Virus record (IMG/VR): IMGVR_UViG_3300030330_004701
Location: 64,001-128,000 of that record
DNA: 64,000 bases
Strand: one strand, 5' to 3'
Origin: a virus
Taxonomy: Duplodnaviria; Caudoviricetes
Shown here: in pieces, positions 1 through 64,000 of the stretch
How positions within the stretch are numbered: position 1 is the first letter of the stretch
Layout of the letters: every line of letters begins with the position of its first letter
Notes under the pieces: generated by a model
What the model was told of the DNA's origin: nothing
The model's input: the letters and a program-made list of their open reading frames with translations, nothing else
Database searches by the model: none
Translations under genes and position numbers: made by a program

Positions 1-705
1 TACTGGCTCAACCATTTCCCAAAGTCTATTCTCAACACCCCTAGTAAAGCTGGGGCACAAATACTTAACTCTAATAACACAGTATCCATTTTTAATCATG
101 ATACCGTTCTTAATTGCATCATGCTTGACATATTCTCGCAGATGCTTTTCACCAAATACGGGCATAAAATGTTGTGGCCCGTCTATTTCTATAATAGTAT
201 CAATATCAGGAAGATACAAGTCCATTTCATATTTTTCTCCACTTATCAAGCCTTTTTTATGTAGCTCAACAGTGTAGCCTATATTCTTTAGGTTTTGAAG
301 CAAACTTCTTTCTGCCTTAGATCCATCTCTAATTGTTTCCCTCAGAGCCTCACTGCCCTTTCTTTGTATCTCTTTTCTTTCAGATTCACTCAAGCTATCC
401 CAATGCTTCTTGGCTAGTGCGCTACGTCGATTTCTCTCTTGTTCAGACATTGCATCCCAATGCTTTTCTAGCGAGCTGCTGATCTTGTCTTTGGCTTCTT
501 CGCTTCTTTTCTTACCTTTTGTCGGATGTACAGCACTACCATTTTCAAGCGCCTGTTTCTGTGCTTGACTTTTAGTGCGTATTTCAACTCCGTTCGATAA
601 CAATATTCTTCTAATTTTATTAGGGTAAGTATTATATCTTTCGGCAATAGCTTTGGTGCTTAACTTTTCTTCTACGTAAAGCTCTATGATTTTACTGGCG
701 TCCAT
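1..705 (-). CDS. Putative homing/Vsr-DUF559-like endonuclease with N-terminal HTH and NUMOD3-like motif (3' end runs off the window)
   Basis: Not in the ORF track; read manually from ATG at 705: MDASKIIELYVEKKLSTKAIAERYN...KGKKRSEEAKDKIS (NUMOD3-like)...EMDLYLPDIDTIIEIDGPQH...D...GYCVIRV (DUF559/Vsr-like nuclease motif). Confidence 0.7.
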   Translation of the reverse strand, partial: MDASKIIELYVEEKLSTKAIAERYNTYPNKIRRILLSNGVEIRTKSQAQKQALENGSAVHPTKGKKRSEEAKDKISSSLEKHWDAMSEQERNRRSALAKKHWDSLSESERKEIQRKGSEALRETIRDGSKAERSLLQNLKNIGYTVELHKKGLISGEKYEMDLYLPDIDTIIEIDGPQHFMPVFGEKHLREYVKHDAIKNGIMIKNGYCVIRVKYLCPSFTRGVENRLWEMVEPV

Positions 706-1157
706 AGTATCTCCTCTAATTGCTGCATATTCCAATTATCTACAATACCAGAGACTTCTCTGTTTGCATATTTTTCAATCAAGTCTTTGTGATACTCGCT
801 TCTTGCGATTAACTTGATTTTTTCATCTCTCATTATAGACACAACATCTGTAAATTGCATGGGCTTTCTAAGCCACTCTAAGTCCCAGATATAGAAAAAC
901 TTATCAGAACTGTTTTCTGTTTTCAAGATTAAATTTGCTGTCTCTACACTAGTAGCAACTGTACACCCATAGTAGGTAGCGTAATGAGAAATGTTCATTG
1001 TTGCAAAATGTGGTTTCACTACTGGTGGAGATAGGCTGTTGTAAAAGCAGACAGGAGAATACTTAGTATGTTTAGCTAGGCTATTAAACTCTTTTATTAG
1101 ATAAAAGCTTAATTGTGTTGGGCCTAAATTATCAACAACTGCCGCAATTCTATTCAT
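684..1157 (-). CDS. Hypothetical protein, glycosyltransferase-associated
   Basis: 157 aa ORF coupled to its neighbours; FFYIWDLEW resembles GT-B N-terminal segments. Confidence 0.5.
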   Translation of the reverse strand: MNRIAAVVDNLGPTQLSFYLIKEFNSLAKHTKYSPVCFYNSLSPPVVKPHFATMNISHYATYYGCTVATSVETANLILKTENSSDKFFYIWDLEWLRKPMQFTDVVSIMRDEKIKLIARSEYHKDLIEKYANREVSGIVDNWNMQQLEEILWTPVKS

Positions 1158-1845
1158 CTTTTGCTGTGCTCCTAAACTTACCCTGACCGCATATGTAAGG
1201 GTATATATGGTATACTTTTAATTCTGTCTTGTAAAAGGCGTAGTTAAGCTGCCAGTCAATAGGAACACAAAATGTCTCCATGTAGGGCAGTATCTTACTT
1301 ACACTCCGCTTATTATAAATTATTGAGGAGGTTGTATTTGTGGCGGGGTGAGCAGCTAGTATATATCCTTTTTGCCTGTCACCATGTATTTCCAGAGGAG
1401 TTATAATCCCATGATCAAACGCACCACCTAATAATATAACATCCCAATCATTCGGCGCCCTACTAATTATATCATCTATTCGTGCAGATGGCTCACTAAA
1501 ATGGCAGTCATCTTCTAAAAATAATGCAAATTCTATGTCTTGTTTTAGAAAGTCTTTGAAGGCATGTAGATGTTTTAAATTAAGAGATATTGAAGGAAGT
1601 CTCATTTTCTCATAGGTGTATGGAGACAGTCCTGCAAAACCGTGAGGTTGCCTAGATATCTCGCAAACCTCTTTATGAAAATCTGGATCATCATTGTATC
1701 TAAGGAGATCTTCTTGTGTCAAATCCTCCCTATCAAATTCTGTGACCAATTGAAATTCATTGATTCCTGCAGACGATAACTGGTCGAGAATAAACCCTCT
1801 CCTTTCACAGAGAGGGCTATAGTGCATTATATAAGTTTTATACAT
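1150..1845 (-). CDS. Glycosyltransferase family 25-like
   Basis: ERR near the N-terminus, H..A...F, ALFLEDD, WDVILLG, PIDWQL motifs. Confidence 0.75.
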   Translation of the reverse strand: MYKTYIMHYSPLCERRGFILDQLSSAGINEFQLVTEFDREDLTQEDLLRYNDDPDFHKEVCEISRQPHGFAGLSPYTYEKMRLPSISLNLKHLHAFKDFLKQDIEFALFLEDDCHFSEPSARIDDIISRAPNDWDVILLGGAFDHGIITPLEIHGDRQKGYILAAHPATNTTSSIIYNKRSVSKILPYMETFCVPIDWQLNYAFYKTELKVYHIYPYICGQGKFRSTAKDE

Positions 1846-1846
1846 T

Positions 1847-2821
1847 TTATTTACTGTAGAAATCCTGCCAGTGTCTGACCATTTCTTCCATCATAGACTT
1901 GAATGTATATTCAGGCTCCCAGCCAAATGTTTCTCTGGTTTTTGTTGGATCGCCTTTAAGATATTTCAACTCTTCAGGGCGCATGAATCTAGGATCTTGT
2001 TCTACATAGTCTTTATAATCCATGTCCAAATACTCAAACACTACCTCGCATAGCTGACGAACTGAGTGAGTCTCTCCTGTAGCCACAACAAAGTCATCAG
2101 GAGTATCATGATTAATGATATCAATCATTGCTCTTGTGTAGTCTTTGGAGTGTCCCCAGTCTCTGTAGGAGTCCATGTTACCCAAGAATAATTTGTCTGT
2201 CATTCCTAAAGAAATTTGAACTGCAGTTTTAACTACTTTGTTTGTTACAAAATTAGAACCTCTTCTTGGCGATTCATGGTTGAACAAGATGCCATTAGAC
2301 GCATGTAACCCATAAGCATGTCTATAATGCCTAACCAAAGAGTATCCCATGAGCTTCGAGCAACCGTAAGGGCTAACTGGAGTCATTGGTGTTGTTTCTC
2401 TTTGGAATCCATCTTCATCGACACTATTGCCAAACATCTCAGACGAACTAGCCTGATAGAACCTTGCGCTTGGACAATAATTTTTGTATACTTCTAGTAG
2501 ATTGAGAACACCCTCTGCGTTAGTTTTAATGGTGAAGGATGGCACATCAGAACTAACTCTAACGTGACTCATTGCTCCTAAGTTAAAGATGTGAGTGGGA
2601 TTGCATTCCCTGACAATCCTCTCCAGCGAACACCAATCCATCAAGTCGCCATATCGTGTATTAACATGGTCTATGATGTGGTCTATTCGAGACTCTTGGT
2701 TCTCTGCAACAGATTGTCTACGAATAATTCCATAGACTTTATAATCTTGCTTTAAAAGGTGCTCTGCAAGATAGCTTCCATCTTGGCCAGAAATACCAGT
2801 TATTAGTGCTACTTTTCTCAT
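1847..2821 (-). CDS. gmd: GDP-mannose 4,6-dehydratase
   Basis: ALITGISGQDGSYLAE, FYQASSSEMFG, SPYGCSK, GILFNHESPRRG, RDWGH. Confidence 0.97.
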   Translation of the reverse strand: MRKVALITGISGQDGSYLAEHLLKQDYKVYGIIRRQSVAENQESRIDHIIDHVNTRYGDLMDWCSLERIVRECNPTHIFNLGAMSHVRVSSDVPSFTIKTNAEGVLNLLEVYKNYCPSARFYQASSSEMFGNSVDEDGFQRETTPMTPVSPYGCSKLMGYSLVRHYRHAYGLHASNGILFNHESPRRGSNFVTNKVVKTAVQISLGMTDKLFLGNMDSYRDWGHSKDYTRAMIDIINHDTPDDFVVATGETHSVRQLCEVVFEYLDMDYKDYVEQDPRFMRPEELKYLKGDPTKTRETFGWEPEYTFKSMMEEMVRHWQDFYSK

Positions 2822-3411
2822 TTAAAAATCTCCATGTTTCTCAGGTCAGGCCAGTCTTCAATAACCCATTGTCTGGGCGGTGTTTCTATTGCTTTGGGTA
2901 GTTTTTCTAATCCCAAAGTTGCAGTTTCTATGGTCATGTAATAATGATAACCTTCACAGCTTATGTTTTGTTCTCGCCAAGGGATGAGAGGCTCTCTGCC
3001 ATCATGAACCATCCTCTTCAATTGTTCTGCAGATTCTTGACTATCCGTAAGTATCATACCTCCTCGCCCCAAACTTAAATGCTTTTGGAACTGGAAGCTT
3101 AGACACATAAAGCTACCAGATATATAACTATCTTTTTTCCACAATACAGCAGCATCGTACACCTTTTGACCGGACTCTCCAACGCCTACTTGGTAGTAGT
3201 CCTGCCAGTTTTCTTCTCTCCAAACTAATGGTAGTGATAACTTCCTAGCTAGGAATGGTATCGACGGGTAAGTCCTGTGCGGAGATTCAACGCTTTTGGC
3301 GTTTACATGCCTCAAACATAGTTCTACGCCATGAGTGCAGCAATCTACGGCAACGCCATAAGGGGCGCCAAAGAATTCAGCCACTTTCTTCTCAAGTAAT
3401 TCTACAGCCAT
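2818..3411 (-). CDS. Short DegT/DnrJ/EryC1/StrS-family PLP-dependent aminotransferase-like protein
   Basis: LEKKVAEFFGAPYGVAVDCCT, YDAA, SFQFQKHLSLGRGG (PLP lysine), GYHYYM; only 197 aa. Confidence 0.75.
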   Translation of the reverse strand: MAVELLEKKVAEFFGAPYGVAVDCCTHGVELCLRHVNAKSVESPHRTYPSIPFLARKLSLPLVWREENWQDYYQVGVGESGQKVYDAAVLWKKDSYISGSFMCLSFQFQKHLSLGRGGMILTDSQESAEQLKRMVHDGREPLIPWREQNISCEGYHYYMTIETATLGLEKLPKAIETPPRQWVIEDWPDLRNMEIFK

Positions 3412-3413
3412 TC

Positions 3414-3968
3414 TTATTTTATTCCTTCTACATTCAAGCTGATCAATGTTCCATTGTCTTTGTCCATATGAGGTATATATGCCTGTGAATGGTCATCAAA
3501 TTCACTATGTTCAGTATCTCTCCAATCATAACGAGTGACATTTTGGATTCCTACAGATTCAAGAATGTTAGACAGTTCGTCAAAATCATATGTGGTTTTG
3601 TGGTAAATAGTCTGATCACCCATCTCCATCTTTCCATAGAGAGGTCCCAGAAAACTACTTAGCCCCACTTTCTTTATTGTGTTTTTATTCATTACATACA
3701 TGATAGCCATAGACTCAAAGTCTGGCACGGCTATTCTTAGCACTGCGCCTTTTTTTAGAACTCTAGTCCATTCACTTAAAATATCAACCACTTCTTCTCT
3801 GTCGAAATATTCTAAGACATGAGAAGCATATATCAAATCAACAGATTCATCTTCGTAAGGAAGTTTAGTTATATCATCGTACTGCAGATGTTCGTAGTCT
3901 CCACCATCAATATGTACCCAATCATCACCAAAGTTTCTCCACCCGCATCCTAAATGAAGCTTAATCAT
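3414..3968 (-). CDS. Class I SAM-dependent methyltransferase (Methyltransf_11-like)
   Basis: KLHLGCG, LPYEDESVDLIYASHVLE, RVLKKG..LRIAVPD; start moved to ATG 3968 (MIKLHLG). Confidence 0.85.
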   Translation of the reverse strand: MIKLHLGCGWRNFGDDWVHIDGGDYEHLQYDDITKLPYEDESVDLIYASHVLEYFDREEVVDILSEWTRVLKKGAVLRIAVPDFESMAIMYVMNKNTIKKVGLSSFLGPLYGKMEMGDQTIYHKTTYDFDELSNILESVGIQNVTRYDWRDTEHSEFDDHSQAYIPHMDKDNGTLISLNVEGIK

Positions 3969-4368
3969 GGAACACCACCTTGTCAGCATCTTTGCCAAAG
4001 TATGGGCCAGTTTTGAACTCATAGACTACAGTTCCATCTTCTAGACATTCATACTTATGACCACCCCAAAAACTAATAGTACAACCTCCAGCAGAAATTA
4101 CCGCTGGCTCATCCATTGGATTTTTGTTTTCATCATAATATGTAATCTTTATCTTGCCCTTCAGGACAACCCAAGCTTCCTGCGTAGTATCAGTAGTTCT
4201 CTCGCATGGGATGTGGACATGTGGATCAAACTGTTTACCATTATCCATGTTTATAACGGCACACTGTAGGTATTCTCCAGCATCCGTTGCATCAAATCTA
4301 CCTTCTTGATATTCATCAGCATTAAAGTAGCAGTGGTAAAGCTTGTCATCTTTGTATATTTTATGCAT
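3961..4368 (-). CDS. Cupin-fold protein (WbuC-like)
   Basis: PHVH...TQEAWVVLKG...GH.Y...VYEFKTGPY cupin motifs. Confidence 0.75.
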   Translation of the reverse strand: MHKIYKDDKLYHCYFNADEYQEGRFDATDAGEYLQCAVINMDNGKQFDPHVHIPCERTTDTTQEAWVVLKGKIKITYYDENKNPMDEPAVISAGGCTISFWGGHKYECLEDGTVVYEFKTGPYFGKDADKVVFHD

Positions 4369-4936
4369 TTAATAGTTCCTTATATAGTCTGATATCTTCT
4401 TGGTATAGATCTGCAACTATACTTGCAGTTTCATCTGTGTAGCAATCTCGAAAATGTTTATGGTTGCTTTTGTTAATAACGGGAACCTCTTCGAGTGTCT
4501 CGTCATATATAATGGAGTGTAGCTTTTTTGTCTCTTCTTCTAGATTCTCAAAGAGTCCTATATGGTCGAAGTATTCTCTCTTACCAATCCTGCGCATCAT
4601 TGGCATTACATGTTGTTGTTCTAGGTAGTGGTCTGGATTTTTATATGCTAATCTCAGCCATTCTTCAAAACTATTGTGCGTCATATCATATTTCAAAGCG
4701 TCTTCTGCATCTCCAGCGTGACACCCTCCAGCTTTGAGGTAATAAAAACAGCTAACAAGCCTATCAAAGGGGTTTCTAATAATAGTAAACGAATAGCCCT
4801 CTGGCTTAGACTCTACAAAGCCGTGACCAGATGTCAAACCAATATTACTATATAGGTGCTCCCACATTTTTCCACCAGTCTTAGGTATGTGTAGGAAAAA
4901 ATATTTATTATCGTTATGAATAAACTCTCCAGCCAT
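4361..4936 (-). CDS. Sulfotransferase family 2 (carbohydrate sulfotransferase)
   Basis: FLHIPKTGG (5'-PSB loop), IIRNPFDRLVS (3'-PB), H..P, YQEDI. Confidence 0.85.
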   Translation of the reverse strand: MAGEFIHNDNKYFFLHIPKTGGKMWEHLYSNIGLTSGHGFVESKPEGYSFTIIRNPFDRLVSCFYYLKAGGCHAGDAEDALKYDMTHNSFEEWLRLAYKNPDHYLEQQHVMPMMRRIGKREYFDHIGLFENLEEETKKLHSIIYDETLEEVPVINKSNHKHFRDCYTDETASIVADLYQEDIRLYKELLNA

Positions 4937-5463
4937 TATGGTATCCTTATGACAAATTGACTTCCATTAATCTCCACTCCTAGTCCAGTAGCTTCTGTGA
5001 ACTCTTTGACGGCTCTCTTGGGACCTCCATTGGAGTATGGGTCGTGTTCATCATTATCGCCATAATCGTCACCGCAAAGAAAGCCGCCAGACTTCATTGA
5101 CTTATAGTAGTGCCATAAATCTTCGAGTACATTTTCATAACTGTGATTTCCATCAATATAAACCCAGTCAAAGTAATCCTCTGGAAAATCAACATCTACG
5201 GAAAAGCTCCTATGGATTTCTGTATTCTGAAAGTGATCAAACATACTAATTACATCATCGTAGATTTTATCCATTTGCTCTTGTCCACAACAATAAATTC
5301 TAAGATCTTCAGGATTGTCTACGGGAAAGTCTTGATGTAACCAAGGGTCTATGAGGTGCAGTTTGGATGGCTGACGTTGTAGTATATAGTGAGAAAACTC
5401 TCCCTTCCATACTCCTACTTCAGCACAAACATCACCGGGTTTTATTAAATGTAAATTTCTCAT
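4936..5463 (-). CDS. Class I SAM-dependent methyltransferase (Methyltransf_24-like)
   Basis: AEVGVWKG, IDPW, FDWVYIDGNHSYE, GGFLCGDDY. Confidence 0.85.
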   Translation of the reverse strand: MRNLHLIKPGDVCAEVGVWKGEFSHYILQRQPSKLHLIDPWLHQDFPVDNPEDLRIYCCGQEQMDKIYDDVISMFDHFQNTEIHRSFSVDVDFPEDYFDWVYIDGNHSYENVLEDLWHYYKSMKSGGFLCGDDYGDNDEHDPYSNGGPKRAVKEFTEATGLGVEINGSQFVIRIP

Positions 5464-6356
5464 GCAAGTATCTTTCCTGTAAAAAAGTCTAATAATGATT
5501 CTGGTGTTGCGTGGTAGGGTACTTGCCCATCTGTAAAGACGGGCTGCTCCAAATAACTCAAGAGCTTTGATTCGTCAGATAACACTTCATGTATATAATT
5601 AACAGCCTCTTCATCAGACGAAAAATCGCTTATGTTAATAAATGCTTTTTTGTTGAAGTCTTCGCCTACGTTCTCTGGCCCCCAATATATTGGTAGGCAT
5701 CCTGCATAAAATGAGTGCAAGATTTTCTCACATACGTAACCCTGTCTATCATCGTTTTCAAAACATAAGTTTGACTTGAACTTAGAAATAAATTCTATCT
5801 TCTCTAGGTAGTCACTGTTGCCCGGCTTTTCAACCATTTCTGTTGTATTTCTTAGGAAGTCTCCACCATGAGTCACATCCATTTTTGAGGATATGTAAGG
5901 GTAAAAGTCTGCTCTCCTGCCAAGCGTTCCAGACGCTACTGAGCAACACAGTCTATCTCTATAAGATATCTGCCTATTAGATAGCTCGTCTATTGATATA
6001 TAGTATGTTGGCCCTCGATTAAGGTCATGCGCAGGAGCCCCATTCCAGTTTATCTGTGTAGACCAAAACGGAATCCTATAGTTTCTATCATCATCAAGAT
6101 TGCAACTGTTGAAAGAATAGTCACATTTACTATAGTCAGGTTCTCCTATTCTATTCATAGACTCTATAAACCAAGCTATAGTTATAGCCGTATCGTGTTT
6201 GGAATAAGTTTGCCCTTGATTTATAATAATATCTGGATTGTCATTTACAATCTCGACATTATACTTTTTACGCAAGGCAACGGTTATAATATTGTCGTTT
6301 ACGGGGAAGCCACCCCAAAAGTTATCAAATCGTATTCTTAGATTACTTGCAACCAC
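5460..6356 (-). CDS. Alpha-1,3/4-fucosyltransferase, GT10 family
   Basis: KIEFISKFKSNLCFEN...GYVCEKI...AGCLPIYWG matches the GT10 fucosyltransferase motif. Confidence 0.85.
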   Translation of the reverse strand: MVASNLRIRFDNFWGGFPVNDNIITVALRKKYNVEIVNDNPDIIINQGQTYSKHDTAITIAWFIESMNRIGEPDYSKCDYSFNSCNLDDDRNYRIPFWSTQINWNGAPAHDLNRGPTYYISIDELSNRQISYRDRLCCSVASGTLGRRADFYPYISSKMDVTHGGDFLRNTTEMVEKPGNSDYLEKIEFISKFKSNLCFENDDRQGYVCEKILHSFYAGCLPIYWGPENVGEDFNKKAFINISDFSSDEEAVNYIHEVLSDESKLLSYLEQPVFTDGQVPYHATPESLLDFFTGKILA

Positions 6357-7131
6357 AATCCTGTGTGTCCTTTATTAGATTTTCCCAATAGTCAAAAGAA
6401 AGCTTTTCCAAATTATACATAATACTAGTTGCGTCGTCTAGAAAATGCACAAGTTTTTGGTGGGTTACTTCTTCCCATTTGTCTACAAATAATATCGGCA
6501 GATCTGAAAGACATTTGTGTGTTAAGTGACTTTGTACAATTGGTATACAGCCCATATATAGCGCCTCCCATATCCTATGCGTATCTACACCATTACCTCG
6601 TGGGCAAAGACAGAAAGCGTACTTGGATAAGTTGGAAACATATTTATCAAACTGTGATCCATTAATTGACTGGAAAAAGTCTGCGTCAACCGCCTTTTTT
6701 TCGATAAGATTAACTAGGTCAGTTCTTGACTCATGCGTTACTGGATTAAATTGACCGAAAGCGCGGATCAATCTCTGTTCTTGTGCAGGGCAATTAAGTA
6801 TGATGTCTCTTTTGGTTGGATGCCACTGCGTATTTTCTAGTCCTATTGGTATAGGGAAAGTTCTACTAGATGCGGTGCATAGATTTTGAGCATACCAACA
6901 AATTAAGTTGGGAGGTAGAAATCTTTTGTTTAAATTTATTTCTGCATCCCCATTATGAGTTACCAGCCTGAATTTTTTATCGTTATTTTTTTCTATAAAA
7001 ACAAGCGCGCGCAAATAGTCATCTGACGCAGCATACATTGTAATCTCTTGTTTGTCCGGCATATCCTCTCCGAACTCAAAATCACAGATAGATCTAAACA
7101 TATCCCCATCAACAAACCTTACACTGCTCAT
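6343..7131 (-). CDS. Exostosin/GT47-like glycosyltransferase
   Basis: FCLCPRGNGVDTHRIWEALYMGCIPIV; start at ATG 7131 (MSSVRF). Confidence 0.7.
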   Translation of the reverse strand: MSSVRFVDGDMFRSICDFEFGEDMPDKQEITMYAASDDYLRALVFIEKNNDKKFRLVTHNGDAEINLNKRFLPPNLICWYAQNLCTASSRTFPIPIGLENTQWHPTKRDIILNCPAQEQRLIRAFGQFNPVTHESRTDLVNLIEKKAVDADFFQSINGSQFDKYVSNLSKYAFCLCPRGNGVDTHRIWEALYMGCIPIVQSHLTHKCLSDLPILFVDKWEEVTHQKLVHFLDDATSIMYNLEKLSFDYWENLIKDTQDCGCK

Positions 7132-7946
7132 TGTAATTTCTTCCTCATATAGTATGCAAGCCCTTCCGGTGAGCAGAAATATTTGTACCAAGATTTTCCA
7201 GCTTCAGAATAATACTCCATTTCTTCTGGGTTCTGCAAAATCATATCTATAACATCTGGAAGATTAGTCCAGTTATTATCTACAGTAATTGTAGGCGCTA
7301 CATTATACATGGGTATTACAGGCATCTGTTGTGATACTATAACACATCCTGCCATAGCAGCCTCAAAAAACCGAAAACTCTCGAAGCTAGCTGATCCATT
7401 CGGAACTAAAGCTATTTTTGTATTGCTCATTACACTAGCGTAATCTTGTATAGGGCCTCCATTATTCCAGCCGTTATACCAAAGGACTTTACTTGCATGG
7501 CTTTTGCCTTGAAGATTATCCACAGCATTTTTGAAGGCAACCCTTGTGTAAGGATCAAACTGCCCCATCCAACACCAATCATACGTTCTTTCGTGAACAT
7601 TCACAGGTTCAGGATTAAACCCTTCTAAGGAGCATAAAGGAAGTGGGGTTACTTTGCTTTCAAACTGATGTAAAATTGAAGTAGGATTCTTCATATCGGC
7701 CATCGGTACATACTGCTTGAATATATGCGCGTAAGAATTGTCGTTGACTTCTACTGGAACGTTGTGGCTCTCATCAGATGTAGAAATGAGAACTTTAGGA
7801 TACTTTGTATCTGAAGGTTTCTCACCATCCCATGTTTGGATTATAAACGAGTAGTCTTGTTCTAGTGTGTTACACAGGATTTCTGCTGCCTGCTGATAAA
7901 CATAAGTATCAGGTTTGTCTTGCGCTAAGTTAATGATTTCTGACAT
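7128..7946 (-). CDS. Exostosin/GT47-like glycosyltransferase
   Basis: TKIALVPNGSASFESFRFFEAAMAGCVIVS. Confidence 0.65.
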   Translation of the reverse strand: MSEIINLAQDKPDTYVYQQAAEILCNTLEQDYSFIIQTWDGEKPSDTKYPKVLISTSDESHNVPVEVNDNSYAHIFKQYVPMADMKNPTSILHQFESKVTPLPLCSLEGFNPEPVNVHERTYDWCWMGQFDPYTRVAFKNAVDNLQGKSHASKVLWYNGWNNGGPIQDYASVMSNTKIALVPNGSASFESFRFFEAAMAGCVIVSQQMPVIPMYNVAPTITVDNNWTNLPDVIDMILQNPEEMEYYSEAGKSWYKYFCSPEGLAYYMRKKLQ

Positions 7947-8806
7947 TATACAAATCTTTCTAAGTTTTTACTATGTACATGAAGATTGAATATTGGAAAG
8001 CGCTCGCCGTCCACTCTTATTACATAAGGGCGGTCAGTGAATTCTGCATTAATCTCTTCTGCAATCATCGCAGAACCAATTATATGTTTTTGATCAATAA
8101 ACCCTGAGCCATGACCATTATTTGTGCCTCCTAAATACTGACCATATGAACCCGGATCAAATATATAATTATGGTCTTCATGAAAGTTAGGGATTGTTGG
8201 TAGCGGGCAAAACATATTATTTACATGTGCTACGTGTAGCAATGACATTTCGCTAACATGGTCAAAACCGAAGTTCTGGATTAACCATTGCTCTCCCTTT
8301 TCTAGCAACTGATTAAAAAAGAGGCACATGTGCCTTGTGTGTTGTGGTGTAGGAATATGAGCAAAAGCGAAAGTCACCTGATCTACAGACATCGGAGTTA
8401 GGCTGAGTAGAGGGTGTGTAGGCACCTCTCTGAGGTCGCCATAAACTAGAACATCATTCTCAAAATGAAACGCATCATAAATACGCTCTCTATTAAGATA
8501 CTCATCCAAATAGTAAAGGCGTTCGCAGGTTCTATGCCAGAAGAGTTCTGGACTTGGGTACGAGGTGTTAGGAGTTCCGTGTCTACGGAAGTTACAGACC
8601 TTATTGAATTCTTTAAGTACGTCGCCATCAGACAGCTCGTCTTGAGGAATCCAGTTAACACCAAATTCTTCAAATATAGGTTGGTCATCTTTGCAGATAA
8701 AATCAAACTCGACATCTGGATTGGTCTGCTTTGCCTTTTGGATTGAAAATCTGACGTAATCTGGCAAAGCCCCACCATCAGATATAAAAGTATTTACTAT
8801 TTTCAT
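7946..8806 (-). CDS. Hypothetical GT-A-like glycan-modifying protein
   Basis: FHFENDVLVY, IFDPGSYGQYLGG, IFNLHVHSK; within the glycan cluster. Confidence 0.5.
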   Translation of the reverse strand: MKIVNTFISDGGALPDYVRFSIQKAKQTNPDVEFDFICKDDQPIFEEFGVNWIPQDELSDGDVLKEFNKVCNFRRHGTPNTSYPSPELFWHRTCERLYYLDEYLNRERIYDAFHFENDVLVYGDLREVPTHPLLSLTPMSVDQVTFAFAHIPTPQHTRHMCLFFNQLLEKGEQWLIQNFGFDHVSEMSLLHVAHVNNMFCPLPTIPNFHEDHNYIFDPGSYGQYLGGTNNGHGSGFIDQKHIIGSAMIAEEINAEFTDRPYVIRVDGERFPIFNLHVHSKNLERFV

Positions 8807-8808
8807 AT

Positions 8809-9528
8809 TTAAGTCCAAGTGTGAATTGTGAATAGGTCTACATTAGTAGCACCTTTATACATATTTATGTATGCTCTTATTTCGTCGTGCGACCACTGTT
8901 TATACTGTCCGTGAGTCCTCGTTTTTGTGTGCGTATGATTGTACATTCGGGGATGCGTTTTTGTTACATAATTTCCATACGTTTCAAACTCAGAGAATAA
9001 ATATTCTTCATTCACCAAAATTTCATTGAGGTCATTTACAAACGTCTTCAGGTCTGGTAGCATTTCTCGGCACACATTTTTATCAAACAGCATAAAGTCA
9101 TTTATGTAGGTATGATCAACCTGTCTGCCAAATCCAAAGTATATTTCCATTAGACTGAAATATGGTATATGATGTTGATCTCTATCGCTTATAAAAAAGT
9201 TTGGCTTACCTCCGGCAAAAACATCAATGGGGCGATTGAAAATTAGATCAGAATCTATGCACATGTAAAGATCGTTTCTAGTCACATCCTGAAAAGTCTT
9301 TATAAGTTGCTGGTAGATCCAGTTAGGCCTAGTGAATTCGACTTCACTTATGTCTAGGTCAATAACCTCTGAATCTGTCAAGCATATAAAATTATCCGAA
9401 ATTGCATGGTCAGGTGTAACCAAGAATATATCGTGAGGCATTGGGTTTAGCCACTTCATAGACTCAAGACAATACTCAATTTTAGTGTAGTCTTTTGGGT
9501 GCGATAATATAATAGCGTCGTATCTCAT
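8809..9528 (-). CDS. GT-A-fold putative glycosyltransferase (DUF6492-like)
   Basis: WIYQQLIK, CIDSD (DxD), FSEFETYG. Confidence 0.6.
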   Translation of the reverse strand: MRYDAIILSHPKDYTKIEYCLESMKWLNPMPHDIFLVTPDHAISDNFICLTDSEVIDLDISEVEFTRPNWIYQQLIKTFQDVTRNDLYMCIDSDLIFNRPIDVFAGGKPNFFISDRDQHHIPYFSLMEIYFGFGRQVDHTYINDFMLFDKNVCREMLPDLKTFVNDLNEILVNEEYLFSEFETYGNYVTKTHPRMYNHTHTKTRTHGQYKQWSHDEIRAYINMYKGATNVDLFTIHTWT

Positions 9529-10422
9529 TTATATTCCTTGTAATATATCAAGCTCTTGATGTGGACAGACAATCTCCTCAAAGTCGATTCCCTCAAGAGA
9601 AAGGCGTTTACCTTCCTCATATTCGTCTTTTAAGTCTAGAGCTACATAGCTGTAGCTATCTCCATTTCTATTCTTTATTTGATTTTGAACTCTGTTATTT
9701 GGCGAATTAACAACACAACTATATTCAGGGCAAGCCATTAAAGCTGGAAGATCAAAGAAATACATTTGCAGTTTGGCTTCAAACTCATTCGGCGTTTGTC
9801 TCCATGAATACTTTGCTCTAGGTACTCCGCGATTAGAGTAGTGTGCCTCCAATACACAAAGTTCATCACAGAATTTCAATAGTTTATTTTTTTCAAATAT
9901 GTGCGCATCAACAGAAAGTGGATACGCCCAATAACCTCCTACAGGGATGGAAGTCCTGTTCCAAATTAGCAGATTTCCTAAAGATCCTACCTCCTTCGGC
10001 AAAGCATCTTGCCTTAAAACACCATCACCATAGTCTCTCATGACAGTGTTTTTACCTAACCTCAAAGATATACATGACACTTGGTTTTCAAACGCTAGCT
10101 TAATATCTTCTTGTGTTAGAGATAGCTCTCTGTAAACAATGTTGTCATCGGTAAAAAAACAAACGTGTTCGTCTAACGAAGTATCGACGAGCTTTTTTAT
10201 ATCAGTGAATATACTTGCAGATTGTTTAACAAAGTTGACATCTTGATGCTCTTTAATTAGAGTCTGATATGAATTTTCGTGTTCTTTAGATGTGGTATAT
10301 AAAACATCAATGCGATGAATTGGGTATTCGTACTGTGTGCATGGTATGTGAGATTTTATGCTATTTAGAGTTAGGTCTAACTGAAGCGCTCTGTCTTTAC
10401 TAAATACGATTGAGGTAAACAT
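9529..10422 (-). CDS. Putative GT-A glycosyltransferase
   Basis: IVFSKDRALQLDLTL, FFTDD, YPLSVDAHIF, PNEFE. Confidence 0.55.
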   Translation of the reverse strand: MFTSIVFSKDRALQLDLTLNSIKSHIPCTQYEYPIHRIDVLYTTSKEHENSYQTLIKEHQDVNFVKQSASIFTDIKKLVDTSLDEHVCFFTDDNIVYRELSLTQEDIKLAFENQVSCISLRLGKNTVMRDYGDGVLRQDALPKEVGSLGNLLIWNRTSIPVGGYWAYPLSVDAHIFEKNKLLKFCDELCVLEAHYSNRGVPRAKYSWRQTPNEFEAKLQMYFFDLPALMACPEYSCVVNSPNNRVQNQIKNRNGDSYSYVALDLKDEYEEGKRLSLEGIDFEEIVCPHQELDILQGI

Positions 10423-11356
10423 CAAACTGCTCCTTGTTACCCATAAACCAATCTACTGTCTGTTCAAGGCCTTCTAGTAGATCTATTTGTGGTTCATATC
10501 CTAGCCTCTGCTGTGCCCGACTAATATCTAGTTGTCTTCTGGGTTGCCCGTCTGGATAGGCAGAATTGAAATATATAGCGCCGTTGTATCCCATAACTTC
10601 TGCGATTGTGTGAGCCAAATACTTGATCTGTATCTCACCGCCAGTGCCTATATTAATTGGTTCTGGAGACACATCGTTTTCCAAGCCCAAACTGATAGCA
10701 TTGGCACAATCATAAACGTGTAAGAATTCTCTACTTGCTTCACCAGTTCCCCAAACTTCTACTGATTCCAAATCAAACTTGATGGCCTTGTAGAACTTTA
10801 GTATCAGTGCGGGAATTACATGGCTTATAGCAGGGTCAAAATTATCATGAGGCCCATACATGTTAACAGGGATGAGATTAACACCGTTAAAGTTGTACTG
10901 CTCATGATACGATTGCACAAGCTGCATAAGTGCCTTCTTCGCAATTCCATATGGTGCATTTGTTTCTTCTGGGTATCCATTCCAAAGATCTTCCTCTTTA
11001 AAGGGTACGGGAGTAAACTTAGGGTAAGCACAAACAGTTCCAACCATGACAAACTTCTCGACCCTGTTAAGCCTAGACGCTTCAATAGTATTGGAACCCA
11101 TCACTAAATTATTATACATAAATAAACCGGGATTATCTTTATTGGCACCAATGCCCCCAACAGTTGCAGCAAGGTGAAGTACTACTTCGGGCTTTTCTTT
11201 TTTGAAAAAGTCAAGTGTTTCTTCGCAACAGGTCAGATCAACCGAGCTGCCTATGGGCAATAAGTTAGTATACCCTTTTGCTTCCAGCGTATCAACAACA
11301 GCCTTGCCCAAGAAGCCAGTTCCGCCAGTGATAAGAATTTTTTTATCTTTATGCAT
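10400..11356 (-). CDS. fcl: GDP-L-fucose synthase
   Basis: ITGGTGFLG, HLAATVGGIGAN, GTVCAYPK, YGIAKK, NMYGPHDNF, WGTGEASREFL. Confidence 0.95.
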   Translation of the reverse strand: MHKDKKILITGGTGFLGKAVVDTLEAKGYTNLLPIGSSVDLTCCEETLDFFKKEKPEVVLHLAATVGGIGANKDNPGLFMYNNLVMGSNTIEASRLNRVEKFVMVGTVCAYPKFTPVPFKEEDLWNGYPEETNAPYGIAKKALMQLVQSYHEQYNFNGVNLIPVNMYGPHDNFDPAISHVIPALILKFYKAIKFDLESVEVWGTGEASREFLHVYDCANAISLGLENDVSPEPINIGTGGEIQIKYLAHTIAEVMGYNGAIYFNSAYPDGQPRRQLDISRAQQRLGYEPQIDLLEGLEQTVDWFMGNKEQFDVYLNRI

Positions 11357-12392
11357 TTATCTCTCTCCTAGTTCTATCCCAGCCTTCAACTATGTTTGCA
11401 GCTTCTTGCTCGTACCCAAGATAGTTTAATATTTGTGATATCCTATGAAAGTTAGTATGATTTTCTAGCAAGAACTTTTGTCCTTGAGATGCTAGCTGCC
11501 GACGCTCATTTTCGTTGGCCAAATAGTAGTCAATCTTTTCCCTAAAATCTTGAGGGCCTTCTGCGAAGATCACGCCATTGCCTTCAAATATTTTTGCGAT
11601 AGATGTTATATTATCGGATATGCAAAAGCCTCCTGCACACAAAATCTTGAAACACCTTTCATTTATATCAAACCCATAATGATGCGCATGTGGCTCGCTT
11701 AGGTTAGGGCATATCTTTGCGGACGCAAAAAGGTCTTTTAACTTGTGGTCTTGTAAAAAACCGCAATACTGATTAATATGCCAAGGCTGATTACCAAAAA
11801 CTTTGATATTATATCTATCTACTGGATGACAAAGAGGTGTAAGAAATTGGTCTATGATGATACCTTTATGTGGCCAGTAACCTCCAACGAAGCCGATATC
11901 GCAAGCTAGGGAATCGTCATACTGGCCGCCAAAATATTCTTGTACATCGCCGCACATTATTACTGATTTTGCGTCTATACCAATCTTGCTGTAATTGGAG
12001 TGTGTCTGATCTACTGCTTCTTGATCGTAATGGATATGTACAAAATCTGGTTTTCCAGTTTCTTCTTTTAATTTTTTAAGAAGCTCAATTTCTTGTTCAG
12101 TGGCATGAAGGACATTTAATGTCGGGTCTTTTTGGAAGTCTCCCCAATCTCCCGCACGAAGTCCTATCTTTAGGTGTGGCCTCTCGTATATACATTTGAC
12201 TAGATCTGATGTCAAATTGTAAGACTGTCCTAAAAATACATCTGGTTCAAACAGGTCGAAGGCATCAAAAGCGGACATACTCTTGCAATCCCAAAGCTGG
12301 GCCTGTATGCCTACCGCATTAAAAGCTCGCAACCAAGATAGCCTCTGGAAATAATGAGCGTGTACACCATCGCTAGATATTAAAATTTTCAT
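11349..12392 (-). CDS. Glycosyltransferase (CgeB/Glyco_trans_1_2-like)
   Basis: DIGFVGG, SAKICPNL, INERCFKILCAGGFCISD, R.QLASQG...HT..HR. Confidence 0.75.
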   Translation of the reverse strand: MKILISSDGVHAHYFQRLSWLRAFNAVGIQAQLWDCKSMSAFDAFDLFEPDVFLGQSYNLTSDLVKCIYERPHLKIGLRAGDWGDFQKDPTLNVLHATEQEIELLKKLKEETGKPDFVHIHYDQEAVDQTHSNYSKIGIDAKSVIMCGDVQEYFGGQYDDSLACDIGFVGGYWPHKGIIIDQFLTPLCHPVDRYNIKVFGNQPWHINQYCGFLQDHKLKDLFASAKICPNLSEPHAHHYGFDINERCFKILCAGGFCISDNITSIAKIFEGNGVIFAEGPQDFREKIDYYLANENERRQLASQGQKFLLENHTNFHRISQILNYLGYEQEAANIVEGWDRTRREINA

Positions 12393-13080
12393 TCTTCAAG
12401 TCTTTCATACAGTCTATTTCTAATATTGATATTTTGTCTGGTTCAACAACCCTGATGTTTCCACCCTTATTTATTATAAGATTGAGCACTTCAAAAGTCA
12501 ACATGTTTTTTATATCTTCTGAATGTTTTATAAAAGCCGACCTAAGTAGCTTTAACTCCCTGCCACATAAGTAAATTATCTGGCACCATTTAAGATCTAA
12601 GCCATGAGAAAATATCGTAGCTTTATTTTTTACTTTGGTTACTCCTACTTCCCTATCTTGCATTGCTTGGTTTGAAGCAAGAACAAAAGACTTTCCATAA
12701 TCTAAATTCTGTAGCAACTCTTGACCAAAATAAAGATCTCCATGAAAAAACAGAATACTGTCAGCATCTGAATTATTCAAGATCAATCGCATTGTTTCTG
12801 CAGAGCCAGTAAATTCATATAGTTGATTTTCGATATACCTAGCGTTAAAACCTGTTTTCTTTATAATTTTGTTTGCACCTACGCCAACACCTACAATTAT
12901 CTCAGGCTCCGAGAAAACATTTCTAATAACTGATATCTGATGCTCAAGCAGCGTTTTATTGCCGACCTTGAGTAGAGAACGGGGCTCATTAGATTTTATT
13001 CTATTTCCAATTCCAGCAGAGAGTATACCTACTGTTGTAGTGATAGAATCTCTTTTAATTTTTTGAATGAATCTGTTCAT
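12373..13080 (-). CDS. Nucleotidyltransferase (LicC/MobA-like NTP transferase)
   Basis: ILSAGIGNRIKSNEPRSLL, FFHGDL, EIDCMKDL. Confidence 0.75.
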   Translation of the reverse strand: MNRFIQKIKRDSITTTVGILSAGIGNRIKSNEPRSLLKVGNKTLLEHQISVIRNVFSEPEIIVGVGVGANKIIKKTGFNARYIENQLYEFTGSAETMRLILNNSDADSILFFHGDLYFGQELLQNLDYGKSFVLASNQAMQDREVGVTKVKNKATIFSHGLDLKWCQIIYLCGRELKLLRSAFIKHSEDIKNMLTFEVLNLIINKGGNIRVVEPDKISILEIDCMKDLKNENFNI

Positions 13081-13891
13081 TACGCTTTCTTATTTTATCT
13101 GCGTTTTGTTGGAATATTTCTGGGGTCATCTTCATGGATTGGTTCAGGCCCGTCTCTCTTACATAAGATAGCGGTTCGGCAATGTGTGAAATCATACATA
13201 CATTTGAAAGCCTAAGCCATAAATCATAGTCTTCTATGCATCCTATAAAGCCCTGACTTCCGGGACCATGTAGGTTGCTATCATATATCTCTTTGTTGTC
13301 TAATAATATTTTTGATAGACATCTCTTTTTGATTAATCCAGCACTGTGTACTATGCACTGTCTTTCTAGCTCAAATTTGGAATATGGGTATTTGTATTCA
13401 TATTTTTGGTAGTCATTGTATCCATATGTTTTATGTATAATATAGTCTGAATATGTAACGCCTATTTCATCATGCTCAATCAGCTTTTGTACCTGTTTAG
13501 AAACTTTACTTGGATGATACAAATCATCCGCATCAAGAATGGCAAAGACATCTGCCCATTCCCAAGCTTCCCAAATTGCTACGTTCCTAGCGGTGCTAGC
13601 GCCCGAATTTTCAATATGGTAGCACCATAGGTTCATGTCACTACACTGAAATAATTTCATTTGACCTGTGTAATATGGCTCATTCACCTCATGAGAGTCT
13701 GTTATGGAGGATATGCTCTCTGAAGCGTAGCTTAGTAGTTTATCATAAGACCCATCCGAAGAACCATCGTCAATTACGTAAACACGCATTTGACCTTCGT
13801 AGTCCTGCTTAAGGGCACTATCTATAGCATCTAGAACAAACTCACCATAATTGTAATTGGTTATTACAACAGCTACATTAGGCAGATTCAT
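13055..13891 (-). CDS. Glycosyltransferase family 2
   Basis: VVITNYN, VIDDGSSD, NSGASTARN, LDADD, EDYDLWLR. Confidence 0.9.
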   Translation of the reverse strand: MNLPNVAVVITNYNYGEFVLDAIDSALKQDYEGQMRVYVIDDGSSDGSYDKLLSYASESISSITDSHEVNEPYYTGQMKLFQCSDMNLWCYHIENSGASTARNVAIWEAWEWADVFAILDADDLYHPSKVSKQVQKLIEHDEIGVTYSDYIIHKTYGYNDYQKYEYKYPYSKFELERQCIVHSAGLIKKRCLSKILLDNKEIYDSNLHGPGSQGFIGCIEDYDLWLRLSNVCMISHIAEPLSYVRETGLNQSMKMTPEIFQQNADKIRKRNEQIHSKN

Positions 13892-14690
13892 CTATGAATT
13901 CCTTCCAAGTTATAATAGTGTCTGGATCTGATGTGTTCATGCCCTCGACTTTTTCGACAAAGCTAAGGGTCATATCTTCTCCCGTGTCTTTGTGTTGCAG
14001 CTTTCTGCTACCGTCTAAAAACTTATATATGGCTGTCTGAAATATCATACCATTCAAATCATCATACGGCTTAACCAATACAAGTCTCTTCATATCTACA
14101 TTTATTCTGTCATGAATCTTCTGTAAAAGATCGAGCCTAACATTCTCTCCGCTGGTCGTGACATAAGCCCAACCATTCTTAGCGTGCCTGAAGGCTTCAT
14201 CCAGCAGGAAGTCATTTTTGCTATCGACTAATGTCTGCACAATGTGAAACTCTGTTTCTTCAAAGTCAAAGTTCTTTCTGAGTATTTCGTGCAGTTGCTC
14301 GTTGTATTCAACTCTAGAATTAATTAGTGCTATATATCGAGCTTGACCAAAGCTCTGTTCTTTAATATCTTTTAGTGTTACCTTGAGACGATCAATCATC
14401 CCTTCTTCGCTGTCTAGAAAAATAAAGAAGCCAAGTCTTGGGCAGACCTCTCTCATAACAGTATTCACCATGTCCTGCTTTTCTTCATCAGATAAGATAA
14501 TCCTCCACTCTTCAGGCCTGTAGGTGTTACAAAATCTATTGAATGTATAATGGTGTTTTTCGCCGTCCATCAATAAATCATTTTTCGGATTAAGTTTTTC
14601 TGCTCTATTTAACTTACAGCCAGTTTGTGTGTCTTTTGTATATTCCGCAAACAGGCAGCCTTTACAGCTAGTTTGAACTTGCATTTGCAA
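13878..14690 (-). CDS. Hypothetical protein (N-terminal CxxC...C...C)
   Basis: 270 aa ORF, translationally coupled. Confidence 0.5.
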   Translation of the reverse strand: MQMQVQTSCKGCLFAEYTKDTQTGCKLNRAEKLNPKNDLLMDGEKHHYTFNRFCNTYRPEEWRIILSDEEKQDMVNTVMREVCPRLGFFIFLDSEEGMIDRLKVTLKDIKEQSFGQARYIALINSRVEYNEQLHEILRKNFDFEETEFHIVQTLVDSKNDFLLDEAFRHAKNGWAYVTTSGENVRLDLLQKIHDRINVDMKRLVLVKPYDDLNGMIFQTAIYKFLDGSRKLQHKDTGEDMTLSFVEKVEGMNTSDPDTIITWKEFIDESA

Positions 14691-15111
14691 CCCTCCTTGA
14701 TGTTATAATAGCTTGCATAGTTTCATTATCTAATGTTTTTTGTGTGATTTGCAAGTTACTACCTTTTACTATATCAGCAATAGTTTCGATATTTAAGACG
14801 CAACCAACAGTTGGGCAGTCTTCAAATAGAATTGAATTTATATCTGACAGAGCCATGCCTGTTTTATTATAAGTATAGGACAGGATGTCAATGTCTTTTT
14901 GGTAGATAACTAATTTTGAATTAAGTCTCATTTTAGAGACTATCTTATTTAAAATATATTCTAGAGACTCAAAATTAAAAGCAGACAAGAAGCTGTCCAC
15001 AATTATTTCTGTCGCCTCATTATCATCCACAACAGAGTCTATGGTGGAGAAGTCGCTTACCCATACGTGACTTTTGCTTTCTGGGTCGGTGTGTGAAAGT
15101 ATAATTTTCAT
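14668..15111 (-). CDS. Hypothetical protein (possibly a degenerate methyltransferase fold)
   Basis: 147 aa ORF; DDNEATEI...LNKIVSKMRLNSKLVI resembles MTase motifs without the SAM glycine loop. Confidence 0.4.
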   Translation of the reverse strand: MKIILSHTDPESKSHVWVSDFSTIDSVVDDNEATEIIVDSFLSAFNFESLEYILNKIVSKMRLNSKLVIYQKDIDILSYTYNKTGMALSDINSILFEDCPTVGCVLNIETIADIVKGSNLQITQKTLDNETMQAIITSRRVANASSN

Positions 15112-16130
15112 TATTTTTTGTAATCCCTTATAACTTTGAAAAACAAGTCGTTCCAGTTTTTAGTAAATCTGTCAAGACTGTAATTATCTTTAATTGTATT
15201 CCTTGCATTTTCTCCAAGCCTTCTGGCTTCTTGAGGGTTGTCAAGAAGAAATTGACAAGATGCGCGTAGCTCATCTGCGGTATCCGCAAGTAACCCATTC
15301 TCACCATGCTGGATTATTTCTGGAATCATACAATTATTAGTGCTGACGATTGCGCAACCACAAGCCATTGCTTCCATTAGAACGGTTGGTACGGGCGAGT
15401 GTATGGAGGTATTCAAAAACACTGATGCGCTCTTATATGCATCTCTTAGATCTTCAATACTATCTGCAGGCTCAGAGAATCCGGGGCTACTGCCAAGAAC
15501 CTTTACTGGCAACATACCTTCATCTGTTCTGATTATTTCATTCCAAAGATTCCAGCCACAGCACCAGTCTCTATTTGGCCACTCGTTGACAACAGAAAGT
15601 AGCACGTTTTCTCTCTGCAGTTCTTCGCCAGTTTGCCAGAAGTCATAATCCATACCATGCTCAACAAAGCTGGTGTTTTCTCCCTGCTTCTTTCCCCAAG
15701 CATCCATATTGTACTCAGAAATGAAACTGTCATGATCAACAGAAATAGAATTGAAAGCTTGGACCTGCTGTTCGACATCAAATCTAATATCCGGCAATAC
15801 ATGAGTATGCCTGATAATTGGTATATTGTACATAGCTTGTAAGTTCTTGGAAAACTGCAGTCTCTCACAACTCGTATGAGAAAGTATAAGATCAAATTGC
15901 AAGTGCCAAGGTATTATCTTTATTTCTTGATAATTATCTGGTATCTCTCCATAGTCTTTATTCCATAGCTTGCCTTGTGCTACAGAATAAAAATTGTGTC
16001 CAGTTTTGCACAAATTTTGCTCATACCTTTCATGCGTACAGAAAGTTAATATGTTTAACTTGTCTGTATCTTTTAAGGTTGCGCGACGAACCATAGATTT
16101 TATAGATACTTGGTTTGCTTGACTACTCAT
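15111..16130 (-). CDS. Glycosyltransferase family 4
   Basis: VFLNTS...PTVLMEAMACGCAIVST...EIIQHGENG. Confidence 0.9.
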   Translation of the reverse strand: MSSQANQVSIKSMVRRATLKDTDKLNILTFCTHERYEQNLCKTGHNFYSVAQGKLWNKDYGEIPDNYQEIKIIPWHLQFDLILSHTSCERLQFSKNLQAMYNIPIIRHTHVLPDIRFDVEQQVQAFNSISVDHDSFISEYNMDAWGKKQGENTSFVEHGMDYDFWQTGEELQRENVLLSVVNEWPNRDWCCGWNLWNEIIRTDEGMLPVKVLGSSPGFSEPADSIEDLRDAYKSASVFLNTSIHSPVPTVLMEAMACGCAIVSTNNCMIPEIIQHGENGLLADTADELRASCQFLLDNPQEARRLGENARNTIKDNYSLDRFTKNWNDLFFKVIRDYKK

Positions 16131-17229
16131 AAAGTAACTCCTTCAACCGCCTTCCAACTCTCATGTTACTATAATTCTCTGCCTTAAGCTGGGCATCTGC
16201 ACAAATTAAATCATATTTTTCTTTATCGTTCTTATATGTTTCGTAAGCGACTCTCATGGCTGAGGCCAAATGTTCTATACTGGGTTCCATCCATTTTGTG
16301 TGAGATGTATACATATAGTCTAAAGAATCGGTGGCGTTATAGCAGGACTTTGCTTCAGACTCTACTTTCCATCCATGACAAAAGTCATCCATTCCTGTAT
16401 TGCCAGTGTAAATAACGGGCATGCCAATTGCCATAGATTCAAGGGCCGGTATGCACCAAGCTTCGCCAAAGCTAGGCATTACAAAACATTGACACTTTGA
16501 CATTAAAGACAGTAGGTGTCTATCTTCTAAGTGACCCGAAATAGCTATCTCTTTTTTGTACTTTGTTCTTATTTTCAGTTTTGACTTAACCGAATCAGAA
16601 AGCTGCTTAAATGCATTCAAAGTATCGTCACTGGATAAGCCTGACTTGCTTATTTTTAACATTAAGTTTACGGGTTCTGACGGATGAAATTCTGAATGAA
16701 AAGCCCTTAGTAAGCCTTCAATGTTTTTTCTATTTATCATTTCCCCCACAAAACAAAAGTTGAAACATCCATCGAATTCTGCAGCGCTGGCACAGTCTTC
16801 TATGTTCTTGTATTTTGCCAGATCTAGAGAGTGAGGCGCAACTTTTATGGGCACCTTTACCCCGCTTTTATGGCAAGCTTCAACCATTTGATTATTCGGA
16901 ACCCAAACTTCGTCCATCATATTTATGTGTTTCTGCCACATTGTTTCTGTAAAAGTAACAGTCTCAGTCACAAAGAAGCCAATGTTTTTTAGGTTGGAAT
17001 TATAACTATATAAAGGTGGTAACGTATGGTAGATACACGCATCGCAGTTAGCGTCACTTTTGCTTTCTAGTTCTGTAACTGTAGGATGTATATCCGCATG
17101 AGAATTATTAAAAGTTATAGCCCTTGGTACTACATCTACTCCAGCAGAGTGCAAAGCCAAAATATTATTTAGCGAAGCATAGCCCCAACCAGTTCTATCT
17201 TTATAGTTACCGATATAAAGTGTTTTCAT
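16123..17229 (-). CDS. Glycosyltransferase family 4
   Basis: RKNIEGLLRAF, FVMPSFGEAWCIPALESMAIGMPVI. Confidence 0.9.
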   Translation of the reverse strand: MKTLYIGNYKDRTGWGYASLNNILALHSAGVDVVPRAITFNNSHADIHPTVTELESKSDANCDACIYHTLPPLYSYNSNLKNIGFFVTETVTFTETMWQKHINMMDEVWVPNNQMVEACHKSGVKVPIKVAPHSLDLAKYKNIEDCASAAEFDGCFNFCFVGEMINRKNIEGLLRAFHSEFHPSEPVNLMLKISKSGLSSDDTLNAFKQLSDSVKSKLKIRTKYKKEIAISGHLEDRHLLSLMSKCQCFVMPSFGEAWCIPALESMAIGMPVIYTGNTGMDDFCHGWKVESEAKSCYNATDSLDYMYTSHTKWMEPSIEHLASAMRVAYETYKNDKEKYDLICADAQLKAENYSNMRVGRRLKELLYE

Positions 17230-18862
17230 TTTTTAGCCTTTGTGTTCTGATTTTTTCCCATTCATTATGGGTGTGTCTCATTTTTGCCATGTATTCATAT
17301 GCTTGTTCAACATTGAAAGAAGCCCAAGACCTGATATCATTATTAGTATGTGATTCATTAAAATACCAGTCTACATTCGTATTTACGACAGTACATTTAT
17401 ACATCAAGTCCTTGAGCGTTCTTTTCCATTGGTAGTTCCCTATCCACTCAGGCTTCCTCAAAACTGAATCAAACAGGAAGTTGACCTGATCTTTCACAGT
17501 TAATCCATCCGGCATTTTAGGAGCAGGATCAAACAACCTTGGCGGAGAGTACCATGTCTCCGATGGGTCTTTTACGGGAGTTGAAGCATAGTAGTTCGCC
17601 CAAATCTCAGCAGTCTTGTCCCAATTGTATCTCTGTAAAGTTTTTTGTCTCATGCCAAAACCTAGCTGTTTGAGCTTTTCTTTGCGCATACCATATAGCT
17701 CAACAAATTTCAGTAGAGTAAAGTCGTTGTTGGGAATTGCTCTCTTGCATCCAGTTTCGCATTCTGTTTGGAGCGTCAAAAGAGGAATCTTAATTGCCCC
17801 AATATTGTCTCCAACAGAGTCCATTGCTGAGTATGAAACTGTCATAATAGGAACTCCAGACTGACTAGCTTCTAGCTGGGGCATTCCAAAACCTTCACTA
17901 TTTGCATACTGGACATAAACATCGAAAAGGTTATATACTTGTGCCAAATCCTCTTCTTCAATTTTGTTATTCACTCCAACAAGTTCGCTTTTAAACGAAT
18001 TGCATTGTCGGCAATGATTAAACGTGTCCTTGAAAAAGCACGGTTCAATATGCCCACAGTTTTTACATTTATAAGTAAACAACACTCTGTTTGTCAGGTC
18101 ATACTCTTGTAAAAGCTCTGGAATATCCCATCCAACATCTGGATAATATGTGTGACAGTACAAGAAGGCGTTTGAGGCTTTGGTAGTATCTAGAAACTCT
18201 CTAAAAGTTTTGAATAGATCTGGGTACAACTTACGTCTCTGGTTGCGCATTACTGTACCAAATATGAAAGAGTCTGCTGTCAGACCCAGAGATTCTTTAT
18301 GTGCTTCTTTATCTGGTACAGGAGAAAAATTTTGACTTGCGCAAGGAGATGCCACATCAATAAAGTTCAAATCTCTGCATTGATTTAGTAAAACATCTCT
18401 GCCGAATTCGGAATATGCAAACACTGCATCCGCAGTAGCGAAGGTGTCCAACCATTGTTTGTTTTGTGGGAATGCATCTACTGTAGGCATGATAGTCCAG
18501 CTGTAGAAGTCTCTATAGGTAGATCTTTGCTGAAATTCAAACATCCACCAATCCCTAATGTCCATCACGAAATCAGGCTTGAAGTCAAGCAAGACATGAT
18601 TAAAAGTATACTCGCCAAATTCATAAGTGGGAGATGATTTATACTCATTCCACTCAGGCGTGTTTCTTTCTGGTTGATTGCCGTAAATCTTCCAACCTTT
18701 AGCATTTTTCTTAACGGACTCATCACTAGCATAGCAAGCTAACTCTGCAACCTCAAACCGAGGGTCTGCGTGTAATCTAGTTAGTAGCTCTTTTGTGTAA
18801 ACAGAATATCCTGTTGGTAGGTAATGAGCTTCTGTACAAAAAAGTATTCTTTTAGGTCTCAT
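17207..18862 (-). CDS. Glycosyltransferase family 4 with inserted zinc ribbon
   Basis: MRNQRRK, CKNC...CRQC, NSEGFGMPQLEASQSGVP; start at ATG 18862. Confidence 0.85.
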   Translation of the reverse strand: MRPKRILFCTEAHYLPTGYSVYTKELLTRLHADPRFEVAELACYASDESVKKNAKGWKIYGNQPERNTPEWNEYKSSPTYEFGEYTFNHVLLDFKPDFVMDIRDWWMFEFQQRSTYRDFYSWTIMPTVDAFPQNKQWLDTFATADAVFAYSEFGRDVLLNQCRDLNFIDVASPCASQNFSPVPDKEAHKESLGLTADSFIFGTVMRNQRRKLYPDLFKTFREFLDTTKASNAFLYCHTYYPDVGWDIPELLQEYDLTNRVLFTYKCKNCGHIEPCFFKDTFNHCRQCNSFKSELVGVNNKIEEEDLAQVYNLFDVYVQYANSEGFGMPQLEASQSGVPIMTVSYSAMDSVGDNIGAIKIPLLTLQTECETGCKRAIPNNDFTLLKFVELYGMRKEKLKQLGFGMRQKTLQRYNWDKTAEIWANYYASTPVKDPSETWYSPPRLFDPAPKMPDGLTVKDQVNFLFDSVLRKPEWIGNYQWKRTLKDLMYKCTVVNTNVDWYFNESHTNNDIRSWASFNVEQAYEYMAKMRHTHNEWEKIRTQRLKNENTLYR

Positions 18863-19334
18863 ATCTTTGTATCTTTCCAACTCCAGAATAAAACAAATTA
18901 TAATATTCTTTTTTAGTCAGTGTTAGCATGTCGCATATCTCTTTTCTACTGAATCCTTGTGATTTCATATCTAGGATGAAAGACTCAGCGGGCAAAAGCC
19001 TGCTTGCGCAAGACGCTAGTACATTCTTGAAATCATTAACATAGGATTTGTCATCATAGCTAACAGTCACTGTAGAATTAGTAACATTGTTATTTTGCCA
19101 CCTTAATTCTTTTCTTAGGAATCTGTTGAGGTTATTCTTAACACAGGAAAAAATATAGGGTCGCAGAGGCCCAATGTTGGAGTCAAAGCTGCTGACAGCC
19201 TTAAAATACCCAACAAAAGCTACTTGCAATAAGTCTTCAAATTCAAAGGAATTGGCACAACCTCCAAACTGAACGACCAAAGAGATTATAATGTCAAAAT
19301 TCTCTTCGATACTAACAGGATCACTCTGTGTCAT
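18852..19334 (-). CDS. Sigma-70-family (ECF-size) RNA polymerase sigma factor
   Basis: EDLLQVAFVGYFKAVSSFD...Y...V.N (region 2), QGFSRKEICDML (region 4); start at ATG 19334. Confidence 0.75.
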   Translation of the reverse strand: MTQSDPVSIEENFDIIISLVVQFGGCANSFEFEDLLQVAFVGYFKAVSSFDSNIGPLRPYIFSCVKNNLNRFLRKELRWQNNNVTNSTVTVSYDDKSYVNDFKNVLASCASRLLPAESFILDMKSQGFSRKEICDMLTLTKKEYYNLFYSGVGKIQRYET

Positions 19335-19659
19335 CTGTGTCTCTGTCTTTAAAGACTCTAAAATTTTGAACTCTGAAAGCAACCTTTTGTCTTGGTTGAC
19401 CGTTTGAATCATTCCATTTTTCCTGTCTAGCCACAGCATTAACAGCGATCATGTCGCCTTTGCTACATAGTTTATGTATAGTAAGAGCTCCACTATCCCA
19501 AGCAGAAAAGTCAAAAAAATCAACGCGCTTTACCTTGTTTCCGTTCTTATCTTTCCTGTGCTCCTCGATAGCGAGCGAAAAAGTTGCCAGCTTCGTGCTA
19601 CCAACATCTTTTATTACTGGGTCTGCAGTCAGCCTACCCACAAATGTACAATTATTCAT
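19321..19659 (-). CDS. ssb: Single-stranded DNA-binding protein
   Basis: MNNCTFVGRLTADP, FSLAI, FFDFSAW, KGDMIAV, acidic C-terminus. Confidence 0.9.
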   Translation of the reverse strand: MNNCTFVGRLTADPVIKDVGSTKLATFSLAIEEHRKDKNGNKVKRVDFFDFSAWDSGALTIHKLCSKGDMIAVNAVARQEKWNDSNGQPRQKVAFRVQNFRVFKDRDTDDTE

Positions 19660-19695
19660 AAATATACTCCAAATACAATATATTTTAACTATAAG

Positions 19696-21258
19696 TTAAG
19701 CTTGAGACACTTTGTTTATAATTAAACTTGTATCTTTTTTCTTAGAAACCTGACCCATAACTATAACAGTATTACCTTCATATAGCAACTGCTTGTTTTC
19801 CTCATATGCATCTGGAAAGACTATTGCCGAATCCAAACAGGCAGTCGAATCTTCAACAGATAGAAATGCCATAATTTGACCGGGATTTTTGCCGTTCTTT
19901 GTTTTGTATTCACGTAAGGAATTTATATGAACTGCAACATTAACACTTCCAGTCTTGCCTTGAGCTATCTCTTTGCAGGTAGTATTAACCAAAGAACTTT
20001 GGACTGCATCAGTCTTTGAATAACTTAACGAAGTGCCCAAGTACTTAATCTCTAGATCTGCAATCTGCTCTGGATGATCTACAAGTTCAAACGGAGGTGA
20101 TTCTGCTACATTTCTAAGATCAAAAACCTTCACGAGCCTGCGAGAGGTAATCTTAAGATTATTTATCATATTATCTAAAGACTGCACAAAGTTATGACTT
20201 GAGTCGTAGTTTTCTTGAAGCCAAGTTCTTTCTCTAGCAGATAAGTCTTTGTAGCTTTTATATTCATAGAGCATCTGGTTTCTGTGCATGCGGTTCTTAG
20301 TTCCATTAAAAGCACCAACATTTATCAGAGACTCCATTGATGTCTTGTTGATTCTTGCTCCTAAGTTGAACAGTACGTCAGACCAAGTAAATTCAGTAAA
20401 TGGCTTTTCGAGACTTTCTTCAAGCTCAGGTATTGCTTCCAGTAATTTTACAGTTTCAGAACTACCAACACCTTTTACATTATTAACACCGAAGTATATC
20501 TTATTGTCAGATATAGTAAAGTTGTTGAAGAACTTACCTAGTCTTGGTGGCATCACTTCAATATCATAAAGTTTGGCGTCTGATACTAATTCTCTAACCT
20601 CTGTATGTGGATCAGGTTTTCTGTCTGCATGTCCGAGGTAAGCCTCAAAAAACTCAATCTTGCGATGAACCTTGCAATACGCACTCCTATAGGCGTTAAC
20701 AGCGTAAGAGACAGCATGAGATTTATTGAAAGCATATCTGTTAGACTTTTCAATCCAACCAAAGATTTCTTCGGCAGTCTCTTTCTCTAGACCTCCAACA
20801 GAAATAGCACCGTCAATAAAAGATCCTTTGATCTGATTCATAAGGTCAGCTTTTTTCTTTCCGATAGCTTTACGAAGACTGTCCGCCTCTTTGAGGTCAA
20901 AGCCCGCCAGTTGCTGAGCAATCTTCATGGACTGCTCCTGATAAACAAGAACTCCGTAAGTTTCTTTTAGAATCGGCTCAAGACTCTCATGTAGATACTT
21001 AACCTCATCAATGCCAGCTTTACGGTCAACATAATGCTGAGTCATTGACTTGCCTTCAGTGAAAGCCTTTAAACATCCGGGCCTAATTAGAGAGATAAGC
21101 GCAGCTAGTTCTTCTATGCTTCTAGGCTGAACTCTTTTCGCCCAAGATCTACCTAGCTGTGACTCTAGCTGAAAGACACCCTTTGTCTGCCCTTCGCAAA
21201 TTAAATCCCAAACACCAGAGTCATTATAGTTGTCAATATTAAACGTAGAATTCTCCAT
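19696..21258 (-). CDS. dnaE: DNA polymerase III alpha subunit, C-terminal part (fingers, HhH, OB)
   Basis: GVFQLES, LIRPG, ETYGVLVYQEQ, LRKAIGKK, YAFNKSHA, NVKGVG, MAFLSVED OB-fold; start at ATG 21258. Confidence 0.92.
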   Translation of the reverse strand: MENSTFNIDNYNDSGVWDLICEGQTKGVFQLESQLGRSWAKRVQPRSIEELAALISLIRPGCLKAFTEGKSMTQHYVDRKAGIDEVKYLHESLEPILKETYGVLVYQEQSMKIAQQLAGFDLKEADSLRKAIGKKKADLMNQIKGSFIDGAISVGGLEKETAEEIFGWIEKSNRYAFNKSHAVSYAVNAYRSAYCKVHRKIEFFEAYLGHADRKPDPHTEVRELVSDAKLYDIEVMPPRLGKFFNNFTISDNKIYFGVNNVKGVGSSETVKLLEAIPELEESLEKPFTEFTWSDVLFNLGARINKTSMESLINVGAFNGTKNRMHRNQMLYEYKSYKDLSARERTWLQENYDSSHNFVQSLDNMINNLKITSRRLVKVFDLRNVAESPPFELVDHPEQIADLEIKYLGTSLSYSKTDAVQSSLVNTTCKEIAQGKTGSVNVAVHINSLREYKTKNGKNPGQIMAFLSVEDSTACLDSAIVFPDAYEENKQLLYEGNTVIVMGQVSKKKDTSLIINKVSQA

Positions 21259-21928
21259 TCGCAAACGCCTTTTCAAATTTAGTCTTCTGTGAAATGTTCC
21301 GCTGGAACTTCAAAAATTTAATCAATATATTAGCTGTGTCCTTCACATCCTGCAAGGCATCGTGAGCGTTTTGTTTGCTCTCTTCTGGAAAGCCCATATA
21401 CTCACGCAAGAAGTCCATACTAAGGCTCTTAAAGTCTTTGTTGTTCTCAGTCCAAGAGAAAACGATGTCCATCAAGTCTAACTTAAAGATAGGATTGAAT
21501 ACAGTCTGACGACCTCTAGCATCGGTTGTGCCGTGCATATCACACATACGCTGAACAATCGGAAGGTCAAACCCAATGATGTTGTAGCCAGCTGCGATAG
21601 GGGCAGTGTAAGAGCTTTTCTTAAAGTTAAATTGCATACAGAAATCTTCAAACTTCTTCCATACAGTCTTTGGTAGCGGAGCTTTTGCCAATGCTTCTCT
21701 GGTCTTACCTGTAATCTTCAATGCCTCTTCCTCTAAAGGATCAAAGCCAGCCTCAATTGCCTTCTTATCGTCAAGAATAGGGCGAATCTCACTATTGAAA
21801 ATGCCATTAGGTTGGATGGTTAGTTTTCTCCCATGCAAAGCAATAGCCGCAATTTGTGTCGGCTGTGTCTTGTGAGGATTCCTAGATCCTGTTTCAAAGT
21901 CAAATACAATTATGTCTCTATAATTCAT
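21239..21928 (-). CDS. DEDDh 3'-5' exonuclease (DnaQ/epsilon-like)
   Basis: ExoI VFDFETG, ExoII GYNIIGFD, ExoIII AHDALQD. Confidence 0.9.
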   Translation of the reverse strand: MNYRDIIVFDFETGSRNPHKTQPTQIAAIALHGRKLTIQPNGIFNSEIRPILDDKKAIEAGFDPLEEEALKITGKTREALAKAPLPKTVWKKFEDFCMQFNFKKSSYTAPIAAGYNIIGFDLPIVQRMCDMHGTTDARGRQTVFNPIFKLDLMDIVFSWTENNKDFKSLSMDFLREYMGFPEESKQNAHDALQDVKDTANILIKFLKFQRNISQKTKFEKAFANGEFYV

Positions 21929-22152
21929 CTAACAACACCTTTCAGTTCAACAAACTTATCAACTGCATCATCAATACTATAAAATAATTTACTGTACAAC
22001 TTCTTCTTATTGTCCGAGTGTACTTGGTAAACTCCATTAGCTTTTCCACGATATTGAGGCAGAAAGTGTCTCAAGTCGCAAAGACTAACATTTCTATACT
22101 CAATAGCGCAACCAGAAAAAACAACAGATTTGTAATCTTCTTTAGTGCTCAT
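21925..22152 (-). CDS. Hypothetical protein between the dnaE halves
   Basis: 75 aa ORF overlapping both neighbours. Confidence 0.55.
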   Translation of the reverse strand: MSTKEDYKSVVFSGCAIEYRNVSLCDLRHFLPQYRGKANGVYQVHSDNKKKLYSKLFYSIDDAVDKFVELKGVVR

Positions 22153-23722
22153 CTTTAATCTCCATAATTTTACTTAGTAGGTCAATGCCTAGAATATCAA
22201 ATTTAACGTGACCTTGATCCTCAAGGTCTCCCATTTCAAAACCAGCAACAAGATTCTTGTTTCTGTCTTGAACCATCGGGCAAACCTCTCTCAGTTTATT
22301 AGCAGAAATAATAACTCCTGCTGCGTGCTTGCCCTGTGATTTAATTGTACCTTCAATGTCAATAGCTTGCTCAAAGATTTCCGCTAAAGGCCCGATTAAA
22401 TCTCCTTCTTGATTTACCTTACACCACTTGACTAAGTCGCTAGGTTGGTAGAGTAGTGTCCATCTAATGAGAGACTTTTCTCCACTTTCTTCAATCAGGT
22501 CAGACACATCTGCTTCATTAGGAATATTCTTTGTTATATCATTCATCTCAGCAAAGGACACAGCGTTTGTGATGCGCATGATTTCTTTCAGCGCAGCTCG
22601 CCCTTGCAGTTTATTAAATGTCAACATCTGGGAGACATTATCTTCGCCGTATTTTGACTTAATATATGCGATAACGTCATCTCGCTTTTCCGCTGGAACA
22701 TCAACATCAATATCAGGCAAAGATACGTGATCTTCAGTATTACGTCCTGCATTGTAGAATCTTTCAAAGATCAAGTCATACTCAATAGGATCAATCTCTG
22801 TGATACCGATTAAATATGAGATCAAACATCCGGCAGCAGACCCTCGTCCGGGTCCCGGCAACCAGCCTTGTTCTCTAACATAGTTTACAATATCTTGAAC
22901 AATCAAGAAATAACCAGACAGATCTGCTTCAAAAATAACATCCATCTCGTTCTTGATTCTATCGAGATATTCCTGCTTTACACCCTCATCGTCAACCTTG
23001 CCCGTCTCGGCAAGCAAGGTTCGCCAGCCATCTCTACATAACTGTTTCAGGTATTCATCTTCATCGTACCCTTCTGGGCAATCGAATTTAGGTAGCATTG
23101 GTTTACCAAGAACATTATATTCTTCGCATTGCGCTGCAATGTCAGCAACTTTATCTATCAAATCACTACCATAGGCTGATTGGGCTTCATTTGGCGACAA
23201 CATATAATACTTGTCAGAGTCAAAGAATCCTTTGAGTTTTTTGAACCCGTCCTGTTTTAGCCTCTCTTTTGACTTAGCCATTGTAGTCTTCATTCCAGAA
23301 CACAGGAGTATCCTATGTAGCTCCGCATCTTTTGTTTCAGCATAGTAACTAGGCTGTTGCTTTAGCTTATCAATGCAAATCAAATTTTCACTGTGAGATT
23401 TTAATAGCTTGTAAACAACATCATCGCTATACGAGTTTTTCTTAGAAACTAAGTCAATCAGGTCAAACCATCCAGCTTTGTTTTTAGCCAAGAGAGTAGT
23501 TGGCTTATGACTTTCAAATTCAAATGTACAGCCAATGATAGGCTTAATGTCATTCTTCTTGCAAGTTTTGTAAAAGGCTACAGCACCAGAGATAGTATTT
23601 ATATCAGTGATAGCGCAAGACTTGTAACCAAACTCTTTGCATTTAGCCACGAGCTGTTCTGGTTTAGAATAGCCTCTCTGCAAACTAAAGTGCGTCTTAT
23701 TGTTCAGTGGAATCCAATTCAT
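22142..23722 (-). CDS. dnaE: DNA polymerase III alpha subunit, N-terminal part (shortened PHP, palm, thumb)
   Basis: AITD, GPGRGSAAGCL, FERF, PDIDVD, GKHAAG, KFDILG (all three catalytic Asp); start at ATG 23722. Confidence 0.93.
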   Translation of the reverse strand: MNWIPLNNKTHFSLQRGYSKPEQLVAKCKEFGYKSCAITDINTISGAVAFYKTCKKNDIKPIIGCTFEFESHKPTTLLAKNKAGWFDLIDLVSKKNSYSDDVVYKLLKSHSENLICIDKLKQQPSYYAETKDAELHRILLCSGMKTTMAKSKERLKQDGFKKLKGFFDSDKYYMLSPNEAQSAYGSDLIDKVADIAAQCEEYNVLGKPMLPKFDCPEGYDEDEYLKQLCRDGWRTLLAETGKVDDEGVKQEYLDRIKNEMDVIFEADLSGYFLIVQDIVNYVREQGWLPGPGRGSAAGCLISYLIGITEIDPIEYDLIFERFYNAGRNTEDHVSLPDIDVDVPAEKRDDVIAYIKSKYGEDNVSQMLTFNKLQGRAALKEIMRITNAVSFAEMNDITKNIPNEADVSDLIEESGEKSLIRWTLLYQPSDLVKWCKVNQEGDLIGPLAEIFEQAIDIEGTIKSQGKHAAGVIISANKLREVCPMVQDRNKNLVAGFEMGDLEDQGHVKFDILGIDLLSKIMEIKDEH

Positions 23723-24212
23723 TACAGTCCTCAAATTTATTCAATTCTGAAATAGCAACATTGTGACAATCTGCTCGAACTATGAAGCCATTAGATGGAT
23801 CTTTCTGGCCTTTTGTAAGTTTGCGAGCTTTCTTAAAATAATCATCGTGAGTCAACCAACCTAAGACCCACGCTCTTCCCCATCTTCTATTTTTATTTTC
23901 AATTCTAACAAAAACATATCTATCGCATTTTTGTTTTGTATTAAAGTTGGCGACTGAGCAATCATAGAAAGGTTTAGGTGGAGAAGTGCACCTTTTTGTT
24001 TTTACGTCATACTTAGTTCCGTCCTTTGCAACTAAGTCGTAATCATAAGTGTTATTAATTGTACCACCTATAACAACATTTGCAACCTCTTCTCCTAAAA
24101 ACCCAGCAATATTTCCATCGCCCTTCATGATGGAGTTTTTGATAACTCCCATCTCTCTGGACTTTGCCCATGCTCGTTTCTTCATATCTTCTGTAATTTT
24201 TACTTCAATCAT
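23697..24212 (-). CDS. Phage protein with PD-(D/E)XK-like motif
   Basis: GFLGE...YDYDL...YDVKTK. Confidence 0.55.
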   Translation of the reverse strand: MIEVKITEDMKKRAWAKSREMGVIKNSIMKGDGNIAGFLGEEVANVVIGGTINNTYDYDLVAKDGTKYDVKTKRCTSPPKPFYDCSVANFNTKQKCDRYVFVRIENKNRRWGRAWVLGWLTHDDYFKKARKLTKGQKDPSNGFIVRADCHNVAISELNKFEDCNELDSTEQ

Positions 24213-25225
24213 TATCCGGGAGCCTCATAATATCCAACATCGAAACCTTCTCTTGTGCAATTTTGTATTGTATCTAGCATACCAAATTGGTCTAGGTGAT
24301 TACTGACATGACGACACATACTTTCATCAGTTCCGGGCCAATCTTTCTTACAGAAGTCACAGAGTTTTTGACACTTCCAGTGAGATTGATTTCTTGACAA
24401 CATTCTTGGTCTAGTTGTCTTTTTGATTTCTTGAAATCTGTCTTTTAGCATACCAAGAAACTTTTGTCTATCAGACTCTTCAAAGCAAATACTGAACGGA
24501 CCTCCATCCCTAATAAAGTATATCGACATAATTGCGTCATCATATTCAGGGAAAAGCTTAGAAATAGCATAATGATAAAGCATTAACTGTGGGTCTTTGC
24601 AGAGCTTCTCGTATGTTTTTTCTTCTCCTGTAGCCCAGTTCAATCTACGCCCAGTCTTCCAGTCAATTACTTCGATAACACCATCTGACACTTCTGTCAC
24701 TAAGTCAATAGTGCCTTTAATCGCAAGCCTACCTTCGACCTTGCTTCCATCAGGCATATCGTATTCATACTTCGCCCAGTCTTCTTCAATAGGAATATCA
24801 AACTGTGGTTCTGCTGCAACGATATTTCTCTTGCGTGGATCAAAGTTGCCATCGTCATAACTTAGTGCTTCCCAAGTAAGCTTGTCGCAAAACTTGTAGT
24901 CGGCATTGGTATAGTGATGAGTGCAGGGCACAGTATAATGGTCGTAGCTGCGCTTAAGGATTTCGTTTACAAATTTCTTTGTTCCGAGTCTACGTTTAGT
25001 AAACTCGACCTCTCCGATAGCGTCATCCTCAAGCAACAGCTCGTCACCGTCTTGTAATAACTTCTTACAGCCAGCTAGAACTTCCATCACTTTATGGACT
25101 ACAGTGCCAAGCTGGGCCTTCTTGCCAGATACAGTACTATGCCCTAATACGTAGGTCATGAAGTATTGCATTTGACAATATTCAAAATTGTTATAGCTAG
25201 AACTTCTTATATATGTAACTAACAT
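24212..25225 (-). CDS. Cas4/RecB-like PD-(D/E)XK nuclease with Fe-S cysteines
   Basis: SSYNNFEYC, GTVVH, GTIDLV..IDWKTG, QLMLY, C..LCDFC. Confidence 0.85.
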   Translation of the reverse strand: MLVTYIRSSSYNNFEYCQMQYFMTYVLGHSTVSGKKAQLGTVVHKVMEVLAGCKKLLQDGDELLLEDDAIGEVEFTKRRLGTKKFVNEILKRSYDHYTVPCTHHYTNADYKFCDKLTWEALSYDDGNFDPRKRNIVAAEPQFDIPIEEDWAKYEYDMPDGSKVEGRLAIKGTIDLVTEVSDGVIEVIDWKTGRRLNWATGEEKTYEKLCKDPQLMLYHYAISKLFPEYDDAIMSIYFIRDGGPFSICFEESDRQKFLGMLKDRFQEIKKTTRPRMLSRNQSHWKCQKLCDFCKKDWPGTDESMCRHVSNHLDQFGMLDTIQNCTREGFDVGYYEAPG

Positions 25226-25226
25226 A

Positions 25227-26057
25227 TTACTCCTTGATTTTCATGATTCCGCCAACAAGTTGACGTTCATCATTTTCGGACTTTGGTTCTGTCGATTCGA
25301 TTACGCTACCGAGCCATCCCCATCCTTCTAGTAAAGAGATAATTTCTACGTTTGTCTCATTTAGACTTAAATTTTTGTTATCTATGGTCGCATCATAGTT
25401 GTCTATCAAATCACTTTCTGCCTCGCTGCTATGACCATCGTTGTCAACGCCTCTTGTTAGATGAATGACCTTGCCTCCAGCATTTTGTATAGCATCCACT
25501 TCATTTTGAAATCTGCAATCAGAAATAACTGCAATCAAAGGTTCTTCGGTGCGAATAGTTTTGATTGTATGATCCGTCCAGATGTCGGGATGTATTTTTC
25601 TGCAAATATCTGTTCCAAAGTGTTGCATGAACTCTCTAGCAGACATCTTACCAGTTTTATCTCCTTCATATCCGGGCATGTCTTCCCAGTTAATGAATGT
25701 CTCAGAGTTCTTCTGTTCATCAGTACCATAACACTGTGATCGGTTAAGACCAAATAGACCAGTACAAATTTCCTTCAATGCTCCAGCAAATGAATAATGC
25801 TTAATATAAGGCCACATACTTTCTGCCGCCCATAGTCCAAAATCCAGATCTGTTCTTGTGACATCTAGAACCGCAGCTGATGTCTCATTTTCGCCTTCAG
25901 CATTTGTGAATGTGGCATTGACCAAAAGTCTTCCCTTCTCATCAATTTCAAAACGGTCAATCAAATTGTGACACCTCATTTGATAGCCGTGTAAAAAAGA
26001 ACACGCAGAATTTTTACCGGATTGTTTTCTGCCAGCGAAAGCCAGAATTCTAGTCAT
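25227..26057 (-). CDS. Deoxynucleoside monophosphate kinase (phage type)
   Basis: AFAGRKQSGK, SFAGALK, REFMQHFGTD, ISDCRFQNE, HSSE. Confidence 0.85.
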   Translation of the reverse strand: MTRILAFAGRKQSGKNSACSFLHGYQMRCHNLIDRFEIDEKGRLLVNATFTNAEGENETSAAVLDVTRTDLDFGLWAAESMWPYIKHYSFAGALKEICTGLFGLNRSQCYGTDEQKNSETFINWEDMPGYEGDKTGKMSAREFMQHFGTDICRKIHPDIWTDHTIKTIRTEEPLIAVISDCRFQNEVDAIQNAGGKVIHLTRGVDNDGHSSEAESDLIDNYDATIDNKNLSLNETNVEIISLLEGWGWLGSVIESTEPKSENDERQLVGGIMKIKE

Positions 26058-27113
26058 TTATAATACTCCCTGTAACTTATTAATTATTTGATCTTGTATT
26101 TGTTCGACCGTCATATCCCCAACATCTTTTTGGTCAATTTCTGGTCTGTAATAATTGAATCTTCTACCGCAGCGTTTTAATATTTGATTAGCCGCCTTCT
26201 GTCCCGCCTCATCATAGTCTGTAAGTATGACAACATTCCTAGCGCCACTTCTTTCTATTAGTATCAATTGGTCTTCGCTAAGACTTGCGCCAAAAATTCC
26301 AACGGTATTTGTGACGCCGGCTTCGTGCATACGCCAAACATCGCCTTGTCCTTCTACTAGAACAATAGTGCCTTTTTTCATTATATCATCCTTAGCGACA
26401 TTATACCCGTACAAATAAGAACTTTTTTTGAAACCTTTGCTGTGTAGCCATTTTGGTTGCATATTCTGGTAGATTGCTCTACCGATACAGGCGACGTAAT
26501 TATTGTTCTCATCGTAGATAGGTACGACTACTCGGCCTGACATTGGTTTACCTTTGCCGATACACATACCTATGTCGAATTTCTCAAGAGTTTCCGCTTT
26601 ATATCCACGGTTGATGTAATATTGTGAAGGTATATCAAGTTTACTTACGACAGAACCTCTATCAATAACTTGCTCGTGCCTTACTGGTTCTCTCTGAAAA
26701 GTCTCTAATATTTTAACAACACTGTAATTTTCTACAGGTTGCTCGAATTCAATACTCTCTGGGTCTAAGCCTAAAAACTTACTGCAGAAATAAAATGTCT
26801 CTAATACTCCAACCTCTTTAGACTTTCTATTTGTAAGAAGACCGCGAACAAAACCAAAGGTATTCTTGCCATAGTCTTCGTGGCAGTTCGCTGTCCAGCA
26901 GTTCCAGTTGCCTTTTGAACTGACCCCATCGGTAAATATGGAACAACCTTCTGGATTGTCACCTCCGTGAATAGGACAAGCAAAGGCTAGTCTATTTGGG
27001 TATTCAATATAATCAATTTCAAAATATTTCAGCAAATCTTCAACTCTAGTTGCGAGCTGATTAGACACCGCTAATATCTGCTGATTCGTTAGTCGTTTGT
27101 TCAAAACCATCAT
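26058..27113 (-). CDS. dnaG: DNA primase (CHC2 zinc finger plus TOPRIM)
   Basis: CPIHGGDN...WNCWT..C, GRVVVPI, LVEGQGD, TDYDEAG. Confidence 0.85.
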   Translation of the reverse strand: MMVLNKRLTNQQILAVSNQLATRVEDLLKYFEIDYIEYPNRLAFACPIHGGDNPEGCSIFTDGVSSKGNWNCWTANCHEDYGKNTFGFVRGLLTNRKSKEVGVLETFYFCSKFLGLDPESIEFEQPVENYSVVKILETFQREPVRHEQVIDRGSVVSKLDIPSQYYINRGYKAETLEKFDIGMCIGKGKPMSGRVVVPIYDENNNYVACIGRAIYQNMQPKWLHSKGFKKSSYLYGYNVAKDDIMKKGTIVLVEGQGDVWRMHEAGVTNTVGIFGASLSEDQLILIERSGARNVVILTDYDEAGQKAANQILKRCGRRFNYYRPEIDQKDVGDMTVEQIQDQIINKLQGVL

Positions 27114-28530
27114 CCTTAATCTTGCTTGATTTATGGGCCTCGTTTCTTGTTTTGCCCTCAACAAGCTTACCAAATTTACCAAACATGTTCATATTGATAT
27201 AGTCACCATCATCAAGTCCGGCTCCGTGACGAGCAACAATTGGAACAAGTTTTCTGTTACCATGTTCCTCTCCGTCATCAGCCATCTCTTCGTCTGACTT
27301 CATCTTAAAAATAGTAAAGCTGGTACACAACCAAATCAATCTGTCAGAACCACTGACAACATCTGTTGATTCCTTTGTAATACCATCTCTGTTTAGCTGC
27401 ACAAAACTCAAACAAGGGACATCATGTTTTACGCAGAAGTTATGTAGCTGCGTAATTTGAAACCCTAATACTTGGAACTCCTGCATGGAGTTAGAAATAC
27501 TGTCCGAGTTCATCAATTTCAAATAGTCATAAATTATAATACAATCATTTGTTCTGCCATTTTCATCAAAGCCAACTTCTTGGTGAATCCATTTGCGCAT
27601 AATTGCAAGAATGTTTTCAAATGGCTGACCAGCAATACTAACGTAGTGATATGGGATATTCTGTAGTTCTTCGGCTGCCTTTTCTACTTTCTCAATATCT
27701 AAATCATTGTTAGCGAATTTGCCACTAGCTAACTTGTTAATCTCCACGCCGCTGAGGTTTGCCAGCATACGATTGAGGTGGTCTTCTTTTGACATTTCAG
27801 TATCTAACATCAACACTGGGATATTTAAGTTTCTAGATACGTGCATGGCTACAGCGTCACCAAACATGGACTTACCGACTTTAGGACGGGCAGCAACCAG
27901 ATCTACACATTTCCTGCGTATACCTCCACCAATAGCCTCATCAAAGCGGGGAAATCCGGTGCTTATGCCCAGCATTTCATTTTGGTTTTCTTTCAAAAAC
28001 TCAACGTATTCGCCTACATCTTCACCAATAATTTTTGGTTTATTATCTGAGCCTTGATATATCTTTGAAGTGGCATCAAGAATAGGAGTTTCGATCAAAG
28101 AGATGATCTCTGCAATATCTTCGTCACCATTGATCTTGTCTACTTCTAAAGAACATTTAGCCAAAGTCTTCTTTACGTCACGAGCTATCTTGAGTTTAGC
28201 TAACTTAGCCCCATTGACAGGAATGTTATCTTCCAGAATGGGAGTATCAAACAAGTATCTTAAATAACCAGCTTCCTCTTTAATGATGTCGTAATGATTA
28301 AGCTGATTTGCGGCGGAAAGCAATGACGAAAGCTCCGCCTTTTGAGTAGACTCAAGAGACTTTTTTATACAGTCAAAGATAACCTGATTTGTTTGATCTA
28401 CAAAATACTCGGTACTGATATACTCAACCTCAAGCATTGCATCAATTCCGTATTGACACAAACCAGCGAGAACAGCAGATTCAGCTGCGGCATCTTCTAG
28501 CTTATTTTCATTTTGTTTAATTCGTACCAT
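27061..28530 (-). CDS. dnaB: Replicative DNA helicase, DnaB family
   Basis: AARPKVGKS, DTEM, IIYDYL, VQLNR; start approximate (ATG 28530). Confidence 0.9.
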   Translation of the reverse strand: MVRIKQNENKLEDAAAESAVLAGLCQYGIDAMLEVEYISTEYFVDQTNQVIFDCIKKSLESTQKAELSSLLSAANQLNHYDIIKEEAGYLRYLFDTPILEDNIPVNGAKLAKLKIARDVKKTLAKCSLEVDKINGDEDIAEIISLIETPILDATSKIYQGSDNKPKIIGEDVGEYVEFLKENQNEMLGISTGFPRFDEAIGGGIRRKCVDLVAARPKVGKSMFGDAVAMHVSRNLNIPVLMLDTEMSKEDHLNRMLANLSGVEINKLASGKFANNDLDIEKVEKAAEELQNIPYHYVSIAGQPFENILAIMRKWIHQEVGFDENGRTNDCIIIYDYLKLMNSDSISNSMQEFQVLGFQITQLHNFCVKHDVPCLSFVQLNRDGITKESTDVVSGSDRLIWLCTSFTIFKMKSDEEMADDGEEHGNRKLVPIVARHGAGLDDGDYINMNMFGKFGKLVEGKTRNEAHKSSKIKDDGFEQTTNESADISGV

Positions 28531-28664
28531 AATAATCCCACATTGGCCATTGCATAAGAAAACCACATAAGCGCATGTGGATAATCTTTTTGTTTTACAC
28601 AAGAAACACACACAACTAAGTACATTATCGAAGCTGTTGTGATCGCAAGCATACCTAAATTCAT
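28497..28664 (-). CDS. Small two-TM membrane protein (55 aa)
   Basis: Read manually: MNLGMLAITTASIMYLVVCVSCVKQKDYPHALMWFSYAMANVGLLWYELNKMKIS; fills the gap before dnaB. Confidence 0.55.
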   Translation of the reverse strand: MNLGMLAITTASIMYLVVCVSCVKQKDYPHALMWFSYAMANVGLLWYELNKMKIS

Positions 28665-28763
28665 TTACATTCCTCTAAAAATATAGAACCCCATACAAAT
28701 AGTAGCACTCAAAAATACGCCGAGTAGGAAGTCTTTCCATTCTAAAGTAATTGCTTTCTTCAT
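28665..28763 (-). CDS. Small single-TM peptide (32 aa)
   Basis: Read manually: MKKAITLEWKDFLLGVFLSATICMGFYIFRGM; TAATG-coupled to the upstream gene and abutting the next ATG. Confidence 0.45.
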   Translation of the reverse strand: MKKAITLEWKDFLLGVFLSATICMGFYIFRGM

Positions 28764-29116
28764 TATCCAAAAAATCCTTTGATCTTAGTTAAGATATCCC
28801 CACCTCCAAAACCACCTTTGAAGATTACTAGGTATGCTACTATAGCACCAACTATGATAAAAAACAACCACTTTCTCTTAGAAGCGACCGCATAAAACTT
28901 TTCTTTTATTGCTGCAATCTTCTCTAATCGGTAGTTTCGTCTTTCTTCAACCTTCTCTTTGCGTTCTTCTTTGCGTTCTTCCTTAGCCTCTCTTCTAGCT
29001 TCACCTCTAGTCCTAGCCGATTCTTCCGAAACTTCGGACTCTTCGCTATCGCCTACTTCGGTAGCCTTGTTAGGGAAAATTTTATCTTTAATACTTTGCA
29101 ATATATTTTTGAACAT
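28763..29116 (-). CDS. Hypothetical charged coiled-coil protein with C-terminal TM
   Basis: KEERKEERKEK run followed by WLFFIIVGAIVAYLVIF. Confidence 0.6.
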   Translation of the reverse strand: MFKNILQSIKDKIFPNKATEVGDSEESEVSEESARTRGEARREAKEERKEERKEKVEERRNYRLEKIAAIKEKFYAVASKRKWLFFIIVGAIVAYLVIFKGGFGGGDILTKIKGFFG

Positions 29117-29739
29117 TATAGCTCCTTAAGAAAATCTAAGTTTAGTTCCAAGTCTGTTTTGGCGAACCATCGGTGCCAAATATCACCCTCTCCTCCATCC
29201 CCATTAGAGGTGTAGAATTTTTTATATCCTAGCGATTCCATATAATCATAGCTCTTATAATTTGGAACAAATCCATGATGCTCAGCGCAAATTACCTTAA
29301 TATCCATTTTAGAAAAATCTATGCCAGATATTGCTTCATGCTCAAAGCCCTCTAAGTCAAGTGATAGAAAATCAACTGCTGTTATGGACTGATCGTCAAA
29401 AATTTGCTGCAGAGTTTTTGCTGGAGCTATGAATGATTCCGTCGAATCAGAAGCGCCTGAACAAGTCGCAGTCATGCCTCCGCCATGAAGTGTTATCGTT
29501 GGTTTATCATACTGGTCAGATACAATAGCGGCATGCACAAATTTAGTTGCCGGTCTATTAAGCAAAAAACCAGCTTCATATCTAATTTGAGCATCTATTG
29601 CTATGCCAGACCATCCAGCCCTTTCTAAATCAAAGGTGTTATTCTGTTCATTATAGTCATTGCAACCAGCGTCCACAAAAAAACCGCTACTACCAAATAT
29701 TGAGAGGGCTATCTTATCTACATTATCTTGAGCCGCCAT
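29116..29739 (-). CDS. FkbM-family methyltransferase
   Basis: GFFVDAGC, GWSGIAID, VDFLSLDLEGFE, ICAEH. Confidence 0.8.
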   Translation of the reverse strand: MAAQDNVDKIALSIFGSSGFFVDAGCNDYNEQNNTFDLERAGWSGIAIDAQIRYEAGFLLNRPATKFVHAAIVSDQYDKPTITLHGGGMTATCSGASDSTESFIAPAKTLQQIFDDQSITAVDFLSLDLEGFEHEAISGIDFSKMDIKVICAEHHGFVPNYKSYDYMESLGYKKFYTSNGDGGEGDIWHRWFAKTDLELNLDFLKEL

Positions 29740-30161
29740 TATTCTCCACTGCTCCCGAAGCCACCCTCTCCACGATCAGTATCATCGAGATCATCAACTT
29801 CTAAAAATTCAACATCTTCAACTTTTTGTATGATTAATTGTGCTATTCTATCACCCGGATGAACATGCACTATTTGGTCAGAAGTATTCAGTAGGCAAAC
29901 TTTTATCTCGCCCCTGTAGCCAGAATCAATTACACCAGCAAGAACATCAATACCCTTCTTAACTGACAAGCCAGACCTTGGCCAAATTAGACCACAATAG
30001 CCATCGGGAATAGCAATTGATATGTCGGTAGAAATTAATCTTCTTTTATGTGGATAAACTGGCTGTGATGTGTGGGAAGCGTATAAATCCCAGCCAGCAT
30101 CAGAACTGTGCGCCTTAGTAGGAACGCTTGCAGATTCGTTTAATAATTTAACTTTTATCAT
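29739..30161 (-). CDS. dut: dUTP diphosphatase (trimeric)
   Basis: AGWDL, PRSGLS, GVIDSGYRGE, GDRIAQL, RGEGGFGSSG. Confidence 0.97.
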   Translation of the reverse strand: MIKVKLLNESASVPTKAHSSDAGWDLYASHTSQPVYPHKRRLISTDISIAIPDGYCGLIWPRSGLSVKKGIDVLAGVIDSGYRGEIKVCLLNTSDQIVHVHPGDRIAQLIIQKVEDVEFLEVDDLDDTDRGEGGFGSSGE

Positions 30162-30604
30162 TATCTTCTCCTCCCAGCTAGACAGCTATCACATACAAAC
30201 CACTCTCTTCTATGTGACTCGTGTACATTGAAAATCTCATTACACTCTTGGCACTTCTGCGGAACTAACTTGCTAGGACTTCTTCTCTCTGTGGGCACGA
30301 AATCTGGAGTTTCTATGTCAGTATGTTCTGTGCCATCGTCAACAAACTTATTTTCTCTAAGTTTAACACTATTGACAGGTGTTCTACTACTCGACTTAGG
30401 ATTTCTTTCCATAGCGAACTCATCGGCAGTGACTCTCTGAGGTGTGTTTTCTTCCTTCTTTACTACCTGTTTCGGTTCAGGTTGAGCAGGTGTTTCGGTT
30501 TCAATATCCACCTCTAATAGAGAGTTTGCCATATTTATTAAATCCTCATCATTAAGAGCAATACCTTTTCTTAGTAGCTCTTTTGCTGTATCAATTATCG
30601 ACAT
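30161..30604 (-). CDS. Hypothetical protein with C-terminal zinc ribbon
   Basis: CQEC...CDSC. Confidence 0.55.
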   Translation of the reverse strand: MSIIDTAKELLRKGIALNDEDLINMANSLLEVDIETETPAQPEPKQVVKKEENTPQRVTADEFAMERNPKSSSRTPVNSVKLRENKFVDDGTEHTDIETPDFVPTERRSPSKLVPQKCQECNEIFNVHESHRREWFVCDSCLAGRRR

Positions 30605-31101
30605 TAGTAACCTCTTCTTTTGCCTAAGTCTTGTAATAATCCAGCCATCCTCTTTGTATTATCGACTTTACCAGAAAGTCTGTTGAGTCTAGCTTGCGAC
30701 ATAATTTTTAATCTATTTAATTCTGTGGCCATTGGGTTTTCTTTTACTGCGGAATAATATTTTTCCTGCCATTTGGAGTATTGGCCTCCGTAGTTTTGCA
30801 GCTTATCTCCGACCATGAACCAGATGCTGTCATCGCAAAACTCAACGACCGTCTTCTCTTTATTATAAACACCTTGAAGATATTCTGCATGAGCAAAAAG
30901 AACAAAAGAATAAGACAGCGCCTTCTCTTGACTCAGAGATCTAATCTCATCAGAGCTTAGCGCCATGATTGGCTCCACTTCTTCATTTTCTTTTGCAAGG
31001 TCTGCGTTTCTATCTTCAATCCAGTCATCCACTTTTGAGAGGAATTCTGTAACTTTTTGTTCGTTAGTCAAATTTTGCCCTCCATTGTTCTTCAGACTCA
31101 T
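30604..31101 (-). CDS. Hypothetical helical protein (possible UvsY-like recombination mediator)
   Basis: Helical, about 160 aa, two genes downstream of recA; function inferred from position only. Confidence 0.4.
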   Translation of the reverse strand: MSLKNNGGQNLTNEQKVTEFLSKVDDWIEDRNADLAKENEEVEPIMALSSDEIRSLSQEKALSYSFVLFAHAEYLQGVYNKEKTVVEFCDDSIWFMVGDKLQNYGGQYSKWQEKYYSAVKENPMATELNRLKIMSQARLNRLSGKVDNTKRMAGLLQDLGKRRGY

Positions 31102-31477
31102 TATAATTTAGTTCAATTAAAGTCATATGGTTTAGTTCGCACCAAGCTCTTTTATCTTTATCTCTTGCTTGAGCTTTGAAAAACGCCATCTTGTCTTTGT
31201 GAAAAAATGAATTGAACTTAAAGTGCTGTTCGCCATGCACTTCTACAATCAGCTCTCTGTTTGGCACATATAGATCAGCATAGAGCAGAGTCTTCCTAGA
31301 GCCTGTTCTAGTTCCCGGTAGTGTCACTTCCTCTAGTATTCTATCATAAGGGTACACTTCTTTCAAGATGGATCTTGCTTTTTTATGTAAAGAAGATCTG
31401 TTTTTTTCATCTACCGAGGCTTGACTTCTAGAGGGGTTCCACTTCCAAGTTTTACCATCGAGACCTTCTACATACAT
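31064..31477 (-). CDS. DUF559/Vsr-like endonuclease
   Basis: YADLYVP...IVEVHGEQH...D.DKR.WC...LIEL. Confidence 0.7.
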   Translation of the reverse strand: MYVEGLDGKTWKWNPSRSQASVDEKNRSSLHKKARSILKEVYPYDRILEEVTLPGTRTGSRKTLLYADLYVPNRELIVEVHGEQHFKFNSFFHKDKMAFFKAQARDKDKRAWCELNHMTLIELNYNESEEQWRAKFD

Positions 31478-32541
31478 TATAGCATACCCTTAATTTCTTT
31501 TTCTAAGATGTCAAAGACTTCTTCATTCGCCAGTAAGAAGTTATACAACCTTTCTTGACCTTGGAACTTTACTGCTTTTAGGACTGCCTCAGTATCTTCT
31601 ATATTTGTTTCTGGCTTTATCTTCTTGACTACATCAGTAAAACCAACCATGAACTCACATGTGAACCAAGCGCCAGCCTTACCTATTAGACCTAAGTCCA
31701 GTCCAAGCATGATAAGCTCTTGAATTTTGTCTACACCGTGTCCATATTTAATCCAGCTTTGACACTCTGTTCCGGGAGATCCCATAGATGAACAAACTAC
31801 TTTCCAATTAACAGCCTGTCCAACCTGACGGTCGCTTTGCACCCAAGGGCTGATAGATTTTACTTCCATTCTAGTGTCTGCCTGATATTGAATTTTTCTA
31901 CCGCAGTCTGGCATTCTAGACGCACCATAGCCAGAAGTATTAGCGATGAAGTGTGTGATAATAATCAGTGTCGCCCTTTGATTGGGAACAATCTGTCCCA
32001 TCTTTTTACAAAATACAGACAGGATCTTCGGGAGTCCTGCTCGTCCGGGAGTCATGTCTCCATCTAATTCTTTTGCTGGCATTAGGGATGAAGTGGAGTC
32101 GATAATACAGACACAGCCTTCATTCTCTTTTGCGCTGACAAGCTTGACTGCGATATCTAGAAACGCCTCTGCACTAAGTGGCTCATCCTCAGAATGAATG
32201 ATTTGCATTTTTTCCTTATCCAAGCCGTCCACGCCAAGCAGATTCATTTCTTTTAGTCTGCCTTCAGCGTCAAGATAGATGATTGGACGACCTTCTTTTT
32301 GGCAGTTGGCAGCGATTTGTAAAGCTGTAGTTGTTTTTCCGCACTTTGGATCTCCAGTTAGGATGACCCAAGAGCCTTCTTTAATCCCGCCGCCTAATGC
32401 TAGGTCAATAGCAGGACTGACAGTAACAACCTTATAATCTTTCCTTCTCTCTAAAACTTGATTCCCAGTGGAGATCACATTGCCATATTTCTTAATAATT
32501 TCTTTTACAAATGCTGGATCAGTCTTTTTTGTCTTTGCCAT
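31477..32541 (-). CDS. recA: RecA/UvsX-like recombinase
   Basis: IDLALGGG, GDPKCGKTT, YLDAE, IIDS, GAWF. Confidence 0.88.
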   Translation of the reverse strand: MAKTKKTDPAFVKEIIKKYGNVISTGNQVLERRKDYKVVTVSPAIDLALGGGIKEGSWVILTGDPKCGKTTTALQIAANCQKEGRPIIYLDAEGRLKEMNLLGVDGLDKEKMQIIHSEDEPLSAEAFLDIAVKLVSAKENEGCVCIIDSTSSLMPAKELDGDMTPGRAGLPKILSVFCKKMGQIVPNQRATLIIITHFIANTSGYGASRMPDCGRKIQYQADTRMEVKSISPWVQSDRQVGQAVNWKVVCSSMGSPGTECQSWIKYGHGVDKIQELIMLGLDLGLIGKAGAWFTCEFMVGFTDVVKKIKPETNIEDTEAVLKAVKFQGQERLYNFLLANEEVFDILEKEIKGML

Positions 32542-32974
32542 TTGAGTTCCTCAATTTAGAAAAAAGAGATTTGTTGCCAAAGCTCTTCATAGGTTTTACA
32601 TTTATGTTATCTTCTTCTACTTCAATAATATCACGTTGTTTGGGTTTTGGCCTTGAGTCTAGAAGTTTTTTATGCTTTTTAACTTCATCTTTTACCCATT
32701 TTGGTAATGCAGAGTAAACTCGCTTGTTTTTGTTTATAATGTAATCATAGACAGCATCTTCGCCAAATTCAGAGATCATTTTATAAACCTCTTGAACTTG
32801 ACGTTGATACTGTTTTTTGCGAGTCTTATTCCAGAACTTATAGGATAGAGAGCCTTCATTTTCTCTCTCTGCCCTACGTTGAACCAATATTTCAGCGATG
32901 TATTGGCCTATGGTGCAATACTCACCCGTTGAGGGTGACTTGAACCTGCTCGTTTTGCTTCTTTGTTTCGCCAT
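32519..32974 (-). CDS. Hypothetical protein
   Basis: 151 aa coupled ORF. Confidence 0.55.
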   Translation of the reverse strand: MAKQRSKTSRFKSPSTGEYCTIGQYIAEILVQRRAERENEGSLSYKFWNKTRKKQYQRQVQEVYKMISEFGEDAVYDYIINKNKRVYSALPKWVKDEVKKHKKLLDSRPKPKQRDIIEVEEDNINVKPMKSFGNKSLFSKLRNSNGKDKKD

Positions 32975-33428
32975 TATTCCAAATCATCCAAGAAAGATTT
33001 TCCTGAGTCATCATTCTTCTTTGAGAGAATTCCATAAATTGACACTCTGGCCAACTATATTTCTTTATCTCTACTTCAAGATTTTCATTTAATAAACCAA
33101 ATGTCATGTGCTGGTAAGACGGCCCGTCTCCAGTTACCATGTCAATATCTTTTGAAAAACCCCTAGCAATAAAAAAGCCATCAAGGCCATTTTCATCTTC
33201 AAAAACAACCTCTTCAGGTGCTCCCATTACAATTACTTGCGCTTTGGTTACAACTCTACCGTTTTCTTCACAGTGTCTTTGCAGTCTAAGCCAAGGGCTT
33301 TCAGGCAATCCGGGACGCTCATAGTCGCCCCAGACAATAGTGCCATCGTCTAATGTACATTTCCAAGTCATGGAAATGTCTTCCATAATCAGTTTACGGA
33401 TGTGTTCATCTCTGACAGTACAAATCAT
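32922..33428 (-). CDS. Hypothetical protein
   Basis: 168 aa coupled ORF. Confidence 0.55.
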   Translation of the reverse strand: MICTVRDEHIRKLIMEDISMTWKCTLDDGTIVWGDYERPGLPESPWLRLQRHCEENGRVVTKAQVIVMGAPEEVVFEDENGLDGFFIARGFSKDIDMVTGDGPSYQHMTFGLLNENLEVEIKKYSWPECQFMEFSQRRMMTQENLSWMIWNNGETKKQNEQVQVTLNG

Positions 33429-33429
33429 A

Positions 33430-33819
33430 TCAGTCCTCCTTAATTTTATGGATAGACCCCCTATGGCGAGGAGCTACATTGACTTTTTCTGGCAATCTTT
33501 CTTCTTTGGTCTCATCTCCTGCCATCGAAGCGTTTTCGGTCATAACGACAGCTCCGTACTTTTCGTTTCTTGCCATTAGTTCTCCAGCTTTTGGTACTAT
33601 GAAACCTTCAGCATCATCAGTAGCACCTTTAATAGAAACAGATACAGACGGTTTGTCTGGACTTTCTTTTTTAGGTTCTTGATCGCCAAGCTTTGCTAAA
33701 TAATTGCTAACAGATTTTTCTGATCTATCAAGATCTTCTGCAATCTGATCCGCTGACAACTGTTGATTTTCCTCGATATAACTTTTTTCGCTTTTAGAAA
33801 GCGGGCCCTTCTTAGTCAT
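33430..33819 (-). CDS. Hypothetical protein with N-terminal HTH
   Basis: LSADQIAEDLDRSEKSVSNY. Confidence 0.55.
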   Translation of the reverse strand: MTKKGPLSKSEKSYIEENQQLSADQIAEDLDRSEKSVSNYLAKLGDQEPKKESPDKPSVSVSIKGATDDAEGFIVPKAGELMARNEKYGAVVMTENASMAGDETKEERLPEKVNVAPRHRGSIHKIKED

Positions 33820-33820
33820 T

Positions 33821-34153
33821 TTAAACCTCCATTAATGATCTTCTTGCGCGAGTCAAAAAGATTCTATCTCTCTTTGTTAAATATTCTAAATAGTAAGCAT
33901 ACACTTCTTTTCTGACTTTTCTGAAGTCAAAGTATGGTCTATTATGCATGTTCTTATCAGCACCAAACGGGTCAAACAGATCCCCTCTACCATATTTAAT
34001 ATAGTAGGTTGTGTATTCTCCGTTTTCAACGACCTTAACAAACGCATCTTTCTTCTGGACCTTTTCACCTTTTGCTCCGATAAAAGTAGTTACTTTTTCA
34101 GGAACATCCGGCAAATTTAGGTGTGATATATCATCATTTTCTGCTCTAGCCAT
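33821..34153 (-). CDS. Hypothetical protein
   Basis: 110 aa ORF. Confidence 0.55.
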   Translation of the reverse strand: MARAENDDISHLNLPDVPEKVTTFIGAKGEKVQKKDAFVKVVENGEYTTYYIKYGRGDLFDPFGADKNMHNRPYFDFRKVRKEVYAYYLEYLTKRDRIFLTRARRSLMEV

Positions 34154-34364
34154 TTAGCTTCTCCAATAATTCTTTAATTTTTTTAATACAATCAGCTCTG
34201 TCAAAACCATCAACAGTCATTTTAGCATGGCGGCCAATATCATATCTTGCAAGCTCTTCTTCACTTGCAGGGATAGGATCAAGATCGCCATTCTTCAATA
34301 CTTCATGAACAGCTATACCTATATGTATAATAGCTTTATGTGGTAGATTTGCCCTATCAGTCAT
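34146..34364 (-). CDS. Hypothetical protein
   Basis: 72 aa coupled ORF. Confidence 0.5.
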   Translation of the reverse strand: MTDRANLPHKAIIHIGIAVHEVLKNGDLDPIPASEEELARYDIGRHAKMTVDGFDRADCIKKIKELLEKLNG

Positions 34365-34705
34365 TAGTCACCTTTTTCGATATACTTAATTTTTTCTGCA
34401 GTTGACATCTTATTTATTTTATTTCTTCGTTGATTAACTTCTCGGTCTTTCTTGACCTTATCCATATTGTCAGCCTGCATCTTGTCTTGGAGCTCATACT
34501 TGCCAAGCTTCTGTGTATTTCTATCGGCAAGATGTTGAATAGTGCTAGGCTCACCCTTAACTGAAATATGTGGCGCGCCTAAGATAACACGCCTGAATTT
34601 ATGTTTTTTGCATTGTGGGCATCTGACCAGAGGTTTCTCGGAAAACTTCTGAAAAACTTCTTTGTGATAGCCACACTCGCTACATTCATAATCATATGTT
34701 GGCAT
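34364..34705 (-). CDS. FmdB-family zinc-ribbon protein
   Basis: MPTYDYECSECG...CPQC; GGAG RBS upstream. Confidence 0.85.
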   Translation of the reverse strand: MPTYDYECSECGYHKEVFQKFSEKPLVRCPQCKKHKFRRVILGAPHISVKGEPSTIQHLADRNTQKLGKYELQDKMQADNMDKVKKDREVNQRRNKINKMSTAEKIKYIEKGD

Positions 34706-34742
34706 AAAAAACTCCTATAAATAGTCTATCAATATTATAGAC

Positions 34743-35078
34743 TTACTTATCGAGTTTGACATCTACTTTCTTTAGATTTTCAGAGAATTCTTGCAATGTG
34801 CTTATGGTTGTTTCTCTAGCTACTTTCTCTGCGGCCTCAGTAGCGTAAGCCTCGACCTCTATTGGAAGCTCATTAGAAAGAGCTTGTAAAAATGTTTCAA
34901 ACTTCATAGCTGTGTTGTCTGATATTGAGGTATTGTAATATATACCTTCTTCCAAAATGGTAAGTCTTTGCTCTAATTTAGCGTTATTATACTCAGCTCT
35001 AGCACCTATAAGAACAATAACAGTTAGAAAAACTCCCCTAAAAATATTTAACTGGTTCACCTTCATCTTCATTCTCAT
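34743..35078 (-). CDS. Hypothetical membrane-anchored protein
   Basis: N-terminal hydrophobic helix followed by a coiled-coil. Confidence 0.5.
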   Translation of the reverse strand: MRMKMKVNQLNIFRGVFLTVIVLIGARAEYNNAKLEQRLTILEEGIYYNTSISDNTAMKFETFLQALSNELPIEVEAYATEAAEKVARETTISTLQEFSENLKKVDVKLDK

Positions 35079-35748
35079 CTTCTTCTTTGTTGAGTGTCAT
35101 TAAAATTTTGGACACAATACCGCTACGCACAATATCGCTATAATCCAATTTGCAAACACCAACGCCAGATACCTCAACGAGTTTATCCATGCATGTTTTA
35201 AGACCACCTTGATGCTTGCCTAAGTCGGACTGTCTTAGGTCTCCATTTATCACAGCTTTGGAATCCTTTCCAATTCTAGTAATAAACATTTTAATTTGCT
35301 CAAACGTGGCATTCTGAGCTTCGTCTAAGATCATAAAGCAATTATGAAAGTTTCGCCCCCTCATATATTCGAGCGGGCATAATTCAATAATATCTCTACT
35401 TCTATAAGTTTCTACCGTATTCTTTGTAAGATATTGGTTCATCTCCTCTATAATAGGTATTAAGTAGGGATTAATCTTTTCTACTAATGTGCCGGGCAAG
35501 TGACCCAAACCACGACCCGACTCTACAACAGGTCGAGTAATAATAATTTTGTCTACTTTCTTTTCTATCAAGTATTCACAAGCCATTCCCACAGAAACAC
35601 TTGTTTTACCAGATCCAGCAGGCCCAGAACAAAAAGTCACATCAGACTTGTTTATGCTCTGCATGTAGGTTTCTTGGTTTCGTGTTTTAGGCCGTAATAT
35701 TTTTCTTCTTTGTCTTGTTGTCTTTGGTTTTTTTGCTTGTCTTGCCAT
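35038..35748 (-). CDS. phoH: PhoH-family ATPase
   Basis: GPAGSGKT, TRPVVE, LGHLPG, YMRGR, ILDEAQN, GDLRQSD. Confidence 0.95.
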   Translation of the reverse strand: MARQAKKPKTTRQRRKILRPKTRNQETYMQSINKSDVTFCSGPAGSGKTSVSVGMACEYLIEKKVDKIIITRPVVESGRGLGHLPGTLVEKINPYLIPIIEEMNQYLTKNTVETYRSRDIIELCPLEYMRGRNFHNCFMILDEAQNATFEQIKMFITRIGKDSKAVINGDLRQSDLGKHQGGLKTCMDKLVEVSGVGVCKLDYSDIVRSGIVSKILMTLNKEEDENEDEGEPVKYF

Positions 35749-36056
35749 TAATTATTCTCTACTGCTATAGTTTTAATTTCTGAACCCTGACACATTGGAC
35801 ACATCGACTGAGAGCCGGGTTTATGTATGCCAAGTTGGTGATGGGTCATAAGGATTGCTTGCATTATCTGCGTATCTCTAAGTCTCGCATGTATGGGTAA
35901 TTCTCTGAGATCTTTTTCCACTGGGATTTTGACCTCTATTGATGGCTCCTTATTCATTATATGCCTGAACATATAGAAAGAGCTCGCTAAATTCAGTAAA
36001 GATAGAGAAAAAAGCACGTAAACTGCGTTCTTGTAGAATTTCATTATATTAACCAA
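35748..36056 (-). CDS. Hypothetical exported/membrane protein with HH...H...CxxC
   Basis: N-terminal hydrophobic segment; THHQLGIH...CPMC. Confidence 0.5.
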   Translation of the reverse strand: MVNIMKFYKNAVYVLFSLSLLNLASSFYMFRHIMNKEPSIEVKIPVEKDLRELPIHARLRDTQIMQAILMTHHQLGIHKPGSQSMCPMCQGSEIKTIAVENN

Positions 36057-37263
36057 ACAGTTCGGTTATAACCTTGCCGGAGTTAGCGATTTTCATAGGT
36101 CTACCACTGTTGCTAGTAAACGTAGTACCCAAAGAGATACCAAGTGCTTTGCAAACAGAAGCCATGACATCCTGAGATGTATATGGTTCAGTTTCAACAC
36201 GAGTACCATCTGAGTTTGTTTCGCCAATGGCTATGCCGCCATTCATTCCAGCTCCACCAACAACAACACTCCAGCTTCGCGCCCAATGGTCACGACCAGC
36301 ATTACCGTTGATACGGGGAGTCCTACTGAACTCACCCATCCAAATAATCGCTGTGTCTTGTAATAACCCACGCTGCTCTAAGTCTTCATACAGCGCGCTC
36401 ATGCCTTGATCTAACATGGGCAGTTTCGTGTCTCTTAATGTGGGAAAAATGTTCTGATGATTGTCCCAACCACCTAAATTAACTTCAATGAATGGCACTC
36501 CTGCTTCGACTAAACGTCGTGCCATCAAGCACCCCTTCCCAAAGTTATTATTTCCGTATCTTTCTTTTATATTTTCGGGCTCGCTAGCCACTTTGAGTGC
36601 GTCCATTTGGGCACTTGTTAGAACATTAAATGTCTCTTTAAGGATCGCCTGATGTTCTTTTGCTAATGACCCTCTTCTCTGATTTATAAAATTACTCTCA
36701 ATAGCATCTAAAGCGTAAGCCCTTTGGTAGAACCTCTGATCTACTTTCATATCTAGATTTCTGATTCTGCCATCACTATTAACAACAAAAGGATTGTATT
36801 TAGCTCCTAGAAAACCTGCTCCCATACTTCCTCCTCCCACCGAGATGAACTGGGGGATTGCCAAATCATTCCGTCTTAATTGATGGGATAGGACAGATCC
36901 ATAGCTAGGATGGTCAATGCTAGGATTAGGAACGTAGCCAGTGTGCATGTAATAACGACCACGCATATGGTCAGCTTCACGAGTACTCATACTGCGGACA
37001 ATAGCGGCATTGTGCATCTGTTTAGCCATAAGTGGCATATGTTCTGTTATTTGAACATCACCGCTAGTAGCTATAGGTCGAAATGCACCGCCTGTTGGAG
37101 CACCCGGTTTAAGATCCCAAATATCCATTGTCGAAGGGCCTCCACCCATCCACAATAAGATCGCTGACTTTCCATTCTTTTTTAGTTGGTCTTCATTTGC
37201 TTTCACTGTCTCTGCTAAAGACAGGGCGCTCATCACAGATGTTAAAAATGTTCGTCTTTTCAT
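36049..37263 (-). CDS. DUF1501-family protein, Tat-exported (paralog 1)
   Basis: MKRRTFL; LWMGGGPSTMDIWDLKP; ARRLVEAGV; GWDNH; GEFSRTP.IN..AGRDHW. Confidence 0.92.
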   Translation of the reverse strand: MKRRTFLTSVMSALSLAETVKANEDQLKKNGKSAILLWMGGGPSTMDIWDLKPGAPTGGAFRPIATSGDVQITEHMPLMAKQMHNAAIVRSMSTREADHMRGRYYMHTGYVPNPSIDHPSYGSVLSHQLRRNDLAIPQFISVGGGSMGAGFLGAKYNPFVVNSDGRIRNLDMKVDQRFYQRAYALDAIESNFINQRRGSLAKEHQAILKETFNVLTSAQMDALKVASEPENIKERYGNNNFGKGCLMARRLVEAGVPFIEVNLGGWDNHQNIFPTLRDTKLPMLDQGMSALYEDLEQRGLLQDTAIIWMGEFSRTPRINGNAGRDHWARSWSVVVGGAGMNGGIAIGETNSDGTRVETEPYTSQDVMASVCKALGISLGTTFTSNSGRPMKIANSGKVITELFG

Positions 37264-38661
37264 TTATCCTACTCCTAATAAAAGCATACCGCCGCCACCA
37301 CCGCTAGAACCAAGACTGTGTTGGTCTGCACCAATATCCCAAGTTACATTTGTTGTGTATCTATCAGTGCCATCTATATCATACTGAACATTGTCACTAT
37401 TGCCCAAATCAGTCCCAGCCTGTAGTGCAACTGAATCATCACCTATATGTAAATCTTCAGAGCCAGCACTTGTAGAAATAAAATCTATGTCAGTTAAACT
37501 CTTACCTATTAAGGCGCTAGTGTCATTATAACTTTTGCCCATATCTTTTGCATTGTAAGTCGAATGAGTAGTGGTATCAGAAAGGTTTGTGGCTATATCT
37601 GCATAGTCATAAAATTGAGCTTGATATGCTCGCTCATGGTCTGAGGCTCCACTAGCATAGAGTCCCGCAACAATATTGTTTTTAACTTCATCTGCATAAC
37701 CTCCAGCAAAGTATATACCTTGGGCATGTTTACTGCTTCCTGCGGAATCTACGAAATAAATGGTATTATTGTAGATCTTTACTCCACCCTCGTCTCCGGG
37801 ATTTGCATTATGCACCATGATCGCAATCGTCGTATCGTTGCTGGTTTCATGGAATCTGTACAAAATATTGTTTTGTATTTTGAACGTCGATCCCGATGAC
37901 ATTCTGTCACAAAAGATTACACGAGGACCACTAGTTCCCGGATTACCATATTTGTCGTGCAACAGACAGTTTCTTATAATAGCATCATCTCCCGCATTAT
38001 TTCTGAACGCTATATTTGTAGCTGTAGAATTCAAAGAGTCTAAACTTATGTCTAGCCATTCCAAAGTAAAATTAGCTATTTCCGATTGAATAATCCCGTA
38101 ATTGTGTGTCGTCCCAGATGTTGGCTTTAATAGCATTCCGCTTTCAGCTGTCCCATCATGCCTGTCTGCTGAGTTTACAGTTAGAGTGACACTGTTTAAA
38201 CTTTGCTTATTATTAAAAATTACACCACTGTCTGTGAACGTAGAATCTGCATGACACTCACCAATAAGATCATCACTGGAGCCCCAATAAAGATCACTAG
38301 TGTCATCAACCATTGCTTCAAATAGAGTTATGGTAGAAAATGCCCTCTTGAAAGTCCCAGAAGCCTGCTGAAATGAAGGATCAAAAAAATTATTATACGG
38401 ACTTTGATTGCCCGAACCACTGCCTCCATCATTAAGGTATTTTAAAGTATAATTACTGCCAGAAATAGCTGTTAGCAAATATGTAGTTGTACCCATAAAG
38501 CTAGACTCATCAGTGATTACAAAAATATCACCCACCGCTGCATTTGCACTAACCGAAGAGGTAAATGTTATAACATATTCTCCACTGACAGTGGAACTAC
38601 TAGCAGGCGTAACTGTGGCTATGCTCTGATTTGATCCTATGCTTACTGTTGTTGTAGCCAT
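37264..38661 (-). CDS. Putative virion-associated beta-helix protein
   Basis: S/T/G/N-rich; IRNCLLH, IQNNIL, IYNNTI, VKNNIV beta-helix repeats; DIDG..R...WDIGADQ; C-terminal GGGGGMLLLGVG. Confidence 0.55.
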   Translation of the reverse strand: MATTTVSIGSNQSIATVTPASSSTVSGEYVITFTSSVSANAAVGDIFVITDESSFMGTTTYLLTAISGSNYTLKYLNDGGSGSGNQSPYNNFFDPSFQQASGTFKRAFSTITLFEAMVDDTSDLYWGSSDDLIGECHADSTFTDSGVIFNNKQSLNSVTLTVNSADRHDGTAESGMLLKPTSGTTHNYGIIQSEIANFTLEWLDISLDSLNSTATNIAFRNNAGDDAIIRNCLLHDKYGNPGTSGPRVIFCDRMSSGSTFKIQNNILYRFHETSNDTTIAIMVHNANPGDEGGVKIYNNTIYFVDSAGSSKHAQGIYFAGGYADEVKNNIVAGLYASGASDHERAYQAQFYDYADIATNLSDTTTHSTYNAKDMGKSYNDTSALIGKSLTDIDFISTSAGSEDLHIGDDSVALQAGTDLGNSDNVQYDIDGTDRYTTNVTWDIGADQHSLGSSGGGGGMLLLGVG

Positions 38662-39479
38662 TATATTAACCCTTCTGTAATTTTGTCATATGTTAAAATA
38701 TCTATGTGTTCTCTTTCGTCCATAGGTTTCCTGCAGTCACACACAATGTTTGCATTTCTTAAATCATCAACGGTTTCTCCAAGCTCTGTAGCCAAATCCC
38801 AGTAAGGGACAAACCATTGCCTTTTAGCTAAAACAATTGGCTTAGATTCTTCGCTATTTTCAGATTGTTCTTCTACTGCGGAAGATCTTCTCGAATAAAC
38901 GGTTCCTCCAGAAAGTTCAACCCTAGTAAAAGAGTCTCCAGTATAACTTCTGCCGGACATATTTATACATACAAAATGTCTCTTCTCTATATCAGTGAAA
39001 GACCACATACTATGGTCAGATCTAAGGTAGTCCGTTTCACTTTCTATAATGTTCCAAACCGGCAGGATAAAATCAGAAAGTGCGTTGGTTCTAAGTTTAC
39101 CGTACCAGACTTCTGAACCATCAGTTCCGAATATTTTATGATTGGCATTTCTTAATCGTCTAGATATAAACAAAGCTGCATTTATTTTTTCATCATCAGA
39201 GTTAGCAGTTTTATTTAGTATATCCTGCTGTCCCGTAATAAGGTTTGTTCTTCTTACATCGTTTGCATTAACCCTTTCAAATTTATAGGTACGTGTAGCA
39301 GCCAAAAACTTTTCTAACAGAGTATTCCTGTCTCTCATCCCAGAAGTATTGAAACCGAAATTTCTAGGATTACATATATTTTCTGCGTGAGCAAAATTTA
39401 TACTGTCTAAGCACTTAACGTCAACAACATCTCCGTCTTTGTAGGATGCGCCATCGTTAACTTTTACTATTACTTCCAT
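38661..39479 (-). CDS. Hypothetical protein
   Basis: 272 aa ORF, TAATG-coupled to the downstream gene. Confidence 0.55.
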   Translation of the reverse strand: MEVIVKVNDGASYKDGDVVDVKCLDSINFAHAENICNPRNFGFNTSGMRDRNTLLEKFLAATRTYKFERVNANDVRRTNLITGQQDILNKTANSDDEKINAALFISRRLRNANHKIFGTDGSEVWYGKLRTNALSDFILPVWNIIESETDYLRSDHSMWSFTDIEKRHFVCINMSGRSYTGDSFTRVELSGGTVYSRRSSAVEEQSENSEESKPIVLAKRQWFVPYWDLATELGETVDDLRNANIVCDCRKPMDEREHIDILTYDKITEGLI

Positions 39480-39500
39480 TATACCCTCTCTCTTTCTACA

Positions 39501-40157
39501 TTATGTTGTAATCTCTAAGTCACACGCTTCGCTTCCGCTTGAATAGTCGTATGATCTTAGGTTGAGTAATGTTGTGGCTGGATATGATACTGCAATCCAC
39601 ACTGCAAACATCATTGAGTTTCCACTTGACCAACCGGCACGGTCTACAATTTCCTGAACGATGTCTTTAATATCGGTACTTGTTATCTGACCAAATCCTG
39701 TCCCAGTCACCCAGTTAGTTATTCCAGCAGTCGTGAAATTACTCGCTGCCAAATCACTACCCGCAGTAGGGGCAGACACATTATCTTTATCAAATCCCTT
39801 TACAGAAACTGTCCTATTTGGATAGCCGTTTTTGTATGGCTTTAAGTAGGCAGATGAGATTGTTGCCCCTTGTGGAACCGTTACATTCTGGAATCTGAAA
39901 TACCCTAAAAAATGGTCTATATAGTTAGGCCAAGCATCCCAATCTTCCTGCAACCCGACATTTACATTACTTCCGCTATTGTAAAGAGTTCCCCAGCCAG
40001 ATGTAGGAGTAGACACGGAGCTAGTAGACTTCATCGAATAGCCATCATCCGCGCTAGCAGAGACTGTAAATGTTTGTGTTCCACCGCCTCCGCCGCCGCC
40101 TCCGCCTCCGCCGCCTCCGCCGCCTCTGCCCGCGCCTAATAGTAATAAATCGCCCAT
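39501..40157 (-). CDS. Putative virion-decorating beta-sandwich protein with N-terminal poly-Gly (DNRLRE/CBM96-like)
   Basis: MGDLLLLGAGR-G15; SADDG, FRFQNVTVPQGATISSAYL, DIKDIVQEIVDRAGWSSGN. Confidence 0.55.
   Translation of the reverse strand: MGDLLLLGAGRGGGGGGGGGGGGGGGTQTFTVSASADDGYSMKSTSSVSTPTSGWGTLYNSGSNVNVGLQEDWDAWPNYIDHFLGYFRFQNVTVPQGATISSAYLKPYKNGYPNRTVSVKGFDKDNVSAPTAGSDLAASNFTTAGITNWVTGTGFGQITSTDIKDIVQEIVDRAGWSSGNSMMFAVWIAVSYPATTLLNLRSYDYSSGSEACDLEITT
40080..40124 (-). repeat. GGN codon repeat encoding 15 consecutive glycines
   Basis: tcc acc gcc tcc gcc gcc gcc tcc gcc tcc gcc gcc tcc gcc gcc on the plus strand. Confidence 0.9.
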
Positions 40158-40178
40158 AATATCATCACCCTATTTTGT

Positions 40179-40565
40179 TTACCATCTAAATTGAAAAAAG
40201 AAGCCGTGAAATGGACCCGGATAGACCGGCATTGGTTGAGGCTGAATAACTACAGGAGGCTGAATAATCACAGGGGGATAATAAGAGGGGACTCTATAAT
40301 ATCTGAAATGTGGGTTCACGGGTCTATAGTAATTATAAAAACCAAAGCTATGTTTGTTCTCAACTCTTGGTTGCTGATGCTCAGGCTGAGGCTTCTGCCA
40401 CTGTTGCTTTCCGGGAATTGTAGGTCTTGCTGTAGGAGGTCTTGTAAAGTCTCTAGGTTGACTTCTAACAACTTGCGGCGGCTTGATAACTTTGCGTTCT
40501 GGCTGATCCGCATTTGCAGATAAAGGCACAAATAACAAGCATAATAGTGAGGCTAAATATTTCAT
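40179..40565 (-). CDS. Secreted Pro/Tyr-rich low-complexity protein
   Basis: Signal peptide MKYLASLLCLLFVPLSANA; YYPPVIIQPPVVIQPQP; aromatic C-terminus FFFQFRW. Confidence 0.7.
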   Translation of the reverse strand: MKYLASLLCLLFVPLSANADQPERKVIKPPQVVRSQPRDFTRPPTARPTIPGKQQWQKPQPEHQQPRVENKHSFGFYNYYRPVNPHFRYYRVPSYYPPVIIQPPVVIQPQPMPVYPGPFHGFFFQFRW

Positions 40566-41848
40566 TATATTAACTCCTTTAATGGTTCTCTGTGATCTAG
40601 AAGATATTGAGGTCTTCCAGTATTATCTAATAAGGTTGTAGACATTGTATCAATACCTAAGCCTCTATACATTGTAGCGCATATTTCTTGAATATGTACT
40701 GGTCTAGATTCAGGAATTTCGCCAAGCCTATTTGTTTCTCCTACAGTCTGTCCGTGATTAAACCCTCCTCCTGCGAGTAAAGCACAAGAAACTTGAGGCC
40801 AGTGATCACGACCACCCTTTGGATTAATCTTGGGCGTTCTACCAAACTCTCCCCACACTACAACAAGTGTGTCATCAAGCATGCCACGTTGGTCAAGGTC
40901 TCGAACAAGTGCTGATACGCACTGGTCAAGTTTTGCACCATGATCTCTAACCAAGTCGAAGTTAGAGCCATGACTATCCCAGCGCCCATAAGAAAGAGTA
41001 ACAGAACGAGCTCCAGCTTCAACAAGCCTTCGCGCCATGAGAACATGTTCATTAACAGTCGGTGCTCCATCATATTGGAATTTAAAGGGTTTACCGTCTC
41101 CATACATTTCTCTAATCTTTGGGTCTTCCTTTGACAAATCCAAAGCGTTCACCAAAGAGCTTGATGTCAAAACACCAAAGGCCTCTTCAGTAAAAGTGTC
41201 TACGTTAACAGCTTTATCTATAGTTCTATTTAGTTGTGCAAATCCCGTTAATAGGTCTTTGCGATTTTTGAATCTCTCAACTTCCATATTAAGTTTGAGA
41301 TCCTTCATCATCTCGCCATTTGGCTTAAATGGCTTGTGTGTGTCTCCTAAGTAGCCAGCTCCTCCAGCCTCTGACCAAGGGTTGTGCTGTGTAGGTTCTG
41401 CCAATCCTACCGCAACTGGTACGGCAGGATCAACAGATCCCAAAATTTTAGAAGCGCACGCTCCGATGGCAGGATAGTTGACTCCAGATACCATATCTTT
41501 CCGGCTCCATCCGGTAACACACTGGTATCCATCATGAGAGCCATCCGAACCGACAACAGAACGAACCGCAGTAAACTTATCAAACATAGACGCAATTTGC
41601 GGAAAACACTCTCCGATGTATACTCCCGCCACATTGGTCGAGATCGGTTTAAATGGGCCACGGATTTCCGATGGAGCTTCAGTCTTGATATCCCACATGT
41701 CTTGGTGCGGTGGGCCACCGCCAAGAAATATATTGATAACCGCCTTATGAGACGTTCCGCTTTCCTCTTGGGCACGCAATACTTGTGGCATAGAAAGAAG
41801 ACCGAGACCACCTACGGACAAAAAACTTCTACGTGATAAATTAAGCAT
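40565..41848 (-). CDS. DUF1501-family protein, Tat-exported (paralog 2)
   Basis: LSRRSFL; FLGGGPPHQDMWD; ARRLVEAGA; WDSH; GEFGRTP..N.KGGRDHW. Confidence 0.92.
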   Translation of the reverse strand: MLNLSRRSFLSVGGLGLLSMPQVLRAQEESGTSHKAVINIFLGGGPPHQDMWDIKTEAPSEIRGPFKPISTNVAGVYIGECFPQIASMFDKFTAVRSVVGSDGSHDGYQCVTGWSRKDMVSGVNYPAIGACASKILGSVDPAVPVAVGLAEPTQHNPWSEAGGAGYLGDTHKPFKPNGEMMKDLKLNMEVERFKNRKDLLTGFAQLNRTIDKAVNVDTFTEEAFGVLTSSSLVNALDLSKEDPKIREMYGDGKPFKFQYDGAPTVNEHVLMARRLVEAGARSVTLSYGRWDSHGSNFDLVRDHGAKLDQCVSALVRDLDQRGMLDDTLVVVWGEFGRTPKINPKGGRDHWPQVSCALLAGGGFNHGQTVGETNRLGEIPESRPVHIQEICATMYRGLGIDTMSTTLLDNTGRPQYLLDHREPLKELI

Positions 41849-41864
41849 AATACACCTCTAATTT

Positions 41865-42059
41865 TTAGCTAATGCATTTGGGGCATTTACATACCTCTAC
41901 CTTACAAATGCAACTTGTTTCTAGACACGGACACTCATCTACACAAACTTTACAAACTGCTGGTTCGTCGATATTAAGCATCTCTTTTATCTCCTCTTTG
42001 TTAATTAAGCATAACGCCGCAACTATAATAATTGCTACAAGCGGAAGTTTGATCTTCAT
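41865..42059 (-). CDS. Small membrane-anchored Cys-rich (metallothionein-like) protein
   Basis: Hydrophobic N-terminus followed by CKVCVDECPCLETSCICKVEVCKCPKC (9 Cys). Confidence 0.6.
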   Translation of the reverse strand: MKIKLPLVAIIIVAALCLINKEEIKEMLNIDEPAVCKVCVDECPCLETSCICKVEVCKCPKCIS

Positions 42060-42077
42060 AATACGATCACCCCCTCT

Positions 42078-43376
42078 CTAAATAATAAGGTCTTGTCGAA
42101 CTGTACCACCGTCCACAATTTCTATAGGACGATCTCCCGGAGCCATAAGCTCCTTATCGGAAACGATTCCGATTCTATTGTATATTGTTGCTGCCCAATC
42201 CTCTACTGTCATTGGGTTATCTTCTGGTTCGCTTGCTGTAGCGTTGGAAGTTCCATAAACCATCCCGTTTTTAATGCCTCCTCCAGCCATAACTACACTG
42301 AAAACCTTTGGCCAGTGGTCACGCCCAGCGTTGGCATTAATCTTAGGAGTTCTTCCAAATTCAGATGCTAGACACACTAAAGTTGAATCAAGCATACCTC
42401 TATCACTAAGATCTTCAATAAGAGCCGCGAGCCCTTGATCCAGTGCAGGCACCTGCCCACGAATACCATTTTCTATATTGTCGTGCATATCCCATCCACC
42501 ATAGGTGAGTGTAACAAATCGAGTTCCAGCTTCCACTAAACGGCGAGCCAAAAGCATGCGAGCGCCAGCAGTATTTCTGCCATACTTATCTCGCATTGCA
42601 TCGCTTTCTTTATTAATATCAAAAGCGTCTCTGGCCTTCTCGCTGCTAATTAAACTATAAGCACGATCATAAAAACTATCTACAGCGTCTAAAGAGTCTG
42701 ATTTTTCTTTAGTAGCGAAGTAATCGTTTACTGCGGTGAGCATTTTTCTTCTTGTTCCAAATCTACCATCGTTTACTCCGTTTGGTAGTTTCAAGTCTCG
42801 AACTTGGAAATTGTCGCTTGCCGGATCAGCGCCTAGACTAAAACCCGAGAAGGAGCTACTCAAATATCCAGTACCTGCATATTCATTAGGTTGGTCTGGG
42901 ATACACACATACGGAGGAAGGTTTTGACGGGGCCCAAACTCATGCGCAACCACTGAACCCATTGATGGGTATTGAAGGGCTGGGCTAGGTCTATAACCAG
43001 TAAACATATTATGTGTGCCTCGTTCATGAGCCGCTTCTCCATGTGTCATACTGCGAATAATCGTCATCTTATCTGTAACTTTGGATGTTTTGACCATCAT
43101 CTCATTTAATCTAGTTCCGGGAACTACGGTTTCAATGCTAGACATTGGCCCTCTGTACTCAAGAGGAGCAAAAGGTTTAGGATCAAATGTCTCTTGATGA
43201 GCCGAACCTCCCGGCAAATAGATATAAATAACAGACTTTGCTGGGCCTTCAATACTTTCATAAAACTTCTGGTCAGCCTGAGCTTGCTCCATACGGAAAT
43301 AATCCGATAGGCTTAAACCCAAACCACCCAAAAAACCAACTTGCAGAAAAGATCTGCGATTACTTTTGCAATTCAT
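42078..43376 (-). CDS. DUF1501-family protein, Tat-exported (paralog 3)
   Basis: NRRSFL; YLPGGSAHQETFDPKP; ARRLVEAG; GWDMH; SEFGRTP.IN..AGRDHW; start at ATG 43376 after a GGAA RBS. Confidence 0.92.
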   Translation of the reverse strand: MNCKSNRRSFLQVGFLGGLGLSLSDYFRMEQAQADQKFYESIEGPAKSVIYIYLPGGSAHQETFDPKPFAPLEYRGPMSSIETVVPGTRLNEMMVKTSKVTDKMTIIRSMTHGEAAHERGTHNMFTGYRPSPALQYPSMGSVVAHEFGPRQNLPPYVCIPDQPNEYAGTGYLSSSFSGFSLGADPASDNFQVRDLKLPNGVNDGRFGTRRKMLTAVNDYFATKEKSDSLDAVDSFYDRAYSLISSEKARDAFDINKESDAMRDKYGRNTAGARMLLARRLVEAGTRFVTLTYGGWDMHDNIENGIRGQVPALDQGLAALIEDLSDRGMLDSTLVCLASEFGRTPKINANAGRDHWPKVFSVVMAGGGIKNGMVYGTSNATASEPEDNPMTVEDWAATIYNRIGIVSDKELMAPGDRPIEIVDGGTVRQDLII

Positions 43377-43386
43377 AAAATTTCCT

Positions 43387-44298
43387 TTACCACATTTTGC
43401 AAGACCAGTACCGAGCTTTCCATTTTGGGCCCGGAGCTGTATCACATTTGTGTCTTGCTCTAAAACTTCTTCTTCTTTCAGGGTTATCCCTTTTAATTTC
43501 CATATTAGGATCGCCAAATCTAACAATAACAACTTTACCAGATCCATTCTTAGTATAAACTGCAAATTTCTTTGGCCCATCAGGGGTTCTAAAAGGTTTA
43601 TTTAAAGTGACTTTTCTGCCTTGATATTCTGCCGCTTTGGATTTTCTTGGATGTCCCTTTGGGAGAAGGTCATTATCCTGCGTATATCCAGAATTAGAAG
43701 GCTTACCAGTTCTAAGTAATGTCAAAAAGGCATTTACTCTAGCCATAGCCCATCCATCTCTGGACATTTTTGGTGCATGACTTGTTGAATAGGCTCCAGC
43801 TCCTCTGCGATACACAGCTTTGAGCATACCAAGAGTTGCTTTTGATCCTTTGCCTTTAGCATTATGCTCTTTGACTTTCTTAGAAAGTCTTTCGGTGGTC
43901 TTTTTACTAAAAGTGATTTTACCACTTGGGTTCTTTGCGCTATCAGGCTTGTTTCTTTTTGAACCTTTCTTCTGATCTTTCTTTGGTGCGGGAGTTCTAC
44001 GAGGATCTCTAGGGCCGGGCTTGTCAGATTGAGCTTTCTTCAACTCTTCTTGACTAGGACGACCTTCTTTTTCAGTGCGAGCAGGACGATAGTTATCCCC
44101 TTCTCTCTGCTTCTTTTTTCTAATGTTTTCCCACAATCCCGGCTTTGCTTCTGAGAAGTCGTATTCTTCAGTTTCTTCACCAAAGTCTACATATTCTGCC
44201 TCAGCTGGGATGTAAATGTTTTCTTCTGTTACCTCTTCAGTGTAACCAGTTTCATTTAAGTATTCATTGAGTGCGCTTGCGTAATTTTCTTTTCTCAT
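43387..44298 (-). CDS. Multi-module basic phage protein
   Basis: Acidic N-terminus, then PGLWENIRKK, LKAVYRRGAGAY...WAMARVNAFL, and KFAVY...RFGD...FRARHKC...ARYWSC modules resembling small phage domains. Confidence 0.6.
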   Translation of the reverse strand: MRKENYASALNEYLNETGYTEEVTEENIYIPAEAEYVDFGEETEEYDFSEAKPGLWENIRKKKQREGDNYRPARTEKEGRPSQEELKKAQSDKPGPRDPRRTPAPKKDQKKGSKRNKPDSAKNPSGKITFSKKTTERLSKKVKEHNAKGKGSKATLGMLKAVYRRGAGAYSTSHAPKMSRDGWAMARVNAFLTLLRTGKPSNSGYTQDNDLLPKGHPRKSKAAEYQGRKVTLNKPFRTPDGPKKFAVYTKNGSGKVVIVRFGDPNMEIKRDNPERRRSFRARHKCDTAPGPKWKARYWSCKMW

Positions 44299-45551
44299 TA
44301 TAGTATCACCTTTGCTTCGCCTTCCAGTAAATATCTTGGTCGTCCACCGTTATCTACACGTTGAATTCCCTTGTCTATTCCAAAATGATTAAATAATGTT
44401 GCTTGTAAATCTAATGGGCCAACTGGGTTCTCTATTGGACTGTAAGACCTGTCTGAAGCACCAATAGTTCTACCCGATTGATAGTCTCCTCCAGCCATTA
44501 CCATTGGTGTAATTGCAGGCCAGTGATCTCTACCAGCATTTGCATTTATTTTTGTTCTACCAAATTCACCAGTGACTACTAATAATACTTTATCATTCAA
44601 ACCCTTATCCCACACATCCTGTAGAAATCCGCTAATAGCTTTATCGACAGGAGCAACTCTTTTCTTTAGAGCGTCTGAAATATTACTATGCATATCCCAG
44701 CCTCCATAATGTAAAGTAATAAACTTTGTGCCATGCTCGACGAGACGACGAGCCAATAGCATTTGTTCACCAATATCGTTGGCTTTCTCTGAGCCGTATA
44801 GGGCTCTCATTTTTTCTGGCTCTTTATCTGTTGCAAATGCATTTTTTGCAGAGCCAAGAATAACATCATATGCTTGCCCCTTATAGAAGTCTACAGAGTC
44901 TGCACTTTGGCCAGCCACTCTAGCTGCATCTAATCCTCTGAGCAAGTCTTTTCTTGTTGAGAATCTGTCGAGTTCAACTCTTGGTGTGAGATTGTCTTTA
45001 TTGGACGGATCAAATGGTTTAAATGCTCCACCCAGCCAAGCGCCTTCATCACCTTCGATTTTACCTTGTTTAACATATGTTGGTACTCCGTTCTGTGGAT
45101 GATTCGCACCATAGACAGCGGAAACAATAGAACCAAAAGACGGATATTTAGCTATAGATGTTGTGGTTCTTTCTGGGTTATAATGCCCAGTCATCATGAA
45201 GTGTGTTCCTTGTCTGTGCGATGAATCTTTGTGACTAAAAGAATTTATTACGTTTAATTTAGATGTATGTTGAGCTAAGCCCGTCCAGTCTGCTCCTAGT
45301 GTAATATTAGTTTTAGAATCATGAATTGCTCCATTTACTGGTTGCCATTCAGTTGGAACTGTATCGTTGGGAGCGTGAAATGTTTCAAACTGAGTTGGGC
45401 CACCTCCAAGCCACACCCAGACAACAGCCTTATCTTCGTGCGACAGGACATCCTGAGCAAGGGCATAATCAGATAATCCTACAGCGCTGAGGCCAGCACC
45501 AATACTTCCTATTCTCAAAAAGTTCCTGCGGTCGAAAATAAAGTCTAACAT
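44298..45551 (-). CDS. DUF1501-family protein, Tat-exported (paralog 4)
   Basis: DRRNFL; WLGGGPTQFETF; ARRLVEHG; GWDMH; GEFGRT.IN..AGRDHW. Confidence 0.92.
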   Translation of the reverse strand: MLDFIFDRRNFLRIGSIGAGLSAVGLSDYALAQDVLSHEDKAVVWVWLGGGPTQFETFHAPNDTVPTEWQPVNGAIHDSKTNITLGADWTGLAQHTSKLNVINSFSHKDSSHRQGTHFMMTGHYNPERTTTSIAKYPSFGSIVSAVYGANHPQNGVPTYVKQGKIEGDEGAWLGGAFKPFDPSNKDNLTPRVELDRFSTRKDLLRGLDAARVAGQSADSVDFYKGQAYDVILGSAKNAFATDKEPEKMRALYGSEKANDIGEQMLLARRLVEHGTKFITLHYGGWDMHSNISDALKKRVAPVDKAISGFLQDVWDKGLNDKVLLVVTGEFGRTKINANAGRDHWPAITPMVMAGGDYQSGRTIGASDRSYSPIENPVGPLDLQATLFNHFGIDKGIQRVDNGGRPRYLLEGEAKVIL

Positions 45552-45561
45552 TTTGGTCTCC

Positions 45562-46584
45562 TTAATAAATTGTTGATTGTGTTTTTGTGACTATTGATGC
45601 ATTTGTATACGGCATGTAGTCATTGTTGTCATTTGTATAAGAGAAAGACATTTCTACATTGCCTCCTCCTGTATCACCACCCGAAAATCCAATAGCTGTA
45701 CAATAATTCTTTGACCCCAAATCAAAAATTATATTATCAAACTTCAGGACTATTTGTCTGTTAGGCGTTGGAAACGTGCCCATAAAATTATCATCTTTTA
45801 TTAATATATCTTGCTGCACTGACTTTCTAGCTATTGCATTAATTTCGCAAGTAACTTCAACAGGTGTTTCTATGTATTTATATTTGTTTTGTTCGGTTGG
45901 GTTTTGGCCTTGATTTGAGCCTCTCCAAAAACCCGTATCAGCAAGTTCAGAGTAACTGACTGAAAGGTTAATTGCTATTGATTGTATAACCCTAACTTTT
46001 GTACCGTCATCCTCTGTTGTTAATATGGCCGCATCAACCTCAGTTGGAAATATACTGTTTTGTGTGTCGAAGTTTTGCTTTCTCATAAGAGTTCCAGACT
46101 CTCCAAGAGCAGGAATAGAACCGGCAGACTGCTTCGTCAGGTTATTGGTAACGAGGGTAATACTTTCAGTAAATATACCATCAACAGAGAAGTCATACGA
46201 AATCTCTGTAACCAAACAATATTCAAACTTTACTGAATCGACAGAACCACTTATGGTCGTATCATCACCATAAGTCAAACCAATTTCATATTCTTTTAAT
46301 CCAGTCCAGCCAGCTATACCTAGATTGGAATTTTTTAGAAGATAAGAGTCTTGATAAGTGCTGGTTCCTGTAGTATAGAAAGGTGTATCACCAGATCTTA
46401 GATGTCGTTCGATTGTTATTGTGACTTCTGGCTTATTATATCTATCACCAAAGACCTGAGATCTTCCAGTATCAGCTATAGATTCAGCGTCAGCGCTATA
46501 GTCAACGCCAACGCTTTGGACGTTCTTTAAGTACGTGCCATCAACGAAGACCGCCTGACACGCATAAAAAACTCTGTTACCCAT
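45562..46584 (-). CDS. Putative tail tube-like structural protein
   Basis: Acidic and beta-rich; NRVFYACQAV...VQSVGV...PEVTITIERHL pattern with an apparent internal duplication. Confidence 0.45.
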   Translation of the reverse strand: MGNRVFYACQAVFVDGTYLKNVQSVGVDYSADAESIADTGRSQVFGDRYNKPEVTITIERHLRSGDTPFYTTGTSTYQDSYLLKNSNLGIAGWTGLKEYEIGLTYGDDTTISGSVDSVKFEYCLVTEISYDFSVDGIFTESITLVTNNLTKQSAGSIPALGESGTLMRKQNFDTQNSIFPTEVDAAILTTEDDGTKVRVIQSIAINLSVSYSELADTGFWRGSNQGQNPTEQNKYKYIETPVEVTCEINAIARKSVQQDILIKDDNFMGTFPTPNRQIVLKFDNIIFDLGSKNYCTAIGFSGGDTGGGNVEMSFSYTNDNNDYMPYTNASIVTKTQSTIY

Positions 46585-46598
46585 AGTAAGTACCTTTA

Positions 46599-47606
46599 TT
46601 AAAAGTCGTCAACTAAATTTCCTACAGAATACTCAGTGACTCTAGTCTCGAAAAAGTTCTTGCATTTTTCCAGATCAATGATCTCGCTCATCCAAGGAAA
46701 TGGGTTCTGTGCATTTCCATAAGGTGATGGTAAATTTAAATTGGTTAATCTTCTATCAGCAATAAACTGAACATAATCAATAAACATATCTGCGTTTAGA
46801 CCTAAGATACCATTTGGTAGAACATCTCTAGCATATGCTAACTCTAGCTCCATAGCTGTATCAATATGCTCAATGGTTTCTTTTTCCATTGCTTTTGTCC
46901 AGATCTTAGGATTGTCTTCTCTCAATCTGTTAATAAGAGTTGTACCAAAATTAATGTGGATACTCTCATCACGAAGAGTGTATTGAATCTGCTCGCCAAT
47001 TCCCGGCAACTTGTTTTGTCTGTTGAATGAGAGGAGCATAGCAAAACCAGAGAAGAAGAAAATCCCTTCACAGATAACATAATAAGTAATAATATTACGA
47101 AGGAATTCTCTCTTCCCCTCTAGCGTATTTATATTAAAGTCGGGGCGATTGATGTCAGTTGTGATGTTCATCAAGAACTCATCTTTAGCCTTGATACTCG
47201 GAATTGAATTATATGCCTGATAAACTTCATCAATATCTAAGTTCAAAGAATCACAAACATAAACCACAGTAAGGTTGTGGAGGCTTTCCTCATATGCTTG
47301 ACGCAGGATATATTGGCGACACTCTGGATCAGTAACAAACTTGAACACGCTGAGCAGTAAGTTGTTTGCAACTAAAGACTCAGACCCAGCGAAGAATCCT
47401 AGACATCTTTTGACTACTAATCTTTCATCTTCAGATAAGGATTTTGATTTCCATTGCTCAATATCTTTTGCCATAGAGACTTCTGTTGGCATCCAGTTAT
47501 TTGCTGCGCCGTCTATGAATAAGTCCCATGCCCATTTGTTTGTATGCGGCAAGATTTGATTCACAGTAGCTACTTTATCTGATATAATTTCTTTGCTTTT
47601 CTTCAT
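46599..47606 (-). CDS. nrdB: Ribonucleotide reductase beta subunit, class Ic-like (no radical Tyr)
   Basis: FFAGSESLV, EESLH, EGIFF, RDESIH, NFFETRVTEY; start at ATG 47606. Confidence 0.93.
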   Translation of the reverse strand: MKKSKEIISDKVATVNQILPHTNKWAWDLFIDGAANNWMPTEVSMAKDIEQWKSKSLSEDERLVVKRCLGFFAGSESLVANNLLLSVFKFVTDPECRQYILRQAYEESLHNLTVVYVCDSLNLDIDEVYQAYNSIPSIKAKDEFLMNITTDINRPDFNINTLEGKREFLRNIITYYVICEGIFFFSGFAMLLSFNRQNKLPGIGEQIQYTLRDESIHINFGTTLINRLREDNPKIWTKAMEKETIEHIDTAMELELAYARDVLPNGILGLNADMFIDYVQFIADRRLTNLNLPSPYGNAQNPFPWMSEIIDLEKCKNFFETRVTEYSVGNLVDDF

Positions 47607-50056
47607 TATTGACAACTCTCACATCCGGGATCTAAAATAGAACATGCCTTAATTTCTTCTGCTTCTGGCTCTTCGGTTGACTTAAAACTAACAGTTGATT
47701 TCTCAACACGAGTGGCAGCTTTGCCTCTCAAGTAGTATGTAGTTTTTAATCCGTTTTCCCAAGCACAAAAATATAAGTCATTCAAAAACTTAAGGCTATC
47801 ATGTTTGTTGTAAAGATTCAGTGACTGTCCCATATCAATCCACTTCTGTCTTTCAGCCGCAGCCTTAATTAAAATCTCTGGTTCAATATCAAAAGCCGTG
47901 ATAAACTCTCGCTGGATGTCTTCATCCAAATCAACCGCCATAACATCTCCGTCTGCAGTTTTGAGAGCATCTACTAGCTCTTGACACCAAATACCCTTCT
48001 TCTTGGCCATTGCAACAAAGTGCTCATTGACCATTGTGAATTCGCCACTAAGCGTTGAATACACATAAAGAATTGAGTAATCTGGCTCAATAGACTGTGA
48101 GCAACCTTGAATATATGAAATGGTTGCGGTAGGGGCGATTGCCATAACATTACTATTGCGCATGCCATGTTTTCTCACTAATTCCCTGACCTCATCCCAT
48201 TCTTCTACAAAGTTCTCGAAGTCCTCTTTCTTATACACATTATCTGACCTGTGAGTCTCTCTCTGGTTCATTAAATCACAATAAGTATCTATAGGAAAAT
48301 TACCTTTATCCCATTCAGAACCCTCAAAAGAGGGGTATGCGCCTTTTTCTTTAGCCAATAATGCCGATGTTTTGATCGCGTGCAAAGAAATAAATTCTTG
48401 TATTTTTCCGCACAATATAACCGCATCTTGCGAATTATATGGTATTCCTAGCTTGTGCAGCACATCATGAGTGCCCATAATGCCAAGTCCTACAGGTCTA
48501 TGCTTTAGGTTAGACTTTTTAGCCTCTTTTGTAGGATAGAAGTTTAGATTAACCACATTGTCTAAGCCTCTAACCGCCACCTCTACAGTTTTTTGTAGCT
48601 TTTTCCAGTCGATTGTACGAACTTTCAAGTGTGACGAAAGATTAATACTGGCTAGATTGCAAACTGCTGTTTCACCTACCTCAATAACTTCTCCCTCTTC
48701 GTATACTGTTGGCTTAGTGTGTAATAATATTTCTGTACATAAATTAGAAGAATGAACTACACCTTCGTGTTTATTAGAATATCTTATATTAGATGGATCT
48801 TTGAAGGTAATCCAAGGATGTCCAGTTTCGTAAAGAGCCGTCAAAACCTTCTTCCACAAATCTTTTGCATTAACAACCCTATGATTTCTAATCTCTCCAT
48901 TGTCTGCTGCTTTCTTGTACTTTCTATAAATTTTAGTAAAATCCTTGCCATAACTATCATGTAGTTCAGGACATTCCGCAGGGTCAAATAGATACCAATC
49001 TTGGTTCTTTGAGACAGCCAGCATAAAATCATCTGGAATCCAAATGGCTGTATTCATGTCGTGACAACGGCGGCGATCATCTCCTGTGTTCTTTCTAAGA
49101 TCTAGGAAGTCTTCAATATCTAAGTGCCAAGGCTCAATGTAAGAACATCCAGCACCTTTTCTCTTTCCCCCCTGATTCACAGCTACCAGCAGGTCATTAA
49201 ATATCTTTAGCCAAGGAACAAGTCCTGTAGACTTTCCATTAGTGCCTTTTATATAGCCGCCTGTAGCTCTTACACTAGACCAATCCACTCCAAGTCCTCC
49301 AGCATATTTCGACAATCTAGACTGTCCATGTAGCGTACCAAAGATACCATCAATTGAATCTCCTACTGTACTCAAGTAGCATGAGGAAAGCTGAGACCTA
49401 CGAGTTCCGCTATTAAACAAGGTCGGTGTTGACGGAGAATACCTAAACTCTGACATCATATTATATATTTCGAGAGCCTTATCTTCTTTATTGTTCCCCT
49501 CAGCAAGACATAGCCCCATAGCTACCCGCATATAAAATGCTTGAGGGGTTTCCATTCTCTGCTCATTTAGGTGGATAAAATAGCGATCATAGAGTGTCTG
49601 GATACCCAAGTACTTGAACAGCTTGTCCCTTGATGGAACCATATTCTCGGCTAGGTAGTCAAGATCATAAGAAAGGAGACTATCACTGAGCCTCTCTTCT
49701 TTTACTAGCTTTTTGATGTTTTTCACAAAAGCTTTTTTATACTGCTCTTCAAAAGTTTCACTGCCTACATCTTCGCCAAAAACTTCTTTGTAAAGATTGT
49801 TGAGTAGCATCCTCGCTGCAACATAAGCATAGTTCGGTTCTTTCTCTATCTTTGAGCGGGCTGATAATATCAGAGCCTTATTAATTTCTGACGTTGGTAT
49901 TTTATTGTATAACTGCAGACTGGCATCAAGAACTACCTCACTGACAGAAACGTCTTCTAATTCCCCACAAGCCCTTTCAACGCATTCGTTAATTTTATCT
50001 AAACAAACATCTTCTAATCTACCATTACGTTTTTTAATCTTTATATCTTGGCTCAT
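47606..50056 (-). CDS. nrdA: Ribonucleotide reductase alpha subunit with ATP cone
   Basis: IKKRNG ATP cone, PSTPTLFNSG, LSSCY, SSNLCTEI, CNLASINL, APTATIS, KTTYYLR, C-terminal CESCQ. Confidence 0.96.
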   Translation of the reverse strand: MSQDIKIKKRNGRLEDVCLDKINECVERACGELEDVSVSEVVLDASLQLYNKIPTSEINKALILSARSKIEKEPNYAYVAARMLLNNLYKEVFGEDVGSETFEEQYKKAFVKNIKKLVKEERLSDSLLSYDLDYLAENMVPSRDKLFKYLGIQTLYDRYFIHLNEQRMETPQAFYMRVAMGLCLAEGNNKEDKALEIYNMMSEFRYSPSTPTLFNSGTRRSQLSSCYLSTVGDSIDGIFGTLHGQSRLSKYAGGLGVDWSSVRATGGYIKGTNGKSTGLVPWLKIFNDLLVAVNQGGKRKGAGCSYIEPWHLDIEDFLDLRKNTGDDRRRCHDMNTAIWIPDDFMLAVSKNQDWYLFDPAECPELHDSYGKDFTKIYRKYKKAADNGEIRNHRVVNAKDLWKKVLTALYETGHPWITFKDPSNIRYSNKHEGVVHSSNLCTEILLHTKPTVYEEGEVIEVGETAVCNLASINLSSHLKVRTIDWKKLQKTVEVAVRGLDNVVNLNFYPTKEAKKSNLKHRPVGLGIMGTHDVLHKLGIPYNSQDAVILCGKIQEFISLHAIKTSALLAKEKGAYPSFEGSEWDKGNFPIDTYCDLMNQRETHRSDNVYKKEDFENFVEEWDEVRELVRKHGMRNSNVMAIAPTATISYIQGCSQSIEPDYSILYVYSTLSGEFTMVNEHFVAMAKKKGIWCQELVDALKTADGDVMAVDLDEDIQREFITAFDIEPEILIKAAAERQKWIDMGQSLNLYNKHDSLKFLNDLYFCAWENGLKTTYYLRGKAATRVEKSTVSFKSTEEPEAEEIKACSILDPGCESCQ

Positions 50057-50227
50057 GAGGTCTCACTGAAATCAAAGGTTAGTATAAGTCTATAAAAAAA
50101 CGACACTTATAACATACAGGGGTAGGAACTTGTCTACTCAAAGTGTATCCCTGTGCCTTTCGGCTTGTCGGGGTAAGTGTCGTTTAGCCTGTTTTCCAAA
50201 ACTGGGCTTTTTTATTCCCCAACGACT
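50057..50227 (-). promoter_or_regulatory. Structured 5' leader of nrdA (candidate attenuator or riboswitch)
   Basis: Perfect 12-bp stem 50098-50109/50174-50185 ending in a U-run; it encloses a GCC-GAAA-GGC hairpin and an ACAGGG/CCCUGU stem. Confidence 0.5.
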
Positions 50228-50232
50228 GTTAA

Positions 50233-50261
50233 ATTATAATGTTCGTTGGGCGGATTTGCAA
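50233..50261 (-). promoter_or_regulatory. Sigma70-type promoter for nrdAB
   Basis: TTGCAA-17 bp-TATAAT on the minus strand; the -10 box is flanked by inverted repeat CCCAACGA/TCGTTGGG. Confidence 0.7.
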
Positions 50262-50275
50262 GATCTAATTAACGA

Positions 50276-50485
50276 CTAGCCGCCAAAAAACGATCTTTTT
50301 TCATCACCATTTTCTTCTCCCGAGGCTGGCTCTGGAGTCGGAGCTGGTGCTGGTGCTGGTTCTGGGTCTTTTGCAACACCCAAGGCTTCCGCCATAGCAG
50401 TAAATACTTCAACAAGCTGCCCATGGCTCTGAGTGCCAAGAATAACCTTGTCTAACATATCTTTGATTACAGCTTTATCCATCAT
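50276..50485 (-). CDS. Small hypothetical protein with PA-repeat linker
   Basis: AGGAG RBS; PEPAPAPAPTPEP. Confidence 0.6.
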   Translation of the reverse strand: MMDKAVIKDMLDKVILGTQSHGQLVEVFTAMAEALGVAKDPEPAPAPAPTPEPASGEENGDEKRSFFGG

Positions 50486-50492
50486 AAATCTC

Positions 50493-50783
50493 CTATTTGC
50501 AATTATGAATTGTTTGTATGATCTTTTCAGTAACAGACAACTGCGTCTGATGAATAGATTCTTCTAACTTGTCCATCTTATTATCAATCTTAGTCTCTAA
50601 TCCGTCAACCTTATTTTCCAAAGAATCCAATCTTCTTGATACAGAATCGTTAACTTTTTCTTCTAACATTGCTAATTTACCCCCATGCTTGACTATAGTT
50701 CTAAGAACCCAAGCAATAAGAGGTAATGCGACCATGCCGAAGAATTGTGCGATTTCTTTTACTAACTCCCATGTATTTTCCAT
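50493..50783 (-). CDS. Membrane-anchored coiled-coil protein (holin/anti-holin-like)
   Basis: TM FFGMVALPLIAWVL followed by heptads; GAGG RBS. Confidence 0.5.
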   Translation of the reverse strand: MENTWELVKEIAQFFGMVALPLIAWVLRTIVKHGGKLAMLEEKVNDSVSRRLDSLENKVDGLETKIDNKMDKLEESIHQTQLSVTEKIIQTIHNCK

Positions 50784-50796
50784 AGCGATCACCTCT

Positions 50797-50830
50797 AAAA
50801 AAATAAGGGGAGAGAAACCCCTCCCCTTTT
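50797..50830 (-). terminator. Rho-independent terminator
   Basis: AAGGGGAG/CTCCCCTT stem followed by TTTTTTT on the minus strand, just after gene 50847-51554. Confidence 0.75.
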
Positions 50831-50846
50831 GAAACCTAAGTAAAGA

Positions 50847-51554
50847 TTACATTCCAGTGATAGGCTTGTAGTCGAAGAAGTCTCCAGAGTTTGCGTCAGA
50901 CACGTCCAGAGTAACGAAATCAACTTTCATAACCAGTTCACCCGGAATAGCTCTAGTTGGGTTTGCAGCGCTATCTGAGAAGTAAGCATTTGCACCGCCA
51001 TCTGGGTTAATCATGCTACTTGTCTGCGCTCCACCAGCATTGTTTAATCGACTTAAACTATCAGGAGAAGCAGCCGCTGTTCCAGCAGAGTTTAGCCAAT
51101 TAATTCTCATATTAGTGATCTTAGCTCCACTATCAAGAGTACCAGTCCAGCTAAACTGGTTGTTTCTCCAAGCTGTGACTAGCTTAGCACCGAATGAACC
51201 ATAGAACTGAGCAATAGAATTTGCAGTGTTTCCTCTGCCCATAGTCAATAGTTGGGTTTTTGAAACGCCAGATAGCGTAGCTGAAGAACGAGCAATAACG
51301 TATTTGCCTTCTTCGCTATAAGCAAAAGTACCAGCAGATAAAGCTTTGGCTACATTGTAGATTCCGCTAGCACCTATACTTGGTAACGTATTGCCATCTG
51401 GAGCTGTTGCTACGCCGTCTAAAAGAGTTAAAGATTTAGTGATAACACTACCAGTGTCATCATTGTTTAGAATTGTGCCGCCTTGTTTTGCTTCAACAAA
51501 AGTACCGCCAGCACCATTAGTTAAGTAGTTGCTTGTTGCACCGGGAACTGCCAT
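50847..51554 (-). CDS. Putative virion structural protein
   Basis: A/G/S/T-rich; AGGAG RBS, its own terminator and an upstream intergenic region suggest high expression. Confidence 0.5.
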   Translation of the reverse strand: MAVPGATSNYLTNGAGGTFVEAKQGGTILNNDDTGSVITKSLTLLDGVATAPDGNTLPSIGASGIYNVAKALSAGTFAYSEEGKYVIARSSATLSGVSKTQLLTMGRGNTANSIAQFYGSFGAKLVTAWRNNQFSWTGTLDSGAKITNMRINWLNSAGTAAASPDSLSRLNNAGGAQTSSMINPDGGANAYFSDSAANPTRAIPGELVMKVDFVTLDVSDANSGDFFDYKPITGM

Positions 51555-51625
51555 TATACATGACTCCTATAAAAAATAAAATATATTTTAATCCTACAGT
51601 TATCCGTATAATAATCCAATTCCTA

Positions 51626-52264
51626 TTATATAGTACACAAATTGCTAAGTATTTTATATGATTTTATTCTAATTCCATAAATATTTGATTTATAAAAAAT
51701 GTTATAATGATCTTGACTCAATATGGGAGAACAGCTAACGACAGGCATTTCTATTTGGTCTTCTATTGTCTTGCAGCAGATTATATTATCTACAATGTCA
51801 TCAACCATTGTTCCTGTTCCTATGACTATTTCTGAAGAGGCGTTGGATTTTAAACAATAACATAAGTCCATGACAAATGCCCAGTCAGAAACCCTGTATT
51901 CTATAACAGGACGAAGAGAGATGTCGTACTGGGCACATGCAGATGCGCACGCTTTAAAGTCTTTTCTTATACTAGCTAAATTAGAAGCCTCTAAGTCATT
52001 CCTGTTTATAACTAAATCAATACTCTTCGCGCCTCTTCTCTTTGCTAAAATTATATCGTGAATCCTAACATTTGTATCAGATAAACCAAAAGGGTAATCT
52101 ACGATGGCAGAGAAGTTGAGGTGTTCCTTAATTAAAGACTCGTCAATTCTAGAGAGAAGTCCTGAAGGCGTACATATGGTATCTACTTTGCTATTAGCAG
52201 AATCAAATATGCACTCCAACACAGAGCTGTAATCAGCTTCGTTACACAAGACTTCTAGTTTCAT
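51626..52264 (-). CDS. DeoC (deoxyribose-phosphate aldolase)-like protein lacking the catalytic lysines
   Basis: IVDYPFG, GAKSIDLVIN, LRPVIE; EIVIGTG in place of FVKTSTG. Confidence 0.7.
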   Translation of the reverse strand: MKLEVLCNEADYSSVLECIFDSANSKVDTICTPSGLLSRIDESLIKEHLNFSAIVDYPFGLSDTNVRIHDIILAKRRGAKSIDLVINRNDLEASNLASIRKDFKACASACAQYDISLRPVIEYRVSDWAFVMDLCYCLKSNASSEIVIGTGTMVDDIVDNIICCKTIEDQIEMPVVSCSPILSQDHYNIFYKSNIYGIRIKSYKILSNLCTI

Positions 52265-52734
52265 TAATCGTTGTCCTCAAATATGGCTAGCGCGCTATTG
52301 ACGGCTCTGCGGGCAGTTTCTCTGCTGTAGCCATTCTTTGCACCTATTTCTACCATTGTCATTCTCTCTAGGTATCTTTGTTTCAAAATCTTCTTCTGGT
52401 CTTCATTCAGGTCTGACAGTAATACCTCTATGTTTTCTTTGGGTGTGTGACAGATGTCAAAAGGTATACCATTTTTTTCTCTGCGTCTGATCCTTAACTG
52501 GTTCATCATTGCGTAATTAAGTTGCTGATAAAGGAATGTCGTGAACTTTACTCCTCTATCTTCGTCAAAAGATTTTAGGCATTTCCAAAGTATTTCTAAC
52601 CTTAAAGACGATATATCATCTGGGTCAACACTTCTAGAATATTTTGCGCAAACAGAGTCCATAATTTTTTTGTAATCAATATTTTCCAAAGCGTCATCTA
52701 AGTCTCTGGATTTCAATTTAAGATCTTTCTTCAT
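52264..52734 (-). CDS. Sigma-70-family RNA polymerase sigma factor
   Basis: LWKCLKSFDEDRGVKFTTFL (region 2); MTMVEIGAKNGYSRETARR (region 4.2). Confidence 0.85.
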   Translation of the reverse strand: MKKDLKLKSRDLDDALENIDYKKIMDSVCAKYSRSVDPDDISSLRLEILWKCLKSFDEDRGVKFTTFLYQQLNYAMMNQLRIRRREKNGIPFDICHTPKENIEVLLSDLNEDQKKILKQRYLERMTMVEIGAKNGYSRETARRAVNSALAIFEDND

Positions 52735-53347
52735 TTGTGCTCCTTAATATGGTTCCACCAATTTTATCACGTAAGTTTTCAAATTTATTCAAATCATCCA
52801 GATATTTATCATTTAATGTATCTGACATGATGTACTCAATTTCTGATGTAGGGCTAATAAATATTGCCCAATAAGGTTTCTCAGAGACTTGGCTTTTTAC
52901 CATTTCTATAGTCTCCTCAACCTCTAAAATTATATCATCTCTACCAGCTATTGTATCTTCTATATCTAGTTTTACAAGGGTAGAATTGAAAAGTTTTCCT
53001 ATTCCTATAAACATTGTGTATCTTGATAATACTTTTATCGACTCTACGCCTTCTATTTCTTCAATCTTTTTCAGCATACTGTTCGTAATATTGAAGGAGG
53101 TGTAGCAAAACCAACAATCCCATCTGTTTGATGGTTTTAACATTGATTCTGCTGCAAATAACCCATAAGGTGTATAAAGAACTTTTGGTTGCGCAGGTTC
53201 AATAGGAGCATATTTTAGCATATTCTCCATCATTTCTATTTCTTCTTCTGTGAGCTGGGATTCTATGATAGAAATTGGATCTTCGCTTAGTATCTCGTCA
53301 ACTATAGCGTTCCAGCTTTCCCAAGCTATCGTGGCTTTCTTAGACAT
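52718..53347 (-). CDS. Hypothetical protein
   Basis: 209 aa, GGAGG RBS. Confidence 0.6.
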   Translation of the reverse strand: MSKKATIAWESWNAIVDEILSEDPISIIESQLTEEEIEMMENMLKYAPIEPAQPKVLYTPYGLFAAESMLKPSNRWDCWFCYTSFNITNSMLKKIEEIEGVESIKVLSRYTMFIGIGKLFNSTLVKLDIEDTIAGRDDIILEVEETIEMVKSQVSEKPYWAIFISPTSEIEYIMSDTLNDKYLDDLNKFENLRDKIGGTILRSTNEERS

Positions 53348-53398
53348 TTTTTAGCCTCCACGTTATGTTTTGAACTTTAGTCTTATATACTATACACA

Positions 53399-53746
53399 CT
53401 AATCAAACTTTACCTGAGTTGGTCTTACAACCAAATCAGATTTTTTTGATTTGTTCTTAAACTCTTCGTAGAAGGTTAAAAACGCAAAGAATTGCTCGTC
53501 TCCACCATCTTCGCCGGCAGAACACTGCCTCTCAATTTCCTTTAAGATTTCTGTTTCATATAGTCCTGAATTAATTTTATGCAACATACTAGCAAAGCCA
53601 GATATATCCTCTAACGAGCTAGCCCATCCGCATTTGAAATATATATCAAAAGTTTCTTCTTCGCAGAATACAGTAAAGTAAGAGCTACTAGAATGAGAAT
53701 CTGGTTGTGGTGAATTTTGATAATGTTCTGACATATCGTTCTCCAA
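53399..53746 (-). CDS. Hypothetical protein
   Basis: 115 aa ORF. Confidence 0.5.
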   Translation of the reverse strand: MENDMSEHYQNSPQPDSHSSSSYFTVFCEEETFDIYFKCGWASSLEDISGFASMLHKINSGLYETEILKEIERQCSAGEDGGDEQFFAFLTFYEEFKNKSKKSDLVVRPTQVKFD

Positions 53747-54074
53747 TAGAATTTAGATTATCTGTATCATTAAGACTTAACATTCTCCCCTTAATGCTAA
53801 AGCCTGCGCAATATGGAAACTGACAGTAGTAGACTACTTCAAACTCTTTATCAGAAATTCTGTAGAAATCTGCTAGCTGGTAGTCTAGCCAATCAGTATC
53901 ATACTTTATGAATTCTGATGACAGTTTTTTTATGCACTCTTCTGTATCTTCAGATAAAAAATAACGACTAATGACTTTAGCATCTTCGTTCAGCAAGATA
54001 CTATTTCTTTGTGCATCCAGTATGTTCTTTGAGCTATCAAACGCTACTGGCAGTATAGATAGTTTAATCTTCAT
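53688..54074 (-). CDS. Hypothetical protein
   Basis: 128 aa coupled ORF. Confidence 0.5.
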   Translation of the reverse strand: MKIKLSILPVAFDSSKNILDAQRNSILLNEDAKVISRYFLSEDTEECIKKLSSEFIKYDTDWLDYQLADFYRISDKEFEVVYYCQFPYCAGFSIKGRMLSLNDTDNLNSIGERYVRTLSKFTTTRFSF

Positions 54075-54312
54075 TGCCTGCTTCTTCAGTCTCTTGGGAT
54101 GCTTTGATGTACTGAGCTTTTAAATCCTGCACAAATTGAAAATTTCCTCTAGCTTCATTGTATCTTTCTAAAGCTGTTGTAAATTCCTCAAAAACTTGCG
54201 GGTGTTCACCAACACCAACGGGTGTTGACATATAAAGCTTCATTGTAAGTCCAGCTTCATCCATCTTTGCTTTATAGTGAGATTCTGCTGCAGATATAAA
54301 GTCAATGTTCAT
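54064..54312 (-). CDS. Conserved small phage protein
   Basis: PVGVGEHP motif recalled from small marine phage proteins. Confidence 0.55.
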   Translation of the reverse strand: MNIDFISAAESHYKAKMDEAGLTMKLYMSTPVGVGEHPQVFEEFTTALERYNEARGNFQFVQDLKAQYIKASQETEEAGNED

Positions 54313-54331
54313 TACGTGTTCCTTATTTATT

Positions 54332-54362
54332 AAAAGAGCCTAGCGCATCATGCGCTAGACTC
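54332..54362 (-). terminator. Rho-independent terminator
   Basis: CTAGCGCA/TGCGCTAG stem, extended by GAG/CTC, followed by TTTT on the minus strand. Confidence 0.6.
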
Positions 54363-54386
54363 AGAATCATGATTCTCAAATGTGTA

Positions 54387-54560
54387 TTATTCCGTTGTAC
54401 GAAGAGAATCACCAACAATCCATGCTACAGCCACTGCTACGATGCTAGTTGCTGTTTCTTCTGGAATACCGATGACATCCTGTAGTGCTACGGTAACAAC
54501 AGTACCGACAGCAGTCCAAAATCGTCTCGACTTCACCAGACTCTTAATTTTATCTACCAT
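54387..54560 (-). CDS. Holin-like two-TM protein (57 aa)
   Basis: Read manually: MVDKIKSLVKSRRFWTAVGTVVTVALQDVIGIPEETATSIVAVAVAWIVGDSLRTTE; AGGAG RBS; KSRRFW holin-like start. Confidence 0.65.
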   Translation of the reverse strand: MVDKIKSLVKSRRFWTAVGTVVTVALQDVIGIPEETATSIVAVAVAWIVGDSLRTTE

Positions 54561-54599
54561 TTTCTATCTCCTATAAAAGATTACTGGTTGACTAAAAAT

Positions 54600-54628
54600 A
54601 TTGTAACATATCTCTACACAATAGGCAA
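54600..54628 (-). promoter_or_regulatory. Sigma70-type promoter upstream of the holin-like gene
   Basis: TTGCCT-17 bp-TACAAT with an extended -10 TG. Confidence 0.5.
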
Positions 54629-54630
54629 GT

Positions 54631-55671
54631 TTATTCCAAGCCTTTTATGAACTTTTCAGCAGAGTTCTTCCAAGAAAATTCTTTTGCGGTATATATACCG
54701 TCAATATTAGATTGTAATGATCCGTTCTGTTTCTGTCTGTGAACAAGTCTCATCTCCTCTACTATTTGCTCAAGTTGACGTTTTCCAAGAGATGCCCACA
54801 TTCCCTGACCATGAAACCAAACACCATCTTGAGCCGGCTCTAAATTATCTATCGAAATAAGATTACAATTTTTTTCATTGCAAAACTCAGTGTGAGCAGA
54901 GTACTCAGTGGCGATGACATGTTTTCCGCAGGCCATCATTTCTAGCAACTCTAGATTCCAACCCTCAGCTCTCGCCGGAAATATGCCACAGTCGGCCTGC
55001 TTCATAATATTGTAGACATCTGTATGCGTGTTCTGTCTTGGGATAATTCTAATCTTGTCGCCTAAAGGAGAATCTTTATAAAGTCTTTCCCATTGTCCCT
55101 GCTGTTCAGGAGAGTAAAACGGATTGTGACACATCATCCACAACTCAACATCGTCAGAATGATCGAAGGCAGCATTGAAACAATTTACCAGTACATCATG
55201 ACCCTTTCTGACTTCCCATTTGCCACAGTTAAAGAATACTGTTTTTGGTCTAGTAGAATCGTGAGGTTTGAAGATTTCTGTGTCTACCCCAAGAGGGACT
55301 ACTCTAGTTTCAACGCCAGTTTGTTGTTCTACTATTTCCTTTGCCCATTTTGAGCAAGTAAAAATTCTGTCATTATATTTGATACTTTGTTTTTCCAGCT
55401 TATTGAATCTTTCAAGCTCAAATATAGGAAAGCCAACGTGCATACCTTTACCAATATGTCCGTGTAGTTCATGTTGATGCCAGATCTTTACAGATGGTGT
55501 TTTCTCATGTGTCGCAGACATGGTTATGTTGCTGATAAACGGATCATTTATTTCGGGTTGGCCTATTGGGATATAGTTTATATTCTGACCTAAAACCAAC
55601 AAACTCTTAATAATATTGTAGCTTGCAACGCCATAACCAAGACTGTTGATTGGTGCTGTTACATTAATCAT
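54631..55671 (-). CDS. Glycosyltransferase family 4
   Basis: GKWEVRKG, FPARAEGWNLELLEMMACGKHVIAT. Confidence 0.9.
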   Translation of the reverse strand: MINVTAPINSLGYGVASYNIIKSLLVLGQNINYIPIGQPEINDPFISNITMSATHEKTPSVKIWHQHELHGHIGKGMHVGFPIFELERFNKLEKQSIKYNDRIFTCSKWAKEIVEQQTGVETRVVPLGVDTEIFKPHDSTRPKTVFFNCGKWEVRKGHDVLVNCFNAAFDHSDDVELWMMCHNPFYSPEQQGQWERLYKDSPLGDKIRIIPRQNTHTDVYNIMKQADCGIFPARAEGWNLELLEMMACGKHVIATEYSAHTEFCNEKNCNLISIDNLEPAQDGVWFHGQGMWASLGKRQLEQIVEEMRLVHRQKQNGSLQSNIDGIYTAKEFSWKNSAEKFIKGLE

Positions 55672-58102
55672 TTTGACCTCTAGCTATTTTGTAATAATGG
55701 TAAACATTTCCAAGATCAACCTTAGTGCCATCAAAAATATCGTTATCCAAAACATTTAAAAAGTCTTTGTGTAGTATATTGTCTTCCATCCACACAGCAT
55801 GATCTTCAAAGACTTCACGTTTCCAAGTTCCCCAATCTGTTATAATTGAAAAATTCATCTTGTCAACACCATCTAATGAATTGGCTAACTCAACGCATGC
55901 AGGCATCTCTTTGTAGTTATTCTTCTGTACTACCGAGTCGATCCTAAGTATATTAATTTTACCCTCAACTCTCAGTCTTGACAACATCTCTATGTTCTTC
56001 ATTAGTAAGTCCCAATCGCCGCCTACACGTATCTTATCATAAGTTTCTTTAGTGGCAGCGTCAATAGATACAATTACCTGATTAATGTTTTCATGACACT
56101 TGTGCAACATGTTCCACATTTTTTCAGTTAGCATAACTCCATTTGTTTGTAGGTTTATCATTATCTCTGGGTGCTGTTTGCCATCAAAATTTATCAAGAA
56201 GTCCCTAAAAACTTTTGAGCCGAACGGATCACCAGAGCCAGTGATGTTTAGCGAAGTATGACCTTTTGGCTGCTCGTTTAAAACAAAGTCCATTATCTTG
56301 TTTTGTATAGCAACAGCATCATCATATTTCTTTCCCGAAGTATGCAGTATTGAACTTATTCTACAGCTGGGGCATTTTAGATTGCAAGAATCGTCCCACA
56401 AAAAGTTGACATGTTTAATGCTATCCATGTCAGTAATATTGTTTTCGATTATGTGTTTATGTCTTTTTTGTGTGACATCTTGTCTTTTAGGCAGCGCATC
56501 AACATTTTGTAATCTTGGGCATGTCTTCTTGTTGCAATAACTGAAAGAGCCATCTAAAATCGAAGCTCTAATATTCTTTGCTTTATCAGAATTGAGTATC
56601 TCTGTTATTGATGACTCATGTATATTTCCGATACTTTCATCCATCCAATAGGAACAGCAGGTTCTAACATTCCCATGTTCATCAACTTCAAAATTATCAA
56701 AGGGTTGTTCGCAGAAAAGCGCTGAAGTATCTACGATTGGAAGAGAGCTATTATCAGCATCTTCGTATATGTCACTTATTTTAGTTTTTTTTTGATCGTT
56801 GAATGGATCATAAGTTTCAAAATCAACCCATTCATCTCCATTCCATATGATATTTAGCCTGTCAGTTATGACCACATCAGTTCCATACATTGTTTGTATA
56901 GAATTACAATCTATGAAGTGAAGCTTGCTATCATAAAAAACTTCTTTGTATCCATACTTTTGAAGGTTATCATCTAATTGTGATATATCTACGTTATTTA
57001 AAAGATTGAACAGTCCGCCCAAGTTGACATGCATTAATTGTGAATTGTGTGCCAGATGCGCCCTGACATGTTTATTCAATTCAGGGTCAAAAACAATATC
57101 AAGCAGCTCTTGGTGTCTTGGATGTTTCTTCTCTTGAACTGCTCGGTAAAACCAAGTTTCAAAGAAGTCTGCTGAATTTACTAGGAAGTCAGGCTCATAG
57201 GTTTGAAACTGAACGCATTTCACATCATACTTTTTACAAAGATCTACAAACTGTAGCACTTCAGAAAGATTGTCATTCTGCACAACAAAACTTGTATTAA
57301 AAGTCAATATCTGACCAGTCGCCTGAAGGTGCTGCGCAAATTCCAAATTTTCTAAAAGCATATTCCAATCGCCGCCCTTTCTGACAATCTTATATGTTTC
57401 TTCGGTTGCAGCATCAATTGATATAGAAATGTGCTTTATCTTTTCTTTTGAATAGTCACTTAAAGAGTCCCAATACTTCTTCATTAGAAGTCCATTTGTC
57501 AATATTTGAATTGCCTCTAGGTTTGGAGCGTCTTCTTCTTTTAGTGTGCGGAGAAGATCTCTAAATACAGGACTAGCAAAAGCATCTCCAGAACCTGTAA
57601 TACAAAAAGATTTTGCATTATGGAAGGCTTCTTTTTTTAACTTATCTTGTATATTTAGAATCTGTTCGCGCTTTTTGCCAGACTCCATAATTAGCTCTAG
57701 TCTACAGGAGGGGCATTCAAGATTACAGGATCTATCGTATCCAAAGTTTATATCTAGCGGTGTGTGATCTAGCTTTGTTTTGCCTTCAACGATGTCGTCA
57801 TGTATAAGATTCCAACCTCTATCACTGTTAGTATTTCCTATCTGATAGAGAGTCTGAACACAGTGAGTCTTTGTTTCTAAGTGCGGACATACCTCTCTGT
57901 TGCAATACCTGTAGGAACCATCAAGAATTGATCTTCTCAGCTCTTGAGCCTTTTCACTGTTCCATACTTCTTCTACTGACTTGTCTTTTATGTTGCCAAT
58001 TTCATAATTATTGATCCAAGACGGACAGCAGCAACTAACTCTACCGTCGTCGTACACCTCAAAAAATTCAAAGGGTCTTGTGCAATAATATTTTTCACTC
58101 AT
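55664..58102 (-). CDS. Tandem-duplicated radical SAM protein, each half preceded by a SPASM/twitch-like domain
   Basis: CTRPF...GRVSCCC and CEQPF...GNVRTCC; CNLECPSC and CNLKCPSC; TGSGD(A/P)F; TNG; SIDAAT twice. Confidence 0.88.
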   Translation of the reverse strand: MSEKYYCTRPFEFFEVYDDGRVSCCCPSWINNYEIGNIKDKSVEEVWNSEKAQELRRSILDGSYRYCNREVCPHLETKTHCVQTLYQIGNTNSDRGWNLIHDDIVEGKTKLDHTPLDINFGYDRSCNLECPSCRLELIMESGKKREQILNIQDKLKKEAFHNAKSFCITGSGDAFASPVFRDLLRTLKEEDAPNLEAIQILTNGLLMKKYWDSLSDYSKEKIKHISISIDAATEETYKIVRKGGDWNMLLENLEFAQHLQATGQILTFNTSFVVQNDNLSEVLQFVDLCKKYDVKCVQFQTYEPDFLVNSADFFETWFYRAVQEKKHPRHQELLDIVFDPELNKHVRAHLAHNSQLMHVNLGGLFNLLNNVDISQLDDNLQKYGYKEVFYDSKLHFIDCNSIQTMYGTDVVITDRLNIIWNGDEWVDFETYDPFNDQKKTKISDIYEDADNSSLPIVDTSALFCEQPFDNFEVDEHGNVRTCCSYWMDESIGNIHESSITEILNSDKAKNIRASILDGSFSYCNKKTCPRLQNVDALPKRQDVTQKRHKHIIENNITDMDSIKHVNFLWDDSCNLKCPSCRISSILHTSGKKYDDAVAIQNKIMDFVLNEQPKGHTSLNITGSGDPFGSKVFRDFLINFDGKQHPEIMINLQTNGVMLTEKMWNMLHKCHENINQVIVSIDAATKETYDKIRVGGDWDLLMKNIEMLSRLRVEGKINILRIDSVVQKNNYKEMPACVELANSLDGVDKMNFSIITDWGTWKREVFEDHAVWMEDNILHKDFLNVLDNDIFDGTKVDLGNVYHYYKIARGQND

Positions 58103-58692
58103 TTTTCATAACCAAAATTAACAAAGTCATATTTATACATGCTATATATTATATCTTTGGACTGCTCATCGTACACATCCAAATAGTTAGGTTTGTTTGA
58201 TTTATTATAATGGAAGGGCATCTGTATTTCAAGTTCTTTTTCTAACTTTTGCAGATTTTCATATCTGTATATTTTGATGTCTTCAAAAGGCTCATAAAAA
58301 AAATTACATACCCAGTTTGACTGAGGTAAAAAGTGGCACGTAGTCTTCATATTTGTATCGTATGTATCTACAACTTGACATGGAGGTGGTTGCTGAAATG
58401 ATAAATAGTTTATAACAAATTCGTTAAAGTCTGCAAACTGCTTTACCTGCTTTGAAAATTCTATATCTTCAGGATAATAAAGGTTATTATTGACAATAAA
58501 CCAGTATGCCGAAAAAATTCTGTCGTAAGGATTTCTACAAACACAAAACTTTTGATAGTCTGACTCTGAGAAATCAGTATAGGCTTTGTGATGATAAGTA
58601 GGATATTTCGTTTCCTGAAGCGCAGCGGAAATTGACAGCGACGCATTTTTTGGTATTGCTATAAAAGCGAGTTGTCTTTTATGGTCTAGCAT
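58099..58692 (-). CDS. Sulfotransferase family 2
   Basis: FIAIPKNAS, RNPYDRIFSAY, HFLPQ, YKYDFVNFGY. Confidence 0.85.
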   Translation of the reverse strand: MLDHKRQLAFIAIPKNASLSISAALQETKYPTYHHKAYTDFSESDYQKFCVCRNPYDRIFSAYWFIVNNNLYYPEDIEFSKQVKQFADFNEFVINYLSFQQPPPCQVVDTYDTNMKTTCHFLPQSNWVCNFFYEPFEDIKIYRYENLQKLEKELEIQMPFHYNKSNKPNYLDVYDEQSKDIIYSMYKYDFVNFGYEK

Positions 58693-59651
58693 AATATGTT
58701 TTCTAGTTTTGTAGTCAGGTCATTAGCAAAGTAACTCCCATTAATCCATCGCTTGTCCATGTTTTTGAAGTACTCGTGAGCTGCGAATATCTTATCAAAA
58801 TCACAGACTAATTCATAGGCATGATCCAAACTATCAAAATACAGAGGGTAATCTTCACCGCAGTATTCTACCACTGCTGGATGCCTGTTCACCAGAAGTG
58901 GAGTGTTTCTAGCAATACATTCAATCACAGCATTATTGGCAGATGAATCGTACAGGTCAAGAAATGCAACACAACTTGTTAGCATGTCATCAAACTCTTC
59001 ATTGCTAACCCGTTGAAGCATCTCAACTCCAGACCATCTAGACTTATTTGCAAATGGATGTTTCAAACTTCTTTTTTCTACATCTAATAATTTATTTGCA
59101 TAATCATAGTCACTAGGTAGCCACTTCTTAAAAAATGGATACGGAACATTCACCTCACATATGGAAAACATTCTACGTAGCCAATATCCTATTTGTAATA
59201 AAATCGGCCTTTCCTTATGTAGAAACTTTTCCGGCTCCCATTTTGCTATATTTGTAGCGGTAGGATGTTTAACTGTTATAACTGGGACATCACATTTGTC
59301 TCTAACCCACTCCGCAAGATATTCAGAAAGACATACCAGCGCACGACATCTTTCAAGTGACTTCCGAAAGACATCTCTAGTGAAGATAGCGTCTGGGCTA
59401 TTATATGTATCAAACCAGTCAGGAGGGTTCGGTGGATTATGGACAAACCCTATCCAATCTCTAGTATAAGGAATTTTTGAATTTTTGCTATCATAGTAAT
59501 CTTCCATCTTCCAAGAAAATCTATCTTCTATAAAACCATCTACATAGATTCCATGCTTAGAATGAAATGGCAGTAAGGAACTTATGCAATACTTCCACCC
59601 ACTTCTATGAATACCAAAACCGCCACAACCTGAAATATCTAAAGAAATCAT
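58686..59651 (-). CDS. GT-B-like putative glycosyltransferase
   Basis: HRSGW, IGYWLR, SANNAVIECIARNTPLLVNRHPAVVEY.G.DYPL. Confidence 0.55.
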   Translation of the reverse strand: MISLDISGCGGFGIHRSGWKYCISSLLPFHSKHGIYVDGFIEDRFSWKMEDYYDSKNSKIPYTRDWIGFVHNPPNPPDWFDTYNSPDAIFTRDVFRKSLERCRALVCLSEYLAEWVRDKCDVPVITVKHPTATNIAKWEPEKFLHKERPILLQIGYWLRRMFSICEVNVPYPFFKKWLPSDYDYANKLLDVEKRSLKHPFANKSRWSGVEMLQRVSNEEFDDMLTSCVAFLDLYDSSANNAVIECIARNTPLLVNRHPAVVEYCGEDYPLYFDSLDHAYELVCDFDKIFAAHEYFKNMDKRWINGSYFANDLTTKLENILC

Positions 59652-60493
59652 TACAGCTTAATTCCAGATAAACCTTCAAACAGACCTGATTGGTAAGAAC
59701 ATTTTATCATAGCTAACTTCTCTGCAAAAATCTTGCTTTGTTCTGTGCCGTCGCTTAGCGTAAAAGTTAGCCTACCTAAAACCTTGTGGTCAAGAGATTC
59801 TGGGGTCTCAACAAACTGTTTCCAAATTCTTTCAAAGTGTGGCATCTTTTTGAAGTTTATATTTAACGCAGCCAAAAAACCTTGTTGGTGAAAGTAATCA
59901 GAAATTGATTTCAATGATAAGTCTTGTTCGGAAAGCTCCACTGATGTGGATAAAAAGCTACAGTGAATTATTTTTCCTAAATTAGATGACGAAAGAACAA
60001 AACCTCTGTCATCCACTATGAACCCTTTACTGTATTGTATCGGCGCTATTCCTCCATTTTGGTTGTACACTGTAGAATTTATAGCTATATTGTAAGACGG
60101 AGGAAAATTGTCAGGCTCAGCTGTTATATCACATACTAAGTTTTTACCATATTTGCTAAGATGATATGAGTGGCAGTACTTTGTTATGCTTTTTGTAAAA
60201 GAGTCTTTGGATACTAGAGAATATTTTGGTGAAATGTCTCCACATAAAATTGAAAAATCTTTTACAAGGGATGCCAAACATAAAAGATCAGTTATGTATG
60301 TTTTAGATATGGAAGCATTTTCTAATAAAACTATAGTTATAGAAGAGTCGCTCGATGTGGGTAGATTTGTAGACTCATATTTTTTTATTGAATAAGATAG
60401 TCCATTGTTTTCTAGTTGCTTTTTTAAGGCTAGCTCTAAGGTTGATTCTTTATCGCTGTTACCTTTGACTAAAAAAACATTAATATCTTTCAT
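59651..60493 (-). CDS. Hypothetical protein (possibly a degenerate GT2)
   Basis: Start at ATG 60493 (MKDINV); the upstream extension in the ORF track overlaps RNA hairpins. Confidence 0.5.
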   Translation of the reverse strand: MKDINVFLVKGNSDKESTLELALKKQLENNGLSYSIKKYESTNLPTSSDSSITIVLLENASISKTYITDLLCLASLVKDFSILCGDISPKYSLVSKDSFTKSITKYCHSYHLSKYGKNLVCDITAEPDNFPPSYNIAINSTVYNQNGGIAPIQYSKGFIVDDRGFVLSSSNLGKIIHCSFLSTSVELSEQDLSLKSISDYFHQQGFLAALNINFKKMPHFERIWKQFVETPESLDHKVLGRLTFTLSDGTEQSKIFAEKLAMIKCSYQSGLFEGLSGIKL

Positions 60494-60505
60494 ATGCTTT
60501 CTCTC

Positions 60506-60549
60506 AAAAAAATGCGCCACCTTAACTATAGGGGAAATTAAGATGGCGC
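60506..60549 (-). terminator. Rho-independent terminator
   Basis: GCGCCATCTTAA/TTAAGGTGGCGC 12-bp stem (one G-U) followed by ATTTTTTT on the minus strand. Confidence 0.75.
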
Positions 60550-60631
60550 TAAAGTGAGGATACTGCTGGGGGAGCAATATCCAAAACAAATTCAGGAACC
60601 AATATACTATAACTTTGTCTGTCAGAAACCG

Positions 60632-60686
60632 CCCAAAAAAAATCCAACGCCCAAAAAACCATTGTCAGCTTAGTTGCGGTAGTACA
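60632..60686. repeat. Direct repeat copy 1 (about 55 bp, 27-bp identical core)
   Basis: aaaaaccattgtcagcttagttgcggt at 60654-60680 is identical to 61413-61439. Confidence 0.85.
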
Positions 60687-61383
60687 GACAAGTCCAGCCA
60701 GTAGGTTCGTAAAATGTTGGATCGTGCCACGTTTTATCCTCATAAAACGCTGGATATATAATATTATCACTTGAACCTAAAACACCAATAAACCAACTGT
60801 ATGTACCTTGACTGAGTATCTTATTAGTGAATCTAGAACCAAATTTCAAAGTCTCTTCTCTTCCACCTTCGTATATTTCAAAATCAAACTCTCTAGCAAA
60901 AGACCTTACAGTTTTAGAGTGAAGTTCAGAAGATGTAACGTATCTTTTTATGTTTTTGTAGTTAGGTATTTGTTGCAATGCTAAGTCGTAGTAATCTCGA
61001 TCCTGTCTGTATCTCTGATCTAGATCTCCTAGTCTCATATGTACAAAAACACCGTCTATTGGCTCCTGTTCTATGACTTCATCTCTAAACACAAGATGTA
61101 AATTTTCTGTAATCAGCTTAGCTGTTCCGCTACACTGTAGATATTCAGTGTTCTTACATCCTAACTCTAGAATTTCTTCTGGGATAGGCTGCCGTTCAGA
61201 GGTAGGAGCATCAACTATGTCTAGTTTTTCTTCGTCTAAGAACTCAAATAAGTAGGGTAAATAGTCTTGGCCGTACTTGCAAAAGGATATTGGCCTATTA
61301 TGTTTTACAGAAAGTATTGAATAAGCGGTACAGGATACCAATTTGTTACAAAATAATCCTGCATTAACTGGAACTACAAACAT
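60670..61383 (-). CDS. GT11-like (alpha-1,2-fucosyltransferase-like) protein
   Basis: AGLFCN, VFVHMRLGD, YYDLAL, SQGTYSWF, IIYP. Confidence 0.7.
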   Translation of the reverse strand: MFVVPVNAGLFCNKLVSCTAYSILSVKHNRPISFCKYGQDYLPYLFEFLDEEKLDIVDAPTSERQPIPEEILELGCKNTEYLQCSGTAKLITENLHLVFRDEVIEQEPIDGVFVHMRLGDLDQRYRQDRDYYDLALQQIPNYKNIKRYVTSSELHSKTVRSFAREFDFEIYEGGREETLKFGSRFTNKILSQGTYSWFIGVLGSSDNIIYPAFYEDKTWHDPTFYEPTGWTCLYYRN

Positions 61384-61389
61384 GATTTT

Positions 61390-61445
61390 CCCAAAACAAA
61401 ATCCAAGCTCCCAAAAACCATTGTCAGCTTAGTTGCGGTTGTACA
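61390..61445. repeat. Direct repeat copy 2
   Basis: cccaaaacaaaatccaagctcccaaaaaccattgtcagcttagttgcggttgtaca, immediately 3' of the tmRNA. Confidence 0.85.
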
Positions 61446-61449
61446 AAAG

Positions 61450-61789
61450 TGGAGGTGGCGGGATTTGAACCCGCGTGCCACATAATATTATTATTAACTT
61501 CTACATGTTTAGTATAATTATTATCGCCTACTATACTAGGCTATCCGAGTTATCGGAGTCAAACAAATTATTGTTATCATATATATTTAGTTCAAGTATA
61601 TAAACTCTACCAGAGTTATCTGCGTCATCACTATTTGGTTTGCGGGGCTGTGATACCCGTGCCGCTAGGCGGCGAGTGCGAAATTCTCTTCTACACTTAA
61701 AAAAATTAGAACGATTTTTTAAGTAGCCATTCGTTCAACTACTACATGCGATCAATAACTTTATTACTGGTCGATTCCAATTCACCCCC
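61450..61789 (-). ncRNA. ssrA: tmRNA with tag peptide (A)VEENFALAA
   Basis: 5' GGGGGTG pairs with 3' CACCTCC-A (G3-U Ala identity); T-arm GCGGG-TTCAAAT-CCCGC; tag ORF GTA GAA GAG AAT TTC GCA CTC GCC GCC TAG at 61665-61694; length 340 nt. Confidence 0.92.
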
Positions 61790-61794
61790 TAAAA

Positions 61795-62004
61795 TTATTC
61801 AGTTTCTCTTTTTAACTTTTCATAATAGACTTCTTCACTAGCCATAGAAATCAAATCGCCATCAATAGCGGCTCTAGACTGATTAATACAGACAGCAAGC
61901 CTCTGTTTATTATCTGGATATTCTTCTTTCATCTTATCGCTAGACATGCAGCGAGGCATAAAATCCTTAGCTGATTCATCATCGTTTCTACTTGGTAGTG
62001 GCAT
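61795..62004 (-). CDS. Small conserved phage protein
   Basis: MPLP...E...DFM.RCM...EYPD.KQRLAVC; AGGAG RBS. Confidence 0.6.
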   Translation of the reverse strand: MPLPSRNDDESAKDFMPRCMSSDKMKEEYPDNKQRLAVCINQSRAAIDGDLISMASEEVYYEKLKRETE

Positions 62005-62716
62005 TGTCTTCTCCTATTTTTATATCTGGAAACATATCATATTTTACATCTTCAAATATTGCTGAAGCAATAACCATTGAAGCGTCATTGTCTGAAGGGT
62101 AGTGTACTCCCTGTAGCATCCTAGCTTCTCCAGCTAGATTGGCAATACGATAAAAGTCGGAAGTATAATCTGGATACATTGTACTCAGCATCGCAGCGGA
62201 AAACGCCGCATAAGCCGTATGACCAGATGGATAAGCTGGAGTATGATGTGTCTGAGTTTTAGTAACTTTGATATTAAAACCTAGCTTTCCAGCAATGTCA
62301 TAAGGTCTTGGTCTTAAAAACTTATGTTTAAGTTGCAAGATTACAGGGTCTAAACTATTCTTATAATACTCATCAAACTTCTCTTTTGGGAACTTCAGGC
62401 CATGTATTTTAAGCACTGGCATGAAGAGGTTATTAGGATCATCATCGACCATCTTTATAAGGTCTAGTTGCCTCTCTGAGAGGTTAGACGTTATCTTAGA
62501 TAGGTACTCTAATTCTTTTCTTGTAACGTCACTAGAGTTCGCTGGAGGCTCTGGTAGTAGATTCATGTAGTCAATGCTTACGCCTTTAGGTTTCATCTCC
62601 AAGACTTTTTTATCTTTGTCCGATAAAGGTAGGGGATTGATATAATAGGTCTTGTCAAGGATTCCATCATTTATGACCTTGTTCATATCTTTGATAATAT
62701 TATTTTTAGATGTCAT
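61988..62716 (-). CDS. PAP2-superfamily phosphatase/haloperoxidase-like protein
   Basis: K...LRPRP, YPSGH, AR...GVHYPSD. Confidence 0.85.
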   Translation of the reverse strand: MTSKNNIIKDMNKVINDGILDKTYYINPLPLSDKDKKVLEMKPKGVSIDYMNLLPEPPANSSDVTRKELEYLSKITSNLSERQLDLIKMVDDDPNNLFMPVLKIHGLKFPKEKFDEYYKNSLDPVILQLKHKFLRPRPYDIAGKLGFNIKVTKTQTHHTPAYPSGHTAYAAFSAAMLSTMYPDYTSDFYRIANLAGEARMLQGVHYPSDNDASMVIASAIFEDVKYDMFPDIKIGEDNATTK

Positions 62717-62876
62717 GCTCGTACTCACTCAAGATTTCACTATTAGTATTATATCCACAGATTGGACATTCAAAGACATAAATTCTTCCTGTGGGCTTTT
62801 CTAGTATATCTATTAATACACAATCTTCAGTATCTATCTCGTCCTGACAACAGGAACAAAAAAAGAAATTAACCAT
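62706..62876 (-). CDS. Small zinc-ribbon protein
   Basis: CSCC...CPICG. Confidence 0.5.
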   Translation of the reverse strand: MVNFFFCSCCQDEIDTEDCVLIDILEKPTGRIYVFECPICGYNTNSEILSEYEHDI

Positions 62877-63414
62877 AAACCTTCTCCCAGTCAAAGAATC
62901 TCCATCTATTTAAGTGTTTTGCGTCTTCATCTTCATTAACGTGATTCAAATATTCAAGCACTTCGCTCCAGTTGGAAAACACCATCTCATGAGGAATCAC
63001 ACCAAATAACCAGTTTGGCAGGTTCTGTTTGCCCTGCTGACACATTACGATTACAGGCTTTTTCTGGCTGATTGCTACAGCGGCTTCATGATATGAGCCA
63101 CACAGGTGAGCATCTACATCAATGCTCATCACTATGAAGTGGGCAATATCAACCATTCTAAGGTCTACGGCACAGATTGGTTTCATATATTCGGTAAGCT
63201 CATCGTACTTCTGCGCGCGTTTTAGATTGTTTAATATATCTCTAGTCTCTTCGTTCTCCAGAGCATAATCGCTTGGCTTGTCGCATGGATTCAAAACACC
63301 AATTCCAAGCTCTTGAAGTTTAGGAGTAATATTACCTCTCCATCCAACGCCTCCATCTTGGACACGATCCATAGCTCCGCACAAGTAACATAAAGAGTTT
63401 TTCAATCTATTCAT
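62869..63414 (-). CDS. Nucleoside 2-deoxyribosyltransferase-like protein
   Basis: YLCGAM...WR...LNP, DLRMVD, GSYHE. Confidence 0.75.
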   Translation of the reverse strand: MNRLKNSLCYLCGAMDRVQDGGVGWRGNITPKLQELGIGVLNPCDKPSDYALENEETRDILNNLKRAQKYDELTEYMKPICAVDLRMVDIAHFIVMSIDVDAHLCGSYHEAAVAISQKKPVIVMCQQGKQNLPNWLFGVIPHEMVFSNWSEVLEYLNHVNEDEDAKHLNRWRFFDWEKVYG

Positions 63415-63921
63415 CTAAGCACCCCTAATAAAATCCTGAATTAAATCATCCGCACTAATATACATTTTATCTTTACACAAATCTCTGATTTTATCTTTAA
63501 GTTCTGTTGGTTTGTAGCCAAGAGGCTTGAGTGCCTGATGAGCTTCTCTGATTATTTCTCTGCTAGTTGTGGCAATGCCAGACTGCTGAGGCTCAGTTTC
63601 GCTAAACACATGTTTAGTAACCCAGTCTCTAGCTCCTTTATCTCCCTGCATAGCCTTTGCCATAGCTGATTCAACAACCATATTCCACTGCTGTTCCCTA
63701 TTTAGTACGGGTTGATGTTGTACTGGTTGCAACTGTTGAGATAGTTCAGACTCATGGACAATAAAAAAATCATCAAGAGTTGCTGGCTGCTGTTGCTCAA
63801 TGTATACATGTTGACGTTTGCGTGTAAATAATCTGGCAAAGTTCACCAATATGAAAGGAGCAAAAAATAAGCCCACCAACACAAGAATAAACACATCATT
63901 ATAAGCTCCTGTATGTGTCAT
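63415..63921 (-). CDS. Hypothetical membrane protein with RuvA-C-like helical tail
   Basis: N-terminal TM; EAHQALKPLGYKPTE...DDLIQ. Confidence 0.45.
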   Translation of the reverse strand: MTHTGAYNDVFILVLVGLFFAPFILVNFARLFTRKRQHVYIEQQQPATLDDFFIVHESELSQQLQPVQHQPVLNREQQWNMVVESAMAKAMQGDKGARDWVTKHVFSETEPQQSGIATTSREIIREAHQALKPLGYKPTELKDKIRDLCKDKMYISADDLIQDFIRGA

Positions 63922-64000
63922 TTTATCCCCTATTAATCATCCATTCTTTTACGCCAATCGGACTTTTACTGAACTTATATTGATTGATCCAGTCTTCTAG

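Follow-up and report, generated by a model that had tools for sequence, protein, structure and literature searches.

Four separately captured DUF1501 genes in a marine tailed phage lacking their PSCyt2/PSD1 partners

The closest described relatives of the genes reported here belong to cellular modules of Planctomycetes, Verrucomicrobia and Lentisphaerae, in which a DUF1501 protein is combined with PSCyt1/PSCyt2/PSD1 proteins (DUF1549/DUF1553), one of them being a four-gene type composed of DUF1501, PPC, PSCyt-Big_2-PSCyt2-PSD1 and PSCyt1-WD40 (Kamneva et al. 2012, PMC3542564). The phage copies, here named A to D, belong to the same family (PF07394) and possess the same twin-arginine signal as the proteins of these modules. 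The DUF1501 protein of the two-gene type has its orthologues in copies A and B, and that of the four-gene type in copy C, a type that matches the host context of copy C exactly. The phage locus differs from these modules in that the genes are stripped of all partners, four lineages are united in one array, and this array is mixed with phage-specific small exported proteins. To our knowledge, all DUF1501 and PSCyt/PSD1 proteins have so far remained uncharacterised, and a search by sequence found neither a DUF1501 structure nor a related complex in the PDB.

A second group for comparison are the classical auxiliary metabolic genes of phages, for instance psbA (D1), pstS and phoA of cyanophages, which supply a host-type subunit or enzyme. 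Such genes are host-derived, under purifying selection, phage-like in composition and placed among early or middle genes of replication and nucleotide metabolism (nrdAB, phoH), as in the DUF1501 array. They are also presumed to sustain a host process by supplying one subunit of a multi-protein system, as would be the case here. In contrast to them, the DUF1501 family is uncharacterised, carries a Tat signal and is predicted to be periplasmic, and four separately captured paralogues occur together. Our literature search found no publication on phage DUF1501, in line with an earlier note on this DNA, which was not aware of any description of the family as a phage module. A DUF1501 gene captured without its partner, with a product predicted to be exported, represents a novel type of auxiliary gene in phages.

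The array is located in a window of 64,000 nucleotides (the whole stretch of DNA that was analysed) from the marine phage record IMGVR_UViG_3300030330_004701 of IMG/VR, which comprises 144,965 bp. The genes for terminase (TerL), portal and major head protein (MCP) are all present in this record and its CheckV completeness is 94%, confirming that the array lies in real phage DNA. The contig is a tailed phage of the lytic type (~145 kb) and not a chimera, since approximately 25 independent marine viral contigs of IMG/VR contain the array D-C-(B)-A between the same nrdAB and phoH flanks; the concern that the contig might be cellular or chimeric is thereby removed. An artefact, be it a chimeric assembly, host contamination within the viral contig or a set of decaying passenger genes, could be suspected from the high similarity of the DUF1501 proteins to cellular ones and from the GC content of the region, which is slightly above that of the genome (0.41-0.44 vs 0.40). 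However, the GC3 of the copies is at the level of phage genes (0.28-0.36, compared to 0.44-0.51 in the host orthologues), the genes are co-directional and tightly packed with gaps of at most 21 nt in one block between nrdAB and phoH, and the region is free of partner genes and other cellular genes. Nucleotide identity of the copies to the host is only 72% at a protein identity of 80-86%; their synonymous sites have wholly drifted to phage composition. Moreover, the four copies are kept by strong purifying selection, with dN/dS values of 0.030 (A), 0.035 (B), 0.039 (C) and 0.056 (D) next to 0.019 for PhoH, which also answers the objection that the paralogues might evolve neutrally. The recurring array, the phage-like GC3 and the purifying selection led us to reject an artefact, to which we assign next to no probability.

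Table 1. Genes of the DUF1501 array and its flanks, with positions in the window
Feature	Position	Strand	Properties
PhoH-like ATPase, downstream flank	35038..35748	-	phrog_170, E 4.8e-76
p102	35748..36044	-	small, N-terminal membrane anchor, conserved His/Cys motif THHQLGIH...CPMC, 13 orthologues
DUF1501 copy A	36049..37263	-	404 aa, Tat KRRTFL, Pfam E 2e-102
variable insert p465 + p272 + p218	37264..40157	-	p465 right-handed beta-helix; p218 poly-Gly N-terminus
p128	40179..40565	-	Sec signal, Pro/Gln-rich, conserved aromatic C-terminus ...PFHGFFFQFRW, 12 orthologues
DUF1501 copy B	40565..41848	-	427 aa, Tat SRRSFL, Pfam E 6e-83
p64	41865..42059	-	membrane-anchored or lipoprotein peptide, ~11 conserved cysteines, 15 orthologues
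DUF1501 copy C	42078..43379	-	433 aa, Tat NRRSFL, Pfam E 6.5e-114
p303	43387..44298	-	between D and C; conserved, non-exported; Lys/Arg-rich middle
DUF1501 copy D	44298..45551	-	417 aa, Tat DRRNFL, Pfam E 2.8e-66
p340	45562..46584	-	between nrdB and D; tail-tube-like, lead only
ribonucleotide reductase small + large subunits, upstream flank	46599..50056	-	Pfam, PHROGs

Pfam confirms four full-length, divergent DUF1501 genes (PF07394; pairwise identity 29-35%) between nrdAB and phoH, where the earlier note had placed them; since all four open reading frames are on the minus strand, the coordinates by which it named them are their stop-codon ends. The four twin-arginine motifs were found as previously read, and the same is true of the motifs GGP/S, ARRLVExG, WDxH, EF(G/S)RT and GRDHW. 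Behind each twin-arginine motif lie a hydrophobic segment and an A-x-A-like end. All four copies keep all invariant residues of the family. Copy C is full-length as claimed, but the start of its longest open reading frame (42078-43580) had to be abandoned as this frame runs into the upstream gene; the protein in fact begins with MNCKSNRRSFL, at position 43379.

The small exported peptides described as interleaved with the copies are indeed present, p64, p128 and p102 being exported or membrane proteins between or beside them. Queries with p102 (dN/dS 0.17) and p128 gave no match in five candidate host genomes, and p64 matched no PHROG family. The latter is invariably located directly downstream of copy C and displays the cysteine pattern C-x2-C-x3-C-P-C...C-I-C...C-K-C-x2-C; its orthologue in L019 has an LGC lipobox. 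The p303 gene occurs in 17 related contigs (dN/dS 0.053), its C-terminal 85 aa are ~80% identical, and this C-terminal domain matches phrog_7595, DUF5824 and DUF5754. Of the virion-like genes mentioned in the earlier note, p340 scores 0.97 to Phage_tube_2 clusters in an Atlas feature search and p465 is beta-helix-like, matching viral Atlas clusters at TM 0.53-0.89, both results being leads only. As a conserved part of the array these genes do not stand: the identity of p340 across relatives ranges from 34 to 94%, and the p465-p272-p218 insert is missing from nearly all of 28 related contigs compared (none has p465 or p272, and only two have a weak p218-like match of ~35% identity).

The host is probably a marine member of the Pirellulaceae (Planctomycetes), as judged from sequence matches in five marine Pirellulaceae genomes, each of A, B and C pointing to a single gene, in agreement with the planctomycete host assumed before. 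Each genome has one gene that shares 78-81% identity with copy A (next best 40%) and another that shares 57-59% with copy B (next best 53%); copy C is 85-86% identical to a single chromosomal gene on a 4.8-Mb contig. One candidate host genome contains 127 DUF1501 copies. A set of 1.84 billion cluster representatives contains nothing closer to copy B than 61%. Several related phages lack this copy, and none of the other three is missing as often. In FastTree and IQ-TREE phylogenies, A, B and C fell beside three different host paralogues, one for each copy, with a support of 99-100. With IQ-TREE, copy A formed a clade with its host orthologue (support 100), copy B was sister to its orthologue (100), and copy C was placed with its orthologue (100) inside the Pirellulaceae (96). 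The well-supported branches require the phage copies to have arisen at least four times, and their monophyly is rejected by an AU test (delta lnL 906, p 8.8e-6). The array thus results from at least four separate captures from distinct host DUF1501 lineages and not from duplication inside the phage, which upholds the earlier proposal of several captured host subfamilies.

In the host, a PSCyt2/PSD1 gene lies next to the orthologue of each of the copies A, B and C. The orthologue of A is flanked by such genes on both sides, that of B is followed by a PSCyt1/PSCyt2/PSD1 gene, and that of C sits in a four-gene module (DUF1501 / PPC / PSCyt2-PSD1 / PSCyt1-WD40). In contrast, no PSCyt2 or PSD1 gene was found anywhere in the 145-kb phage genome, so that the lack of a DUF1549/DUF1553 partner previously noted for the window extends to the whole genome. 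The phage took the enzyme subunit only and left the large haem-motif (CxxCH) PSCyt2/PSD1 partner behind. TatC is encoded by the host and was not found in the phage genome.

An AF2 model of copy C (pLDDT 85) was compared by VIA-align and gave Z scores of 19.9-20.4 with ENPP6, ENPP7, ENPP4 and Xac NPP, 19.5 with PafA and 17-18.8 with sulfatases. According to this model, DUF1501 has the fold of the alkaline-phosphatase superfamily, with NPP-type phosphodiesterases on top and sulfatases close behind. The core is common with NPP/ENPP, PafA, type I sulfatases and LtaS/EptA (Z 15-20 over ~245-275 residues) at a sequence identity of only 9-16%, and DUF1501 is set apart from these enzymes by a helical insert of its own, through which the partner is predicted to bind. 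With regard to the metal site suspected in the earlier note, conserved Asp/His/Glu residues of DUF1501 lie in motifs that align with known metal-binding motifs of the superfamily; the EFGR motif, for example, aligns with the GDHG motif of LtaS and sulfatases. The formylglycine motif C/S-x-P-x-R of sulfatases is absent from the DUF1501 copies. Since phosphodiesterases and sulfatases are at nearly the same distance from the modelled fold (Z 20 vs 18.8), phosphate chemistry is not established. The residues H118 (at the start of the helix after strand 106-112), W296, D297, H299, E340, F341, R343, R353 and H355 are invariant in all 169 distinct phage copies, and 158 of these 169 possess the motif RRxF[LIVM]. 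Putative catalytic residues that are so fully preserved point to active enzymes and not to inert decoys.

Of the purposes listed in the earlier note (hijacking or titration of host complexes, remodelling of the envelope, superinfection exclusion, scavenging of nutrients), only the link to host partners is touched by our data, through one structure prediction for one copy, in which phage A (residues 24-404) and the 582-aa PSCyt2/PSD1 neighbour of its host orthologue reached an ipSAE of 0.78 (0.77-0.78 in three runs), while the best of three controls was 0.01. Of 80 solved complexes 58 scored this high, as did two of 110 mismatched pairs; these counts are only rough because the alignments were self-supplied. 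The runs share at least 67% of their contacts and the partner has a pLDDT of at least 87. In the model, phage A binds the PSD1 domain of the host protein, with residues 137-215 facing partner residues 409-582. On balance, we lean towards the view that all four are auxiliary genes of host origin whose products are exported and, in the case of A to C, dock on host partners and sustain periplasmic modules for nutrient supply. Intact, metal-dependent enzymes would be made under phage direction and exported in folded form into the periplasm by the host Tat system, where A, B and C would most likely dock via the helical insert on the host's own PSCyt2/PSD1 proteins. They might thereby sustain or boost specific substrate-processing modules during phage replication, most likely by hydrolysis of phospho- or sulfo-esters. 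This logic would resemble that of cyanophage psbA or phoA.

The same docking model would also suit an interference, in which the phage subunits compete with host DUF1501 proteins for PSCyt2/PSD1 and shut down or re-route the modules, with outcomes like a changed envelope or surface, a block of uptake or the exclusion of other phages. The phage subunits come without partners, the model puts phage A on the PSD1 domain, and the predicted interface is the more diverged part of phage A, being 69% identical to the host orthologue (27 of 39 residues) compared with 81-84% elsewhere (Fisher p 0.048); this lower conservation also fits a diverging or competing subunit. In addition, no host counterpart was detected for the interleaved p64, p128 and p102. 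However, a pure decoy does not need an intact active site, yet the family-invariant putative catalytic and metal residues are kept in 169 of 169 phage copies, whole-length dN/dS is 0.03-0.06, and the partners are also present in another phage lineage, which fits supply better than blocking. We therefore regard interference as unlikely.

It is also improbable that the proteins act alone as periplasmic phosphodiesterases, phosphatases or other esterases that provide phosphate or another nutrient for phage DNA, like phage phoA, even though the modelled fold has its top matches among NPP-type phosphodiesterases and PafA and the genes form a tight block between nrdAB and phoH. Pairing with a partner is a hallmark of the family (PMC3542564) and extends to the orthologues of copies A-C in the host, the docking model is far above its controls, and sulfatases score nearly as high as phosphodiesterases. 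Some evidence for independent action comes from copy D. It weakly matches Pfam Phosphodiest (E 0.004), and no PSCyt2/PSD1 gene lies within 10 kb of its nearest cellular relatives (two genomes). No host orthologue was found in the candidate host genomes, where the best match is only 35-37% identical. Homologues at 59-91% identity are all on contigs of at most 154 kb, so that the clade of D is seen only on phage-sized contigs; it is marked by D66H and K68P (numbering of copy C), and H/P is fixed in 42 phage copies. In the reading favoured above, copy D would be a virus-specific derivative that may work alone.

A further alternative is a modification of the envelope or its glycans, in which the enzymes would attach phospho or sulfo groups to surface glycans built by the phage's own glycan genes, or take such groups off. 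Glycosyltransferase genes are numerous in the window and the superfamily includes the periplasmic transferases LtaS and EptA, both among the fold matches. However, the array is situated ~17 kb from the phage glycan cluster, among nucleotide-metabolism genes, in relatives DUF1501 adjoins DnaB/DnaE or RNR/PhoH, and A-C are near-orthologues of host genes from PSCyt/PSD1 modules and not from glycan loci. Glycan modification therefore appears very unlikely to us.

The partner search suggested in the earlier note for related viral contigs gave a divided result. A partner gene is absent from 59 of 61 further DUF1501 loci, the exceptions being L274 and L275, and 54 of the 61 adjoin homologues of replication, RNR, PhoH or TerL genes of the array phage. 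On the other hand, whole modules exist in the lineage of two low-GC phage-like contigs, L034 and L035 (IMG/VR 3300021964_010058 and 3300025890_003315), in which three DUF1501 genes, including one with 54% identity to copy C, occur together with two PSCyt1/PSCyt2/PSD1 partners (934 and 874 aa), whereas the array phage has the enzyme subunits only. Their phage-like genes encode a ferredoxin (phrog_3704), an HNH endonuclease and a deoxyribonucleotidase. The carriage of DUF1501 is not peculiar to the array phage, as our scan of IMG/VR revealed at least 561 phage-borne stretches with such genes.

The array consists of four genes of the DUF1501 family (PF07394), here named A, B, C and D. All of them exceed the gathering score of the PF07394 HMM (27 bits), which was used to define membership, and the matches extend over the full length of the profile (from positions 1-2 to positions 386-390 of 390; E 3e-66 to 7e-114). 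A search of the whole phage genome revealed exactly these four DUF1501 genes, so the observation of four full-length copies with twin-arginine motifs, made in the earlier note from the sequence, is correct. Copy C starts with MNCKSNRRSFL at 43379; its longest open reading frame extends to 43580, into the upstream gene. The four proteins share 29-35% pairwise identity. All long genes of the window are encoded on the minus strand, the GC content is approximately 0.38-0.40, and no intergenic gap from nrdA to phoH is longer than 21 nt. From these gaps alone we infer an operon structure of this region. A scan from 34.5 to 50.5 kb found no excess of promoter-like sites (43 vs. 39 in shuffled sequence) or of terminator-like sites (13 vs. 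10).

Features of the array region (positions in the window; proteins other than DUF1501 are named by their length in amino acids) and of two compared loci that carry whole modules
Feature	Position	Strand	Description	Score
p102	35748-36044	minus	membrane anchor, conserved THHQLGIH...CPMC motif	
A	36049-37263	minus	DUF1501	343.7 bits (Pfam)
p465-p272-p218	37264-40157	minus	three-gene block	
p128	40179-40565	minus	Sec signal, Pro/Gln-rich body, aromatic C-terminus	
B	40565-41848	minus	DUF1501	279.6 bits (Pfam)
p64	41865-42059	minus	membrane-anchored peptide, about 11 conserved Cys (CxxCxxxCPC...CIC...CKCxxC)	
C	42078-43379	minus	DUF1501	381.6 bits (Pfam)
D	44298-45551	minus	DUF1501	224.7 bits (Pfam)
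p340	45562-46584	minus	between nrdB and D; similar to Phage_tube_2 clusters	0.97 (Atlas feature score)
L034 / L035	L034:345-11269 / L035:9905-14145		DUF1501 (479 aa), PSCyt1/PSCyt2/PSD1 (934 aa), 204-aa protein, PSCyt/PSD1 (874 aa), DUF1501 (449 aa), DUF1501 (434 aa)	

The phage record comprises 144,965 bp with a CheckV completeness of 94%, and the window covers its positions 64001-128000. Elsewhere in the genome it encodes the viral hallmarks large terminase, portal and major head protein, and further two giant tail-region proteins, a split DnaE, DnaB, a RecA-like protein, class I RNR and PhoH. Scanning IMG/VR with copy C yielded 30 loci. About 25 of these, which stem from a wide range of marine metagenomes, keep the order nrdA-nrdB-(p340)-D-p303-C-p64-(B)-(p128)-A-p102-phoH. 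The orthologs in these loci are 73-98% identical, and B is absent from several. The GC3 of A to D (0.28-0.36) is that of the neighboring nrdA, nrdB and phoH (0.33-0.36) and not that of the cellular orthologs (0.44-0.51), to which the nucleotide identity is only 72%. The recurrence of the array, its phage-like GC3 and the low nucleotide identity exclude a chimeric assembly, a host contamination and a very recent transfer. The possibility raised in the earlier note, that the contig is cellular or chimeric, can therefore be dropped, and we give an artifact practically no credence. Judged by sequence criteria, A to D are phage auxiliary metabolic genes (AMGs) with a putative metabolic role: they lie in a viral genome, are flanked by RNR and PhoH genes, have host orthologs in the case of A, B and C, are under selection and recur in about 25 related contigs.

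The four copies are not the result of a recent duplication, as the earlier note had already assumed from their divergence. We calculated a FastTree phylogeny of 148 sequences, in which 30 phage copies were combined with 102 paralogs of a single host genome and 16 cellular sequences of other origin, and an IQ-TREE phylogeny of 50 sequences. In both, the phage A copies group with the host A ortholog (support 100) and the phage B copies with the host B ortholog (99-100). The phage C copies group with the host C ortholog (100) within the Pirellulaceae (95-96). The D copies form a clade of their own (100), which sits on a long stem inside a small mixed cellular group (99). In the FastTree phylogeny the host C ortholog nests among the phage C copies, and neither the A nor the C clade shows a firm branching order between host and phage sequences; for C, a single capture would fit as well as repeated exchange. 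At least four origins of DUF1501 in the phage are forced by well-supported branches. A duplication inside the phage was rejected, since the AU test does not accept a single phage clade (delta lnL 906, p 8.8e-6). Neutral evolution of the paralogs, which the earlier note had named as an objection, does not apply either: the pairwise dN/dS values among phage orthologs are 0.030 for A, 0.035 for B, 0.039 for C and 0.056 for D (PhoH: 0.019).

For three of the copies, cellular counterparts could be assigned. A protein encoded on a contig of 4.8 Mb, and also in several MAGs labeled Pirellulaceae or Rhodopirellula, shares 85-86% identity with copy C. This host C ortholog heads a cluster of genes for DUF1501, a PPC-domain protein, PSCyt2-PSD1 and PSCyt1-WD40, which adjoins TonB-ExbBD and a TonB-dependent receptor and exactly matches the "most complex" type of DUF1501 module described by Kamneva et al. 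2012 (PMC3542564). Copies A and B each have one ortholog per genome in five such genomes, clearly for A (78-81% identity, runner-up 40%) and more closely contested for B (57-59%, runner-up 53%); among 1.84 billion cluster representatives, which were searched exhaustively, the closest relative of B shares 61%. The host A ortholog has a PSCyt2/PSD1 gene on both sides and the host B ortholog is followed by a PSCyt1/PSCyt2/PSD1 gene. The best match of copy D in the same five genomes reaches just 35-37%, and all its homologs at 59-91% identity are located on contigs of at most 154 kb, i.e. of phage size. The nearest cellular relatives of the D clade, in two genomes (L097:9800-11245 and L104:8404-11326), are orphans in that no PSCyt2/PSD1 gene lies at a distance of 10 kb or less; they are found among housekeeping genes, adjoining adenylosuccinate synthetase or anthranilate synthase genes. 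The candidate host, the Pirellulaceae MAG LRMED-195 (approximately 4.8 Mb), possesses 127 DUF1501 genes and also tatC, which is absent from the phage.

Searches of the PDB by sequence and by profile detected no solved structure related to DUF1501. The AlphaFold2 model of copy C (pLDDT 85) is predicted to have the core alpha/beta fold of the alkaline-phosphatase superfamily with a putative metal site where the central strands end C-terminally. In an exhaustive structural comparison with VIA-align (overall Z 15-20.4), the top matches were the NPPs (ENPP6, ENPP7, ENPP4 and a bacterial NPP; Z 19.9-20.4), closely followed by the phosphatase PafA (19.5) and many sulfatases (17-18.8), with LtaS, EptA and phosphopentomutase lower. 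Foldseek agrees with this fold (E about 1e-7). NPP-type phosphodiesterases have a bimetallo Zn site with Asp/His ligands and a Thr nucleophile; the DUF1501 copies have D-x-H and D-H motifs. In a profile alignment, the EFGR motif of the family aligns with the GDHG motif through which LtaS and the sulfatases bind metal. A sulfatase of the formylglycine type was rejected, since the signature C/S-x-P-x-R matches none of the four copies; D has no cysteine at all.

Across 33 diverse family members including A to D, the residues H118, W296, D297, H299, E340, F341, R343, R353 and H355 (numbering of copy C) are invariant, and the motifs WD297xH299, E340-F-x-R343 and R353-D-H355 are present in all four copies. 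The same residues are kept in 169 of 169 distinct phage-borne copies collected, and D-type copies consistently have H/P where others have D66/K68. As signs of Tat export we considered an N-terminal motif like S/T-R-R-x-F-L-K, followed by a hydrophobic region with a cleavage site of the A-x-A type, all judged from the sequence. A (KRRTFL), B (SRRSFL), C (NRRSFL) and D (DRRNFL) each continue with a hydrophobic stretch, and their signal regions end with VKA, LRA, AQA or LAQ; RRxF(L/I/V/M) was found in 158 of the 169 phage copies. Based on the fold, the invariant residues, the RRxF motif and the tatC of the host, A to D look like working, Tat-exported metalloenzymes, with export and activity being predicted.

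What the phage does not carry is the partner. PF07583/PF07587 (PSCyt2/PSD1, also DUF1549/DUF1553) had no match at E ≤ 1 anywhere in the phage genome, nor was such a gene present in three related records (G006-G008) or in the loci L006-L033. The absence reported in the earlier note for the window thus extends to the genome and to these related records and loci. An adjacent partner gene, as in the DUF1501-PSCyt/PSD1 module, is found beside the host orthologs of A, B and C and is missing in the phage. A second IMG/VR scan was carried out with motifs from a diverse DUF1501 alignment, and at least 561 stretches in IMG/VR encode a DUF1501 relative (561 of 597 among the matches listed). For phage ecology, they represent a widespread, undescribed class of putatively exported auxiliary genes. 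Sixty-one further loci (GC 0.30-0.46) carry one to four DUF1501 copies each; 59 of them lack a partner gene, the exceptions being L274 and L275, and 54 adjoin homologs of DnaB, DnaE, RNR, PhoH or TerL of this phage. Over 91 loci, a sample seeded with C and therefore biased toward it, the commonest layouts are C-A, D-C-A, D-C and D-C-B-A (14 loci). A different low-GC lineage, phage-like as judged from its neighboring genes, is represented by L034 and L035 (IMG/VR 3300021964_010058 and 3300025890_003315), which overlap with 97.7% nucleotide identity. Next to a ferredoxin (phrog_3704), an HNH endonuclease and a deoxyribonucleotidase, these loci encode three DUF1501 proteins and two PSCyt1/PSCyt2/PSD1 proteins, which suggests that whole modules can travel on phages, too.

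The PSCyt2/PSD1 partner family has an invariant CxxCH-x-H motif. We modeled mature phage A together with the 582-aa PSCyt2/PSD1 protein encoded beside the host A ortholog. The predicted complex reached an ipSAE of 0.78 (0.77-0.78 in three runs; best of three controls: 0.01), a mark reached by 58 of 80 solved complexes and by 2 of 110 mismatched pairs in a calibration that is rough, since own alignments were supplied. The runs share at least 67% of the contacts, and the pLDDT of the partner is at least 87. In the model, the helical insert of DUF1501 (A residues 137-215) contacts the PSD1 domain (partner residues 409-582). By sequence, there is no similar complex in the PDB, so that it is unlikely that the model merely recalls a known structure. 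Between phage A and the host ortholog, 27 of 39 interface residues are conserved, vs. approximately 83% elsewhere (Fisher p 0.048), which is compatible with productive docking as well as with competition.

We lean towards regarding A to D as host-derived auxiliary enzymes. The Tat system of the host would export them. Docking of A, B and C onto PSCyt2/PSD1 proteins that the host itself provides would sustain chosen periplasmic modules while the phage replicates, and D would be a derivative specific to the virus, possibly acting on its own. It is also conceivable, if rather improbable, that the phage subunits interfere by competing within the host modules. The more strongly diverged interface of phage A and the phage-specific small proteins p64, p102 and p128 would fit such a role, but the active sites are intact and the lineage of L034 and L035 carries whole modules; both points favor supply over blockade. 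A scavenging of nutrients independent of any partner appears unlikely to us, and a link of the DUF1501 copies to the glycan genes of the phage very unlikely. With supply as the preferred reading, the finding belongs with those phage auxiliary genes that supply a host-type subunit.

In Planctomycetes and Verrucomicrobia, DUF1501 together with PSCyt/PSD1 ranks among the largest gene families, and to our knowledge the DUF1501 family has neither a known function nor a solved structure after more than ten years. Four lineages were captured separately and are kept under strong selection without their partners, which marks a small set of modules as important for physiology in the course of an infection. 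The interaction of the helical insert with the PSD1 domain offers a testable structural hypothesis, and the phage copies are short, partner-free genes open to expression and assay. A more far-reaching reading is tentative and in our view somewhat doubtful: DUF1501 might be the catalytic, rate-limiting subunit of a very large, entirely unexplored class of periplasmic two-protein enzymes, formed by an alkaline-phosphatase fold and a PSCyt/PSD1 protein with a CxxCH heme motif, with more than 100 pairs per planctomycete genome. Marine and freshwater phages of a widespread group would repeatedly have captured only DUF1501 and would plug it into host partners to keep chosen modules running, as a periplasmic counterpart of the cyanophage psbA, and the D-type (D66H/K68P) would be a virus-only lineage. 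If so, the phage copies would mark the few of the approximately 127 modules that matter most to host physiology, and would be a small and tractable entry to their chemistry. Apart from this reading, DUF1501 gives a host marker by which large uncultured phages may be assigned to the Planctomycetes-Verrucomicrobia-Chlamydiae (PVC) bacteria, a group for which we know of almost no phages.

The earlier note was not aware of any description of DUF1501 as a phage auxiliary module, and our search of the full-text literature likewise found no report of phage copies, only the description of the cellular modules from 2012 (PMC3542564). Among 50,697 GenBank phage records, tblastn gave no full-length homolog and just two weak partial matches (24-30% coverage); hence, no sequenced cultured phage shows a DUF1501 array. 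Neither PHROGs (v4) nor NCBIfam contains a family for A to D, p64, p102 or p128.

The three small proteins p64, p102 and p128 are all conserved within the phage lineage. With their His/Cys motifs, p64 and p102 could, speculatively, handle metals as helpers of the exported enzymes. Single-sequence queries did not find p102 and p128 in five candidate host genomes, and single-query searches with the eight non-DUF1501 proteins of the region, p64 among them, gave no match in 1.7 Mb of cellular loci, absence being unproven in both cases. The strictly conserved C-terminus of p128, PFHGFFFQFR(W/F), resembles the C-terminal signal of outer-membrane proteins, and in some relatives p128 is located upstream of nrdA, outside the array. 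The block p465-p272-p218 is missing from nearly all related loci, two of which show just a weak p218-like match, and is thus an insert rather than a part of the array. The end of p465 (...GGGGGGMLLLGVG) and the start of p218 (MGDLLLLGAGRGGGGGGGGGGGGGGG), two genes apart, have a "LLLG-G + poly-Gly" motif in common, which may mark the border of a cassette or of a recombined stretch. Going by language-model or predicted-structure similarity only, p465 is a predicted beta-helix protein and p340 resembles tail-tube proteins. The latter is highly variable across relatives (34-94% identity) and lies far from the structural module (genome positions 18-62 kb).

Some further features of the record may be mentioned. 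IMG/VR calls it linear, it contains 10 N, and its first and last nine bases (positions 1-9 and 144957-144965; TCAGTTAAG) are identical, which may stem from a trimmed overlap at the termini of an assembly that is circular or circularly permuted. At 55664-58102 of the window, the gene for an 812-aa protein with two radical-SAM/SPASM units adjoins that for a GT4 glycosyltransferase; many further glycosyltransferases are encoded at 16-19 kb and 54-55 kb.
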